Made by a program: the position numbers and the translations under genes
Source: an uncultured Solibacteraceae bacterium
Lineage (GTDB): Bacteria > Acidobacteriota > Terriglobia > 20CM-2-55-15
DNA: 43,479 bases
Direction of reading: 5' to 3'
Assembly: GCA_964541075.1 (NCBI GenBank)
Contig: CAZIPZ010000003.1
Location: 1 to 43,479 of the forward strand
Notes under the pieces: model-generated
Told to the model about the DNA's origin: nothing
Database searches by the model: none
What the model saw: the letters and a program-made list of their open reading frames with translations, nothing else
Shown: positions 1-43,479 of the stretch, in pieces
Numbering within the stretch: the stretch's first letter is position 1
Layout: the number at the start of each line of letters is the position of its first letter

Positions 1-264
1 GGCTTAGATGGCTCGATAGTTTCTGTCGAAGAATCCGTGATTCGACGCCGTTCGCTTCCGATTGGCCGACTCTAAGAACCTGTCGCCGAGCGATTCTCCA
101 AAGTCAGAACTCTCGAAGAATCGCCAAAACTCAGGTTACGCCGCCAAAGTCTTGTTTCCGAGAAGGCGATTATTCGCCAACTTGAAGGGTTCCTTTCCAC
201 AAGCAAGTCTGGACAACGCCTGCGTTGATCGTGCAAAAATGTCCTGAAGCACTTTAGCATCGCA

Positions 265-999
265 ATGATGAATATCGATTGTTTGTCACTAATGAAGGTC
301 CCTCTAATGAGTGCATTGATCTTGTTTCTTTTCACAGGCTGTCAGAGCGCACAAACCTCCGAGCCAACCCGTCCGGCCGTTCCAGCTGATGCTCCCATCC
401 TGCTGCGGAGGTTGCTCGAGAAGGATGCAGTGGACTATCGTCTGCTCACACGTAATGATGTCGGCGAAGATTTTTTCCGGCAGCAATCTGTCAAGTTCCA
501 ACCGTGGTCTGTAGGGGACGTGAACAAAGACGGAGAACAAGACGTGGCGGCCGTACTCGTGAGAGGTTCCACTCCGCCTTTGTACAACGTTATAGTAATT
601 CACGGCGGTTCGACTGGTGGTGTCGCGTGGATTTGGCGCGACGTTACTATGAGGATCTTGAGTGTTGAGGCTGAACCTGGGGAAGTCTGGCCTTTGACTT
701 GTACAGAATGTGATGCGAACCGTCCATTGCGTTGGACTGGCAACGAGTACGATTGGGACGTGCTTCTGCCGGGCGAGTCAGTCTGTTTATCAGAGGGGGT
801 CGCGCTTCTTGACGAGCCGAACGACTCGGCGATTCGTGTTATTTCTCTACCAAATGCTTTGGAATTGAGAGTTGTTGAGATCGGCAAGCGCGACCCGGGC
901 AAGGACCGTTGGTTCAAAGTCATCACACCTGACGAGCGATTTCCCGTGGAGGGTTGGGTACGGACAGCGAAGAATTGGGAAGGTGGTGTCTGCGATTAG
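265..999 (+). CDS. hypothetical lipoprotein
   Basis: 244-aa ORF. The N-terminus MKVPLMSALILFLFTGCQSAQ resembles a type II signal peptide with a lipobox-like FTGC. The real start is probably the ATG at 292. No catalytic motifs recognised. Confidence 0.55.
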   Translation: MMNIDCLSLMKVPLMSALILFLFTGCQSAQTSEPTRPAVPADAPILLRRLLEKDAVDYRLLTRNDVGEDFFRQQSVKFQPWSVGDVNKDGEQDVAAVLVRGSTPPLYNVIVIHGGSTGGVAWIWRDVTMRILSVEAEPGEVWPLTCTECDANRPLRWTGNEYDWDVLLPGESVCLSEGVALLDEPNDSAIRVISLPNALELRVVEIGKRDPGKDRWFKVITPDERFPVEGWVRTAKNWEGGVCD

Positions 1000-1327
1000 C
1001 CGACCACTTCATCTTACGCGCTCAAGTCATCAGTTTCCGAGCAATTAAAAAAGAACTCAGCGCAGTGCCGAAAAGTCGTCGCAAACCGGACAATTGAGAA
1101 TCTGAACATCTGGCAGGAGAGCTGGGTCTGTGTTGACCTCTACGCTTGGACGGTAGCGGTCATTCGACTCTTGGATTGTCGATGTTCCCCGTTCTCACTG
1201 GCTTGCGAGTAGCGACATTTTTAGAGTCTTTCGATTTGGGAACATTAAGGAATGCGTATTCGTGAACCTGAAGGGATTCGAAAAGCACGAACACTAGGAA
1301 ATTATTGAAGCAACGCAGGTTACAAAA

Positions 1328-1401
1328 TGGGCGCGACCGGGATCGAACCGATGACCTCTACCGTGTCAAGGTAGCGCTCATTCCAACTGAGCTACGCGCC
1401 C
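1328..1401 (-). tRNA. tRNA-Val (anticodon GAC)
   Basis: The reverse complement reads GGGCGCGTAGCTCAGTTGGAATGAGCGCTACCTTGACACGGTAGAGGTCATCGGTTCGATCCCGGTCGCGCCCA. It folds by hand into a 74-nt cloverleaf: 7-bp acceptor stem, GCTC/GAGC D stem, CTACC/GGTAG anticodon stem with loop TTGACAC, and T loop TTCGATC. CCA is not encoded. Confidence 0.92.
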
Positions 1402-1420
1402 TGAGGTTCGAATAGAGTTG

Positions 1421-1450
1421 ATTGTACGGGGGGGCGGAAAAGCTTGTCAA
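1421..1450 (-). promoter_or_regulatory. sigma-70-type promoter for tRNA-Val (TTGACA-N18-TACAAT)
   Basis: On the minus strand, TTGACA is the reverse complement of 1445-1450 and TACAAT is the reverse complement of 1421-1426, with an 18-nt spacer. The -10 box ends 19 nt upstream of the mature tRNA 5' end. Confidence 0.55.
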
Positions 1451-1484
1451 TGGCGGTGCTCCGGTTGTGGCGGTGCTCCGGTTG
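1451..1484. repeat. perfect 17-bp tandem duplication (TGGCGGTGCTCCGGTTG x2)
   Basis: Read directly: 1451-1467 and 1468-1484 are identical. It lies between the polA stop (1496) and the -35 box of the tRNA-Val promoter. Confidence 0.9.
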
Positions 1485-1495
1485 GGATTTGGCGT

Positions 1496-3988
1496 TCAGC
1501 CCAACTCCTTCCAGTTGCGGCCTTGTTTCACATCCACGATTAATGGAATGCTGAGTTGAACGACATTTTCCATGAGGTCGCGGACGAAGTCGCGGATCCA
1601 TAGTTCATCTTCCGGAACTTCGAAAATCAGCTCGTCGTGGACTTGAAGGAGTATCCGGCTGCGCAGTCTTTGCCGCCGAAATTCTTCAGCGATTCGGATC
1701 ATTGCCAATTTGATAATATCCGCGGCGGTTCCTTGAATCGGGGAGTTAATGGCGGTGCGTTCGGCCATGCTGCGTCGTACGCCGTTGCGCGAATTGATTT
1801 CGGGATGCTGCCTGATGCGTCCAAATAGTGTTTTTGTAACGCCTGTATCGCGGGCGACGCTGAGACAATTTTCGATGTATTGCTGCACGCCCTGATAACG
1901 CTTAAAGTACCGCTCGATGAAATCGGCCGCTTCATCCGTTCCGATGCCGAGCTGTTGAGCTAAACCAAATGGAGTCTGCCCGTAGACGATCCCGAAGTTC
2001 ACGGCTTTGGCGCGCTCGCGTTGCTCGGGAGTCACGCTCTCTATTGGCACACCAAGCACTTCCGCTGCCGTCCGGCTGTGAATGTCTTCACCTGCAGCGA
2101 AAGCCTCCGCAAGCCCTGGATCCGCCGACAAATGCGCCACGATCCGTAGTTCAACCTGCGAATAATCCGCTGATATGAACCACCAGCCTTCCTCCGGGAC
2201 AAAAGCACCTCGAATTTTTCGCCCGAGTTCCGTCCGCACTGGAATGTTCTGAAGGTTGGGATTACTGCTCGAGAGGCGTCCAGTGGAAGCGGCGGCCTGA
2301 TGAAACGATGTGTGCAATCGACCACTCGCGGGATCGATAAGCTTTGGAATCACGTCGACGTATGTCGATTTGAACTTGGCAATCTGACGATAGTCCAGAA
2401 CAAGTCTCGGTAGCTCATAATCCTTGGCGAGCTCTTCGAGAATCTCCACCGCTGTCGAGTACTGCCCGGACTTACGAAGTTTCCGCGGTCGAGGTAGTCC
2501 CAGCTTGTCGAACAGAATCTCTCCCAATTGACGCGGGGAATTAATGTTGAACTCGCAATCGGCAATCTCACATATACGTCGTGTGAGCTCGTTGAGCTGA
2601 ACTGTCATTTCCTGCGACATCAGTTCAAGCACTCCGACATCGATGCGAATGCCCGCTAGTTCCATCCAGACGAGAACCTCGGCGAGCGGAAGTTCCAGTT
2701 CGTGGTATGGCTTCGAGACCTCCTGCTCCACTCTGTCCTTCAGTTCACGATAAAGACGGTCAATCCAGGGAGTGAGTTCCTCCTCCTCGGTGATGGTTTG
2801 TCCGGTCAACTCGAACACAACTCCGGCAATGTCGTATCTTCCTCGATTCGGAAACAACAAGTACGCCATCAGAACCGGGTCATCGTAAGGCGGCATGATC
2901 TCCATTCCATGACGACGAAGCTGCAGCAGGGCTTGCTTCAGGTCGTATGTCACCTTGTGAACGTTCGGATCGGATAAGACTCCTGCAACGCGCTTGTCAA
3001 AAGGCACATTGAAAACAGGGCCTTGCCCGGGCCACAGCGAAATGCGATCTCCGGTGACGTCGAAGATGACGCGTGGGCCAAGGTCCGGGAAACCGTCCGC
3101 ACGTATCACCTCGATCGGCGGACCGGCTTCAGGCGGCAGATACTCTTTGATCATTCCTGTAAATTCCATTTCTCGCAGCAGCGGCGTCAACTCGGAACGA
3201 TTCGGAGGCTGTACCTTGAAGTCGATGAAATTCACCGAAATCGGCAGGGTCGTCTCAATCGTCGCCAACTGTTTGCTCATCAGAATTTGTTGTTTATTCT
3301 CCTGAAGGGACGTTCGCTGTCTTGCGTTCTGTACTTCTTCCGTTCGTTCCATCAACGACTCGATTGAGCCAAACTTCTGAATGAGGTCACGTGCTCCCTT
3401 CTCGCCGATGCCTGGTGCGCCCGGAAGATTGTCAGAAGAGTCGCCCCAAAGTCCGAGTAAGTCTGGGATTTGGGATGGCATTACGCCAAAGAGTTCGACG
3501 ACCTTATTTGTATCCACGATCAAGTCGTCTTTCGACGTGTTCAGGACCAGGATTGTGTTCACCAACTGATACAGATCCTTATCCAGCGTTACAACTACTG
3601 GAAACAGACCTTCGTTCACTGCGCGAACGGCGATCGTCCCGATAATGTCATCGGCTTCGAATCCGGGAAGCCCAAGAACGGGAATGCGCATCGCGTCACA
3701 AAACCTCCGAATGTAGGGAATCTGTTCAGCAAGGTCCGCCGGCATTTTCTTTCGGCCGACTTTGTACAAGTTGTATTGGGCATGACGCGCGGTAGGTTCG
3801 GGGCTATCCAGAGCGACGCAGATGTAATCCGGTGGATGCTTCTCCAGCACCCGCTTCAGCATGATGGCGAAACCATAAACTGCATTGGTCGGCAACCCTC
3901 TGCTGTTGGATAGACCTTTAATCGCGAAATAGGCCCGATAGGCCTGCGACATTCCGTCGATGATTAGAAAAAGAGGGTGTCTGAGCAC
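1496..3988 (-). CDS. polA: DNA polymerase I
   Basis: 830 aa. N-terminal 5'-nuclease region (LIIDGMSQAYRAYFA, GIGEKGA) and family A polymerase motifs (ADYSQVELRIVAHLS, AKAVNFGIVYG, QVHDELIFE). Confidence 0.95.
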   Translation of the reverse strand: MLRHPLFLIIDGMSQAYRAYFAIKGLSNSRGLPTNAVYGFAIMLKRVLEKHPPDYICVALDSPEPTARHAQYNLYKVGRKKMPADLAEQIPYIRRFCDAMRIPVLGLPGFEADDIIGTIAVRAVNEGLFPVVVTLDKDLYQLVNTILVLNTSKDDLIVDTNKVVELFGVMPSQIPDLLGLWGDSSDNLPGAPGIGEKGARDLIQKFGSIESLMERTEEVQNARQRTSLQENKQQILMSKQLATIETTLPISVNFIDFKVQPPNRSELTPLLREMEFTGMIKEYLPPEAGPPIEVIRADGFPDLGPRVIFDVTGDRISLWPGQGPVFNVPFDKRVAGVLSDPNVHKVTYDLKQALLQLRRHGMEIMPPYDDPVLMAYLLFPNRGRYDIAGVVFELTGQTITEEEELTPWIDRLYRELKDRVEQEVSKPYHELELPLAEVLVWMELAGIRIDVGVLELMSQEMTVQLNELTRRICEIADCEFNINSPRQLGEILFDKLGLPRPRKLRKSGQYSTAVEILEELAKDYELPRLVLDYRQIAKFKSTYVDVIPKLIDPASGRLHTSFHQAAASTGRLSSSNPNLQNIPVRTELGRKIRGAFVPEEGWWFISADYSQVELRIVAHLSADPGLAEAFAAGEDIHSRTAAEVLGVPIESVTPEQRERAKAVNFGIVYGQTPFGLAQQLGIGTDEAADFIERYFKRYQGVQQYIENCLSVARDTGVTKTLFGRIRQHPEINSRNGVRRSMAERTAINSPIQGTAADIIKLAMIRIAEEFRRQRLRSRILLQVHDELIFEVPEDELWIRDFVRDLMENVVQLSIPLIVDVKQGRNWKELG

Positions 3989-4102
3989 GATTCACCACAA
4001 GCTGTGCACAAATGTACACGGTTTCGAGACGCGTCGGGTTCGCAAGTTGTTCTGTGGTCACGAGACATCTTTCGGTCCGTCAATTGCATACTGCGAAATA
4101 GC

Positions 4103-4984
4103 ATGGAGATGACTTACCAGCAGACCGTCGCGTCATCCTTCGAGTTCAAGGGCATCGGTCTCCACACTGGCGAGCTCACCACATTACGTATTCTTCCGGC
4201 GCCTGCCGGTAGTGGACTGATCTTCCGCCGCGTCGATCTCGACAATTTCGAGCTTCCCGCCGATGTGCGTTCAGTGGCCCGTGTTGCGTACGCGACGACG
4301 CTGATGAACCGGGGCGTCTGGATCTCTACTGTTGAACACTTGTTGTCTGCTCTATATGGTTTGGGCATTGACAATGCTTGCATCGAACTAGACAACTTCG
4401 AAGTGCCGATTCTCGACGGTAGCGCTCTGCCTTATATCGAAGCTATTTCGAGCGTAGGCGTGGCGAGGCAGAATCGGCGACGGAAGTATATTCGGATCAC
4501 AAAAGAATTCGCGCTTCATGATGGCGACAAGACCCTCAGCATTCAGCCATCGGAAGTCTTCAGCATCAAATGCGAAATCAACTTTCCTCATCCGCTGATT
4601 GGATGCCAGGTTATCGACGTTGAACTCACTCCGGAGAACTACGCGAAACGCATTGCTCCTGCTCGCACGTTTGGATTTCATCATGAAGTGGAAAAGTTGC
4701 AAGCAACCGGGCTGATTCGCGGCGGTTCGTTGGATAACGCCATCGTACTGACCTCCAACGGCATGCTGAATGATGGCGGTCTTCGCTTCCACGATGAATT
4801 CGTTCGGCACAAGACGCTCGATCTTCTCGGCGATTTCGCGTTGATCGGATTACCGGTTCTCGGCCGGCTTGTGGCTAACCGGGCCGGACATGCTTTGCAC
4901 ACGAGGTTTGTGTCGGAGCTCCTCCAAAAGCAGGATCACTGGACCACCGAAAACGTTCCCCTGCCTGTCACCTCGGCCGGATAA
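4103..4984 (+). CDS. lpxC: UDP-3-O-acyl-N-acetylglucosamine deacetylase
   Basis: Typical LpxC N-terminus from the ATG at 4103 (MEMTYQQTV..FEFKGIGLHTGE..) and the HHEVEK / RFHDEFVRHKTLDLLGD region. The 3977-4102 part of the ORF is treated as non-coding leader. Confidence 0.92.
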   Translation: MEMTYQQTVASSFEFKGIGLHTGELTTLRILPAPAGSGLIFRRVDLDNFELPADVRSVARVAYATTLMNRGVWISTVEHLLSALYGLGIDNACIELDNFEVPILDGSALPYIEAISSVGVARQNRRRKYIRITKEFALHDGDKTLSIQPSEVFSIKCEINFPHPLIGCQVIDVELTPENYAKRIAPARTFGFHHEVEKLQATGLIRGGSLDNAIVLTSNGMLNDGGLRFHDEFVRHKTLDLLGDFALIGLPVLGRLVANRAGHALHTRFVSELLQKQDHWTTENVPLPVTSAG

Positions 4985-5667
4985 AAATCCTTCGGAACCC
5001 TCGCCACCGTCAGAACCTCCACTCGCCTGGCGCCGGACCGCTTCAGCGTCCTCGCAATTTCATTCATCGTCGAGCCTGTCGTATATACATCATCAACAAC
5101 AATAACAACGCCGCCAATTCGGCCTCGCACCTCAAATGCTCCGGCAAGATTGCGACATCGCTCGCTTCGGCTTAACCCGGTCTGGCTTGGAGTATTCTTA
5201 CGCCTGCGTAGGAGATTGGAAGCCATCGGAATTCCGAGCCCTGCAGCGAGCAGCTCCGCCTGATTGTATCCTCGCTGTCGCTCTCTTCGCGAGTGGAGTG
5301 GAACCGGAATCACGACGTTGCCGAGGAAGGGTTCCTTGTTCAGACACTTTTTGAGAACCTCGCCAAGAGGACCCGCTAGCGAAACTCGATCGGAGTATTT
5401 CAGGTGATGGATCACCTCTCGCAGAGGATCGTTGAAGAGAAGAGCTGAACGTCCGAAATCAAAGTGATTTTCGTTTCTTCGGCATGGGCCGCAGAATCCT
5501 TCGATTGCCGCTGCGGGTTCACCGCAACGGAAGCAGTACGGCTCCGGGAGAGGCTGAAGCCTGGACCAGCAGTCCGGACAAACGGCGCTCCAGCGGCGTT
5601 CCCGCACGCGCCCGCGGCAAAGAATACACGACAGTGGAAGCAGGAGGTTGAGAATGGCGTCGATCAA
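4936..5667 (-). CDS. ComF-family protein (zinc-ribbon plus phosphoribosyltransferase fold)
   Basis: N-terminal Cys pairs (CILC..CPDC, CFRC..CGPC) and a C-terminal PRTase signature (VVIVVDDVYTTGST). Confidence 0.8.
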   Translation of the reverse strand: MIDAILNLLLPLSCILCRGRVRERRWSAVCPDCWSRLQPLPEPYCFRCGEPAAAIEGFCGPCRRNENHFDFGRSALLFNDPLREVIHHLKYSDRVSLAGPLGEVLKKCLNKEPFLGNVVIPVPLHSRRERQRGYNQAELLAAGLGIPMASNLLRRRKNTPSQTGLSRSERCRNLAGAFEVRGRIGGVVIVVDDVYTTGSTMNEIARTLKRSGARRVEVLTVARVPKDFYPAEVTGRGTFSVVQ

Positions 5668-5718
5668 ACGCTTGATGAAATTCGGCGGGCAAAGAGCGAA
5701 ACCAGTATAGCTCGTTTT

Positions 5719-6174
5719 CTATTTCGAGTAAGGGAGATTATGGAGAACCGAAAGCGCTCGATAGATTTGCTCCATCAAAATCAAACGCGCCAATTCGTGC
5801 GTGAATGTCAGGGGAGACAAGGACCAAAGCATATCGCTTCGCGACCGGACGCTATCTGCTATTCCGGAATAATTTCCAATAACAAACGTCAACCGCCGCT
5901 GGTCTTCGTTCATGTGCTTTTTGAAAAACGTTGCAACCTGTTGTGAACTCCAGGCAACGCCTTCTGGATCTAGTGCGATGACTCGATCCGATGACTCAAC
6001 TGCTGCCAGGATCTTACTGCCTTCATCCTCGATCTGGCGTGGACTGTCTTTAGCCTCCTTTACTTCTACAATTTCGAGAGGCAGGAAGCGAGCAATGCGG
6101 GTCTTATAGTCGGCGCAGAGCGTCGAGAGCTCATGGTTCCTGGTTTTTCCCACCCAGATGATGCGAAGTTTCAT
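5719..6174 (-). CDS. rlmH: 23S rRNA (pseudouridine1915-N3)-methyltransferase
   Basis: 151-aa SPOUT protein with a typical RlmH start (MKLRIIWVGKTR) and C-terminus (HELARLILMEQIYRA). It sits in the conserved rsfS-rlmH neighbourhood. Confidence 0.88.
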   Translation of the reverse strand: MKLRIIWVGKTRNHELSTLCADYKTRIARFLPLEIVEVKEAKDSPRQIEDEGSKILAAVESSDRVIALDPEGVAWSSQQVATFFKKHMNEDQRRLTFVIGNYSGIADSVRSRSDMLWSLSPLTFTHELARLILMEQIYRALSVLHNLPYSK

Positions 6175-7109
6175 TCAAGCCCATATTTCTTCCGCTTTTC
6201 AAGCAACGTCTTCCGGCTGATCCCCAGTATTTGCGCGGCTTTCACTTTGCGCCCATGCATCTGCTTCAAGACTTCTGCGATGTAGTTCTTTTCGATGTCT
6301 TCCAGAGAAGGCATTTTCAGATGTGATGTGGCTGACGCCTTCCACGAGGGTGGGAACGACTCCGGGGTCAGTATACCGCCTGAGGACATCAGCGTCGCTC
6401 GCTCGAGCGCGTTACGCAGTTCACGAATATTGCCGGGGAAGTCATATTGATTGAACAGTGCTCTGCAGTCCGCGTGTAGCTCCGAATGGCATCGGTACTT
6501 GTGATTGAGCTGTTCGAGAAGATGTTGAGCCATCGGAAAAATCTCTGCCCGGCGTTGACGCAGCGGAGGAATCCGCACTGTGATCAAGTTCAGTCGAAAG
6601 AATAGGTCTTGCCTAAAAACCTGCCGTTCTACCGCTTTAGCGAGCGGAACGCTTGAAAGGGCCACAATTCGTGCGTCCAGTTGGATCGATTTGGAGCCCC
6701 CCAGTCGATAGAACTGTTTGGCTTCAACAACGTTTAGAAGTTTGGCCTGCATTGTCAATTCAACGCTTGCGATCTCGTCTAGCACAACCGTGCCGCCCTG
6801 GGCGAGATCCAGTTTGCCGATCTTCGAATTCACGGCGCCTGTGAAGGCGCCGCGCTCATAGCCGAAAAGCTCGGACTCAACGAGATCTTCAGGAAGGGAA
6901 GCAAAGTCGATTTTGATCAAGGGTTCGTTCTTGTGCGGACCTGTGAAATGCAGCCACTGTGCGGCGGCGTCCTTACCCGACCCGCTCTCTCCTTCAATGA
7001 GAACCGTTGTCGGGTTATCGCGAACTTTTTCAAGCGTGCGATAGACAACCATCATGGGCGAATCGACAGTGAAGACGAGCGGGTAGGGCTGATCGTGGCC
7101 GCGGGTCAT
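6171..7109 (-). CDS. sigma-54-dependent transcriptional activator (AAA+ plus Fis-type HTH only, no sensory domain)
   Basis: Walker A GESGSGKD, an intact GAFTGA loop (ERGAFTGA), Walker B VVLDEI, the FPGNIRELRN sensor region, and a C-terminal HTH (AAQILGISRKTLLEKRKKYGL). The AAA+ domain starts about 20 aa from the N-terminus. Confidence 0.85.
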   Translation of the reverse strand: MTRGHDQPYPLVFTVDSPMMVVYRTLEKVRDNPTTVLIEGESGSGKDAAAQWLHFTGPHKNEPLIKIDFASLPEDLVESELFGYERGAFTGAVNSKIGKLDLAQGGTVVLDEIASVELTMQAKLLNVVEAKQFYRLGGSKSIQLDARIVALSSVPLAKAVERQVFRQDLFFRLNLITVRIPPLRQRRAEIFPMAQHLLEQLNHKYRCHSELHADCRALFNQYDFPGNIRELRNALERATLMSSGGILTPESFPPSWKASATSHLKMPSLEDIEKNYIAEVLKQMHGRKVKAAQILGISRKTLLEKRKKYGLE

Positions 7110-7126
7110 CGATTGAGAGTTCCCTC

Positions 7127-7495
7127 TTAAAGCGTTCGTTGTCCGACTAACTCATTCGCATCGCGTCGTTTGCCGGCTCGCCAGAGACGCTCCAAATCAT
7201 AAAATTCGCGAGACTTCGCTGAAAAAATGTGAACAACAAAGTCGACGTAGTCGAGGAGGATCCATTCTCCTTCGCTATGTCCTTCTATATGTAGAGGCCG
7301 GACTCCATGCTTCTTCAGCTTTTCTTCAATGGAGTCCGCAATGGTTTGATTATGGCGTGTCGATGCTCCAGTGCAGATAACGAAGTTATCAGTGAAAGAG
7401 CAAATACCCTGCAGGTCCAGCACGATCAGATCCTGAGCCTTTTTGTCTAAGGCCGCTTCGATCGCTTCACTAAGTTGATTTTCCTTATCCATCAA
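7127..7495 (-). CDS. rsfS: ribosome silencing factor
   Basis: 122-aa Iojap/RsfS-like protein (DLIVLDL..CSFTDNFVICTG.S.RH, WILLDYVDFVVHIF, YDLERLW). Confidence 0.9.
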   Translation of the reverse strand: MMDKENQLSEAIEAALDKKAQDLIVLDLQGICSFTDNFVICTGASTRHNQTIADSIEEKLKKHGVRPLHIEGHSEGEWILLDYVDFVVHIFSAKSREFYDLERLWRAGKRRDANELVGQRTL

Positions 7496-7513
7496 TTGTT
7501 GTTACTCATCTCC

Positions 7514-8131
7514 TTACGAATAGAGCTTGTTCTTTTCAATGTAATCCCAAACCACCGGCGACAACCACTGTTGCACTTCTTCGCCTTGCTTACGATCGTC
7601 TCGTATGGCTGTCGATGAGATCGGCTGCTGGACGAAGGGCAGATAAAACACAGCGGTTTTTTGCGGCAACGTGACCGGTCTTTTCTCCGTGAGAATCTGG
7701 TAAGGAGCGACATCTTCCCGGAATGGAAATCCAGGACGATTCACGATGACCAGATGGGCGAGATCGAATAAGCGCTGATAACGCTTCCACGTATGAATTT
7801 CCTGATACATGTCTGTTCCAACGATGAACAAGAGGTCTGCATCAGGATTCAATCGGCGCATGGATTCCAGAGTTTCCACTGTGTATCGCTTTTCAAGCGC
7901 ATCCACTTCTATTGTAGACGTTCGAAAGCTTTTAAACGGTTGCGTTGCGAGTGCGACCATCGCAAATCTATGGAATGGGGACGTAATCTCACGAGAATCC
8001 TTATGTGGAGGCGAAAAGGCAGGAACGAAGTGAACTTCATCAACTTGAAAGGTTTCAGCGACCGTTTCCGCAGCAGCGAGATGTCCGTTATGGATGGGGT
8101 CGAAAGTTCCACCCAATATGGCGATCCTCAC
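7514..8131 (-). CDS. nadD: nicotinate-nucleotide adenylyltransferase
   Basis: MRIAILGGTFDPIHNGHL (the HxGH nucleotidyltransferase motif) and the C-terminal ISSTAIR motif. Confidence 0.92.
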   Translation of the reverse strand: MRIAILGGTFDPIHNGHLAAAETVAETFQVDEVHFVPAFSPPHKDSREITSPFHRFAMVALATQPFKSFRTSTIEVDALEKRYTVETLESMRRLNPDADLLFIVGTDMYQEIHTWKRYQRLFDLAHLVIVNRPGFPFREDVAPYQILTEKRPVTLPQKTAVFYLPFVQQPISSTAIRDDRKQGEEVQQWLSPVVWDYIEKNKLYS

Positions 8132-8191
8132 GAACGTGATTCTAACTAACTCGAAATATTCTGTCTATAGTGCGGCGACAGCGCGCCGCTT

Positions 8192-9196
8192 TCAGCCTGC
8201 GTCCTCATGTGTCAGTTTTCGAAAAACTGCTCGTTTGAGCTCCTCAAGCCCCTCTCCCGTCACCGAAGAAATCTTGATGAGTTCCAGTCGGTTTTTCTTT
8301 GCCCATCTTTCCAGGCGCTTCACCTTCTGTGGCACGGCAGCGTCCATCTTTGCCGCAACGAGTATCTTCAGTTTCTTCGGGAGGGATTCGCTGTGTTTTT
8401 CGAGTTCTGCATTGATCGTCTCAAATTCATCAACCGGATCGAGTTCACTCATCTCGGACATATCGATGAGATGAAGCAAAAGTCGCGTCCGCTCAATGTG
8501 TTTCAAAAACTGGGTTCCAAGTCCGTGTCCCAAATGCGCGCCCTCGATCAGACCCGGAATATCGGCAACGACAAAAGACTTGTCGATGTCGAACGATACG
8601 ACTCCAAGCTGAGGCTCCAACGTTGTGAACGGATAATCGGCAATTTTTGGATGAGCCGCAGAGATCCTCGAAATCAGGGTCGACTTACCGACGTTGGGGT
8701 AGCCGACCAATCCCACGTCAGCCAGCAACTTCAATTCCAGCCTCAAGTTCTTTTCTTCGCCGAACTGACCGTCCTGAGCACGCTGAGGCACACGATTTAC
8801 AGAGGAAGCGAAGTGCGCGTTGCCATGTCCTCCGCGCCCTCCTCGCGCGATCAGAATGCGCTCGCCCGGTTTCGCAAAATCGTGCAATTGCTCGCCGGTA
8901 TCCTCGTCATAGACGATGGTGCCAATGGGAACGGAGATGTCCAGGTCATCTCCGTTGCGCCCATGCCGGTTGCTTCCCTCGCCATGGCGGCCCCGGTCTG
9001 CCTTGAACATGTGCTTGAAACGAAACTTCAGCAGCGTATTTTCGTGCGGATCTGTCAGCAGATAGATGTTGCCGCCATTGCCCCCATCGCCTCCGCTCGG
9101 ACCGCCTTTGGGCACAAATTTCTCGCGGCGGAATGCGATGCATCCGTGGCCGCCATTGCCCGCTTTGACTGTGATTTTGGCTTCGTCAATAAACAT
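8192..9196 (-). CDS. obg: GTPase Obg/CgtA
   Basis: Obg fold start [19 protein letters not shown] with Gly-rich repeats. G domain motifs [18 protein letters not shown] and AAKMD. Start placed at the ATG at 9196; the ORF extends to 9223. Confidence 0.95.
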
Positions 9197-9274
9197 CTTC
9201 GTGAGTTCAAAAACAAAAGGCACAAAATGGTTTCAGACCATCTTGTGCCTCTCGCGAATCTTTGAACCTTTGCT

Positions 9275-9532
9275 CTATTCTATCGCCTGGATGCTGACGA
9301 ATTTGCCCGTGCGACCCTTGTCTTCAAAATGAACGATGCCGGGGATCTTGGCAAAGAGAGTGTCATCCTTACCGATTCCAACGTTGAGGCCGGGTTTGAA
9401 CTTTGTGCCGCGCTGGCGAACAAGGATAGACCCGCCAGTTACAACCTGTCCGGCAAAGCGTTTCACTCCGAGCCGTTGCGCATGGCTGTCGCGGCCGTTT
9501 CGTGAACTACCGACCCCTTTTTTATGAGCCAT
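9275..9532 (-). CDS. rpmA: 50S ribosomal protein L27
   Basis: [16 protein letters not shown].. is the canonical L27 N-terminus. 85 aa. Confidence 0.97.
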
Positions 9533-9543
9533 CTGACAACTCC

Positions 9544-9855
9544 TTAAACGTTAATCTTTTCGATGCGCACCGAAGTGAAGTCCTGCCGATGTCCGTGCGT
9601 CCTTCGATATTGCTTTTTTCGCTTCTTCTTGAAAACGATGATCTTCTTGGCCCGATCGTTTTCAAGAACAGTCGCTTCGATGCTGGCGTTGGAGATGAGG
9701 GGGTTGCCGACAGAGACATTGCCATCATTTTCGACCAACATGACGTTTCCGAGCTCGACCTTGGATCCGACGTCGCCAGCCAGTTTTTCAAGGCGAATCG
9801 TTTGTCCCGGCGTCACACGGTACTGTTTTCCGCCCGATCGAATTACGGCATACAT
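9544..9855 (-). CDS. rplU: 50S ribosomal protein L21
   Basis: [14 protein letters not shown] is the canonical L21 start, at the ATG at 9855. It is preceded by AGGAGGG 7 nt upstream. Confidence 0.95.
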
Positions 9856-9887
9856 GGTTGAACCCTCCTGAATTAGCACAAACGTTG

Positions 9888-9917
9888 ATTGTAAAGAGCA
9901 TATTCGACCGATGTCAA
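9888..9917 (-). promoter_or_regulatory. sigma-70-type promoter for the rplU-rpmA-obg operon (TTGACA-N18-TACAAT)
   Basis: On the minus strand, TTGACA is the reverse complement of 9912-9917 and TACAAT is the reverse complement of 9888-9893, with an 18-nt spacer. It lies about 30 nt upstream of the rplU ATG. Confidence 0.55.
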
Positions 9918-9957
9918 CGCGAAATCCGCCCGGGGAGCAGCAGCCGATGCGTCATGT

Positions 9958-10863
9958 CTACTTCCTCTTCTTTGCTTTCGGGTGTGCCTTTTCATACTCG
10001 GCCTTAAGGTGCTCGAGGCTGACGTGGGTGTACTTCTGGGTGGTGGAAAGGCTGGCATGTCCTAGAAGCTCCTGGATTGCGCGCAGATCGGCGCCCCGCT
10101 CAAGAAGATGGGTGGCGAACGAATGACGAAGGGTGTGAGGACTCATTCGCCGTCGAACCGGGAGTCGCTGTCGGGCTTTCTGGACCATCTTGCGGATAAC
10201 AGAAGCCTGAAGCCGTTGCCCTCTGATTCCAACAAAAACAGGGACCTGTCCGTCGACATCCACCCGTGTAAGTCCAGCCTGATCTCTTTCTGCGAGATAT
10301 TCCTCCAGGGAACGCGCCGCATATTCGCCAAATGGAACGACGCGCTGCTTCTTGCCCTTTCCGAGCACCCGGACGAGTCTTTGTGCGAGATCCAAATTTT
10401 CGTCATTCAACCCGACGAGTTCGCCGACGCGTAGTCCGCTGCCATACAGCATTTCCAAAATTGCTGCGTCGCGGCGCCCCTTCAGTCCGGCAGTCACGGG
10501 CGCCGCATTGAGCACCGCTTCAACCTCCTCCTCGGTCAGATGCGCTGGCAAACGCTTCGGGAGACGTGGTGAGGAAACGAGCTCTGCTGGATTCGCTTTA
10601 ATCCGACCATCGCGAAGCATGAATTTGAAGAATGTTCTCAAGCACGCAATCTTTCGCGCGACTGAACTCTTATTCAGTTTCTTTACGTAAAGATGATTGA
10701 GAAAATCGCGAATGAAAAGATGATCTACAGATTCGACGTTGGCCTTGCGAATGGCCATGAATTCTTTAAAATCGAGCAGATCTCGTCTGTAGCTCGCCAG
10801 TGTGTATTGGGAAAGCGCCCGGTTCCTCAATGCTTCAAGAAAATCCTCCAAGTGCTTTTCCAT
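9958..10863 (-). CDS. tyrosine site-specific recombinase, XerC/XerD family
   Basis: 301 aa. The catalytic region HTLRHSFATHLLERGADLRAIQELLGHASLSTTQKYTHV contains the RHR-Y tyrosine. Confidence 0.9.
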   Translation of the reverse strand: MEKHLEDFLEALRNRALSQYTLASYRRDLLDFKEFMAIRKANVESVDHLFIRDFLNHLYVKKLNKSSVARKIACLRTFFKFMLRDGRIKANPAELVSSPRLPKRLPAHLTEEEVEAVLNAAPVTAGLKGRRDAAILEMLYGSGLRVGELVGLNDENLDLAQRLVRVLGKGKKQRVVPFGEYAARSLEEYLAERDQAGLTRVDVDGQVPVFVGIRGQRLQASVIRKMVQKARQRLPVRRRMSPHTLRHSFATHLLERGADLRAIQELLGHASLSTTQKYTHVSLEHLKAEYEKAHPKAKKRK

Positions 10864-10866
10864 AGC

Positions 10867-11847
10867 TTAGTCCTCCAAAGCGAGACTCTTCACGGCATGA
10901 CGGTAGTCGTGAAGCAAGCGAAGTGAGATTGGGCCTGGCCGGCCCTTTCCGACAGGACGGCCATCAACGGTCGTGATGGGAAGAACCTCGCGCGTTGTGC
11001 TGGTCAGAAACATCTCTTCTGCACTTTCTATCTCGCCGGCCTTGAACAGTCCTTCAACCACCTGTAGTCTCATATTTCGCGCCAGATCGAGCACGACCCC
11101 ACGTGTAATCCCTTCGACAATGCCGGCCTCGTGGGATGGCGTCTTTAGCAATCCGTCGCGAACAAAGTAGACATTGCTCGTAATACCGTCCGAAAGACAT
11201 CCGTCCGCCGTTAGCAATATTGCTTCGAACGCACCAGAGGCTTTGGCCTCCTGAAAGGCGAGAACCTGATGAATCAAGCTGCCTGTTTTGAGATCGGCGA
11301 ACGGCTCACCGCGACGAACCGTTGAAATCACCACGCTGACTCCTTGATCGTATAAGGCCTCAGGCAGATCGCTCAGGGGCGCTACGATAATAATGGATCG
11401 GGGGTCACGGCAGGTCTCGATGTCCAGGCTTAAGTCGGAGGCGCCGCGAGTTACGACGACTCGAATTCGGCATTCACCGGCCCCGGGCAGGGCGTTTACA
11501 GTTCGCAGGATTTCTTCTCTGGTCTTGTCTCGATGCCATGGAAGATTGAGACGAACTCCGCGGGCGGAGTGCTCCAGCCGTGCAAAGTGTCGTGAAAAAA
11601 GAAAAGGGCGACGATTATACGTTCGAAGAGTTTCGTAAACGCTGTCTCCGAATAGTAATCCGTGATCGAGAATTGAGATTCGCGCTTCTTCAGGATTGGT
11701 GATCAGACCGTCGATGTTAATGCGGATAGGACCCCCAATCTTCAGACTTGCATTGAACCAAGTTGTGCAGCGCTCGCTCACAGAGCAGGCGCTGTTTCTC
11801 CGCCTTAACGGTGCGCTTGGGCGCAATAATCGGCGGAAGAAGTCCAA
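10867..11847 (-). CDS. class IV (fold type IV) aminotransferase: branched-chain / D-amino-acid aminotransferase or aminodeoxychorismate lyase family
   Basis: Typical fold-IV segments (ISILDHGLLFGDSVYETLR, RIRVVVTRG, GITRGVVLDLA, EMFLTSTTREV.PI). The start is unresolved. No in-frame ATG exists, and the TTG/GTG candidates overlap trmFO. Confidence 0.78.
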   Translation of the reverse strand: MDFFRRLLRPSAPLRRRNSACSVSERCTTWFNASLKIGGPIRINIDGLITNPEEARISILDHGLLFGDSVYETLRTYNRRPFLFSRHFARLEHSARGVRLNLPWHRDKTREEILRTVNALPGAGECRIRVVVTRGASDLSLDIETCRDPRSIIIVAPLSDLPEALYDQGVSVVISTVRRGEPFADLKTGSLIHQVLAFQEAKASGAFEAILLTADGCLSDGITSNVYFVRDGLLKTPSHEAGIVEGITRGVVLDLARNMRLQVVEGLFKAGEIESAEEMFLTSTTREVLPITTVDGRPVGKGRPGPISLRLLHDYRHAVKSLALED

Positions 11848-13042
11848 AATTGATGTTCATGGGAGCGAAGTGTTTTTGCGGCGTGGAGATGTATCGGCAA
11901 AGGGCGCCAATGGCCGTTTCGGGCGGAAGTGTGACTGGCTCCTGACCGCGAACGCGCCGCAAAGCATTCAGTCCCGACACCAGCCCGGAAGCGATGTTTT
12001 CAATGTAGCCTTCGGTGCCGGCCAGTTGTCCCGCAAAGAAAATACGAGGATCGCGCCGCGCAGCCATCGTCGGAAGAAGCGCATCCGGAGCATTGATATA
12101 CGTATTGCGATGGATCTGACCCAAACGCAGAAATTCTGCGTTGTGCAGCCCGGGAATCATTCGGAAAATTCGTTTTTGTTCGGGGAACATCAGGTGATTC
12201 TGAAATCCAACCATGTTGTAGCTGGACTGCATCAAGTCCTCTTGTCGAAGTTGCACGGCTGCGTAGGGTGTTCGTCCTGTCCGCGGATCCTCTAATCCGA
12301 CAGGCCGCATTGGACCGAATCTTAGTGTGTCACGGCCCCGCCTAGCGAGTTCTTCGATCGGAAGACACGATTCGAAGTAGCACGCTTCCTCGAACTCATG
12401 AAGAACCACACTTTGCGCTGAAATCAATGCATCATAAAAAGCGTCATATTGCTCCTTGTTCATCGGGCAGTTGATGTAGTCTTCCGATGCTTTTCCGTAC
12501 CGGCTCGCTCGATAGATCTGGTTCTGATCAATGGATTCAGCGTCGAGGATCGGACTGATCGCATCATAAAAATAGAGATGGTCGGCTCCGCAGAATTCAC
12601 GAATGGATCGTGATAAGGATTCTGAGGTGAGCGGACCGCTGGCGACAATTACCGTTCCTTCGGCCGGAATTTCAAGGACCTCTTCACGCCTCAATTCGAT
12701 CTTTGGTTCGGCTAAGATCGAATCGGTCACGCGTGACGAAAATCGCTCGCGATCCACGGCAAGCGCTGTCCCAGCTGGAACGCGCACGGAGTCCGCAATA
12801 GCCAGCAGCACCGACCCGAGGCGACGCAGTTCCTCCTTCAGCAGCCATGACGCGTTGTAGGGTTGATCTGATTTGAGGGAGTTGCTGCAGACAATTTCCG
12901 CAAGGCGGTCGGTCTGGTGCGCCGGGGTCCTTTTGATGGGACGCATTTCGTAGAGGCGGACCTTCTCGCCTCGCCGGGCGATCTGGAATGCGGCTTCGCA
13001 CCCGGCCAGACCGCCGCCAATGACGGTTATGGCGTCATCCAT
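11717..13042 (-). CDS. trmFO: methylenetetrahydrofolate--tRNA-(uracil-5-)-methyltransferase
   Basis: 441 aa. FAD-binding start VIGGGLAGCEAA and a GidA-like core (FFAGQLAGTEGY.E). Confidence 0.92.
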   Translation of the reverse strand: MDDAITVIGGGLAGCEAAFQIARRGEKVRLYEMRPIKRTPAHQTDRLAEIVCSNSLKSDQPYNASWLLKEELRRLGSVLLAIADSVRVPAGTALAVDRERFSSRVTDSILAEPKIELRREEVLEIPAEGTVIVASGPLTSESLSRSIREFCGADHLYFYDAISPILDAESIDQNQIYRASRYGKASEDYINCPMNKEQYDAFYDALISAQSVVLHEFEEACYFESCLPIEELARRGRDTLRFGPMRPVGLEDPRTGRTPYAAVQLRQEDLMQSSYNMVGFQNHLMFPEQKRIFRMIPGLHNAEFLRLGQIHRNTYINAPDALLPTMAARRDPRIFFAGQLAGTEGYIENIASGLVSGLNALRRVRGQEPVTLPPETAIGALCRYISTPQKHFAPMNINFGLLPPIIAPKRTVKAEKQRLLCERALHNLVQCKSEDWGSYPH

Positions 13043-13051
13043 GAGGTTAGT

Positions 13052-13894
13052 CTACGACATGAAAAATTTCAGGAACGTCGAAATGAACGCCTTCATGTCC
13101 TTGCGATGCACAATCGCGTCGACCATTCCGTGCTCGAGAAGGAACTCGCTCCTCTGGAAACCTTCGGGTAGCTTTTGACGGATCGTCTGTTCAATGACTC
13201 GTGGGCCGGCGAATCCAATCAAGGCGCCCGGTTCCGCAACATTCAGGTCGCCGAGCATTGCAAAGCTCGCCGTGACGCCGCCTGTGGTTGGATCCGTAAG
13301 AACGGATATGTAAGGAAGTTTCTCTTTGTCGAGACGAGCCAGCGCTGATGAAATCTTCGCCATCTGCATGAGGCTGAACACGCCTTCCTGCATGCGCGCT
13401 CCTCCGGAACAGGATACGATGACCAGCGCAGATCGCGTTTTTAGAGCCTGTTCAATTGATCGAGTGATCTTTTCGCCAACGACGGACCCCATGGAGCCGC
13501 CGATGAAACTATATTCCATGGCCGACAGTACGACTGGAAAGCCGTCGAGAGTTCCACTGCTATTCACAACTGCGTCACGGACGCCCACCTTCGAAGGCAA
13601 TGTCTCGATGCTTTCTTTGTATGGCTTGATGGCCTTGAACTGGAGCGGATCCGTCGAGTAAAGAGCCGTTTCGTGCTCCGCCCATCCGGAATCCAAGAGG
13701 AGTTTGATCCGTTCGTATGCGGAAATCTTGTAGTGATAACTACACTTCGGACAGACCTGAATATTGGCTTCGAGGTCCTTCTTCCACAACGGCTCTTTGC
13801 AGCCGGCGCATTTGATCCACAAGCCCTCTGTCACGACCCGCCTGTCTTCGTCGGTGGGCTCCATGCGCTTCTGTTCGCGTTTGAACCAGGTCAT
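13052..13894 (-). CDS. accD: acetyl-CoA carboxylase carboxyltransferase beta subunit
   Basis: N-terminal zinc ribbon (CAGCKE..CPKCSYHY) followed by the carboxyltransferase domain (FIGGSMGSVVGEK). Confidence 0.95.
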   Translation of the reverse strand: MTWFKREQKRMEPTDEDRRVVTEGLWIKCAGCKEPLWKKDLEANIQVCPKCSYHYKISAYERIKLLLDSGWAEHETALYSTDPLQFKAIKPYKESIETLPSKVGVRDAVVNSSGTLDGFPVVLSAMEYSFIGGSMGSVVGEKITRSIEQALKTRSALVIVSCSGGARMQEGVFSLMQMAKISSALARLDKEKLPYISVLTDPTTGGVTASFAMLGDLNVAEPGALIGFAGPRVIEQTIRQKLPEGFQRSEFLLEHGMVDAIVHRKDMKAFISTFLKFFMS

Positions 13895-13940
13895 AAGCGA
13901 ATCATCATACCGTAAACACCAATAAGGACTTTGAAATTCA

Positions 13941-15254
13941 TCACTGTGGCTGCGGAACAGGAAGGTTCCTCAAGCGGGAAACGGTGCGCTGTTTGCCGAG
14001 AAGTACGATAACGTCAAAGATCCCGGGAGCTGTGCTTTGTCCGGTCAACGCAACGCGCGCCGCGTTAATGAGAACGCCGCCCTTCACGCCAAGTTCGGTT
14101 GCAAGACCCCGCAGCGTCGATTCAACGGCCTCCAGCGTAAAGTCTCCGGTTGCTTCGAGCCGGCCTGCGAGAAGCTTCAAATGCTCACGTACTTGTGGAT
14201 CGCGCAAAAATTTTTGCACTGCCGCGGCATCATAATCATCGACCTCGGGTTTCAAGAAAATCCGCGATTGTCTTGCAAAGTCATGCAACACCTTGGAGCG
14301 CGGCCGCAGCAGGTCCAGGAGTGACTCAAACCAGTTGCCTTCTTCGCTGAGCAGTGAATCCCGCCATAGTCCGGCTTCCACAAAAATCGGTTTGACGGAC
14401 TCCGCGAGACGCGGATACGGCAAAGCAGCCAAGTACTGAGCGTTGAACCACATTAACTTGTCCGGGTTGAAAACAGCATTAGCTTTCGAGACTCCCTCCA
14501 GAGAGAAAGCTTTCGTTAGTTCCTGCTCGCTGAAAATTTCCTGATCCGTGCCAGGAGACCAACCCAGCAGTGCTAAAAAGTTCCGAAGCGCTTCGGGGAG
14601 TATTCCCTGATCTCGATAAGCAGTTACTGAGGTGGCGCCGTGGCGTTTGCTCAAGCGGGTTTTGTCCGGTCCCAGAATCAGCGGGAGATGAGCAAATACC
14701 GGGGGATCAGACCCTAAAGCACGGTAGAGCAAGATCTGCTTGGGTGTGTTCGAAATGTGATCCGCGCCCCGAATTACGTGGCTGATACGCATGTCGAGGT
14801 CATCGACCACGACGCTAAGGTGATAGGTTGGATGGCCATCGGACCGTAGCAGTACAAAGTTTTCAATCGTGTCGCTGTCGATTCTAATTTCGCCGAAGAC
14901 CTCATCCTTGAATGTCACTCTGCCATCAGGTGTTCTGAATCGAACTGCGCCGTCATCGTGGTACGCGCGCCCTCCACGCACGAGGCGCTCGGCGGCTTCC
15001 TGATACTTCTCCAACCGCTTCGACTGGTAGTAGGGCCCCTCATCCCAGTTCAAGCCGAGCCAAGTCATCGCTTCGAGAATGCCTTGTGTCATTTCTTCGC
15101 TGGAGCGCTCAGCATCCGTGTCCTCGATTCGAAGAATGAAGACGCCGTTGTGCTTTCTTGCAAACAGCCAGTCGAACAGCGCGGTCCTGGCGCCGCCAAC
15201 GTGCAGATAGCCGGTAGGAGAAGGTGCGAAGCGAACCCGTATGGATGGATTCAC
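13941..15254 (-). CDS. gltX: glutamate--tRNA ligase
   Basis: RFAPSPTGYLHVGGARTALF (the HIGH-type motif) and KLSKRHG (the KMSKS-type motif). Confidence 0.92.
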   Translation of the reverse strand: MNPSIRVRFAPSPTGYLHVGGARTALFDWLFARKHNGVFILRIEDTDAERSSEEMTQGILEAMTWLGLNWDEGPYYQSKRLEKYQEAAERLVRGGRAYHDDGAVRFRTPDGRVTFKDEVFGEIRIDSDTIENFVLLRSDGHPTYHLSVVVDDLDMRISHVIRGADHISNTPKQILLYRALGSDPPVFAHLPLILGPDKTRLSKRHGATSVTAYRDQGILPEALRNFLALLGWSPGTDQEIFSEQELTKAFSLEGVSKANAVFNPDKLMWFNAQYLAALPYPRLAESVKPIFVEAGLWRDSLLSEEGNWFESLLDLLRPRSKVLHDFARQSRIFLKPEVDDYDAAAVQKFLRDPQVREHLKLLAGRLEATGDFTLEAVESTLRGLATELGVKGGVLINAARVALTGQSTAPGIFDVIVLLGKQRTVSRLRNLPVPQPQ

Positions 15255-16507
15255 TGGCTGAGCTTGCGCAGGGCTGAGACTGCCTCGCGAACCACAACGA
15301 CGTCGGAATCCTTGGTTAGCGGGCGAATTTGATCTGCCGACGATTGATCCCCGATGTCGCCGATGATTCGCACCACGCCGGCGCGCACCTTGGGATTCGT
15401 GCTGCCCAGGTATCGATACAGTTCGGGAGTTTTACCTTCAAACTTGCCGAGTTCGTACAAATACACTTCAACCTGGTATGCATTGCGGCTGTCGAGCGCA
15501 TTCGCGAGGTCATTAATGTATTCGTTCTGACCGGAGGAGACGAGGACAAAAGCCAGAGCATTTTTGACGTTCGGTTTTTTTTCACGCGCAAAGCGATCTT
15601 TGAGGCCTATTCCATCGTAGTTGAGTCGGGCAAGTCCTTCCGCGGCTAATTCGCGATAGTAGTCTTCGGGATTATCCAGCAACGATTCGAATAGAGGTCT
15701 TGCGCCTTCGTCTCGAAGAAGCGCGAGCGATTCGAGCGCCCGGTTCTTCAAACGACGATCACGTTCCGTCCGGAAAGTGTTTTCAAGGACAGGCCGAGCC
15801 GCCGTGTGGCCCACGAGACCTACAGAAAGAAGGGCTTCTTCCACTACACGCCGATCCGGATCCCGCAGCGTCCGTTCCAGCGCCGGACCGCTCGCTGGAT
15901 CACGAATGAGCCCGAGAGTCCGCACAACCTCTAGGCGTACATTGATGTGCTCGCGATTTTGGGGATCCTCCAGGACTCCAATCAGTGAGGGAACCTGATC
16001 TTTGCTCTTAAGCGATCCGAGAGCCCGCGCCGCTTCAGAACGCACTTCGTCATCAAAGTCTTTTTGCATTGCCAGCGCCAAAGACGAACTGACGCCAACG
16101 TCCACCGTTGTTCCGGCTGCAATCATTGGGCGATCTTCAGCAAAAAACAAACTTCGGGCTCGGTTGAAGATCGTACGAATCGGTCCCGTTTCTTCGATCG
16201 GAATGTACAAGCGAAGCAAAGAATCGATGGCCTGGAGCCGGACTGTTTTATCAAGGTCGGACTTCAGCGTTTCCGCCAGAACCGGAATCACGTCTGGATG
16301 TCGAATGCGGCCCAATGCCGCCACCATCTTCGCTCGAACGTCGCTTTTGGATTCCTTTTTTATCGCGTTGGCGAGCGCAGGAATGACCTCCTTATTTCCG
16401 GGCCTGGCCATCGCTTCAATTGCCGCTTCGCGTTCTTTGGGACTCGGACTGTCCAGCGATGGGTTCTGAAACAAAAGCAGGGCTAGGAGAACTTGAAGAG
16501 GAAACAT
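15251..16507 (-). CDS. HEAT-repeat protein with N-terminal signal-like segment
   Basis: Repeated ..VR..A..ALG.I....(A/V)IP.L.. units typical of HEAT/PBS-lyase repeats. Hydrophobic N-terminus MFPLQVLLALLLF. Its stop overlaps the gltX start by 4 nt. Confidence 0.7.
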   Translation of the reverse strand: MFPLQVLLALLLFQNPSLDSPSPKEREAAIEAMARPGNKEVIPALANAIKKESKSDVRAKMVAALGRIRHPDVIPVLAETLKSDLDKTVRLQAIDSLLRLYIPIEETGPIRTIFNRARSLFFAEDRPMIAAGTTVDVGVSSSLALAMQKDFDDEVRSEAARALGSLKSKDQVPSLIGVLEDPQNREHINVRLEVVRTLGLIRDPASGPALERTLRDPDRRVVEEALLSVGLVGHTAARPVLENTFRTERDRRLKNRALESLALLRDEGARPLFESLLDNPEDYYRELAAEGLARLNYDGIGLKDRFAREKKPNVKNALAFVLVSSGQNEYINDLANALDSRNAYQVEVYLYELGKFEGKTPELYRYLGSTNPKVRAGVVRIIGDIGDQSSADQIRPLTKDSDVVVVREAVSALRKLSQ

Positions 16508-16555
16508 ATCGCTATTGTAGTCATCTTGAGGTGAGATAGCACAGCCTGAGCGAAA

Positions 16556-17497
16556 TTATCTCGAATCCCACGCGCCAAAGTGGCAGTTGCATGAGTCGAA
16601 GACCTCTTCATTTCCGGCCGGTTCTTCGATTTGGATCGTCGTGTGATCAATCCGGAATTGCTGGCGGGCGATAGAATTCACGCGACTCAGAATCTCGGCC
16701 CGCTTGAATTGATCACCATCGACCACAACATGGCAGCTCATGGCGAGAACGCCCGACGTTAAGGTCCACACATGAAGATCGTGGACTGATCCTACACCTG
16801 CCACAAGACCGAGTTCTTCCCTCAAGCTGACGATGTTGATGTGTGAGGGCGTGCTCTCCAATAGAATGTCTACGGCGTCGCGTATCAAGATCCAGGAACT
16901 GGAAAGAATGAGAAACGCGACGAGGACGCTGATCACCGAATCGACGACGCTGGCTCCCCATACAATTATTGCAATACTGGCGAGAATCGCTCCGACTGAA
17001 CCGATAGCGTCGCTCAATACGTGAAAGAAAGCGCCTCGGACATTGAGACTTTGGTGACGTTTTCCAAACAGCAGGTATGCGCTTGCCAGATTTACCAATA
17101 AGCCGGCTGAAGCAACCACCAGCATCCAGTCCGCTTTCACCGTCGGTGGATCCAGGAACCGCATGTATGCCTCGTAAAAAATGTAAAGCGCGACGAGAAC
17201 GAGAAAGACTCCGTTCAGCAGTGCAGCGAGAATTTCGACGCGGTAAAAGCCGTAGGTTTTGCTTGGAGTGGCGCGCCTCGTGGAGAACCACATTGCGAAA
17301 AAACTAAGCCCTAACGCTGCCACATCCGTGAGCATGTGGCCCGCATCTGCCAGGAGCGCCAGGGAATTGGTATACAGGGCGCCAATGAATTCCGCGACCA
17401 GGAACGCGGCGGTCAGGATCAAAGCCAACTTCAGGCTTCCACGAGCGCTCTGTCTATCTTCATGAAGATGAGCATGAGTGTGCCCGTGGTGATCCAT
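16556..17497 (-). CDS. cation diffusion facilitator (CzcD/ZitB-like) divalent-metal efflux transporter
   Basis: His-rich start MDHHGHTHAHLHE at the ATG at 17497, six predicted TM segments, and CDF signatures (HMLTDVAAL, HVLSDAIGS, VHDLHVWTL). The upstream 273 nt of the ORF is rejected as coding. Confidence 0.88.
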   Translation of the reverse strand: MDHHGHTHAHLHEDRQSARGSLKLALILTAAFLVAEFIGALYTNSLALLADAGHMLTDVAALGLSFFAMWFSTRRATPSKTYGFYRVEILAALLNGVFLVLVALYIFYEAYMRFLDPPTVKADWMLVVASAGLLVNLASAYLLFGKRHQSLNVRGAFFHVLSDAIGSVGAILASIAIIVWGASVVDSVISVLVAFLILSSSWILIRDAVDILLESTPSHINIVSLREELGLVAGVGSVHDLHVWTLTSGVLAMSCHVVVDGDQFKRAEILSRVNSIARQQFRIDHTTIQIEEPAGNEEVFDSCNCHFGAWDSR

Positions 17498-17569
17498 AGC
17501 CCAGATATTATAATGAGTGCATTGGCCTGTTATAATACGCGATTTTCTCGCGCTGATTGAGGTCGGAAG

Positions 17570-18745
17570 ATGGGCGACAACATTGGTTTCCAGACCGTTT
17601 CTCATGTTCCCTTGACGGTTCTCTCGGAAGAGGAAAAATTGTTTCGAGATTCGTGCCGTTCTTTTGCGGAAGGACGAATCGGCCCCTTGGTTCGGAGGAT
17701 GGACGAGGAGGCCAAGCTGGAACCCGGCGTGATCCCCGAACTTTTCGAACTCGGACTGATGGGCATCCATGTCCCGGAAGAATTTGGGGGCAGCGGCGGC
17801 AGTTTCTTTATGTCCGTCATTGCAGTTGAGGAAGTTTCACGAGTGGACGGATCTTTCGGCGTCTTTATCGACGTACAGAACACGCTCGTGAACAACGCGA
17901 TCATGCGTTGGGCGACCCCGGAGCAGAAGAGAAAGTATTTGCCGCGACTGGCCAAGGATGCAGTTGGCGCATACGCCCTTTCGGAAGCCGGTTCGGGCAG
18001 TGACGCTTTCGCCCTGGCATGCCGCGCTGTGGAAAAAACTGATCATTTCCTTCTGAACGGTCGGAAGCTGTGGATTACAAACGCACGTGAGGCGGACATC
18101 TTCATCCTGTTTGCGAACGTGAATCCCGACCAGGGATACAAAGGCATTACAGCGTTCTTGATCGACTCGGATTTTCCAGGTTTTTCTGTTGGAAAGAAGG
18201 AAGATAAGCTCGGTATTCGCGCCTCGAGCACATGCGAGTTGATCCTGGAGGATTGTAGGGCTCCCAAGAACTGTGTTCTTGGTGAGATTGGAAAAGGCTA
18301 TAAGATTGCCATCGAAACGCTTAATGAAGGCCGAATCGGCATAGGCGCACAAATGGTGGGAATTGCCCAAGGCAGCTGGGACTGCGGGGTAAAGTATTCG
18401 AAAGAGCGAAAGGCCTTTGGAAAACCGATAGCCGAGTTCCAAGGCATCCAGTTTCAGCTTGCTGAAACTGCAACACAGATCGAAGCCGCGCGTCTGATGG
18501 TCTACAATGCGGCTCGACTGAAGGATGCGGGAGAGGATTTTGTTAAAGAAGCAGCCATGGCTAAATACTTTTCATCAATGGTGGCGGAGCATGTCACCTC
18601 TCAGGTAGTTGAGATCTACGGGGGCTATGGCTACACGAAGGACTATCCCGCGGAGAAGTATTTTCGCGACTCCAAGATTGGGAAGATTTACGAAGGCACC
18701 TCGAACATGCAGTTGCAAACGATCGCAAAACTTTTGTTGCGGTAG
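17570..18745 (+). CDS. acyl-CoA dehydrogenase (short/branched-chain type)
   Basis: 391 aa. ACAD signatures (YALSEAGSGSDA, the QFQLAE region, YEGTSNMQ). GAGG lies 7 nt upstream of the ATG. Confidence 0.9.
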   Translation: MGDNIGFQTVSHVPLTVLSEEEKLFRDSCRSFAEGRIGPLVRRMDEEAKLEPGVIPELFELGLMGIHVPEEFGGSGGSFFMSVIAVEEVSRVDGSFGVFIDVQNTLVNNAIMRWATPEQKRKYLPRLAKDAVGAYALSEAGSGSDAFALACRAVEKTDHFLLNGRKLWITNAREADIFILFANVNPDQGYKGITAFLIDSDFPGFSVGKKEDKLGIRASSTCELILEDCRAPKNCVLGEIGKGYKIAIETLNEGRIGIGAQMVGIAQGSWDCGVKYSKERKAFGKPIAEFQGIQFQLAETATQIEAARLMVYNAARLKDAGEDFVKEAAMAKYFSSMVAEHVTSQVVEIYGGYGYTKDYPAEKYFRDSKIGKIYEGTSNMQLQTIAKLLLR

Positions 18746-18751
18746 ATTTTT

Positions 18752-19723
18752 ATGAAGCCGGTGCGCGTCCTATACCACGACAACTGCTTTGACGGCGTCT
18801 CGTCCGCTGCGGTCTTCTCTCGTTTTTATCGAGCCCAGGTGAACCGTAATGCGGAGATTGAGTACGAAGGTCTTACGCACAAGGCCGGTCAAAAAATCGG
18901 GGATGAGCTGTTCAGTGAGGGCGAGAATGTCATTGTCGATTTCAAGTACAGCGCATCAGACAAACTGACCTGGTGGTTCGACCATCATGAAAGCGCTTTT
19001 CTATCGCCCCACGATGAGGCGCATTTCCGAAGCGATGAGAGCGGCAGAAAATTTCATGACCCGACTTTCAAGTCGTGCACCAAATTCATCGCCTCAATAG
19101 CGCGCGACGTGTTCGGCCATCCACTTGCGGATCTTTCGGACCTCGTGTATTGGGCTGATATCATCGATGGCGCACAGTTCCCGGATGCAAAAAGCGCAGT
19201 CGAGTTGAAGGAACCGGCGATGCGGCTAATGCTGGTGATCGAGGCGAGCCACAGCCCTGAGTTGATTCATCGAATCATTCGCGAGCTGCAACACAAGGCG
19301 CTGTCTGACGTGATTGCAGACCCGGAAGTGCGCTCAATGTTTGAAACGCTTTACGCCCACCATTTTGACTCGATCGGAATCATGCGTCAGGCTGCTACAT
19401 TTAAAGACGGAGTCGTTTTTTTTGATGTCAGCGACCATGACCTTGACGGTCACAACAAATTCATACCTTACTACTTGTTTCCTGACAGCGTGTACTGTGT
19501 GGGAGTCAGCAAATCACCCGCGCGGGCGAAGGTGTCGGTGGGAACCAATCCTTGGACCCGCCGCGAACGGCGTCACAATCTGGCGAAACTCTGCGAAAAG
19601 TACGGAGGCGGAGGACATTCCGTGGTTGCGGCGATTTCATTTCGGCCAAATGAGCTAGAGAGCGCCCGCGAGGCCGCACATGAAATCGCGCAGAAACTTC
19701 AGAACGATCTACGAAACGCATAA
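18752..19723 (+). CDS. DHH/DHHA1-family phosphoesterase
   Basis: DHH motifs are readable: HDNCFDG (motif I), VIVDF (motif II), FDHHES (the DHH motif) and a C-terminal GGGGH (DHHA1). The substrate cannot be inferred. Confidence 0.7.
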   Translation: MKPVRVLYHDNCFDGVSSAAVFSRFYRAQVNRNAEIEYEGLTHKAGQKIGDELFSEGENVIVDFKYSASDKLTWWFDHHESAFLSPHDEAHFRSDESGRKFHDPTFKSCTKFIASIARDVFGHPLADLSDLVYWADIIDGAQFPDAKSAVELKEPAMRLMLVIEASHSPELIHRIIRELQHKALSDVIADPEVRSMFETLYAHHFDSIGIMRQAATFKDGVVFFDVSDHDLDGHNKFIPYYLFPDSVYCVGVSKSPARAKVSVGTNPWTRRERRHNLAKLCEKYGGGGHSVVAAISFRPNELESAREAAHEIAQKLQNDLRNA

Positions 19724-20827
19724 TTGTTGACGGAAACGACTTCAGGCGATTCTTCCCAGACTGAGTACGAGTTCGTCCGCGCCGTATGGAGCAGACGAAC
19801 GCCGTTCACTTACATTTTTCTGGGGATTAATATCGCCATCTTTCTACTGATGACACTCACTGGCGGCTCTACCGACGAAGCCACCTTGATGGCGTTCGGC
19901 GTGAAGTCCAACCATGAGATCAACACCGGCCAATATTGGCGTTTCATTACGCCAATATTTATTCACATTGGTTTCATTCACCTGCTGTTCAACTCGTACG
20001 CTTTGTGGATAGTGGGGCCAGGGGTCGAAAAACTGTACGGCAGCGCCCGATTTGTTTTCTTATACGTTCTCACTGGCGTCGGCGGGGTTATCGGCAGCTA
20101 CTACTACAACCCTACGGCGATTTCAGCCGGGGCCTCAGGTGCAATATTCGGCCTTTTTGGCGTCCTGTTGATGTTTGGATTACGGTATCGCCATTCGATA
20201 CCGCCCTTTTTCAAGAAGTCTGTTGGTGCGGGTGTGCTTCCGGTGATTGTGATCAATCTCATCATCGGATTCACGATCCCTGCGATCGATAATTCCGCGC
20301 ATCTCGGTGGATTGATTGCGGGCGCCGCGCTTGCCGGCGTCGTTCCGTATTTAAGACCGGGCGACCGCACGCCTGCGATTTTCAAGACGGTGCAAGTTGT
20401 GTTCCTCGTTATTATTGGCCTGTGCTTTTACATGGTTGCAGCCAACTATCGTGGTTCTCCTGAGGCGTTTATCAATGCGGCGAACAATGCTCAAAACGTT
20501 TTCACTGAATCGGTGCGCGCGCTGGAAAGCGGAAATACCGCAGACCTGCCAAAGACGCGCGAGGACATTCTTCAAGCGATCGAACAACTGCACGACGCCC
20601 CATTGTTCGACGCCACGCAGAACGATTTAACGGAGGGTTTGCGGCGCGTGATGGAGGACCAAAACGAGCTCATCCAGGACGTCCAGAGCTCCCAAGCCGT
20701 GACATTCGCTCACGCCCGCCGCTTAAAGGAAAACGTTACGAAGTTTGGGGACCTCATGGAACGTCTTTCCGAGTGGGTGAAGTCTGAAGGGGAGCATTAC
20801 GGGATTCAGATGGGAAATCATCCTTGA
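19724..20827 (+). CDS. rhomboid-family intramembrane serine protease with C-terminal soluble extension
   Basis: WRF.TP.F.H, the catalytic GASGAIFGLFG, and the AHLGGLIAG histidine helix. It has a TTG start immediately after the upstream stop. Confidence 0.85.
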   Translation: MLTETTSGDSSQTEYEFVRAVWSRRTPFTYIFLGINIAIFLLMTLTGGSTDEATLMAFGVKSNHEINTGQYWRFITPIFIHIGFIHLLFNSYALWIVGPGVEKLYGSARFVFLYVLTGVGGVIGSYYYNPTAISAGASGAIFGLFGVLLMFGLRYRHSIPPFFKKSVGAGVLPVIVINLIIGFTIPAIDNSAHLGGLIAGAALAGVVPYLRPGDRTPAIFKTVQVVFLVIIGLCFYMVAANYRGSPEAFINAANNAQNVFTESVRALESGNTADLPKTREDILQAIEQLHDAPLFDATQNDLTEGLRRVMEDQNELIQDVQSSQAVTFAHARRLKENVTKFGDLMERLSEWVKSEGEHYGIQMGNHP

Positions 20828-20854
20828 ATTTTGGCATAATCAAAAGCTCACACC

Positions 20855-23278
20855 ATGCTTAGTCCAGAAACCCTCGAAAGAATCAGCAAAGAGGTTGGCG
20901 CGCCCGTCTTTCGTGTTGAAACAACGATCCGGTTGCTCGAGGACGGAGGCACGGTTCCCTTCATCGCCCGGTACCGAAAGGAAGCGACGGGGAATCTCAA
21001 TGAGGTCAAGATCCGCGATGTCGAAGAACGCCTTCACTACTATCAGAATCTCGACCAGCGGCGGAGCACTGTTCTAGCGTCCATCGAAAAACAGGGCAAG
21101 CTCAGCGAAGACCTCAAGGCCAGGATTCTTTCCAGCTACAGCAAGCACGAACTGGAAGATCTTTACCTTCCCTTTAAGCCGAAACGAAAAACGAAGGCGA
21201 GCGTCGCCATTGAACGAGGACTTGAACCTCTTGCCCAACTTATCTGGGAGCAGAGCGTTTCGGATCCCATTGAAACACTTGCCATGCAGTTCATAAGTGA
21301 GGAGAAGGAGGTTCCCACGGCCGAAGCGGCGGTGGAAGGTGCGCTGTATATAGTGGCGGAACGGATTGCCGAGAGTCCCGAATTCCGAAAACAACTCAGG
21401 GACCTCATCTTGAAGGAAGGCATGGTTCGGTCCAGAGTGGCGGTCGGCAAGGAATCGGAGAAAACAAAATACGAAATGTACTACTCCTTCGAGGAGACGG
21501 TTCCGAAGATTCCATCCCACCGCATGCTTGCGATCCGGCGAGGATCGCGTGAGAGTATTCTTTCTTTCTCCATCGACCTTCCGTCCGAAAAGCCCATAGC
21601 GGATCTTCTTCCTCAGGTTATCAAGGATCCCCAATCGGCGTTCGCCCCATTCCTGGATCGAGCCGTGCGCGATGCTTACGACAGACTGCTCTTTCCCTCC
21701 ATCCAGACCGAGGTGCGGTCCATGCTCAGAGAAAGAGCAGAGTCCGAGGCCATCAAGGTTTTTGAGGAGAATCTGAGGACTTTGCTGCTGGCGCCTCCAG
21801 CGGGTCCGATCGGTGTGATGGGCATTGATCCGGGTCAGCGCACCGGCTGCAAACTTGCAGTCGTGGACGAGACCGGAAAGTTCCTCGAGACTCAAACCAT
21901 CTATCCCACGCCTCCGAAGAAGGATCTCGAAGGCGCTCAGAAGGTCATCAGCGAGCTCATTCAAAAGCACAACATTCGTGGGATCGCCATCGGCAATGGA
22001 AAAGCCTCGCGCGAGACCGAGACCTTCGTTCGATCTGTCATCGGACAGAATGGCGACATCTTCGTTACGGTGATCAATGAGTCCGGCGCCTCCATCTATT
22101 CGGCATCCAAACGCGCCCGTGAGGAGTTTCCAAGTCTGGATGTGACGGTTCGCGGCGCAATTTCAATTGCGCGCCGACTTCAGGATCCCTTGGCGGAATT
22201 GGTGAAGATCGATCCGAAGTCTATCGGCGTCGGGCAGTACCAGCATGACGTGGATCAGAAGAAGCTCAAACACAGTCTGGCTGCCGCCGTGGAGTCTTGT
22301 GTAAACCGGGTCGGAGTTGATCTCAACACAGCTTCAGTGGATCTGCTGAAGTATGTCTCCGGCATCGGCGACAGGCTTGCTTTCGGTATCGTCAGTCACC
22401 GCGATCAGCACGGCGTGTTTCAATCGCGCATCCAACTTCGAGATGTTGATGGCTTTGGCGATAAGACCTTCGAGCAAGCCGCTGGTTTTCTTCGAATAAA
22501 AGAAGGATCGAATCCACTGGATCGAACAGCCGTACATCCGGAATCTTATGCGATCGTCGAGAAGATGGCGGCTTCACTGGAGCTGCCGATTTCAGACTTG
22601 ATTGAGAATCCTGATAAGGTCAATTCCATCGATTTCAAGTTATTCGAAGGTGATGCCGGCAAGTTCACGCTCGCGGACATTCGCGACGAACTTCTGAAAC
22701 CGGGGCGCGATCCGAGAGACAAGTTTACAGCGCCGAAATTCAGGGAAGACGTGAAAGAGATCGCCGATCTTAAGGAAGGAATGGAGTTGGAAGGCAGTGT
22801 TACCAATGTCACCAACTTTGGCGCATTCGTCGACCTCGGTGTTCAGCAAGACGGTCTGGTGCACATTTCCGAGCTTTCGCACAAATATGTTCAGGACGCG
22901 CGGCAGGCGGTCAGGGTGGGCGACGTCGTAAGAGTCAAGGTGATTGGCGTTGATCCAACAATGAAGCGCATCAGCCTTTCAATGAAGGCCATCATGCCGA
23001 AACCTGCCAAACGACATCGCCCGAAAAAAAAGATGAAGCCGGCGCCGGTCGAAACGCCGCAGGCCGCCGCAGTCGCGCCACAGCCGCGAATAGCGTCAGT
23101 CACTACAATGCGTCCAGTGCAACGGAGGCCAAAATCAGATCGGCCTCGGTCTCCTCAGACGCCGGACGGCAAACCTTCCAAGCCTGCGCCGCAAGTTGAG
23201 GCGGTAGCGTCGCCTTCCAAGCAGACAATGGAAGAAAAAATCCGTTTGCTGCAGGAAAAATTCGGTCGCGCCCGGTAA
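20855..23278 (+). CDS. tex: Tex-like transcription accessory protein (YqgF/HhH/S1 domains)
   Basis: Tex N-terminus (TVPFIARYRKEATG), a YqgF-like region (GIDPG.RTGCK.AVVD), HhH repeats, and a C-terminal S1 domain (GSVTNVTNFGAFVDLGVQQDGLVHISEL) followed by a Pro/Lys-rich tail. Confidence 0.9.
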   Translation: MLSPETLERISKEVGAPVFRVETTIRLLEDGGTVPFIARYRKEATGNLNEVKIRDVEERLHYYQNLDQRRSTVLASIEKQGKLSEDLKARILSSYSKHELEDLYLPFKPKRKTKASVAIERGLEPLAQLIWEQSVSDPIETLAMQFISEEKEVPTAEAAVEGALYIVAERIAESPEFRKQLRDLILKEGMVRSRVAVGKESEKTKYEMYYSFEETVPKIPSHRMLAIRRGSRESILSFSIDLPSEKPIADLLPQVIKDPQSAFAPFLDRAVRDAYDRLLFPSIQTEVRSMLRERAESEAIKVFEENLRTLLLAPPAGPIGVMGIDPGQRTGCKLAVVDETGKFLETQTIYPTPPKKDLEGAQKVISELIQKHNIRGIAIGNGKASRETETFVRSVIGQNGDIFVTVINESGASIYSASKRAREEFPSLDVTVRGAISIARRLQDPLAELVKIDPKSIGVGQYQHDVDQKKLKHSLAAAVESCVNRVGVDLNTASVDLLKYVSGIGDRLAFGIVSHRDQHGVFQSRIQLRDVDGFGDKTFEQAAGFLRIKEGSNPLDRTAVHPESYAIVEKMAASLELPISDLIENPDKVNSIDFKLFEGDAGKFTLADIRDELLKPGRDPRDKFTAPKFREDVKEIADLKEGMELEGSVTNVTNFGAFVDLGVQQDGLVHISELSHKYVQDARQAVRVGDVVRVKVIGVDPTMKRISLSMKAIMPKPAKRHRPKKKMKPAPVETPQAAAVAPQPRIASVTTMRPVQRRPKSDRPRSPQTPDGKPSKPAPQVEAVASPSKQTMEEKIRLLQEKFGRAR

Positions 23279-23337
23279 GACGGCGTAAGAGCAATAGATC
23301 ACGAAATGGAACTGTTCACGGCGCCTCCGTCTTAGCC

Positions 23338-24555
23338 ATGAACTACCCCGAGGCTATTTTTATTTCCCTCGCTTCACTCCGGGCCAATCGCCTGCGATCC
23401 CTCCTTACATTGCTCGGCATCGTGATTGGAATCACAACGGTGATCACCGTTGTGTCATTCATTTCGGGACTCAATGACTACGTGGCCGAGAAGGTTTTCA
23501 ATCTGGGTCCAGACGTTTTCGTCGTGAACCGAACACCTTTCGTGACCCTTTCTCTAGAAGATTTCATCGAGGGCCAAAGGCGCAAGAACCTCTACCTCTC
23601 TGACATGGAGGCGATTCGAGAAACATGTACGGAATGCGGGTTGGTGGGCGCGACGGTCAATACAAGATCCCGCGTCAAGTACGGGCGTGAGTTTACAGAT
23701 TCACAAATTCAGGGAAACACCTATGAAATGCCGGCCATTCTTGGCAACGATGTGGAGACGGGTCGACTTCTGAACCAGTACGACGTGGATCATTCGCGAT
23801 ATGTCTGCGTTATCGGCCGGGACGTTGCGGACGTCCTCTTTCCTTACATGGATCCCATAGGAAAGACGCTTTCGGTAAACGACCTTCCGTTTGAAGTGAT
23901 CGGAGTGGGGCTTCGACAGGGTAGCGTCCTCGGTCAATCGCGCGACAACTGGGTCATGATTCCGATTACCGTACATCAGAAAATCTGGGGTATCCGGCGT
24001 TCGGTTCAGATCTACGCCAAGGCCCTCAATGAAACGCATCTCTTGAGAGCCCAGGATCAGGCAAGACTTGTTCTTCGCGTGCGTCGCCACTTGGGCTACA
24101 GCGCGAAGGACGACTTTTCCATTGGAACGAATGACAATTTTTTGTCGCTATGGAGCAACATCAGCCGGGTGTTTTTCGCCGTCACTATCGCCATAGCGTC
24201 CATATCGTTGTTGGTGGGCGGAATTGTCGTTATGAACATCATGCTGGTCTCGGTTACAGAGCGCACCAGGGAGATCGGCATTCGCAAGGCTTTAGGGGCG
24301 CGCCGCAAAGACATACTGATTCAGTTTCTATTGGAGTCTTCAACCCTGTCCTTGGTGGGCGGGATGATCGGAATTGCTCTGGGCGTCGGCATTGCTCTCC
24401 TTGTCTCTTGGTTGACTCCTCTTCCCGCTGCCATCAAATGGTGGGCCGTCACTCTAGGGCTGCTGTTCTCGGGTGGCGTTGGTCTTTTTTTTGGAATATA
24501 TCCGGCCAGCAAGGCTGCAAAACTCGATCCCATCGAGGCTTTACGCTATGAGTGA
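23338..24555 (+). CDS. MacB/FtsX-family ABC transporter permease
   Basis: One N-terminal TM segment, a large periplasmic MacB-like core, and a C-terminal FtsX domain (VMNIMLVSVTERTREIGIRKALGA..IL.QFL.ES), ending in DPIEALRYE. Confidence 0.85.
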   Translation: MNYPEAIFISLASLRANRLRSLLTLLGIVIGITTVITVVSFISGLNDYVAEKVFNLGPDVFVVNRTPFVTLSLEDFIEGQRRKNLYLSDMEAIRETCTECGLVGATVNTRSRVKYGREFTDSQIQGNTYEMPAILGNDVETGRLLNQYDVDHSRYVCVIGRDVADVLFPYMDPIGKTLSVNDLPFEVIGVGLRQGSVLGQSRDNWVMIPITVHQKIWGIRRSVQIYAKALNETHLLRAQDQARLVLRVRRHLGYSAKDDFSIGTNDNFLSLWSNISRVFFAVTIAIASISLLVGGIVVMNIMLVSVTERTREIGIRKALGARRKDILIQFLLESSTLSLVGGMIGIALGVGIALLVSWLTPLPAAIKWWAVTLGLLFSGGVGLFFGIYPASKAAKLDPIEALRYE

Positions 24556-25795
24556 AGCGATCCGTCTGGCCCTGGACTCCTTGCGGAGACACTCACTGCG
24601 ATCGTTTTTGACAGTTCTTGGCGTCGTTATCGGCGTAGCCACAGTCATCGGCATGTCATCTATTATCGCGGGTTTGAATGGAAGCATCGTTTCCCAATTG
24701 GAGGACATCGGATCAAATCTTATCTTCGTCTCGCGCTTTCCGCCCACGGTGGGAGGACGTCTCCCGCCCGAAGTAGTGAACCGGAAAAGGCTCAACCTGG
24801 ACGATGCAAAAGCAATTTCTGAGCTTCCGAACGTCAGAGCTGTAGCTCCAGTGCTCCGCTATTTTTCACCGGCCGCGGATGCATCGTCCTACACGGTTCG
24901 TTATCGTGATCGCTCCGCAAAAAACACGATCATGGAGGGGGTTGTCCCGCAGCAGGAAACTGTCATGAACCTTCGATTGGCCGCGGGGCGCTGGATCACC
25001 GAAGCTGATCACAGGCGTCGGGCAAACGTCGTTGTTCTTGGGTACGATACTGCGGAAACCATATTCCCGGTGTCGGTGGATCCGATAGGAAAAGAGGTTG
25101 AACTCGCCGGCAATGTCTTCACTGTGATCGGCGTCCTGGAGAAACGGCGGGATTCTCTAAATCCCGGCGCCAATCCTAACGACAATGTGGCGGAGATGCC
25201 TGTGGGAACGTTCTGGCGACTCCATCCGGAGCAAAAGGACTTTTGGTTTGCCATAAAACCGGTTTCTCAAGAAACGATGAGTGGAGTGATAGATAACATT
25301 GAACAGATCCTTCGAAGGCGGAGAGGAGTTCCGCTAAATAAAGACAGCGACTTCGCTATTTTCACCCAGAACACATTTACGGATCTATGGAATCAGATTT
25401 CAAGAGGCATTTTTACGGTGATGCTGGGTATTTCTTCGATTGCTCTGCTCGTAAGCGGGGTTGGCGTCATGAACATTATGCTCGTTTCGGTCACTGAGCG
25501 GACCCGCGAGATCGGTATTCGGAAAGCGACAGGTGCGACGAGACGGGACATTCTCATTCAATTTCTCTTTGAGGCCATGACACTCACGGCCGTTGGCGGC
25601 GTTCTAGGCATTGTCGCCGGCGCGAGTTTGACGGCGTTGATACGTCAATTGGTTCCGTTTCTTCCTGCCGCAGTGTCGTTGTTTTGGGTCACGCTGGGTT
25701 TCGTAACCTCGGTCACCGTAGGCCTAATCTTCGGTCTTTATCCAGCCTATCGTGCAGCATCGTTGGATCCGATTGAGGCTCTGCGATACGAATAG
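24548..25795 (+). CDS. MacB/FtsX-family ABC transporter permease (paralogue)
   Basis: Same architecture and the same motifs (VMNIMLVSVTERTREIGIRKATGA, DPIEALRYE). The ATG at 24548 overlaps the upstream stop (ATGAGTGA). Confidence 0.85.
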   Translation: MSEAIRLALDSLRRHSLRSFLTVLGVVIGVATVIGMSSIIAGLNGSIVSQLEDIGSNLIFVSRFPPTVGGRLPPEVVNRKRLNLDDAKAISELPNVRAVAPVLRYFSPAADASSYTVRYRDRSAKNTIMEGVVPQQETVMNLRLAAGRWITEADHRRRANVVVLGYDTAETIFPVSVDPIGKEVELAGNVFTVIGVLEKRRDSLNPGANPNDNVAEMPVGTFWRLHPEQKDFWFAIKPVSQETMSGVIDNIEQILRRRRGVPLNKDSDFAIFTQNTFTDLWNQISRGIFTVMLGISSIALLVSGVGVMNIMLVSVTERTREIGIRKATGATRRDILIQFLFEAMTLTAVGGVLGIVAGASLTALIRQLVPFLPAAVSLFWVTLGFVTSVTVGLIFGLYPAYRAASLDPIEALRYE

Positions 25796-25804
25796 CATCA
25801 AGCA

Positions 25805-26623
25805 ATGCCGGTCGTGGCGTCGATTCCGACAAGCCTTCGACGGTATCTTCCACTCCTTTCAGTTCGAGAACTCTTAGGTTCTTCGATTGCAATGGGGACC
25901 TTTATGGGTCTTGCAACCTTGCAAACGGCGCAAAGATTGTATCGAGACTGCGGATTGAAAGCTGTTGTCGTCGTAGTGCTGAAGAAGGTGATCAGTCCAT
26001 TCGCCCAAGCTGGAAGCATCTATTTTATGGAGCGGGACCTGAGAGCAGAAATGCCACCGCTGCGGCCCATTCCGGGCATTGTTGCACGTGAAGGCTCATT
26101 CTCCGATCTTCACTTACTCGATGCTGTCGAAAATGGCGCACTTCTCAAACAGAGGGCGATCCAGCGATTGCAGAAGGGCGACCGGTGGTTCATAGGCGTC
26201 GAAGAGTCCACCGGCAAACTGACTAATTATCGGTGGGCTTCGTTGACGAGTGGTTTTGTTCTTGAACTCGGCCGGACGCTGACTCTGGAGCCAGGCCAAG
26301 CCTATATATACGACCTCCAGACGGCGCCTGAGTTCAGACGGCGCGGTATTGAGGGATTCACGCGTCAGTTCACTTACGATCGGCTCCATCGGCAATACGG
26401 CGCTGATCGCATCACCGTTTACATTTGCGCGGACAATCATGCCAGCCTGCAGGCGGGTCGAGCGTACCTTACGCCTGTCGGCCGCATCTGGTACCTCAAA
26501 GTCCGTGGATTCGCACGCCGCATCTTTATGATTCCGACTGGTCGGACGCCTCGATTGACCGAGGCCTCCGCTGAGTTTCCTCAGGCTGCAGCCTTCGCGC
26601 GACTCTCAAATTCGCGAAGGTAG
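25805..26623 (+). CDS. GNAT-family N-acyltransferase (putative)
   Basis: The C-terminal half has a GNAT motif-A-like segment (YIYDLQTAPEFRRRGIEG). The N-terminal ~90 aa are unassigned and the start is uncertain. The gene begins 9 nt after the permease stop. Confidence 0.5.
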   Translation: MPVVASIPTSLRRYLPLLSVRELLGSSIAMGTFMGLATLQTAQRLYRDCGLKAVVVVVLKKVISPFAQAGSIYFMERDLRAEMPPLRPIPGIVAREGSFSDLHLLDAVENGALLKQRAIQRLQKGDRWFIGVEESTGKLTNYRWASLTSGFVLELGRTLTLEPGQAYIYDLQTAPEFRRRGIEGFTRQFTYDRLHRQYGADRITVYICADNHASLQAGRAYLTPVGRIWYLKVRGFARRIFMIPTGRTPRLTEASAEFPQAAAFARLSNSRR

Positions 26624-27312
26624 GCCAACTCTTCCACCGTAGGTTCCGGGGTTTCATGAACAGGATGGGATAGTTGAAGGGGCCAGCCGGTCGCTTCCTT
26701 GATTTCCTCCACCGTGACTCCAGGATGGCGGCTTACGAGCATGAGTTCTCGTGTCCAAGGATCAGGCGCAAGAACAGCTAGATCCGTTACTACTGCGGTA
26801 ACGCGGTCACCGGGAGTCGTCAGGAAATCGAGAGTGTTTACCATAGCCCTCGGTGAGTGACGAAGAATGACGATCACCTCGCGAGCGTTAGTCGCGATCT
26901 CCGGGGCCCCTCCCGCACCCGGGAGTCGTACACTCGGCCGGAGATAGTCTCCGATTACCGTCGAATTAAGATTGCCGAATCGATCGATCTGCGCGGCGCC
27001 GAGAATGGCCATGTCAATGCGTCCACCCTGCAACCAATAGGTGAACATTTCGGGAATGCTGACGATGAAATCGCAAGTGTTTGTGAGCTCATCAGCCGCA
27101 ATGGAAAGTGGCGCGAAGGAGGGTTTGGCTCCGACGGTTCCCGACTCATATATCAAAATTGATTTCGGCGCATGGTGCTTCCGGGCGATACAACCCGCGA
27201 GTCCCGGCATTCCTACACCTATGAAACACGTTGCTCCATTACGGAATCGCCGTGCCACTTCTATTGTCATCAGTTCTGCTTTTGCGTACCGTCGTTCAAT
27301 TGTGCTCGACAT
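26581..27312 (-). CDS. CoA-transferase subunit B (glutaconate / 3-oxoacid CoA-transferase family I)
   Basis: Typical beta-subunit start (ELMTIEVARRF.NG...FIGVG.P) and a YESG segment carrying the candidate catalytic Glu. Start placed at the ATG at 27312, overlapping the subunit A stop by 17 nt. Confidence 0.8.
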   Translation of the reverse strand: MSSTIERRYAKAELMTIEVARRFRNGATCFIGVGMPGLAGCIARKHHAPKSILIYESGTVGAKPSFAPLSIAADELTNTCDFIVSIPEMFTYWLQGGRIDMAILGAAQIDRFGNLNSTVIGDYLRPSVRLPGAGGAPEIATNAREVIVILRHSPRAMVNTLDFLTTPGDRVTAVVTDLAVLAPDPWTRELMLVSRHPGVTVEEIKEATGWPLQLSHPVHETPEPTVEELAYLREFESRAKAAA

Positions 27313-28174
27313 GTTCTTCAATCCACCGGAGAAAAAGATTGCGGTCCCTGGATATTCCGTCCCACGCCCGGTAAAACGTGTCATCGCGCGGATAGTAACC
27401 TTGTGTATATGAAGGTCTGGCTCCCTGAGGTGCGTGCACGACAGCAGTTACGACCCATGAAGGCAGCACGATGCCGTTAGGCGCAGGTCGAACTGTATCG
27501 CAGATCTCCTCAACCGTAACGATGGATCGCCTTGAGGCAAGAACAGTCTCCTTTTGAATTCCGGTCACTCCCCACAGTGAAACGTTGCCCTCACGATCTG
27601 CCTGTTGGGCGTGAATAATCGCTACATCCGGGCGAATAGCTCGCACGGCCATAATCTCCGCGCCTGTGAAGGGACACTTAATGGGCGCGACTGTTTTGGT
27701 GTGTTTCAAGAGGTCATTGCCGGCATAGCCGATCAAAACGCCAAATGGGAGTCCTGCAGCGCCGGCCGTGATCGCTGCGGCCAGCCCAGCGTGGCTGTGT
27801 TCTTCGATTTCGAGAGGATTTGGCCAGTGGTTTTCAACGGCGTCGCGAAATCGCGGGGACAGCCCCACGCCAGGGTTTCCAGCCCACGAAAAAATCATCT
27901 TTCGCGCACATCCGGCTCCGATCATCTGATCGTAAATGAGATCAGGGGTCAGGCGGATCAGGGTTAAATCGCGCCGTTTCTGTCGAATAATTTCGTGTCC
28001 TGCAGCGAATGGAATCAGGTGGCTGAAACCCTCAGCCGCGATCGAATCGCCGTTATGCACCAGTTCGGTAATTGCTTCTTTAAGAGTACAAATCTCCGCC
28101 ATACCGCCATGCTTTTGCAAGCAGGCTTCCAGGAGTTCCAAAACCCCGGCGCCTAAAGACAACGATTGCGGCAC
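27296..28174 (-). CDS. CoA-transferase subunit A (glutaconate / 3-oxoacid CoA-transferase family I)
   Basis: Alpha-subunit features (LKEAI.ELV.NGDSIA.EGF, AITAGAAGLPF, DVAIIHAQQADREGN). The GTG at 28174 or the ATG at 28102 are possible starts. Confidence 0.8.
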   Translation of the reverse strand: MPQSLSLGAGVLELLEACLQKHGGMAEICTLKEAITELVHNGDSIAAEGFSHLIPFAAGHEIIRQKRRDLTLIRLTPDLIYDQMIGAGCARKMIFSWAGNPGVGLSPRFRDAVENHWPNPLEIEEHSHAGLAAAITAGAAGLPFGVLIGYAGNDLLKHTKTVAPIKCPFTGAEIMAVRAIRPDVAIIHAQQADREGNVSLWGVTGIQKETVLASRRSIVTVEEICDTVRPAPNGIVLPSWVVTAVVHAPQGARPSYTQGYYPRDDTFYRAWDGISRDRNLFLRWIEEHVEHN

Positions 28175-28332
28175 GGCGCTGCGCGCTGCTGTGGAAGGGC
28201 CTCACAAACCAACCCGACACGGGTAGGATTGGCGGCAGGAGTGTGTCCCTAAGCTTCCATTCAACAGAGTTGTGCTACCACAACCTTCACTTTCTCCACG
28301 CTTAATTTGCTGGAACCCTAATGGAATGTCTA

Positions 28333-28348
28333 CGGCACAGCTATTGCA
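28333..28348 (+). promoter_or_regulatory. candidate sigma-54 (-24/-12) promoter
   Basis: CGGCACAGCTATTGCA compared with the consensus TGGCACG-N4-TTGCW. GG (28334-35) and GC (28346-47) have the exact spacing. It lies about 50 nt upstream of the GTG start of the A-T gene. Confidence 0.5.
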
Positions 28349-28398
28349 AGGTCAGACGCGTGGTCGGAGCGGCTAATTCGACAAAGGAGTAATAGTAC

Positions 28399-30255
28399 GT
28401 GGAAAAGAGCAACGGAACTTCAGATAGCGTTCTTCTGCATCGAAGCATTCCTCGGTTAGTGGAGGATCAGTCTGTCACTCGGCCTGACACAGTAGCGGTT
28501 TTTGCAGGGCCCCTAGTCATAACCTACAAAGAGCTGGTTGATCGAGCCACGATGCTGGCGGGATATCTTCAGGAAAGCGGTGTTCTAACGGACACCGTCG
28601 TCGCCTTATGCATGAAGAGTTCGATCGCCATGGTGGTTGGAGCTCTCGGCGTGTTCAAAGCGGGCGCTGCATATTTGCCTCTGGATCCGTCCTTTCCCGA
28701 AAAACGGCTTTCATACACTCTGGGCGACGCCCAGACGACAATGGTAATCACAACACGGGATGAGGCGCGCAACATTCCTGAGGGTCCTTGGAAAATCGTC
28801 GAGCTCGATGAAAGAGGCGTTCTTCTAAACTCCAGAGGCGCAACGCCGAAAGCCGCGAACATTAAAGAGAATGATCTTGCCTACGTCATCTACACCTCCG
28901 GTTCCACCGGCCAGCCGAAGGGTGTGGAAGTCACCCATGGCAATTTGAGGAACCTGCTGAGCTGGCACCAGGCCGCTTTTTCGACAACGGCCGCAGATCG
29001 GGCGACGCTTATTGCAGGCGTCGCCTTCGATGCTGCGGTGTGGGAATTGTGGCCGTATTTGACAGTTGGGGCCAGCCTGCACGTTCCCTCGGAAGCCGTG
29101 CGCACCGACCCGGAGGCAATGCGAAATTGGCTTGTCGACCAGAAAATCACGATCAGCTTTCTACCGACCGCGATGGCTGAACGCGTCATGAGGCTCGAGT
29201 GGCCGCCGGATACGGCTCTCAGAACGTTACTCACCGGCGCCGACACGCTGCATCAGTATCCAACGTGCGCACTGCCGTTTGTTCTTGTGAACAACTACGG
29301 ACCAACCGAGTGCACAGTTGTTGCGACGTCTGGGGTGGTGTCATGCGTGGAAAAATTCACTGAGTTGCCCAGTATCGGCCGGCCTATCACAAACTCACGG
29401 GTCTATATACTTGATGAACAACAGAATCCAGCGCCCGCGGGCGAGCCCGGAGAACTCTATGTAGCCGGACGCAACGTGGCTCGCGGGTATCGGAATCATC
29501 CGGAGCTCTCCGCAGCAAAGTTCCTTCACGATCCCTTTGTGGACGGCGACCGCATGTATAGGACCGGGGATCTGGGGCGTTACACAAGCGACGGCCAAAT
29601 CGCTTTTCTCGGGCGGATTGATGATCAGATCAAACTTCGCGGTTATCGCATCGAACCAAATGAGGTCGTTGGCGTTCTGAATCAGCACCCGGGTATCTCA
29701 GAAAGCGCGCTGGTTGCGCAGACATTTTCCGGTGATGAAAAAAGGCTCGTGGCCTATGTCGTTCCGGAATCCACATCAGTACTTGAAAGTGACGGCATCC
29801 TGGAGTTTCTGCGGACGAGACTTCCCGATTACATGACACCCTCGGCTTTTGTGCTGTTGGACCAACTGCCTCTGACGCACAGCGGAAAGCTCGACCGCGC
29901 CGCGCTTCCGGAGCCAAGCCCCGGGAATACGCTCGGAAGCAAATCGTGTGTCGGCCCGCAGTCTCCTGTAGAGGAGCGCATGGCGCTTCTTCTAGCGGAG
30001 CTTCTGGATGTAGACCGAATCGCGATGAACGACAACTTCTTCCATCTTGGCGGCCATTCTTTGCTGGGAGCGCAACTGATCGCCCGGATTCGGGATGTGT
30101 TTGGAGTGGAGGTTTCACTGCGAACGCTTTTTGACAATCCTACAGTTGAAGGAATTTCCGCTCAGATCGAGGAACTCATTCTTGAAATGTTGGAAGAGTT
30201 CAGTCCGATTGAGGGACAAGGCATTTTGGCTAGCGAAGGCAGACCTGCGGCGTAA
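28399..30255 (+). CDS. stand-alone NRPS adenylation-thiolation (A-T) didomain protein, predicted Leu-activating
   Basis: All ten A-domain core motifs are readable: TYKEL, FKAGAAYLPLDP, LAYVIYTSGSTGQPKGV, FDAAVWE, NNYGPTE, GELYVAGRNVARGY, YRTGDL, GRIDDQIKLRGYRIE, LPDYMTP, SGKLDR. The carrier-protein motif FFHLGGHSLL follows. AAGGAG lies 9 nt upstream of the GTG. No C, E or TE domain. Confidence 0.9.
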   Translation: MEKSNGTSDSVLLHRSIPRLVEDQSVTRPDTVAVFAGPLVITYKELVDRATMLAGYLQESGVLTDTVVALCMKSSIAMVVGALGVFKAGAAYLPLDPSFPEKRLSYTLGDAQTTMVITTRDEARNIPEGPWKIVELDERGVLLNSRGATPKAANIKENDLAYVIYTSGSTGQPKGVEVTHGNLRNLLSWHQAAFSTTAADRATLIAGVAFDAAVWELWPYLTVGASLHVPSEAVRTDPEAMRNWLVDQKITISFLPTAMAERVMRLEWPPDTALRTLLTGADTLHQYPTCALPFVLVNNYGPTECTVVATSGVVSCVEKFTELPSIGRPITNSRVYILDEQQNPAPAGEPGELYVAGRNVARGYRNHPELSAAKFLHDPFVDGDRMYRTGDLGRYTSDGQIAFLGRIDDQIKLRGYRIEPNEVVGVLNQHPGISESALVAQTFSGDEKRLVAYVVPESTSVLESDGILEFLRTRLPDYMTPSAFVLLDQLPLTHSGKLDRAALPEPSPGNTLGSKSCVGPQSPVEERMALLLAELLDVDRIAMNDNFFHLGGHSLLGAQLIARIRDVFGVEVSLRTLFDNPTVEGISAQIEELILEMLEEFSPIEGQGILASEGRPAA

Positions 30256-30285
30256 GTCCGCATCGAGACGCAAGAGAGGAGACAG

Positions 30286-31530
30286 ATGGGCGTTCAAGAC
30301 GTTAAAGAGGTCGTCAGTCCGCCACCGAGTTTGTATCACCTAATCGATCCCGAAGTACTGGCGAATCCTTACCCCTTGTACCACCGGCTGCGGTCCGAGC
30401 GCCCTGTGCACTGGGATCCGTTTCTCCATTCCTGGGTGGTGACACGTTACGTGGATGTTGTGCGTGTTTTGCACCACTTCAGCGCCGATCGAACTCCGAC
30501 TCCCGATCAACTGACCGCCAAGGGACTCTCCGAACTGAATCCGATCGCCCAAGTTATGGTGCGTCAGATGTTGTTCATGGACGCTCCAGACCATACGCGG
30601 CTGCGCGCTCTGGCGCAGGCGGCTTTTACATGTGGGCGCGTCGAGCGTCTTCGTTCTCACATTCAGGAGATTGCTGATGGATTGCTCAGCAAGGTGATCG
30701 CATCCGGCCGCATGGATGTCATTTCGGACTTTGCAAGTCCGCTGCCGGCAATCGTGACTGCCGAAATGCTGGGAGTTCCCACCAAGGATCATGCCCAGCT
30801 GAAAGCGTGGTCCGCGGACTTCGCTGAGATGCTCGGAAACTTTCAGCACAATCCGGGCCGGATCGCACGCGTGCTGGAAAGTGTCGAGGCAATGACGTCC
30901 TATTTTCGATCGGCCATGCGGGAGCAACGGGAGCACCCGCGGGACGGCCTGATAACCGCCATGATGAATGCGGAAGTTAACGGAGCCCGGCTGACTGAAG
31001 AGGAAATCGTCGCGAACATTATCGTCACCATGGTCGGAGGTCAGGAGACGACAACGAACTTGATCGGAAACGGCATTCTTTCGCTGCTGTGCAATCCTCA
31101 TCAGCTTGAGAAGCTGCGAAACGACTCGTCCCTCATCCCATCCGGAATCGAAGAGCTTCTTCGCTACGAAAGCCCAAGCCAACACACTGCTCGCATTGCT
31201 CCGGACAATGTCGAGATGGGAGGCCAACGCATCAAGAAAGGACAAGCGGTAGTCGCCGTGATGGCCGCAGCAAATCGCGACCCAGAGCGCTTCCCCGATC
31301 CCGACCGTCTCGATGTCGAACGTAAGGACAATCGACATGTCGCTTTCGGATGGGCCGCGCACTTCTGCTTTGGGGCTCCGCTGGCTCGTCTTGAGGGTCA
31401 GATTTCATTCGAGACCATTTTGCGGAGGCTGCCGAATTTGGCGCTTGATGCCTCAAAGCCGGTCGTCTGGCGCCACAACCTCGGCCTCCGGGGCCTGAAC
31501 GCCCTTCATGTGACATTTGGGAACGGATAA
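30286..31530 (+). CDS. cytochrome P450
   Basis: I-helix GGQETTTN, K-helix EELLRYESP (ExxR), and the Cys-ligand loop FGWAAHFCFGAPLAR. It starts 30 nt after the A-T stop and is preceded by GAGAGGAG. Confidence 0.92.
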   Translation: MGVQDVKEVVSPPPSLYHLIDPEVLANPYPLYHRLRSERPVHWDPFLHSWVVTRYVDVVRVLHHFSADRTPTPDQLTAKGLSELNPIAQVMVRQMLFMDAPDHTRLRALAQAAFTCGRVERLRSHIQEIADGLLSKVIASGRMDVISDFASPLPAIVTAEMLGVPTKDHAQLKAWSADFAEMLGNFQHNPGRIARVLESVEAMTSYFRSAMREQREHPRDGLITAMMNAEVNGARLTEEEIVANIIVTMVGGQETTTNLIGNGILSLLCNPHQLEKLRNDSSLIPSGIEELLRYESPSQHTARIAPDNVEMGGQRIKKGQAVVAVMAAANRDPERFPDPDRLDVERKDNRHVAFGWAAHFCFGAPLARLEGQISFETILRRLPNLALDASKPVVWRHNLGLRGLNALHVTFGNG

Positions 31531-31710
31531 ATGATTCAGACGGAGGCTTCTTCCAGTTCCGCTTCCAGGCGCGCTCTCCTGGAAAAGTCCCTCCAGGCGA
31601 ATAACAAGAAAAAAACTGAAAGGCGCACAGCCAATCCTCCCCGGTCGAGTGGCGATCCAGCGCCCGGTGAGGAAGTCCAAATGCAGCCTGAACAGCAGAA
31701 TTTCGTCTAA
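31531..31710 (+). CDS. 59-aa hydrophilic ORF, start abutting the P450 stop (uncertain coding status)
   Basis: TAAATG junction with the P450. My hand translation is MIQTEASSSSASRRALLEKSLQANNKKKTERRTANPPRSSGDPAPGEEVQMQPEQQNFV. It falls just below the 60-aa cutoff of the supplied ORF track. Confidence 0.3.
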   Translation: MIQTEASSSSASRRALLEKSLQANNKKKTERRTANPPRSSGDPAPGEEVQMQPEQQNFV

Positions 31711-31721
31711 CGGAGGCAAAA

Positions 31722-32006
31722 ATGGATTTCGACATCTTTAAGGGCAAATGGAAACAGATGAAGGGAGATCTGAAGGCCAAGTGGGGCCAGATCACTGACG
31801 ACGAATGGACTGAGATTAACGGTGATCGCGACAAGTTGATCGGCCGGCTTCAGGAAAGGTATGGTCGCGCGAAAGATGATGTCCGGACTGAGGTGGACGA
31901 CTTTTTCAGGAACATCGATCTCACCCGCCGGGACCGAACCGGCGTTGACGACATCAGTGGCGAGGAAAGGACTCCCAAACCCGGCCGCGATCGCAAGGTA
32001 TCCTAG
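31722..32006 (+). CDS. CsbD-family stress-response protein
   Basis: GKWKQMKGDLKAKWGQITDDEWTEINGDRDKLIGRLQERYG is the CsbD signature. GGAGG lies 5 nt upstream of the ATG. Confidence 0.8.
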   Translation: MDFDIFKGKWKQMKGDLKAKWGQITDDEWTEINGDRDKLIGRLQERYGRAKDDVRTEVDDFFRNIDLTRRDRTGVDDISGEERTPKPGRDRKVS

Positions 32007-32067
32007 GCGTTTTTCCTACTGCCCACAGTCCTCTAAATCCGGCGGTATCTCAGTTCCAAGTCGCTGC

Positions 32068-32093
32068 AAATGGCGCCAACAATGGCGCCATTT
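32068..32093 (+). terminator. candidate intrinsic terminator hairpin after csbD-like gene
   Basis: AAATGGCGCC-AACAAT-GGCGCCATTT forms a perfect 10-bp stem with a 6-nt loop, 62 nt after the stop. The U-tract is short (TTTGTGAT), so strength is uncertain. Confidence 0.45.
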
Positions 32094-32569
32094 GTGATCC
32101 TTGCTGCCGGCAGCGCAGATGGAAGCTCTCTTAGAAAGCATTCCATACCGCCTGGAATCAAGCGCCAGCGCTCCCACAACCCGGAGGCGCTGAATCTCTC
32201 TTCAAGCCAGACGCTCCGTCGCCACAATCGCGGAAGCCCTCAATGCGGAGCAAGCGAAAACAATACTCAACGCTTTAGGATTGCGCGAACAGGCCGTAGT
32301 GCGCCTAGCGATCCATTCCTTTCAAAATCAGGCCGAAATGACACCGATTGTCCGCCGGGTGCTGCTGAGTTGAGCCAATTTGGCATCGAGCCTCAGTTAG
32401 CGGGATCGCCTGAATAGGGGTATGGAGGCGGAACTCGGTGTTCCTCCATCGTTTCATCAACGGAATCAATCAACTAACCCCAAGGACGATCATGGAAGCG
32501 CGCGTGCTGATTGTGGCCGCGTTACTCTTCAACAAGAGAGAGAACCAAACGACAACAAGGAGAAAACCC

Positions 32570-33094
32570 ATGATCGCAAGAGTGCGCAAAACCAGTTTGA
32601 TCGGCTTCCTAATGATTCTTGGCTTAACGTTTCTTCTAACGGCGGGTGAGGCCGTCGCGCAAATCCGTCCGGCATATACCAAAAACGTCGATGAACGTGG
32701 TCGGATACCATACCAGCAGAGGGCCAGCCAGATCGGTTTCATTGCCGGCTGTGATCAGACGAACTGCAACTTGGACCTGCCCCCAGCTCCCGCCGGAAAA
32801 CGTCTGGTGGTCGAGCACGTCTCCATCCTTCACTGGTGCGTTGGGCAGGCTCCCGCGCTCAGCACCATAGATCTTCAGTCCATGGAGCCAGGCAATCTCT
32901 TTCCGCGAGCCTTTCTGCCTGTCGCCGCGGTTGGGTTTTCTGGCGCGTATCAAGCCGTCGTAGATAAGCCGGTTCGTTTATACGTCGAGCCAGGACATTT
33001 TCCGCGAGTGTACACGCAGTACACCTGCAATATGGGGACGTATTTCAGGATGGACGTAAGTGTCGTCGGCTATTTGATCGACGCGACGAACTAA
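32570..33094 (+). CDS. hypothetical secreted protein (174 aa)
   Basis: The ATG at 32570 is preceded by AAGGAG 8 nt upstream. Signal peptide MIARVRKTSLIGFLMILGLTFLLTAGEAVA/Q. The mature part contains Cys residues and has no motif I can name. The upstream 132 nt of the ORF is rejected. Confidence 0.55.
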   Translation: MIARVRKTSLIGFLMILGLTFLLTAGEAVAQIRPAYTKNVDERGRIPYQQRASQIGFIAGCDQTNCNLDLPPAPAGKRLVVEHVSILHWCVGQAPALSTIDLQSMEPGNLFPRAFLPVAAVGFSGAYQAVVDKPVRLYVEPGHFPRVYTQYTCNMGTYFRMDVSVVGYLIDATN

Positions 33095-33266
33095 ATTTGG
33101 ATTGGGCGGAGTTGGATCGATGCGGTCATCGCAATTTGCCACGGACAGGTTCGCTGGATCCGACGGTATTCCAACTTCGATTTTCCTCCGCCATCCAACC
33201 GACTAGCGTGACGACCGCTATGCCAAGGGTCTCTGGAGTCACTATGGTCGCGACTTCGGCTAACAA
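33095..33266 (-). pseudogene. decayed fragment of an rve/integrase-type transposase N-terminal region (multiple frameshifts)
   Basis: Minus-strand translation split over three frames gives ..TIVTPETL / WH.GR.. / MAEENRSW / YRRIQ / ANL... This resembles the conserved V.P.TLLRWHR ... RMA.ENP.WGYRRIQGEL..LG segment of IS481/IS3-like transposases, recalled from memory. No intact ORF, catalytic domain or inverted repeats are present. Confidence 0.35.
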
Positions 33267-33457
33267 TCTACGGCTGAGCAATTTCGCTTCGATTGCAGAC
33301 CGTGGACAGCTGGCCTATCATTGACACCGGCTTCGGCATGGCCGCCGAAGTACACGATTCTCTTCCACCACGAAACACAACCCTGAAATCAACAAAACTT
33401 AAGATAGACTAGGGATTCTAGAGGACTGCCTTCCCAGTTAGAGATAAAATCTTGAAA

Positions 33458-33793
33458 ATGACCAAGGAAGATTTGTTTGAGCAAGCTGTAGACGCCTTTA
33501 GCGAGCAGAGGCTTGATGAGTCGATTGAGAAGTACAAAAAAGCTCTCGATATCGATCCGACCTATCAGGATGCCCTGCATGGACTTGGGATGGCTTTTTT
33601 TAACAGCGGGCGTGTTGATGAAGCCGTCGAAACAGCTAAGAAGCTAATCGAAATTGACAAGGAAGACATTCTGGCCCATACCAGTCTATCAATGTTCTAC
33701 CAGTCGCAGGGTCGGATTGAAGAGGCCGAAAAAGAGGGGAACGTTGCTCGGATCCTTGGATGGAAGCAGGAGCTTCGCCAGGATCAGAAATAG
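33458..33793 (+). CDS. TPR-repeat protein
   Basis: About three TPR units (..AV.AF...R.DESIE.YKKALDIDP.Y.DALHGLGMAF...GR.DEAVE..KK.IEID..). ATG at 33458; the ORF track begins at the TTG at 33452. Confidence 0.75.
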   Translation: MTKEDLFEQAVDAFSEQRLDESIEKYKKALDIDPTYQDALHGLGMAFFNSGRVDEAVETAKKLIEIDKEDILAHTSLSMFYQSQGRIEEAEKEGNVARILGWKQELRQDQK

Positions 33794-33892
33794 GGGTTTA
33801 CGGGGCTGAAACGGCCTGCCGGTTTGACTTACATCCGTACGGATGAGAGACTAGCCTAACTCTAAGCCTCGCCTGCCCTTGGCTGAAACAAT

Positions 33893-35968
33893 GTGGGGTC
33901 CATGTCTGTTGTAGTTACCGACACCGATCAACTCGTTCAGTTCCTTAAGAACGTCAAACTCTTCGCTGAACTGGGTTCCGACAGCCTTACGAAACTGGGG
34001 GCATGCCTTAAGACCGCAGAATTTCCACCAGCCGAGGTCATCGTGCGTGAAGGCGCCCCCGGAGTTTCGATGTACATCATCAAGGCGGGGCTGGTCGAGG
34101 TGCGCAAAAAGGATCCCGCCACTGGTATTGATTTTCTAGTCGCCCAGCTGTCCGAAGGCGCCGCAGTAGGCGAAATGTCGCTCCTTACGGGTAAACCCCG
34201 ATCCGCCACCGTTACGACAGTGCAGCCCACGGTGGTATTCACCCTGACACGCGCCGATTTCAGAAACCTGTTAACGCAGCATCCCGAAATTTCTCTTGGA
34301 TTGGCTCGCATTCTCGCTGAACGATTAGAAGATGCGACAAAGCAGGTGGGTATCGAGTATGTCAACCTCTTCAAAGGTAAGTTCGATCCCCGTGTGGTCG
34401 GCCTGCTTCCACAAGCGCTATGCACTCTCCATAAGGTCGTACCGATCGCCTATGTGAACAACTCCGTCACGCTGGCAATGGTGAATCCTTCTAATTTGGT
34501 TGCGTTCGACGACGTGCGCCGTTACATCAAGGGCGTCATTATCGAGCCGCAGGTCTGTACGGAAGAAGATTTCCGGAAGTTCATGGACACGATTTATCCG
34601 GACCTCATGGGCCTTAAGGAAGAGAAGAAGGAACCAGACAAACGTAAGGAGGAGGCTGAGCGAAAAAAGGAGGACAAAAAAGCCAGGAGCCCTGACGTGC
34701 CTCAGCAGAGCCTGGAGGACCTGCAGGCGGAGATCCTCGGTGGAATGGAGGTTCAGAGCGAAGAAGAAGACAAACCGACAACGGTTGAACTAGCGACGGC
34801 CTCAGAAGACGCACCCGTTGTGCGGCTAGCCAACAACATCCTCGCCTTGGCCATTAAGAAGGGCGCCAGCGACATTCACATCGAGCCGCAGGAAAAAGGC
34901 GTCGTACTGCGGCTGCGCATTGACGGCATATTGCATGTCGAGAATGTTCTTTCCAAGAAGATTCAATTGCCGCTCGCTTCGCGCTTCAAAATTTTGTCGC
35001 GATTGGACATTTCGGAACGCCGCCTTCCGCAGGACGGCCGTATTTCGATTCGCATCGATGATCGGGCCATTGACTTTCGCGTTTCGACCGTGCCCGCAAA
35101 GTTCGGTGAAAAGATCGTTATGCGCGTTTTGGACAAGAGCGGCGCGTTGCTGCCTTTGGACAAGATCATCGTCCATACTCCAACCGTCGAAAAACTGCGA
35201 TGGATGATTAGTCAGCCCTACGGCATTATCTATGTCACAGGCCCGACGGGTTCCGGTAAAACCACCACCCTGTACAGTTCGCTGAGCGAAATCAACTCAC
35301 CCGAAGTCAACATTTCCACAGCCGAAGATCCGATTGAATACGACCTTGCCGGCCTCTGCCAAGTGCAAACACATAAGGACATCGGTCTTGATTTCGCACG
35401 GATTCTTCGCGCCTTTCTGCGCCAAGACCCGGATGTGATCCTTGTCGGTGAAACACGTGACCAGGAAACCGCAAAAATATCCGTCGAGGCGGCACTGACC
35501 GGCCACCTGGTATTTACAACGCTTCACACGAACGACGCTCCGGGATCATTCACGCGTCTGGAGGAAATGGGCATTGAACCATTCCTGATGGCGAACTCCA
35601 CCATCGGCATCATCGCTCAACGTCTCGCCCGCAGGTTGTGCCAGAACTGCAAAGTGCAGACCGAGGTAGACGACACGACATTGGGATACTTCGGCTACGC
35701 AAGAGAAACAGCGCCGCCCTTCTACAAGGGTGAAGGTTGCGACAAATGCAATCGGACGGGAAAGAAAGGCCGCGTTGGAATCTACGAATTGCTCCTGATG
35801 ACCGATGACCTCCGACGCATCGTCGCCTCAGGGGCCAAAACGGACGAGATCAGGGACGCTGCTCGCAAAGCTGGAATGAAGACGTTGAAAGAGTACGCGA
35901 TGATTCTGATGTCGGAAGGTTTGACCGATGTCGAAGAAGTTCTGAGCAATCTCGTCGTTTCGAACTGA
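33893..35968 (+). CDS. PilB/GspE-family secretion/pilus-assembly ATPase with N-terminal cyclic-nucleotide-binding domain
   Basis: - aa ~15-140: a CAP-type cNMP-binding domain with an intact phosphate-binding cassette (VGEMSLLTGKPRSATV).
- aa ~150-235: a T2SSE_N-like segment.
- Then a Lys/Glu-rich linker.
- Then the ATPase core: IHIEP, Walker A GPTGSGKTTT, Asp box, Walker B DPDVILVGETRD, His box TGHLVFTTLHTN, and the tetra-Cys motif CQNC..CDKC. Confidence 0.88.
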   Translation: MGSMSVVVTDTDQLVQFLKNVKLFAELGSDSLTKLGACLKTAEFPPAEVIVREGAPGVSMYIIKAGLVEVRKKDPATGIDFLVAQLSEGAAVGEMSLLTGKPRSATVTTVQPTVVFTLTRADFRNLLTQHPEISLGLARILAERLEDATKQVGIEYVNLFKGKFDPRVVGLLPQALCTLHKVVPIAYVNNSVTLAMVNPSNLVAFDDVRRYIKGVIIEPQVCTEEDFRKFMDTIYPDLMGLKEEKKEPDKRKEEAERKKEDKKARSPDVPQQSLEDLQAEILGGMEVQSEEEDKPTTVELATASEDAPVVRLANNILALAIKKGASDIHIEPQEKGVVLRLRIDGILHVENVLSKKIQLPLASRFKILSRLDISERRLPQDGRISIRIDDRAIDFRVSTVPAKFGEKIVMRVLDKSGALLPLDKIIVHTPTVEKLRWMISQPYGIIYVTGPTGSGKTTTLYSSLSEINSPEVNISTAEDPIEYDLAGLCQVQTHKDIGLDFARILRAFLRQDPDVILVGETRDQETAKISVEAALTGHLVFTTLHTNDAPGSFTRLEEMGIEPFLMANSTIGIIAQRLARRLCQNCKVQTEVDDTTLGYFGYARETAPPFYKGEGCDKCNRTGKKGRVGIYELLLMTDDLRRIVASGAKTDEIRDAARKAGMKTLKEYAMILMSEGLTDVEEVLSNLVVSN

Positions 35969-36046
35969 CCAGTAAGAAAGGAAGAGAGTAAAAGAAGGTC
36001 CCCCTCTTTAGCGGCTCTGATGAAGCATCTTTCGCCGCTGGCTCAG

Positions 36047-37057
36047 CTAGTCCGCTGCCGAGGCCGAAGCTTCCTTATAGAATCGCTCGTACTCCGCAAC
36101 GTCGTGCTTGCAACCGATGATCAAAGGCACTTTTTGGTGGAGAGCCTGGGGCTGAATGTCGAGTATTCGTTCGGTGCCCGTCGAAGCCGCCCCGCCAGCC
36201 TGCTCCACGACCATCGCCAGAGGTGCAGCTTCATATAGCAGCCTTAGCTTTCCCTTGGGTCCAGGGTAAAGAAAGATGCCGCCCTTCATTAGATTTCTAT
36301 GGAAGTCTGCGACAAGTGAGCCGATGTAGCGCAGAGAGTAAGGTCTTCCTTGATCCTTCTTGTCTTCCTTCAAGTATTCGACGTAACGGCGAGTGCCCGC
36401 ATCCCACTGACTGACGTTTCCTTCATTGATACTGTAAATCTTTCCGCGAGTAGGCGTGCGGATGTTTTCGTGCGAGAGCAAGAACTCGCCCAAGCTTGGA
36501 TCCAGAGTGAAGCCGTGAACGCCGTGACCCGTGGTGTAAACCATCACCGTACTGGAGCCGTAGATGAAGTAACCGGCGGCCACTTGTGATGATCCTCTCT
36601 GCAGGCAATCCTCGATTGATCCGTCCTCGGAGTTTTGCGTGATTCTTCGATGAATTGCGAAGATGGTTCCGATGCTGGCATTGACGTCGATGTTTGAAGA
36701 ACCATCGAGCGGGTCAAACATCAAAACGTACTTGCCCCTTTTTCCTCCATCTGGGATGGGTATAACATTCTCGGATTCTTCGGAAACCATCACACACAGA
36801 TGGCCCGTGTGGCCCATCGCCCGGTAAATCGTCTGCTGGGCAAACTCATCGAGCCTCATGACGGTTTCACCGTGAACATTTTTGTTCGCCGTTTCGCCGA
36901 GGATCTTAACGAGACCAGCCTTATTAACCTCACGGGAAATAATTTTTGCCGCCAGGATCAGATTGGTGAGCAGTGCGGTGAAGTCGCCCGTCGCGCCCGG
37001 ATAGAGCCGCTCTTCGTCTAGAATGTGCTGTTGAACCGTCCGGATCTTGCCTGTCAA
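36047..37057 (-). CDS. fbp: fructose-1,6-bisphosphatase class 1
   Basis: 336 aa. FDPLDGSSNID metal-binding motif and the GKLRLLYEA.P...V.EQAGG C-terminal region. Confidence 0.93.
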   Translation of the reverse strand: MTGKIRTVQQHILDEERLYPGATGDFTALLTNLILAAKIISREVNKAGLVKILGETANKNVHGETVMRLDEFAQQTIYRAMGHTGHLCVMVSEESENVIPIPDGGKRGKYVLMFDPLDGSSNIDVNASIGTIFAIHRRITQNSEDGSIEDCLQRGSSQVAAGYFIYGSSTVMVYTTGHGVHGFTLDPSLGEFLLSHENIRTPTRGKIYSINEGNVSQWDAGTRRYVEYLKEDKKDQGRPYSLRYIGSLVADFHRNLMKGGIFLYPGPKGKLRLLYEAAPLAMVVEQAGGAASTGTERILDIQPQALHQKVPLIIGCKHDVAEYERFYKEASASAAD

Positions 37058-37125
37058 GTGCGCACCTCCCTGGATTGCAGTGAGAATTTACATCTGATGA
37101 ACAGGTTTTTTCAAATCATCAGAAG

Positions 37126-38100
37126 CTACTTACTTTTTGCCAGCCGCGCCAGGTATGCCTGCTGTTGGAGGAAGGTTTTCAATGGACGCACCGGAGTGCC
37201 CCACAAGACCTCGCCCCCGCGTATATGCTTGCCGTTGAGCACCCCGCCCTGCCCTCCGATAATGGAGTTGTCGTCCAGTCTTGCATGCTCCCCAATTCCA
37301 ACCTGACCCCCAATGATGCACTGCGCGCCAATGGTGCAACTGCCGGATATACCCGTCTGAGCGGCGATCACCGTATGTTCACCAATTTGAACGTTATGAG
37401 CGATTTGGACGAGATTATCGAGCTTCACACCGCGCCGGACGATCGTTGTTTCGAGCGATCCACGGTCGATGCATGTATTTGCACCAATTTCGACGTCGTC
37501 TTCGACAATCACCTTGCCGACCTGAGGAAACTTCACGTAGCCCGCGCCATCCCGAACAAAGCCGAAGCCGTCAGCTCCAATCACGGCGCCGGCATGAATG
37601 ATGACGCGGTCTCCGATTTCGACGCCGCTGTACAGTGTCACTCTTGGATACGAATGGCAATCCGATCCAACAATGACGCCTTTTCCAACGTAACAGCCCG
37701 CATCAATCACAGTGCGGTCGCCAACACGCGCGCCGGATTCGATGACAACTCCAGGCCCGATCGAAATGTCCCGTCCCAATTCAGCATCAGGCGCGATGAC
37801 GGCGCCGGGATGAATGCCGACATCGGGAGAATCTTCGGTAAGAATCCAGGCAGCGGCGAGCGAGAAGGCCAACTTAGGATTTCGCGCGAAGATCACCGGC
37901 TTTCCTGGAAATTCGCCCTCTCTCACGATGACGCATCCCGCGCGACTCGTTTGGACTTCTTCATGAAATTTTTCTTCCGCGTAACTGAGATCGGCGGCCC
38001 CGGCGTTCTTGAGGCTTGCGACAGATTCCAGGGTGATTGATCCGTCGCCTTTCAATTTGCCGCCAACAAACTCTGCAATCTCCTGGGTTGTACGTTTCAT
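37126..38100 (-). CDS. lpxD: UDP-3-O-acylglucosamine N-acyltransferase
   Basis: Start at the ATG at 38100 (MKRTTQEIAEFVGGKLKGDG). Long hexapeptide-repeat left-handed beta-helix with the H..V.IG.. region. The ATG overlaps the hemY-type stop (ATGA). Confidence 0.92.
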   Translation of the reverse strand: MKRTTQEIAEFVGGKLKGDGSITLESVASLKNAGAADLSYAEEKFHEEVQTSRAGCVIVREGEFPGKPVIFARNPKLAFSLAAAWILTEDSPDVGIHPGAVIAPDAELGRDISIGPGVVIESGARVGDRTVIDAGCYVGKGVIVGSDCHSYPRVTLYSGVEIGDRVIIHAGAVIGADGFGFVRDGAGYVKFPQVGKVIVEDDVEIGANTCIDRGSLETTIVRRGVKLDNLVQIAHNVQIGEHTVIAAQTGISGSCTIGAQCIIGGQVGIGEHARLDDNSIIGGQGGVLNGKHIRGGEVLWGTPVRPLKTFLQQQAYLARLAKSK

Positions 38101-39362
38101 TTGTTGCTCCTGAGGTATTCGGCCACGGCGAGAGCGACCCGCTGTCCCTCTTCCATGCACGCTGCCACTGAAACGCCATTAAGGTAGTTTCCGGATACGA
38201 ACAAGCCCGGTCTGCGATGCAGCTCCCTCGTTAAGGATTCTTTCCATCTCTCGTGGCCAACGTTGTATTGAGGGATGGCCATTCGATGGCGAAAAACCGC
38301 AACGGGCTCAGGGATAGCAGCGGTCTTAAGGATCCTGCGCAGCTCGGATGAAACTGTGTCGAAAATTCGTTCGTCTGGCCATTCAATCACGTCGGGTTCG
38401 TAAGCCCCGCCCACAAACGCAGTCAACAAGACACGTCCTGACGGAGCCCGCCCTGGGAACATCGTCGAGCTAAATAGAGTCCCCAGAATGTGCAGTCCTT
38501 CACTTCGGGGCGCCAGAAATCCAAAACCATGTAGCGGTTTTTCAAAGCTGTTCTCAGCGATGGATGTAGCGGCAATCACCATCGGTGAATACTTCACGCG
38601 TTCCAGCAACATTGCCAGGTCCGGATTCTGGTTTTCAACTATCCTTGCGGCCTTGAATGCAGGTGCTGTCACGACTGTCACTTTTGTGCTGCCAACTCCT
38701 GCATCCTTCTCACCCATATGAATGCGCTGTTTGTGTGCGAGGAGTTGCGGCAGCGTTTCCATGCCTGAAACGAATGAGCAAGTTCGCAATCGCCGCCCAG
38801 TTTTTTTAGTGGGAGACGTCAACATTCCGGCAGCGAGACTGCCGCTTTTGGCTTCCATTTCGACAAGGCGGGGAAAAGCCGCCGAAACACTGAGTTGCTC
38901 TGAATCCGCGCCATAGATGCCGGAAACAAACGGAGCCACGAGTCGATCGTGAGCCTCCCGGCCCACGCGACGCCGGAAAAAGGCGGCGACCGACTCGTCG
39001 CCTGTGGACTTCGACCGGATGAATGGTTCGCCGAAAACTCGTAGGAGTCCTGGCAGACTCATTGGACCAAATGGAGCGCGGCGCAGTTTGCCTTTGAGAT
39101 AAATGAACCGCGGCGCGTGCTCCGGCGCTTCTATAAGCATGTGTGATTGGTCTATCTCGTTAAGGATCTCCGCTGTTACAGTGGTAGGCAAGAGAGTGTT
39201 CGGACCACACTCAACCAAATACCCATTGATGCGTTCGGTTCGGATTACCCCGCCGATCCGATTGGTGCTTTCAACTATCCGCGCTTCGATTCCCAGCTTT
39301 CGAAGGGCCCAGGAGCACGACAGTCCAGTGATTCCTGCTCCCAGAATAGTCACATCGCACAT
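38097..39362 (-). CDS. hemY: HemY-type FAD-dependent protoporphyrinogen/coproporphyrinogen oxidase
   Basis: VTILGAGITGLS dinucleotide-binding start, RIGG.I.T....G...E.GPN, and 421 aa in length. Confidence 0.85.
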   Translation of the reverse strand: MCDVTILGAGITGLSCSWALRKLGIEARIVESTNRIGGVIRTERINGYLVECGPNTLLPTTVTAEILNEIDQSHMLIEAPEHAPRFIYLKGKLRRAPFGPMSLPGLLRVFGEPFIRSKSTGDESVAAFFRRRVGREAHDRLVAPFVSGIYGADSEQLSVSAAFPRLVEMEAKSGSLAAGMLTSPTKKTGRRLRTCSFVSGMETLPQLLAHKQRIHMGEKDAGVGSTKVTVVTAPAFKAARIVENQNPDLAMLLERVKYSPMVIAATSIAENSFEKPLHGFGFLAPRSEGLHILGTLFSSTMFPGRAPSGRVLLTAFVGGAYEPDVIEWPDERIFDTVSSELRRILKTAAIPEPVAVFRHRMAIPQYNVGHERWKESLTRELHRRPGLFVSGNYLNGVSVAACMEEGQRVALAVAEYLRSNK

Positions 39363-39414
39363 ACGTCAGCGCCCAATTCTGCAATGAAAAACGCAGCCGG
39401 ACATTGCGGCCTGG

Positions 39415-40377
39415 TCACAGTGAGCTCTCAACGATTTCCGCGAGCGCCCGGATAAAGATCGGATCGCTATTCAATGCAGGCACACGGCGGAAGTTGTCTA
39501 CGCCGGCTTCTGAGGCAACCTTCTTATAAAGGATGTCTAACTCGTAGAGCGTTTCAATGTGTTCGGACACAAAACTGATTGGGACGACGAGAATGTCATC
39601 CACATTTTGTTTTCCAAGCGCCGTGATGACGTCATTAGTAAACGGTTCAAGCCATTTTACCGGTCCAATCTTGCTCTGGAATGACAGCTGATACCGATTG
39701 GCTCGTCCCAGCCGATCCATGATCAACTCTACTGTTTTTTTTGTCTGCTCAAGATAGGGATCGCCGTTGCGGACATAGCTTTCCGGAATGCTGTGCGCGC
39801 TGAATAGAAGGTGAACTGCTTGAGGATTAGAGAAACGCGACAATTCGCGTTGAATCAGTTTCACAAATGATTCGATATACGTGGGTTGCTCTGCCCAGGT
39901 GCATATCCATTGCACATCCCGGTTCTTGAAAGAGGGATGTGAATCGATGAGATTTCGCAGGACAGCGAAACCCGACCCCGTCGTAGTCACCGAGTAATGT
40001 GGAAAGAGCGGCAGAATCACCAGGCTGTCAATGTTGCTTCGTTCGATCTTGTCGACAGCCTCTCGAAGAAACGGATGCCACGTGCACATACCGACAAATG
40101 TTTCTACATCTTTGCCTCGCGCTTTCAACTCATCTTTCAAAGCAGAAGCTTGCTCTTCCGTGAGCCGTCTTAGCGGGGAGCCGCCCCCAATTTGTCTGTA
40201 ATAGCCCTCGGAGGTTTTTCGGCGCAAGACAGCGATCATGTAGGCAACCGCCTTACGCAACGGAGTCCATTTGATGTGGATGATTTCAGGATCGGAAAAA
40301 AGGTGGTACAAGAAGGGTTTGACGTCCTGCAGCGTCTCGGGGCCGCCTAGATTGAAAAGCAGAACGCCCAATTTCAT
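39415..40377 (-). CDS. hemH: ferrochelatase (protoporphyrin or coproporphyrin type)
   Basis: GVLLFNLGGPE....V.PFL..LFSDP start, LPLFPHYS, and FSAHS.P. 320 aa with no C-terminal Fe-S extension. Confidence 0.92.
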   Translation of the reverse strand: MKLGVLLFNLGGPETLQDVKPFLYHLFSDPEIIHIKWTPLRKAVAYMIAVLRRKTSEGYYRQIGGGSPLRRLTEEQASALKDELKARGKDVETFVGMCTWHPFLREAVDKIERSNIDSLVILPLFPHYSVTTTGSGFAVLRNLIDSHPSFKNRDVQWICTWAEQPTYIESFVKLIQRELSRFSNPQAVHLLFSAHSIPESYVRNGDPYLEQTKKTVELIMDRLGRANRYQLSFQSKIGPVKWLEPFTNDVITALGKQNVDDILVVPISFVSEHIETLYELDILYKKVASEAGVDNFRRVPALNSDPIFIRALAEIVESSL

Positions 40378-41396
40378 TGGCCGGGGCCGTACGTTTTCAC
40401 GAAATCGATGAACGACTTGGCGTTTTCGACCGGCGTCGAAGGCAGTATGCCATGTCCCAGATTCATAATGTGTCCAACTCGGCCTGCTCGCTCGAGAATC
40501 GTCGACGCCTCGCTTTCGATTCTGACTTTTGGTCCAAGCAGCAGACAGGGATCCAAGTTGCCCTGCAATGCAATTCTATGCCCTAATCGCTGGCGAGCTT
40601 GGGCGACGTCCATTCGCCAGTCGATGCTCAGGACATCGGCGCCCGTTTTGGCCATGGATTCGAGAATGACCGAACAGCCATTGATATAGAGGATGCGAGG
40701 GACCCGATCTCCGAGGGACTCAAAAATCTTCTGCGTGTGGGGCAGCGCGAACTCTTCGTAGTCGCGCTTGCTCAATTCGCCTGCCCAGGTATCAAAAAGC
40801 TGTACTGCCTGAGCCCCGCTGTCGATCTGATAGTGCAGATATGCGCTGACAGTGGACGCAAGCTTGTCGAGCAAAACGTGAAGCACCTTAGGTTCACGAA
40901 ACGCCATGCCTTTGATTTCCGCGAAAGTTTTCGATCCTCCTCCTTCGATCATGTAGGACGCGAGCGTCCATGGCGCTCCAGCAAAACCAATGAGTGGCGC
41001 TTCGTTATTAAGTTCCCGCCGAAGTTTATGCAGAATCGAACCGACAAACGGCGTTTCGTCCGCCGGATCAGGCACGTGAAGCAGGTCGACGTCGCGTTTG
41101 ACCCGAACAGGTCGGGCGATTTCAGGTCCTTTGTCGGTAAGACCAACATCCAGGCCCATTGCTTCAACCGGAATCAGGATGTCTGAAAAGAAAATCACGG
41201 CGTCGACTCCAAGGATCCGCCGCGGCTGCAAGGAGACCTCGGTCGCCAGGTCGGTGTCCTTGCAGAGATCCAGAAACGGAATGTTGCGCCGAATTTCGCG
41301 GTATTCTGGCAGGTATCTGCCTGCCTGTCGCATCATCCAGACCGGTGTGCGGTCCACAGCCTCGTTGCGGCAGGCCCGAATAAATCTATCGTTCAC
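40374..41396 (-). CDS. hemE: uroporphyrinogen decarboxylase
   Basis: F..AC.....DRTPVWMMRQAGRYLPEYR is the canonical HemE N-terminus. Its stop overlaps the hemH start by 4 nt. Confidence 0.95.
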   Translation of the reverse strand: MNDRFIRACRNEAVDRTPVWMMRQAGRYLPEYREIRRNIPFLDLCKDTDLATEVSLQPRRILGVDAVIFFSDILIPVEAMGLDVGLTDKGPEIARPVRVKRDVDLLHVPDPADETPFVGSILHKLRRELNNEAPLIGFAGAPWTLASYMIEGGGSKTFAEIKGMAFREPKVLHVLLDKLASTVSAYLHYQIDSGAQAVQLFDTWAGELSKRDYEEFALPHTQKIFESLGDRVPRILYINGCSVILESMAKTGADVLSIDWRMDVAQARQRLGHRIALQGNLDPCLLLGPKVRIESEASTILERAGRVGHIMNLGHGILPSTPVENAKSFIDFVKTYGPGQ

Positions 41397-41489
41397 AGGT
41401 GCACTGATCCTTTGAAACGGATTGAAGAGCCTCGCATTTGCTGCAGGAGACTCGGATTTCCTTCAAAATCCGTATGATACAATATCCCG

Positions 41490-42269
41490 TTGATGGAAAG
41501 CTCGGGGACCCAGGTGGACAGGCCGTTTCTGGCGATTTTGGCAACTGATCTACCGATGGTTTCCATCGTGATACCTGCCTTCAACGAGTCCGCTCGAATT
41601 ACGAAATCTCTCGCAAAGATCGATGAATTCCTGAAAAAAAGTTCGCTTCCCGCCGAAGTGATTGTCGTCGATGACGGCTCAACAGATGACACCGCTGAGC
41701 AAGTGCGCAGTGCGCGACCCAAAAATCTTCGATTGTTATTGAACGGTATGAACCGTGGCAAGGGTTACAGCGTGCGCCAAGGAGTGTTGGCTGCCCAGGG
41801 GGATTACATTCTGTTCACCGATGCGGATCTCTCTGCGCCAATCGAGGAAATTGAAAAACTCTTGGACGTTGCCATTCGCGAAAGCGCCGACATCGTCATT
41901 GGTTCTCGAGCGGTCGATCGCAGCTATATCAACAAACATCAGTCGCGCGGCCGCGAGTATGGAGGCATCATCTTCAATCTTATGGTCAGATCCCTGCTGG
42001 GTTTGCGACTCTACGATACTCAATGCGGTTTCAAGCTGTTTCACTGCGCAAAGGCCAAGGCGGTCTTCGAAAAGCAAACCACTTTCGGATTTGGTTTCGA
42101 TCCGGAAGTGCTTTTTCTTGCGAACCGCCTAGGTCTCCGGATACGTGAAGTCCCGGTGCACTGGAGTCATTCGGACGGAAGCAAAGTCAAATTCTGGCGA
42201 CATGGCGTCCGAATGTTCGGCGATCTCATTCGCATTCGATGGAACGCTCTTTCTGGAAAGTATTCATGA
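41490..42269 (+). CDS. family 2 glycosyltransferase (polyprenyl-phosphate sugar transferase-like)
   Basis: [23 protein letters not shown], and DADLS (a DxD-like motif). The start could be 41490 (TTG), 41493 or 41556. Confidence 0.8.
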
Positions 42270-42991
42270 CCTTCTTGTCTGTGAACATTGATCACATTGC
42301 AACCCTTCGTCAGGCAAGGCGCACCAACGAGCCTGATCCTATCGCCGCTGCGGCCATATGCGAGTTGGCCGGCGCACAAGGGATCACAGTTCACATTCGC
42401 GGCGACCGCCGTCATATTCAGGATCGCGACTTAAAGCTGCTTGCCGAAACGGTGAAGACAAAACTCAATGTGGAGATGGCTGCCACTGAAGAAATGATCG
42501 CGATAGCGTCGAGCGTCAGTCTGGATCAGGTTACGATCGTTCCCGAGCTTCCGGGTGAAGTTACGACAACCGGCGGTCTGGACTGCACCGGCAATCGTCA
42601 AAGCCTCGCCAGCGCTATCGAACGTCTGAGAACCGCCGGCCTCGCGGTCAGCCTCTTTATCGATCCTGCCGATAGCCAGATCAAATGCGCGCATGACTTA
42701 GGTGCGAGGACGATTGAGCTGAACACGGCGCAGTATGCGGATGCGACGCTTCGAAACCGACCATCCACGGAGGCGGATCAGGCGCTCGAAGCTATAAGGA
42801 ACTCGGCAAAGTTGGCAGCTTCCATGGGAATCGAGGTTCTGGCCGGACACGGTCTTACATATCGAAACGTCCGCGCGATAGCTGCGGTTCCGGAAATAGT
42901 CGAACTGAACATAGGCCATAACATCATTGCCCGCTCCGCGTTGGTTGGACTGGATCAAGCCGTCCGCGAAATGCTGGCCTTGCTTTCCTGA
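42266..42991 (+). CDS. pdxJ: pyridoxine 5'-phosphate synthase
   Basis: [30 protein letters not shown]. The ATG at 42266 overlaps the GT2 stop (ATGA). Confidence 0.93.
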
Positions 42992-43479
42992 TGCGCATTC
43001 ATCTTCTACGTCACGGTGAGACTGCGTGGAACGCTGAACGCCGAATCCAGGGACAGGTCGATGTGCCTCTCAACGCAAACGGCATGCACCAGGCGCAGAG
43101 CTGGCGGAAGTACTTTTGCGGTATTCGATTGTCCGCTGTCTATTCGTCCGCGTTATCCCGCGCCATAGAAACCGCCTTTCATGCAACGGGCCGCGCCGCA
43201 TGTATGATCAACGACCTGAACGAACGTTGTTTTGGAGAATGGCAGGGGCAAGTGTGGACGGAACTCGAGAAGACGGTTCCGGGGTTCATGCATTACTGGC
43301 GATCATCGGCGTTCAAGCCGCCTGGCGGGGAAACTAGGGAAAGGCTGCATGCAAGGGTTCTTTCAGCGCTGGATTCCATACTCTCGCAGCATTCAACCGA
43401 TAGTGACATTTTGGTTGTCGGTCACGGTGGAAGCGCCAAAGCAATTATTGCTCACGCTACGGGTTGTCAGATCGAGGAC
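42991..43479 (+). CDS. histidine phosphatase (phosphoglycerate mutase-like) family protein, 3'-truncated by window end
   Basis: Hand translation gives [14 protein letters not shown]...SSALSRAIETA...VVGHGG.. (the RHG and second His motifs). There is no stop before 43479. The ATG shares one base with the pdxJ stop (TGATG). This ORF is not in the ORF track because it is open-ended. Confidence 0.8.
   Translation, partial: MRIHLLRHGETAWNAERRIQGQVDVPLNANGMHQAQSWRKYFCGIRLSAVYSSALSRAIETAFHATGRAACMINDLNERCFGEWQGQVWTELEKTVPGFMHYWRSSAFKPPGGETRERLHARVLSALDSILSQHSTDSDILVVGHGGSAKAIIAHATGCQIED

Follow-up and report, generated by a model that had tools for sequence, protein, structure and literature searches.

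A stand-alone NRPS adenylation-thiolation (A-T) protein followed by a cytochrome P450 raises the question of what such a pair does when no assembly line accompanies it. The preliminary description of the 43,479-nt stretch of DNA analyzed here (hereafter the window) read the pair as a minimal cassette acting on carrier-bound leucine and offered three explanations for it, namely, a self-contained route to a hydroxy-amino acid, a supplier for a distant NRPS, and the stump of a decayed cluster. In this study, we compared the locus with its relatives and arrived at the third as the likely account of its origin.

Results

An A-T protein with a leucine code and a complete P450

The pair consists of two genes on the same strand:

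28399..30255, + strand: stand-alone A-T protein, 618 aa (GTG-start ORF, Pfam and TIGR01733); A domain at approximately residues 22-497, T domain at residues 531-588, phosphopantetheine Ser554 at codon 30058-30060
30286..31530, + strand: cytochrome P450, 414 aa (ATG-start ORF and Pfam), beginning 30 nt after the A-T gene; heme Cys361 at codon 31366-31368, I-helix GGQETT

Both ORFs are as the preliminary description gave them, including the core motifs of the first. Pfam assigned AMP-binding to residues 22-364 of the A-T protein (E 2.6e-75, 254 bits against a cut-off of 29.9), AMP-binding_C to residues 426-497 (44.9 bits against 24.5), and PP-binding to residues 531-588 (55 bits against 20.8), and the NCBIfam amino acid adenylation model TIGR01733 scored 404.4 bits against a cut-off of 317.4. 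The translation contains YTSGSTGQPKG, NNYGPTE, YRTGDL, GRIDDQIKLRGYRIE, and SGKLDR as well as GGHSL with Ser554, so that A3, A5, A7, A8, A10, and the carrier serine are all intact. By its domains, subfamily, and motifs, the product is an NRPS A-T didomain protein.

Alignment to PheA-equivalent positions gave the specificity code D-A-W-F-L-G-N-V-V-K (residues 211, 212, 215, 254, 278, 280, 299, 307, 308, and 497). DAWFLGNVVK is the commonest leucine code. The ten pocket residues are identical to those reported for Leu domains (PMC12283262, PMC7524897), which bears out the earlier assignment, and the same code is found in 74 of the 79 orthologous A-T proteins of the family. The C-terminal tail of the carrier domain is likewise conserved.

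The P450 contains a Pfam p450 domain (E 4e-27) with the I-helix GGQETT, EELLR (ExxR), and the heme loop FGWAAHFCFG including Cys361; the I-helix acid/alcohol pair, ExxR, and the heme Cys are thus all present. In a leave-one-out conservation test, it deviated at 0 family-invariant columns. The A-T protein deviated at 1 otherwise invariant column, and 23 of the 75 others deviated equally or more. A naive version of the test had suggested excess change in both proteins, but this version was biased because its columns had been defined without the window, and we rejected the result.

Relatives continue from the P450 into an assembly line

The same A(Leu)-T/P450 pair is present in many Acidobacteriota genomes. 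The P450 was 69-80% identical in the best 80 of at least 580 matching genome stretches, and in a wider search all 8000 candidates, including thousands of metagenome proteins, scored at E ≤ 1e-30. Like the conserved operon, the window has A(Leu)-T followed by a P450 of this family; the P450 identity was at least 62% in every compared locus, and the A(Leu)-T gene lay directly upstream of the P450 in 86 of 91 loci. Of 89 informative loci, 83 had a C-domain gene beginning no more than 700 nt beyond the P450. The view of a minimal cassette that has no assembly line is not borne out by these counts; rather, homologous loci lie essentially as the preliminary description said they would if the pair were a fragment of an NRPS cluster.

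Six close relatives (L005, L006, L088, L089, L090, and L093) all have the assembly line, in that a long gene begins at or overlaps the P450 stop codon. Of these, L006 (with L008) is contig JAHFTY010000128.1 of MAG nzgw67, and the others are metagenome contigs. All but L093 share with the window a left flank of two CoA-transferase genes, and in these five the A-T protein is 58-61% and the P450 79-84% identical to the window proteins. The long gene encodes a complete C-A-T-TE protein in L006 (1340 aa, with a Gly-like second code) and in L090, and L006 also has a PPTase. On this comparison, the operon order in the closest syntenic complete relative is A(Leu)-T, P450, C-A-T-TE, and PPTase. No hydrolase was present between the P450 and the C domain among the called genes of the relatives. 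Literature searches returned no characterized A-T/P450 cassette from Acidobacteria and no biochemical data for any family member.

Two loci depart from this pattern in the same way. In L071 and L075, A-T/P450 pairs that have no C domain are conserved between two genomes, both in polysaccharide loci, and are preceded by a recurrent 370-aa protein that has no Pfam, NCBIfam, or PDB relatives. On a separate contig (L066), the L075 genome has a complete cassette as well. The window does not encode the 370-aa protein, which shows no convincing similarity to the 272-aa hypothetical protein described below.

The window retains the start of the C-A-T-TE gene

The genes around the pair that are relevant to its history are as follows:

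25805..26623, + strand: conserved hypothetical protein, 272 aa (238 aa in relatives), a synteny marker of the left flank
26581..28174, - strand: two overlapping CoA-transferase subunit genes (27296-28174 and 26581-27384; Pfam CoA_trans)
31531..31710, + strand: remnant of the deleted C-A-T-TE gene, 59 codons and a stop (MIQTEASSSSASRRALLEKSLQANNKKKTERRTANPPRSSGDPAPGEEVQMQPEQQNFV*), identified by DNA alignment, translation, and profile
31722..32006, + strand: csbD-like gene (Pfam CsbD), right flank of the deletion

Among the large ORFs, Pfam scans found housekeeping genes on both sides of the pair and no biotin genes in the window. The CoA-transferase genes, which are divergent from the A-T gene, occupy the same position, with 70-84% identity, in L005, L006, L088, L089, and L090; they are probably not part of the pathway and mark a conserved left flank. 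The hypothetical protein has no Pfam, NCBIfam, or PDB match and shares 52% identity with the correspondingly placed 238-aa ORF of L005 and L006; a 238-aa ORF also occurs there in L088, and a 203-aa ORF in L090.

When the C, C-T-TE, C-A-T-TE, T-TE, and PPTase proteins of relatives were searched against the whole window by tblastn, they returned only the A-T protein itself and a weak match (E 0.82) at 31576-31749, which was the first lead to the remnant. We then compared a profile built from the N-termini of five relatives with the six-frame translation of the window (1235 segments). The remnant was the sole significant match (E = 1.2e-6), aligned with the first approximately 50 residues of the C-A-T-TE protein of the relatives, and its ORF begins directly at the P450 stop codon, as the intact gene does in relatives. 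No C domain, TE, or PPTase was found elsewhere in the 43-kb window, and no thioesterase or hydrolase adjoins the pair. The preliminary description was therefore right about the housekeeping flanks and the lack of these functions, but it missed the remnant of a condensation gene in the approximately 190 nt after the P450. In place of a complete C-domain gene at or just after the P450 stop codon, the window has this 59-codon remnant (31531-31710), and from its sequence the locus is a truncated derivative of the conserved operon, of which it keeps the A-T/P450 pair, and not an intact member.

Homology of the remnant to the C-A-T-TE protein fades at approximately codons 45-53, which on this alignment is the left breakpoint of the deletion. 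On the right, csbD starts 11 nt after the remnant ORF. The starts of C-A-T-TE and csbD are 191 nt apart in the window and 5773 nt apart on the ENA contig (carrying P0006) for the L006 relative, in which C-A-T-TE, PPTase, and NHL-repeat genes all precede the CsbD gene; this right-flank comparison comes from a single relative, read from Pfam labels. Scans for promoters, terminators, and repeats around the junction gave nothing above chance, including no repeat that explains the deletion, and the junction had no exact match in JGI metagenome contigs. Since the window is one metagenome contig, the junction may be a misassembly or a minority strain variant.

The remnant has lost conserved residues (Y21S, I36N, L47G, and S48E): three of the nine positions with at least 90% conservation and, in addition, Y21. 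By these substitutions, it has drifted, whereas the A-T protein and the P450 show no decay at family-conserved positions.

The P450 is closest to BioI among solved structures

Sequence, profile, and fold rankings against the PDB gave BioI, PksS, and CYP267B1 as the best solved relatives of the P450. BioI (CYP107H1), a pimeloyl-ACP synthase (PDB 3EJB, 3EJD, and 3EJE), was the best of these by phmmer (E 1.5e-80) and the top profile match (E 9e-98). It also supplied the top Foldseek matches, with 37% identity, although the AlphaFold model of the P450 has a pLDDT of 69.6 and the fold search adds little beyond the sequence ranking. The 60 best PDB matches by sequence or profile, and the 50 best by fold, included no solved aminoacyl-PCP β-hydroxylase. 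None of the curated NCBIfam P450 subfamilies was reached, the best being the CDPS-associated TIGR04538 (207 bits against a cut-off of 500).

Several family members are called pimeloyl-ACP synthase, the BioI name, in their automatic JGI annotations. We rejected a BioI/CYP107H identity for the window P450 given the 37% identity, the lack of bio genes in the window, and a partner gene that in the compared loci always encodes an aminoacyl A-T protein, and the automatic name is very likely wrong.

The preliminary description held that the P450 works on leucine held by the carrier, and gene context supports this. The A-T and P450 genes are adjacent in the 86 loci mentioned above, and the P450 remains 62-80% identical across the compared loci even though the downstream A codes are Gly-, Ser-, Thr-, Val-, or β-amino-acid-like, or the second A domain is absent. 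Because the P450 is conserved while the downstream residues vary, its substrate would be the constant leucyl-S-T. β-Hydroxylation is our best guess for the reaction, made by analogy.

Discussion

We consider it likely that what survives at this locus is the 5′ part of an NRPS operon conserved in Terriglobia-type Acidobacteriota, left by a deletion in the lineage of the window, and that the operon worked as follows. The A domain would adenylate L-leucine and load it onto Ser554 of the T domain, as the exact, family-wide Leu code suggests. The P450 would then oxidize leucyl-S-T in trans, presumably by β-hydroxylation if the analogy holds; the linkage of the genes and the conservation of the P450 regardless of what follows point to this step. 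The C domain of the next protein would take the modified leucyl group as donor and couple it to a second residue, for which the closest complete relative has a Gly-like code, and the TE would release a short peptide. A deletion of approximately 5.6 kb would have removed most of this operon, starting near codon 50 of the C-A-T-TE gene and extending over the PPTase gene and probably the neighboring NHL-repeat gene, with the DNA rejoined 11 nt upstream of csbD. The window still encodes the first two steps and has no local PPTase, C domain, or release enzyme. Of the three options in the preliminary description, the stump of a decayed cluster thus describes the locus, and the supplier for a distant NRPS may still describe its present function.

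Since both surviving genes are intact, they either serve a partner elsewhere or have not yet decayed. The former, in which oxidized leucyl-S-T is passed in trans to a partner and a PPTase is provided from elsewhere, may be the case, but we regard it as a tentative reading. Both genes are full length with no excess change at conserved columns, and the losses in the adjoining remnant suggest a period in which the two were under different constraint; this contrast, however, involves approximately a dozen columns, of which some may be past the breakpoint, and a recent deletion would likewise leave intact ORFs. The conserved tail of the carrier domain, the C-less pairs of L071 and L075, and the complete cassette that the L075 genome holds in addition are in favor of a working unit, whereas the 43 kb contain no partner, PPTase, or hydrolase and lack the 370-aa protein that accompanies those pairs. 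As partner, a C-domain protein or a transferase would be a candidate, as would a type II thioesterase that releases hydroxyleucine.

A stronger form of this idea is somewhat more doubtful still, namely, that selection has kept the pair as a free-standing supplier of oxidized leucine and that the P450 family would be a new clade of amino-acid oxidases dependent on carrier proteins, very abundant in soil and related to BioI instead of to the known CYP162/163-type β-hydroxylases. Another NRPS or a glycan- or lipid-decorating transferase could be supplied in this way. The C-less pairs in polysaccharide loci point in the same direction.

It is unlikely that the P450 does not act on carrier-bound leucine and instead tailors the released peptide or performs BioI-like acyl-ACP chemistry. 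BioI is its best solved match by sequence, profile, and fold, several source annotations use that name, and on-line and post-release tailoring are indistinguishable by gene order alone. The identity to BioI is only 37%, however, with no biotin genes nearby; moreover, the P450 gene sits between the A-T and C genes, and its conservation despite variable downstream residues argues for a constant leucyl-S-T substrate. It is very improbable that this was always a self-contained route to free 3-hydroxyleucine, independent of any assembly line: the pair has the layout of NovH/NovI and NikP1/NikQ, PlyR is proposed to hydroxylate PCP-bound Leu (PMC3943440), and nothing else in the window is NRPS-like, but the C-A-T-TE remnant shows that the locus had an assembly line, 83 of the 89 homologous loci have one, and no hydrolase adjoins the pair in the window or separates the P450 from the C domain in relatives.

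We thus regard an apparently orphan tailoring cassette as a deletion remnant, which calls for caution with isolated NRPS parts from single metagenome contigs. To our knowledge, almost no natural products of Acidobacteriota have been characterized. A highly conserved A(Leu)-T/P450 pair starts varied short NRPS lines in soil members of this phylum, and the intact four-gene operon, if expressed, would be a tractable entry to that chemistry and could show whether a BioI-like P450 lineage was recruited to aminoacyl carrier proteins.

Comparison with known systems

NovH/NovI, NikP1/NikQ, and BpsD/OxyD are stand-alone A-T/P450 cassettes for β-hydroxylation. The preliminary description likened the pair to them, and the layout agrees, with an A-T didomain followed by a P450 on the same strand at a spacing of 30 nt. 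The release step and the nearest solved P450s do not: the A-T protein of the relatives is a loading module that feeds a C domain directly and not a side branch with its own hydrolase, no dedicated hydrolase or transfer step was found next to the pair, and the window P450 is nearest to BioI, PksS, and CYP267B1 rather than to solved aminoacyl-PCP β-hydroxylases.

P450sky reportedly accepts PCP-bound Leu. Like this enzyme of skyllamycin biosynthesis, which hydroxylates in trans on NRPS carrier domains (PMC8857579, PMC10465960), the P450 of the intact relatives is encoded within an NRPS operon and is predicted to modify an aminoacyl group on the carrier of a module that feeds a C domain; here, however, the carrier is on a separate A-T loading protein, and the solved P450sky structure fell outside the top 60 PDB matches of the window P450 by sequence and by profile and the top 50 by fold. 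In the polyoxypeptin pathway, PlyR is proposed to act on PCP-tethered Leu with a discrete PCP and TE, and discrete thioesterases are proposed to release the product before it is activated again (PMC3943440), whereas no hydrolase is present here.

A shared CYP family conventionally requires at least 40% identity, and BioI is a C–C cleaving enzyme of acyl-ACP that was crystallized with acyl-ACP. Both BioI and, by our prediction, the window P450 take their substrate on a carrier protein, but the window P450 falls below the family threshold, is not in a biotin operon, and would have an aminoacyl-T domain rather than a fatty acyl-ACP as its partner. The closest known system is the intact orthologous operon, which shares with the window the Leu code and the start of the downstream gene at the P450 stop codon; the relatives continue with C-A-T-TE, and L006 with a PPTase, whereas the window keeps approximately 50 codons of that gene.

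Identification of an A-T/P450 gene pair and its surroundings

Two ORFs on the + strand matched exactly the coordinates and lengths given in the preliminary description, namely:
28399-30255, + strand: A-T protein (stand-alone adenylation-carrier didomain), 618 aa, GTG start; ORF with Pfam AMP-binding, AMP-binding_C, and PP-binding
30286-31530, + strand: P450, 414 aa; ORF with Pfam p450

The A-T protein scored above the curated cut-off of the NCBIfam model TIGR01733 (amino-acid adenylation domain), and its carrier serine is Ser554, located in GGHSL. The P450 possesses the heme ligand Cys361 in FGWAAHFCFG, the I-helix motif GGQETT, and EELLR. The ten pocket residues of the A domain (211, 212, 215, 254, 278, 280, 299, 307, 308, and 497), equivalent to PheA positions 235, 236, 239, 278, 299, 301, 322, 330, 331, and 517, gave the specificity code DAWFLGNVVK. 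This extraction bears out the earlier assignment as a Leu code, as do reports of exactly this string for Leu domains (PMC12283262, PMC7524897); in the laxaphycin/scytocyclamide cluster, whose products contain 3-OH-Leu, it belongs to four predicted Leu-activating domains (PMC7524897).

The remainder of the 43.5-kb window comprises housekeeping genes, including those for PolA, LpxC, Obg, GluRS, AccD, Tex, MacB-type permeases, a PilB-like ATPase, FBPase, LpxD, heme genes, and PdxJ. One tRNA-Val was detected in the window, with no further Rfam match. The claimed lack of condensation (C), thioesterase (TE), and PPTase domains was confirmed by tblastn, which detected none in the window with C, TE, and PPTase proteins as queries. 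The PilB/GspE-type secretion ATPase (T2SSE, MshEN; 33893-35968) carries a cyclic-nucleotide-binding domain at the N-terminus, which suggests that cNMP controls the assembly of a pilus or secretion apparatus. A tandem pair of MacB-like permease genes (MacB_PCD and FtsX; 23338-25795) overlaps by ~80 nt, and no adjoining ABC ATPase gene was found among the neighboring large ORFs scanned. Double MacB permeases, fused, also lie a few kb from the cassette in the homologous locus L005; a tie between these permeases and the NRPS locus is not evident.

Conservation and gene order in relatives

Stand-alone A-T proteins of 600-650 aa form a large family that includes the window protein, at 52-60% identity. 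The P450 family is more tightly conserved: in a collection of 5.8 billion proteins, all 8000 scored candidates had E <= 1e-30, and the best 120 of these were at least 74% identical in the family alignment. Such tightness is unusual for a secondary-metabolite P450. The heme-binding loop of most P450s is FGxGxHxCxG, whereas FGWAAHFCFG, with Trp and Ala-Ala, is invariant across this family. Across the genomes scanned, one per species, there were at least 580 matching stretches; the best 80 (69-80% identical) were nearly all from Acidobacteriota (Terriglobales, Acidobacteriaceae, Sulfotelmatobacter, and Bryobacterales), with a few from Rokubacteria/Methylomirabilota and one from a Verrucomicrobiota bin.

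Gene order was determined by running domain queries over all 91 fetched loci, 89 of which had enough downstream sequence. The A-T gene is directly upstream of the P450 gene in 86 of the 91 loci, and a C-domain gene starts within 700 nt 3' of the P450 gene in 83 of the 89. The continuation is C-A-T-TE, C plus C-A-T..., or C plus an A-less C-T-TE. A conserved leader, S..KR.LLEKYL, marks the N-terminus of the C-domain proteins. Of the 79 A-T proteins encoded upstream, 74 have the identical Leu code and the remaining five deviate from it at one position. The downstream A-domain codes are diverse: Gly-like DILQ-GLIWK, Ser-like DVWHISLVDK, Thr-like DFWNIGMVHK, Val-like DAFWLGGTFK, and β-amino-acid-like VDWVSSIADK. 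We found no literature describing this Acidobacteriota cassette. A more interesting lead than the locus in the window is this widely conserved, uncharacterized starter pair, A(Leu)-T/P450, found in soil Acidobacteriota.

A deletion downstream of the P450 gene

The left flank of the pair, two divergent CoA-transferase genes (70-84% identical), is common to the loci L005, L006 (Acidobacteria MAG nzgw67), L088, L089, and L090; a conserved 238-aa hypothetical protein is also present in L005, L006, and L088, and L090 has a 203-aa ORF there. In these five loci and L093, a long gene begins at or overlaps the P450 stop codon and, where the sequence is complete, encodes a C-A-T-TE protein of 1340-1343 aa. 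A PPTase gene follows it in L006; a longer ENA contig from this relative continues beyond the PPTase gene, according to Pfam labels, with genes for an NHL-repeat protein and CsbD, in that order. In the window, 191 nt separate the P450 stop from csbD (31722). The DNA alignment between the window and its relatives extends beyond the P450 stop, and the 191 nt encode MIQTEASSSSASRRALLEKSLQAN... in the window versus MLIQPGTPPISAAKRALLEKYLQNK... in L088. A profile of the first 65 residues of the C-A-T-TE proteins of five relatives was searched against 1235 six-frame segments of the window, and its sole match was as follows:
31531-31707: remnant of the C-A-T-TE gene (E 1.2e-6), with homology fading at about codons 45-53 and a stop at codon 60

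Because the gap up to csbD is 5773 nt in the L006 relative versus 191 nt in the window (one contig with Pfam labels only for the right flank, and a single metagenome contig for the window), the simplest reading is that ~5.6 kb was deleted, with loss of the rest of the C-A-T-TE gene, the PPTase gene, and probably the NHL gene. The deletion junction was absent from JGI contigs. The window locus is a truncated member of a common operon. The supposed minimal cassette lacking an assembly line is accounted for as its stump, with the scar still visible; among the explanations first offered, a decayed cluster is the one upheld by the C-domain genes downstream in relatives and by the remnant in the window.

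State of the surviving genes

Setting aside the close L005/L090 pair (90% for A-T, 97% for P450), the window A-T protein is 58-61% identical to its five syntenic relatives, and these share 60-65% identity with one another; the values for the P450 are 79-84% and 78-84%. By these values, neither protein shows signs of accelerated change. In a leave-one-out comparison, the window A-T protein deviated at one column invariant in 75 others (V to L), with 23 of the 75 as bad or worse, and the P450 deviated at no invariant column. Conservation also extends to the C-terminal tail of the carrier domain. In the remnant, by contrast, three of nine columns conserved to at least 90% across ~98 homologous N-termini have changed (I36, L47, and S48), and Tyr21 is gone too. 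This contrast hints that the pair was kept under constraint after the deletion, and only hints, because the counts are low and the final columns could fall past the breakpoint. The window pair may possibly still serve a partner in trans.

Variation among homologous loci

A ~370-aa protein with no relatives in Pfam, NCBIfam, or the PDB is encoded beside the pair in 10 of ~90 loci:
L075:6886-7998 and L071:1438-2547: ~370-aa protein directly 5' of the pair, with polysaccharide export and glycosyltransferase genes nearby
L012, L031, L055, L061, L064, L067, L074, and L077: ~370-aa protein beside the pair

No C or TE gene was found within 10 kb of the pair in L071 and L075, and carrier-bound leucine may have an alternative acceptor or transferase in the ~370-aa protein. 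In the Terriglobales MAG SMAG_U12627, a C-less pair (L075) coexists with a complete, C-domain-containing cassette (L066); thus, the pair is duplicated within genomes and may act in trans. In L002/L003 (5500-21800) and L007 (1-10000 and 21104-21959), a cassette of A-T/P450/C plus C-T-TE lies amid exopolysaccharide-type genes (Bac_transf, GT2/GT4, Polysacc_deac, DegT aminotransferase, Acetyltransf_6, UDP-glucose dehydrogenase, and MBOAT), a hint that some of these versions serve to decorate a glycan or lipid and do not make a free peptide.

The C domain after the P450 has a non-canonical active-site motif, read in the following:
L006:8408-9850, L090:11247-12700, and L001:13311-14750: C domains
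L002:13202-14701, L004:13254-14753, L007:13304-14791, and L090:190-1656: stand-alone C genes

The motif is SHIIFDG in the closest relatives of the window and HQxxxDG (Gln for the second His) in L001 and in each of the four ~495-aa stand-alone C proteins inspected; the canonical HHxxxDD occurs in the second C domain, that of the C-T-TE proteins. The non-canonical motif calls to mind the C-like domains to which tailoring enzymes are recruited.

Proposed chemistry and comparison with known systems

From its specificity code, the A domain would activate Leu and load the carrier. The P450 gene sits between the A-T and C genes and is ~80% conserved versus ~60% for A-T; this linkage and conservation suggest that the P450 acts on leucyl-S-T. 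Because the P450 keeps this conservation no matter which residue or module comes next, the constant leucyl part is the expected substrate. The intact I-helix acid/alcohol pair points to an oxygenase-type reaction. By analogy only with P450sky, NikQ, NovI, OxyD, and PlyR, this could be β-hydroxylation (PMC3943440, PMC8857579, PMC10465960); P450 reactions on carrier-bound substrates also extend to dehydrogenation, by P450Sas (PMC10465960).

By sequence, family profile, and fold, the best solved relatives of the P450 were BioI in complex with acyl-ACP (37% identity), then PksS and CYP267B1, and no solved aminoacyl-PCP hydroxylase was in the top 50-60 of any of these rankings. BioI catalyzes a multi-step oxidation. 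The JGI name "pimeloyl-ACP synthase" for several family members is not supported, since the identity is too low for a shared family, the context is not one of biotin synthesis, and the P450 is paired with an aminoacyl carrier. The intact relatives resemble systems in which a trans-acting P450 works on an NRPS loading module and are unlike a NovH/NovI-type side branch because the C domain directly follows and no hydrolase is associated.

Follow-up and report, generated by a model that had tools for sequence, protein, structure and literature searches.

What does a pilus-type motor ATPase do when its N-terminus carries a cyclic-nucleotide-binding (CNB) domain and no pilus or secretion genes stand beside it? 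The question is raised by a gene in a 43,479-nucleotide stretch of DNA (hereafter, the window) from an uncultured Terriglobia (Acidobacteriota) bacterium of a bioreactor metagenome. The ORF at 33893..35968 (+) is 691 aa long when counted from GTG 33893, and residue numbering throughout takes this GTG as aa 1. The true start is probably ATG 33902, giving 688 aa, because all close homologues open with MS[AVT]V... and the copy in the database is of this length. The gene, its parts, and its two neighbors are given below, the invariance of residues in the ATPase boxes having been judged on a 62-sequence family alignment.

33452-33793, forward strand: gene for a 113-aa cytoplasmic TPR protein, separated by 99 bp from the fusion gene downstream (Pfam TPR families)
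33893..35968, forward strand: whole ORF, a fusion of cNMP-binding, MshEN_C, and PilB/GspE-type ATPase parts (Pfam, homologues)
33938..34342, forward strand: CAP/PKA-type CNB domain, aa 16-150 (Pfam, phmmer, AF2, Foldseek)
34169..34213, forward strand: phosphate-binding cassette (PBC) GEMSLLTGKPRSATV, aa 93-107 (regex)
34349..34606, forward strand: MshEN C-terminal alpha/beta subdomain (MshEN_C), which is the N1 domain of PilB/GspE, aa 153-238 (Pfam PF05157)
34613..34798, forward strand: Lys/Glu-rich low-complexity linker, aa 241-302, predicted to be disordered (sequence; AF2 pLDDT <50 over aa 243-305)
34799..35944, forward strand: PilB/GspE ATPase core (N2 domain and C-terminal ATPase domain), aa 303-684 (Pfam T2SSE)
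35240..35263, forward strand: Walker A GPTGSGKT, aa 450-457 (regex; invariant in the family alignment)
35312..35338, forward strand: Asp box ISTAEDPIE, aa 474-482 (regex; E478, D479, P480, and E482 invariant)
35435..35461, forward strand: Walker B VILVGETRD, aa 515-523 (regex; G519, E520, and R522 invariant)
35519..35533, forward strand: His box TLHTN, aa 543-547 (regex; H545 invariant)
35639..35749, forward strand: tetra-Cys predicted zinc motif, CQNC 583-586 and CDKC 616-619 (regex; C583, C586, C616, and C619 invariant)
36047-37057, reverse strand: FBPase gene, convergent, downstream of the fusion gene (Pfam)

The three-part architecture proposed in an earlier sequence-only reading of this DNA was recovered by Pfam in the same order: cNMP_binding (PF00027) at aa 43-130 (E 1.2e-18, 67.3 bits against a cut-off of 27.5), MshEN (PF05157) at aa 153-238 (E 4.6e-13), and T2SSE (PF00437) at aa 303-684 (E 2.1e-125, 418.7 bits against a cut-off of 24.9). 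The first of these lies far over its cut-off and provides the profile support for a cNMP-binding fold on which that reading depended. The PBC was matched by regex and is intact, as it had been described, and the ATPase is likewise complete, with Walker A, Asp box, Walker B, His box, and tetra-Cys motif all present.

The fusion is not confined to this genome. Its carriers are soil and sediment bacteria, and it was seen in 46 or more species-representative genomes, the proteins forming about 30 clusters at 50% identity and coming from Acidobacteriota, Syntrophorhabdaceae, Myxococcota-like, and Bdellovibrionales MAGs. A four-sequence alignment served as a query for related loci. The earlier reading had allowed that the architecture might turn out to be common and already characterized; common it is, but no such description was found in the searchable literature on cNMP domains with PilB, GspE, MshEN, or T2SSE, where the co-occurrences were unrelated to the fusion. 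The CNB-MshEN_C-ATPase proteins are thus a large family, common in several uncultured lineages and uncharacterized in the searchable literature. The first two domains also occur in other settings: they are duplicated in tandem in the Bdellovibrionales versions, and in two proteins (P0132 and P0145) they stand at the C-terminal end of the available sequence with the ATPase domain absent, P0132 additionally having class III cyclase and Ser/Thr kinase domains (Pfam). Judged from these arrangements, CNB+MshEN_C appears to behave as a portable two-domain module.

The N-terminal domain is made up of N-terminal helices, an eight-stranded beta-roll, and the B and C helices, a topology modeled by AF2 with pLDDT of about 90+. 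Against the PDB, it matched PKA-R, PKG, MloK1, and CRP (phmmer, E 1e-23 to 1e-12), and its model superposed on cAMP-bound GlxR/CRP and on the CNB-B domains of PKA RI-alpha and PKG with TM 0.8-0.86 and rmsd 1.5-2.2 (Foldseek). Its PBC lines up with those of yeast PKA-R. All 49 family members scanned with Pfam matched PF00027, and among 135 fusion proteins, the PBC residues Gly93 (133/135), Glu94 (127/135), Arg103 (120/135), and Ala105 (119/135) are strongly conserved, though the members are only about 30-40% identical. We infer from these features that the CNB domain binds a cyclic mononucleotide.

Many bacterial CNB-fold domains of the CRP/FNR superfamily are known to bind diverse other ligands, and the domain could on such grounds be a sensor of another small molecule than cAMP or cGMP, or a module for dimerization or autoinhibition only. 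One subclade of eight sequences has a degenerate PBC (GLAE...H), in which the Glu and Arg are lost while the domain is kept, and the cAMP-independent PKA-R homologues 6hyi and 6ftf are among the structural matches. Loss of the cassette is, however, the usual signature of non-cNMP CNB domains, and the diagnostic G-E-x-[AS]-L...R-[ST]-A cassette persists both in the window protein and in some 90% of the family; the best matches are, moreover, cNMP-bound structures. Such a role for the domain in place of cAMP or cGMP sensing is accordingly held to be very improbable.

The place of the sensor within the protein is informative about what it has displaced. MshEN domains carry two tandem copies of a 24-residue motif, RLGxx(L/V/I)(L/V/I)xxG(L/V/I)(L/V/I)xxxxLxxxLxxQ, at the N-terminus (PMC5013675). 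A relaxed form of this c-di-GMP motif after Wang et al. 2016 (PMC5013675) had no match in the window protein or in any of the 135 fusions, while it was found in 11 of 17 canonical PilB relatives used as the positive control. Query aa 149-240 align to residues 71-161 of Geobacter PilB, and the CNB domain therefore replaces PilB residues 1-70. The claim that a cNMP sensor occupies the position of the c-di-GMP sensor was in this way upheld as to place and as to the missing motif, but it needs narrowing, since the swap is limited to the four helices that make up the N-terminal half of MshEN; the C-terminal alpha/beta half, the part that Pfam now names 'MshEN', is retained. At the level of sequence alignment, it is confirmed that the CNB domain stands where MshE and PilB carry the c-di-GMP-binding four-helix bundle (MshEN_N). 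In the AF2 model, the N1 domain (pLDDT 90+, with a dip at 151-153) comes after the CNB C-helix through a low-confidence hinge of two to three residues, and a linker predicted to be disordered leads on from N1 to the ATPase.

The remainder of the protein is a motor of the PilB/GspE type. The core matched Geobacter PilB (451 bits), V. vulnificus GspE (4pht, 399), and V. cholerae EpsE (about 392) in the PDB, and its model (AF2 pLDDT 90+) superposed on Geobacter PilB 5tsh/5tsg with TM 0.92-0.95 at 50% identity and on EpsE 1p9w with TM 0.82 (Foldseek). Its nearest solved relatives are the T4aP PilB of Geobacter and Myxococcus, followed by PilF and EpsE. The tetra-Cys motif is a trait of assembly ATPases and is absent from PilT. 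ATPase-like ORFs beside the Vicinamibacterales copies, first taken for PilT, proved to be fragments of the fusion gene itself, split or frameshifted, or else artefacts of overlapping frames together with unrelated ORFs. A Tad-like motor, which the sequence-only reading had listed among the machines that might be controlled, was rejected, as the TadA model TIGR03819 scored 35.8 bits under a cut-off of 373 (NCBIfam), and both the tetra-Cys motif and the N1 domain point to PilB/GspE rather than TadA/CpaF; the NCBI label 'TadA' on some relatives is a generic name. The protein was shown to be a PilB/GspE-clade type IV filament assembly ATPase paralogue with a CNB N-terminus. It stayed below the NCBIfam cut-offs of the PilB equivalog TIGR02538 (553.5 bits against 675.65), the GspE equivalog TIGR02533 (553.1 against 630.25), and the TfpB equivalog NF053534 (427.6 against 850).

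These equivalog scores bear on whether the protein could be the sole or primary PilB or GspE of its genome, encoded away from the machine genes, so that a cNMP would govern the pilus or T2SS as a whole. In favor of such a role are the intact ATPase core, with its 50% identity to Geobacter PilB, and a species that Ellison et al. (PMC8213720) describe as having TfpB but lacking PilB. A rough NJ tree of the core (midpoint-rooted, distance-based, and built without curated references) splits the fusions into two large groups, between which lie the canonical PilBs, PilF-like proteins of 1000 aa, and the double-module proteins of the Bdellovibrionales, and the nesting of the canonical PilBs among the fusion clades leaves no clean outgroup. 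The PilB and GspE equivalog scores are not reached, however, and a role as the sole or primary motor is considered unlikely. Walker A is degenerate in four members (P0187, P0229, P0238, and P0255), and because there are small subclades with a degenerate PBC or Walker A, not every member of the family can work as a cNMP-gated motor.

The surroundings of the gene agree with the earlier description, both in the flanks, where Pfam found the TPR gene upstream and the convergent fbp downstream, and in its orphan status within the window. All substantial ORFs of the window were scanned with Pfam, and none encodes PilC/GspF, PilM-Q, PilT, a secretin, or a prepilin peptidase; prepilin leaders of the G-F-T-L-I-E type were also sought in all six frames of the window and not found. 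The same holds across the family: no pilC/gspF, pilM-Q, pilT, pilin, or secretin gene was found within about 10 kb in about 55 loci of five lineages, and there are no gsp genes of a gspC-M cluster in the window or in these loci (about 10 kb). Because no machine genes lie near any of the about 55 loci, the link to a filament machine comes from homology only.

Four related loci (L001, L002, L003, and L082) also have an orthologue of the TPR protein (65-82% identity) encoded immediately ahead of the fusion gene, and the 113-aa protein is a possible, though uncertain, co-transcribed partner. A consensus scan turned up neither a promoter nor a terminator between the TPR and fusion genes, and no promoters around the gene; its two terminator-like matches are on the wrong strand and inside the ORF. 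No RNA runs were found, the runs retrieved being DNA of a bioreactor metagenome. Genes related to cNMP signaling occur at a few loci, for instance a CHASE2-cyclase gene 25 bp downstream of the fusion gene (L005), a TPR-cNMP gene directly upstream of it (L040), and HAMP-cyclase, bactofilin, and TPR-cNMP genes ahead of it on the same strand (L086). Class III cyclase genes stand within 10 kb in three of about 54 loci, which is roughly the level of chance for cyclase-rich phyla if each genome is assumed to hold a few dozen such genes, and the two same-strand cyclase adjacencies are anecdotes only as a cNMP-signaling context.

An orphan location throughout the family would also suit an ATPase that has left filament assembly for cNMP-responsive signaling or remodeling, such as control of the envelope or of exopolysaccharide, with N1 docking onto non-pilus partners. 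Envelope-related neighbors are indeed frequent: the window clade has lpxD and a GT2 gene; the Syntrophorhabdaceae have UppS, DedA/VTT, and a gene identified by eye as UppP; other Terriglobia have a BadF/NagK-like kinase together with genes assigned by eye to SIS and GH3 (NagZ-like); and the Myxococcota-like MAGs have an M23 peptidase. The ATPase-free CNB+MshEN_C of P0132 and P0145 is compatible with such a role, and M. xanthus PilB is reported to act in signaling for EPS production as well (PMC5544727). The neighbor sets, however, are wholly different from lineage to lineage and so do not point to any one alternative pathway; all motifs of the PilB-type mechanochemical cycle, the zinc motif included, are invariant. 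To our knowledge, no ATPase of the PilB/GspE clade has a primary role independent of filaments. Departure from filament assembly is thus regarded as improbable, more so than a role as the primary motor.

The reading that we consider reasonably probable is a cNMP-gated accessory motor of the PilB type, in which the CNB domain replaces MshEN_N while N1, linker, and core are kept. The protein would form a PilB-like hexamer, and a cyclic mononucleotide, with cAMP somewhat likelier than cGMP, would occupy the conserved PBC. Binding of the ligand would reposition the CNB C-helix, as in CRP, PKA-R, Epac, and MloK1; this helix passes straight into N1 through the short hinge, and it is therefore proposed that the ligand alters the orientation or availability of N1. 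The change in N1 would in turn switch the engagement or activity of the motor on a platform of the PilM/PilC or GspL/GspF type encoded elsewhere in the genome. The gene product would then be a signal-dependent, probably accessory, extension motor, paralleling the c-di-GMP gating of MshE with another messenger, and the gating of a pilus or secretion machine by a cNMP is what we infer from this arrangement. A wider version is put forward only tentatively and may well not hold: a family of motors always apart from pilus genes and gated directly by cAMP/cGMP, serving as a dedicated signal-dependent second motor, with CNB+MshEN_C swapped in for the c-di-GMP module and also joined to cyclase-kinase proteins.

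As far as we know, the messenger that controls T4P and T2SS motors is c-di-GMP, which acts on MshEN directly or by way of FimX/PilZ, and cAMP acts on pili only transcriptionally, via Vfr/CRP. A CNB sensor fused in cis would open the motor directly to input from cAMP/cGMP and, if true, would bring post-translational cNMP control to the type IV filaments of Acidobacteriota, Syntrophorhabdaceae, Myxococcota-like, and Bdellovibrionales lineages, the family being abundant in environmentally important and little-studied phyla. The fusion would also show the sensor tip of PilB-type motors to be an exchangeable cassette ahead of a constant N1 docking domain, and the gating of motors through N1, which is poorly understood, could be studied by comparing two natural sensor versions on one chassis.

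Among known systems, MshE of V. cholerae and the MshEN-bearing PilB/PilB2 of M. xanthus and C. perfringens are c-di-GMP-gated T4P extension ATPases (PMC5013675, PMC11656802). The window protein shares with them the tetra-Cys PilB/GspE core, an N-terminal messenger sensor followed by MshEN_C and linker, and the presumed logic by which a nucleotide messenger acts through the N-terminal domain on motor activity or engagement. It differs in having a beta-roll CNB domain instead of a four-helix bundle, a cyclic mononucleotide as the expected ligand, and a gene outside any pilus operon. The closest solved structures are those of PilB from Geobacter metallireducens and G. sulfurreducens (5TSG, 5TSH, 5ZFR, 6OLJ), to which N1/MshEN_C also aligns, but these have about 70 N-terminal residues where the window protein carries a 150-aa CNB domain. 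CRP/Vfr/GlxR, PKA-R/PKG, and MloK1/SthK share the fold and the PBC with it, as well as a C-helix leading into the effector part, which in the window protein is PilB N1 plus motor ATPase in contrast to the HTH, kinase-inhibitor site, or channel gate of those proteins. The Vfr-mediated control of type IV pili by cAMP in P. aeruginosa is transcriptional (PMC11656802), whereas the cAMP input in the fusion would be direct and post-translational. In the FimX-PilZ-PilB systems of Xanthomonas and Pseudomonas, messenger input also reaches the PilB N-terminal domain (PMC8389850, PMC11656802), but indirectly, through separate c-di-GMP-binding adaptors, while the sensor of the fusion is in cis and of another type. 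TfpB of Acinetobacter baylyi, an accessory extension ATPase, is described as a PilB paralogue that is non-syntenic with pilC and serves the same pilus machine (PMC8213720). It belongs to another subfamily (NF053534, 427.6 against 850), and no cNMP domain is mentioned in the accessible text; because its gene, like the fusion gene, stands apart from pilC, it is a precedent for an orphan motor acting on a machine encoded elsewhere.

The fusion ORF encodes 691 aa counted from the GTG at 33893, from which all residue numbers of the protein are taken. The true start is probably the ATG at 33902, because 30 close homologues and a 688-aa database copy begin at that Met, three codons inside the GTG (MS[AVT]V...). 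The Pfam scan returned the three-domain make-up that the sequence-only reading had described, each domain well over its gathering score, and the cassette, Walker, Asp and His box, and CxxC motifs named there were all found:

33893..35968, + strand: fusion ORF, 691 aa from GTG
aa 43-130: cNMP_binding (Pfam, E 1.2e-18)
aa 93-107: phosphate-binding cassette (PBC), GEMSLLTGKPRSATV
aa 153-238: MshEN/PF05157 (Pfam, E 4.6e-13)
aa 303-684: T2SSE (Pfam, E 2.1e-125)
aa 450-457: Walker A, GPTGSGKT
aa 474-482: Asp box, ISTAEDPIE
aa 515-523: Walker B, VILVGETRD
aa 543-547: His box, TLHTN
aa 583-586 and 616-619: two CxxC pairs

Built on an alignment of 62 family sequences, the AlphaFold2 model has high overall confidence (mean pLDDT 87). 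It predicts a canonical cyclic-nucleotide-binding (CNB) domain with N-terminal helices, an eight-stranded beta-roll that includes the short PBC helix (94-99), a B-helix (120-129), and a long C-helix (131-151). A hinge of two to three residues (151-153), modelled with low confidence, leads on to a compact alpha/beta domain (154-239), a Lys/Glu-rich linker (241-305) predicted to be disordered, and a PilB-type N2D+CTD core. In Foldseek superposition, this ATPase core matches Geobacter PilB (TM 0.92-0.95, 50% identity) and next Thermus PilF (46%) and Vibrio EpsE (47-48%). Modelled separately, aa 1-245 match cAMP-bound GlxR, M. tuberculosis CRP, and Clr, together with the PKA RI-alpha and PKG CNB-B domains, at TM 0.8-0.86 and rmsd 1.5-2.2 (Foldseek). 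A PDB sequence search agrees on the CNB, with PKA-R first (E 2e-23), then PKG, MloK1, SthK, and CRP; profile, PDB sequence, and structure searches all support the cNMP-binding fold claimed for the N-terminus.

The N-terminal part of MshEN uses two 24-residue motifs to bind c-di-GMP, and MshEN_C is a separate alpha/beta subdomain (Wang et al., PMC5013675). Since query residues 149-240 pair with Geobacter PilB residues 71-161 in the phmmer alignment, the 150-aa CNB replaces the first 70 residues of PilB. The relaxed 24-residue motif of Wang et al. was found neither in the window protein nor in any of 135 fusion proteins, whereas 11 of 17 canonical PilB/GspE relatives, the positive control, carry it at the N-terminus. 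The earlier claim that a cAMP/cGMP-type sensor takes the position of the c-di-GMP sensor is right, as the CNB stands there and the c-di-GMP motif is absent. The swap is limited to the N-terminal half of MshEN, and the half now labelled MshEN by Pfam is kept. Judged from sequence, the fusion protein is a PilB-type motor with a predicted cNMP-type sensor where the c-di-GMP sensor would be; the observation of the sequence-only reading is confirmed, and its interpretation is supported in part.

The cNMP_binding-MshEN_C-T2SSE architecture is very widespread. The best 120 matches in a 90%-clustered collection were 84-91% identical and all had the same three Pfam domains; they came from JGI, ENA, and NCBI metagenomes, the named ones being Acidobacteria or Terriglobia MAGs. 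When a 50%-clustered library was searched with aa 1-250 only, a single alignment covered CNB and MshEN_C in ~30 clusters among the top 150 matches, with identities dropping to ~31%. Among GTDB species representatives, both domains were matched at 46 loci; the MAGs bear the labels Terriglobia, Vicinamibacterales, Syntrophorhabdaceae, and 'delta proteobacterium', with one MAG each labelled Sericytochromatia and Acidimicrobiia. With a divergent member as seed, MAGs of Myxococcales, Polyangiales, and Deltaproteobacteria contributed ~90 further 90% clusters, and a third search found Bdellovibrionales MAGs in which a tandem (CNB-MshEN_C)x2 precedes the ATPase in a version of ~890 aa (P0210, P0268, P0386-P0410; loci L083, L084). 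Pfam on 49 diverse members detected cNMP_binding in 49, MshEN in 49, and T2SSE in 48, with an additional N-terminal zinc ribbon (Zn_ribbon_4) in six. The fusion accessions encountered were MAG-derived in every case, and the window sequence itself comes from a bioreactor metagenome, whose sequencing runs, as far as found, are all of DNA.

The architecture is implicit in precomputed Pfam annotations, and public entries bear generic names ('ATPase, T2SS/T4P/T4SS family', 'TadA', 'PilB'). The suggestion that it might be common and already characterised found support for its first half but not for its second: no paper noting or studying it was found in the full-text literature searched, most subscription journals lying outside, and no mention was found in the 2016 MshEN paper or a 2024 review of PilB regulation. 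Common as it is in uncultured lineages, this PilB-type motor with its predicted cNMP sensor is uncharacterised.

Several variants were seen within the family. Group B Terriglobia loci (e.g. L010, L015, L043) and proteins P0129, P0140, and P0304 carry the zinc ribbon and a low-complexity spacer before the cNMP domain. Walker A is degenerate in P0187, P0229, P0238, and P0255 (e.g. GPHNSSKT, GPRGSGRS), and an eight-member subclade (P0337, P0340, P0342, P0345, P0347, P0361, P0365, P0368) has a degenerate PBC, GLAE...H; such members are possible pseudo-ATPase or pseudo-sensor derivatives. In L001 (OZ253536.1, a Terriglobia chromosome-level MAG), the orthologue at 10007-12221 is split into ORFs of 276 and 448 aa, the break falling exactly inside the Lys/Glu-rich linker, whose coding stretch is A/G-rich and repetitive; the split probably reflects an indel of the assembly and not a pseudogene.

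Two independent clusters of the 50% representative library, P0132 (924 aa) and P0145 (419 aa), lack the ATPase domain; these database sequences, possibly incomplete proteins, end in CNB+MshEN_C (on a Pfam basis for P0132 only). In P0132, this end is preceded by Guanylate_cyc (class III cyclase), Pkinase (Ser/Thr), and an FlgO-like region (Pfam). CNB+MshEN_C thus also exists apart from the motor and, given the Bdellovibrionales duplication as well, is a portable two-domain unit.

Neighbours were surveyed by ORF clustering around the 46 loci and the window and in Pfam-annotated neighbourhoods of seven further contigs; those marked 'by eye' were named by reading their sequence rather than from a profile. 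They vary with lineage:

Window clade: MacB-MacB-...-TPR-fusion gene-<fbp-<lpxD-<hemYHE
Other Terriglobia: fusion gene, then BadF/NagK-like kinase (Pfam BcrAD_BadFG), SIS-domain gene, GH3 gene (last two by eye)
Syntrophorhabdaceae: MoxR-VWA-UppS-fusion gene-DedA (Pfam), then <UppP, <TolAQR (by eye)
Vicinamibacterales: <SpeA-fusion gene-dynamin-like (by eye)
Myxococcota-like: <M23 peptidase-fusion gene (Pfam)

Because pilC/gspF, pilM-Q, pilT, pilins, or a secretin adjoin the fusion gene in no surveyed lineage, its orphan status is a family-wide trait; the Bdellovibrionales double-module genes are likewise orphaned. This isolation speaks for a rival explanation, that the protein is an ATPase that has abandoned filament assembly; the complete catalytic and zinc motifs speak against it. 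The sequence also shows the domain order, an intact conserved PBC, and a retained N1 (MshEN_C).

A few neighbours hint, as anecdotes only, at a cNMP circuit. A CHASE2-class III cyclase gene begins 25 bp past the fusion gene in L005, where a divergent phosphodiesterase-type GAF-HD(-GYP) gene lies upstream (1251-3179, -); such a gene also adjoins it in L008 and L011, making three Terriglobia/Acidiferrales MAG contigs. L086 (GCA_016218825.1, 1518-6834) carries HAMP-cyclase, bactofilin, TPR+cNMP-binding, and fusion ATPase genes in order on one strand, and in L040 (8574-11989) a TPR+cNMP gene, 41% identical to that of L086, is directly upstream. A cyclase lies within 10 kb at only 3 of ~54 loci, by rough estimate about chance level if a genome has a few dozen class III cyclases; P0132 and P0145 are more telling. 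The window clade also keeps a small TPR gene directly upstream (65-82% identity, L001-3 and L082), its TPR part without detectable homology to those of L086 and L040.

Both flanks reported earlier were recovered in the window:

33452-33793, + strand: TPR gene, 113 aa
36047-37057, - strand: FBPase gene, convergent to the fusion gene

Every substantial window ORF was Pfam-scanned, revealing housekeeping and secondary-metabolism genes: polA, lpxC, rlmH, a sigma-54 activator, nadD, obg, xerC/D, trmFO, accD, gltX, a CDF transporter, acyl-CoA dehydrogenase, rhomboid, Tex, two MacB/FtsX genes, CoA-transferase A/B, an NRPS A-PCP gene, P450, CsbD, FBPase, lpxD, hemY/H/E genes, a GT2 gene, and pdxJ. The reported lack of partner pilus or secretion genes was borne out, with no platform protein, PilM-Q, PilT, secretin, or prepilin peptidase among these ORFs and no prepilin leader in a six-frame regex search of the window.

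Other features of the window were also recorded. Contig L082, syntenic elsewhere, lacks the ~7.66 kb at 25795-33458, and its TPR gene lies within 114 bp of the second MacB gene; the stretch is an insertion in the window or a deletion in L082. With ORFs of 272 and 218 aa (no Pfam matches), CoA-transferase A/B, CsbD, a stand-alone NRPS A-PCP didomain, and a cytochrome P450, it resembles a small secondary-metabolism cassette. The sigma-54 activator (6171-7109, -) is just 312 aa, with an AAA+ domain, lid, and Fis-type HTH and without an N-terminal receiver/sensor domain, a PspF-like architecture. A conserved 323-aa ORF (18752-19723, +), syntenic in L001, L002, and L082, may be a divergent DHH-family phosphoesterase, its sole Pfam signal being a weak, sub-threshold DHHA1 (E 0.002).

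Arg-Ser-Ala is found in the PBC of CRP and MloK1, while Arg-Thr-Ala is typical of cGMP-selective PKG sites. Because the window PBC has Arg-Ser-Ala while the family mixes residues between Arg and Ala (Ser 59, Thr 36, Asn 16, Ala 10), cAMP is only somewhat favoured over cGMP as the ligand. A rival explanation is that the CNB fold does not bind cNMP; against it stands the conservation of the PBC (Gly93 in 133, Glu94 in 127, Arg103 in 120, and Ala105 in 119 of 135 proteins), and for it the exception, the single GLAE...H subclade.

CNB allostery is established for CRP, PKA-R, Epac, and MloK1; N1 is the domain by which GspE binds GspL; PDB 4pht aligns with the fusion protein across 514 columns (Foldseek). 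By analogy with those CNB proteins, cyclic nucleotide binding at the PBC would move the C-helix, and through the C-helix-hinge-N1 connection of the AlphaFold2 model this movement could reorient or release N1. The change in N1 might then switch docking of the motor to, or its activity on, a platform encoded elsewhere, as MshE is gated by c-di-GMP (PMC11656802).

By its sequence and modelled fold, which show all the features expected, the fusion protein is placed in the PilB/GspE assembly-ATPase class. It was not filed as PilB (equivalog score 553 vs cut-off 676), GspE (553 vs 630), TadA (36 vs 373), or TfpB (428 vs 850), and the synteny called for was likewise not found around the gene. A rival explanation makes it the only motor serving the pilus or T2SS of the organism. 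A precedent for the orphan location is TfpB, a PilB paralogue not syntenic with pilC that shares in driving pilus extension in Acinetobacter (PMC8213720). An MshE-type c-di-GMP receptor is excluded because its defining motifs are absent from the fusion protein; MshE and MshEN-PilB are nearest in the proposed working, with the sensor swapped.
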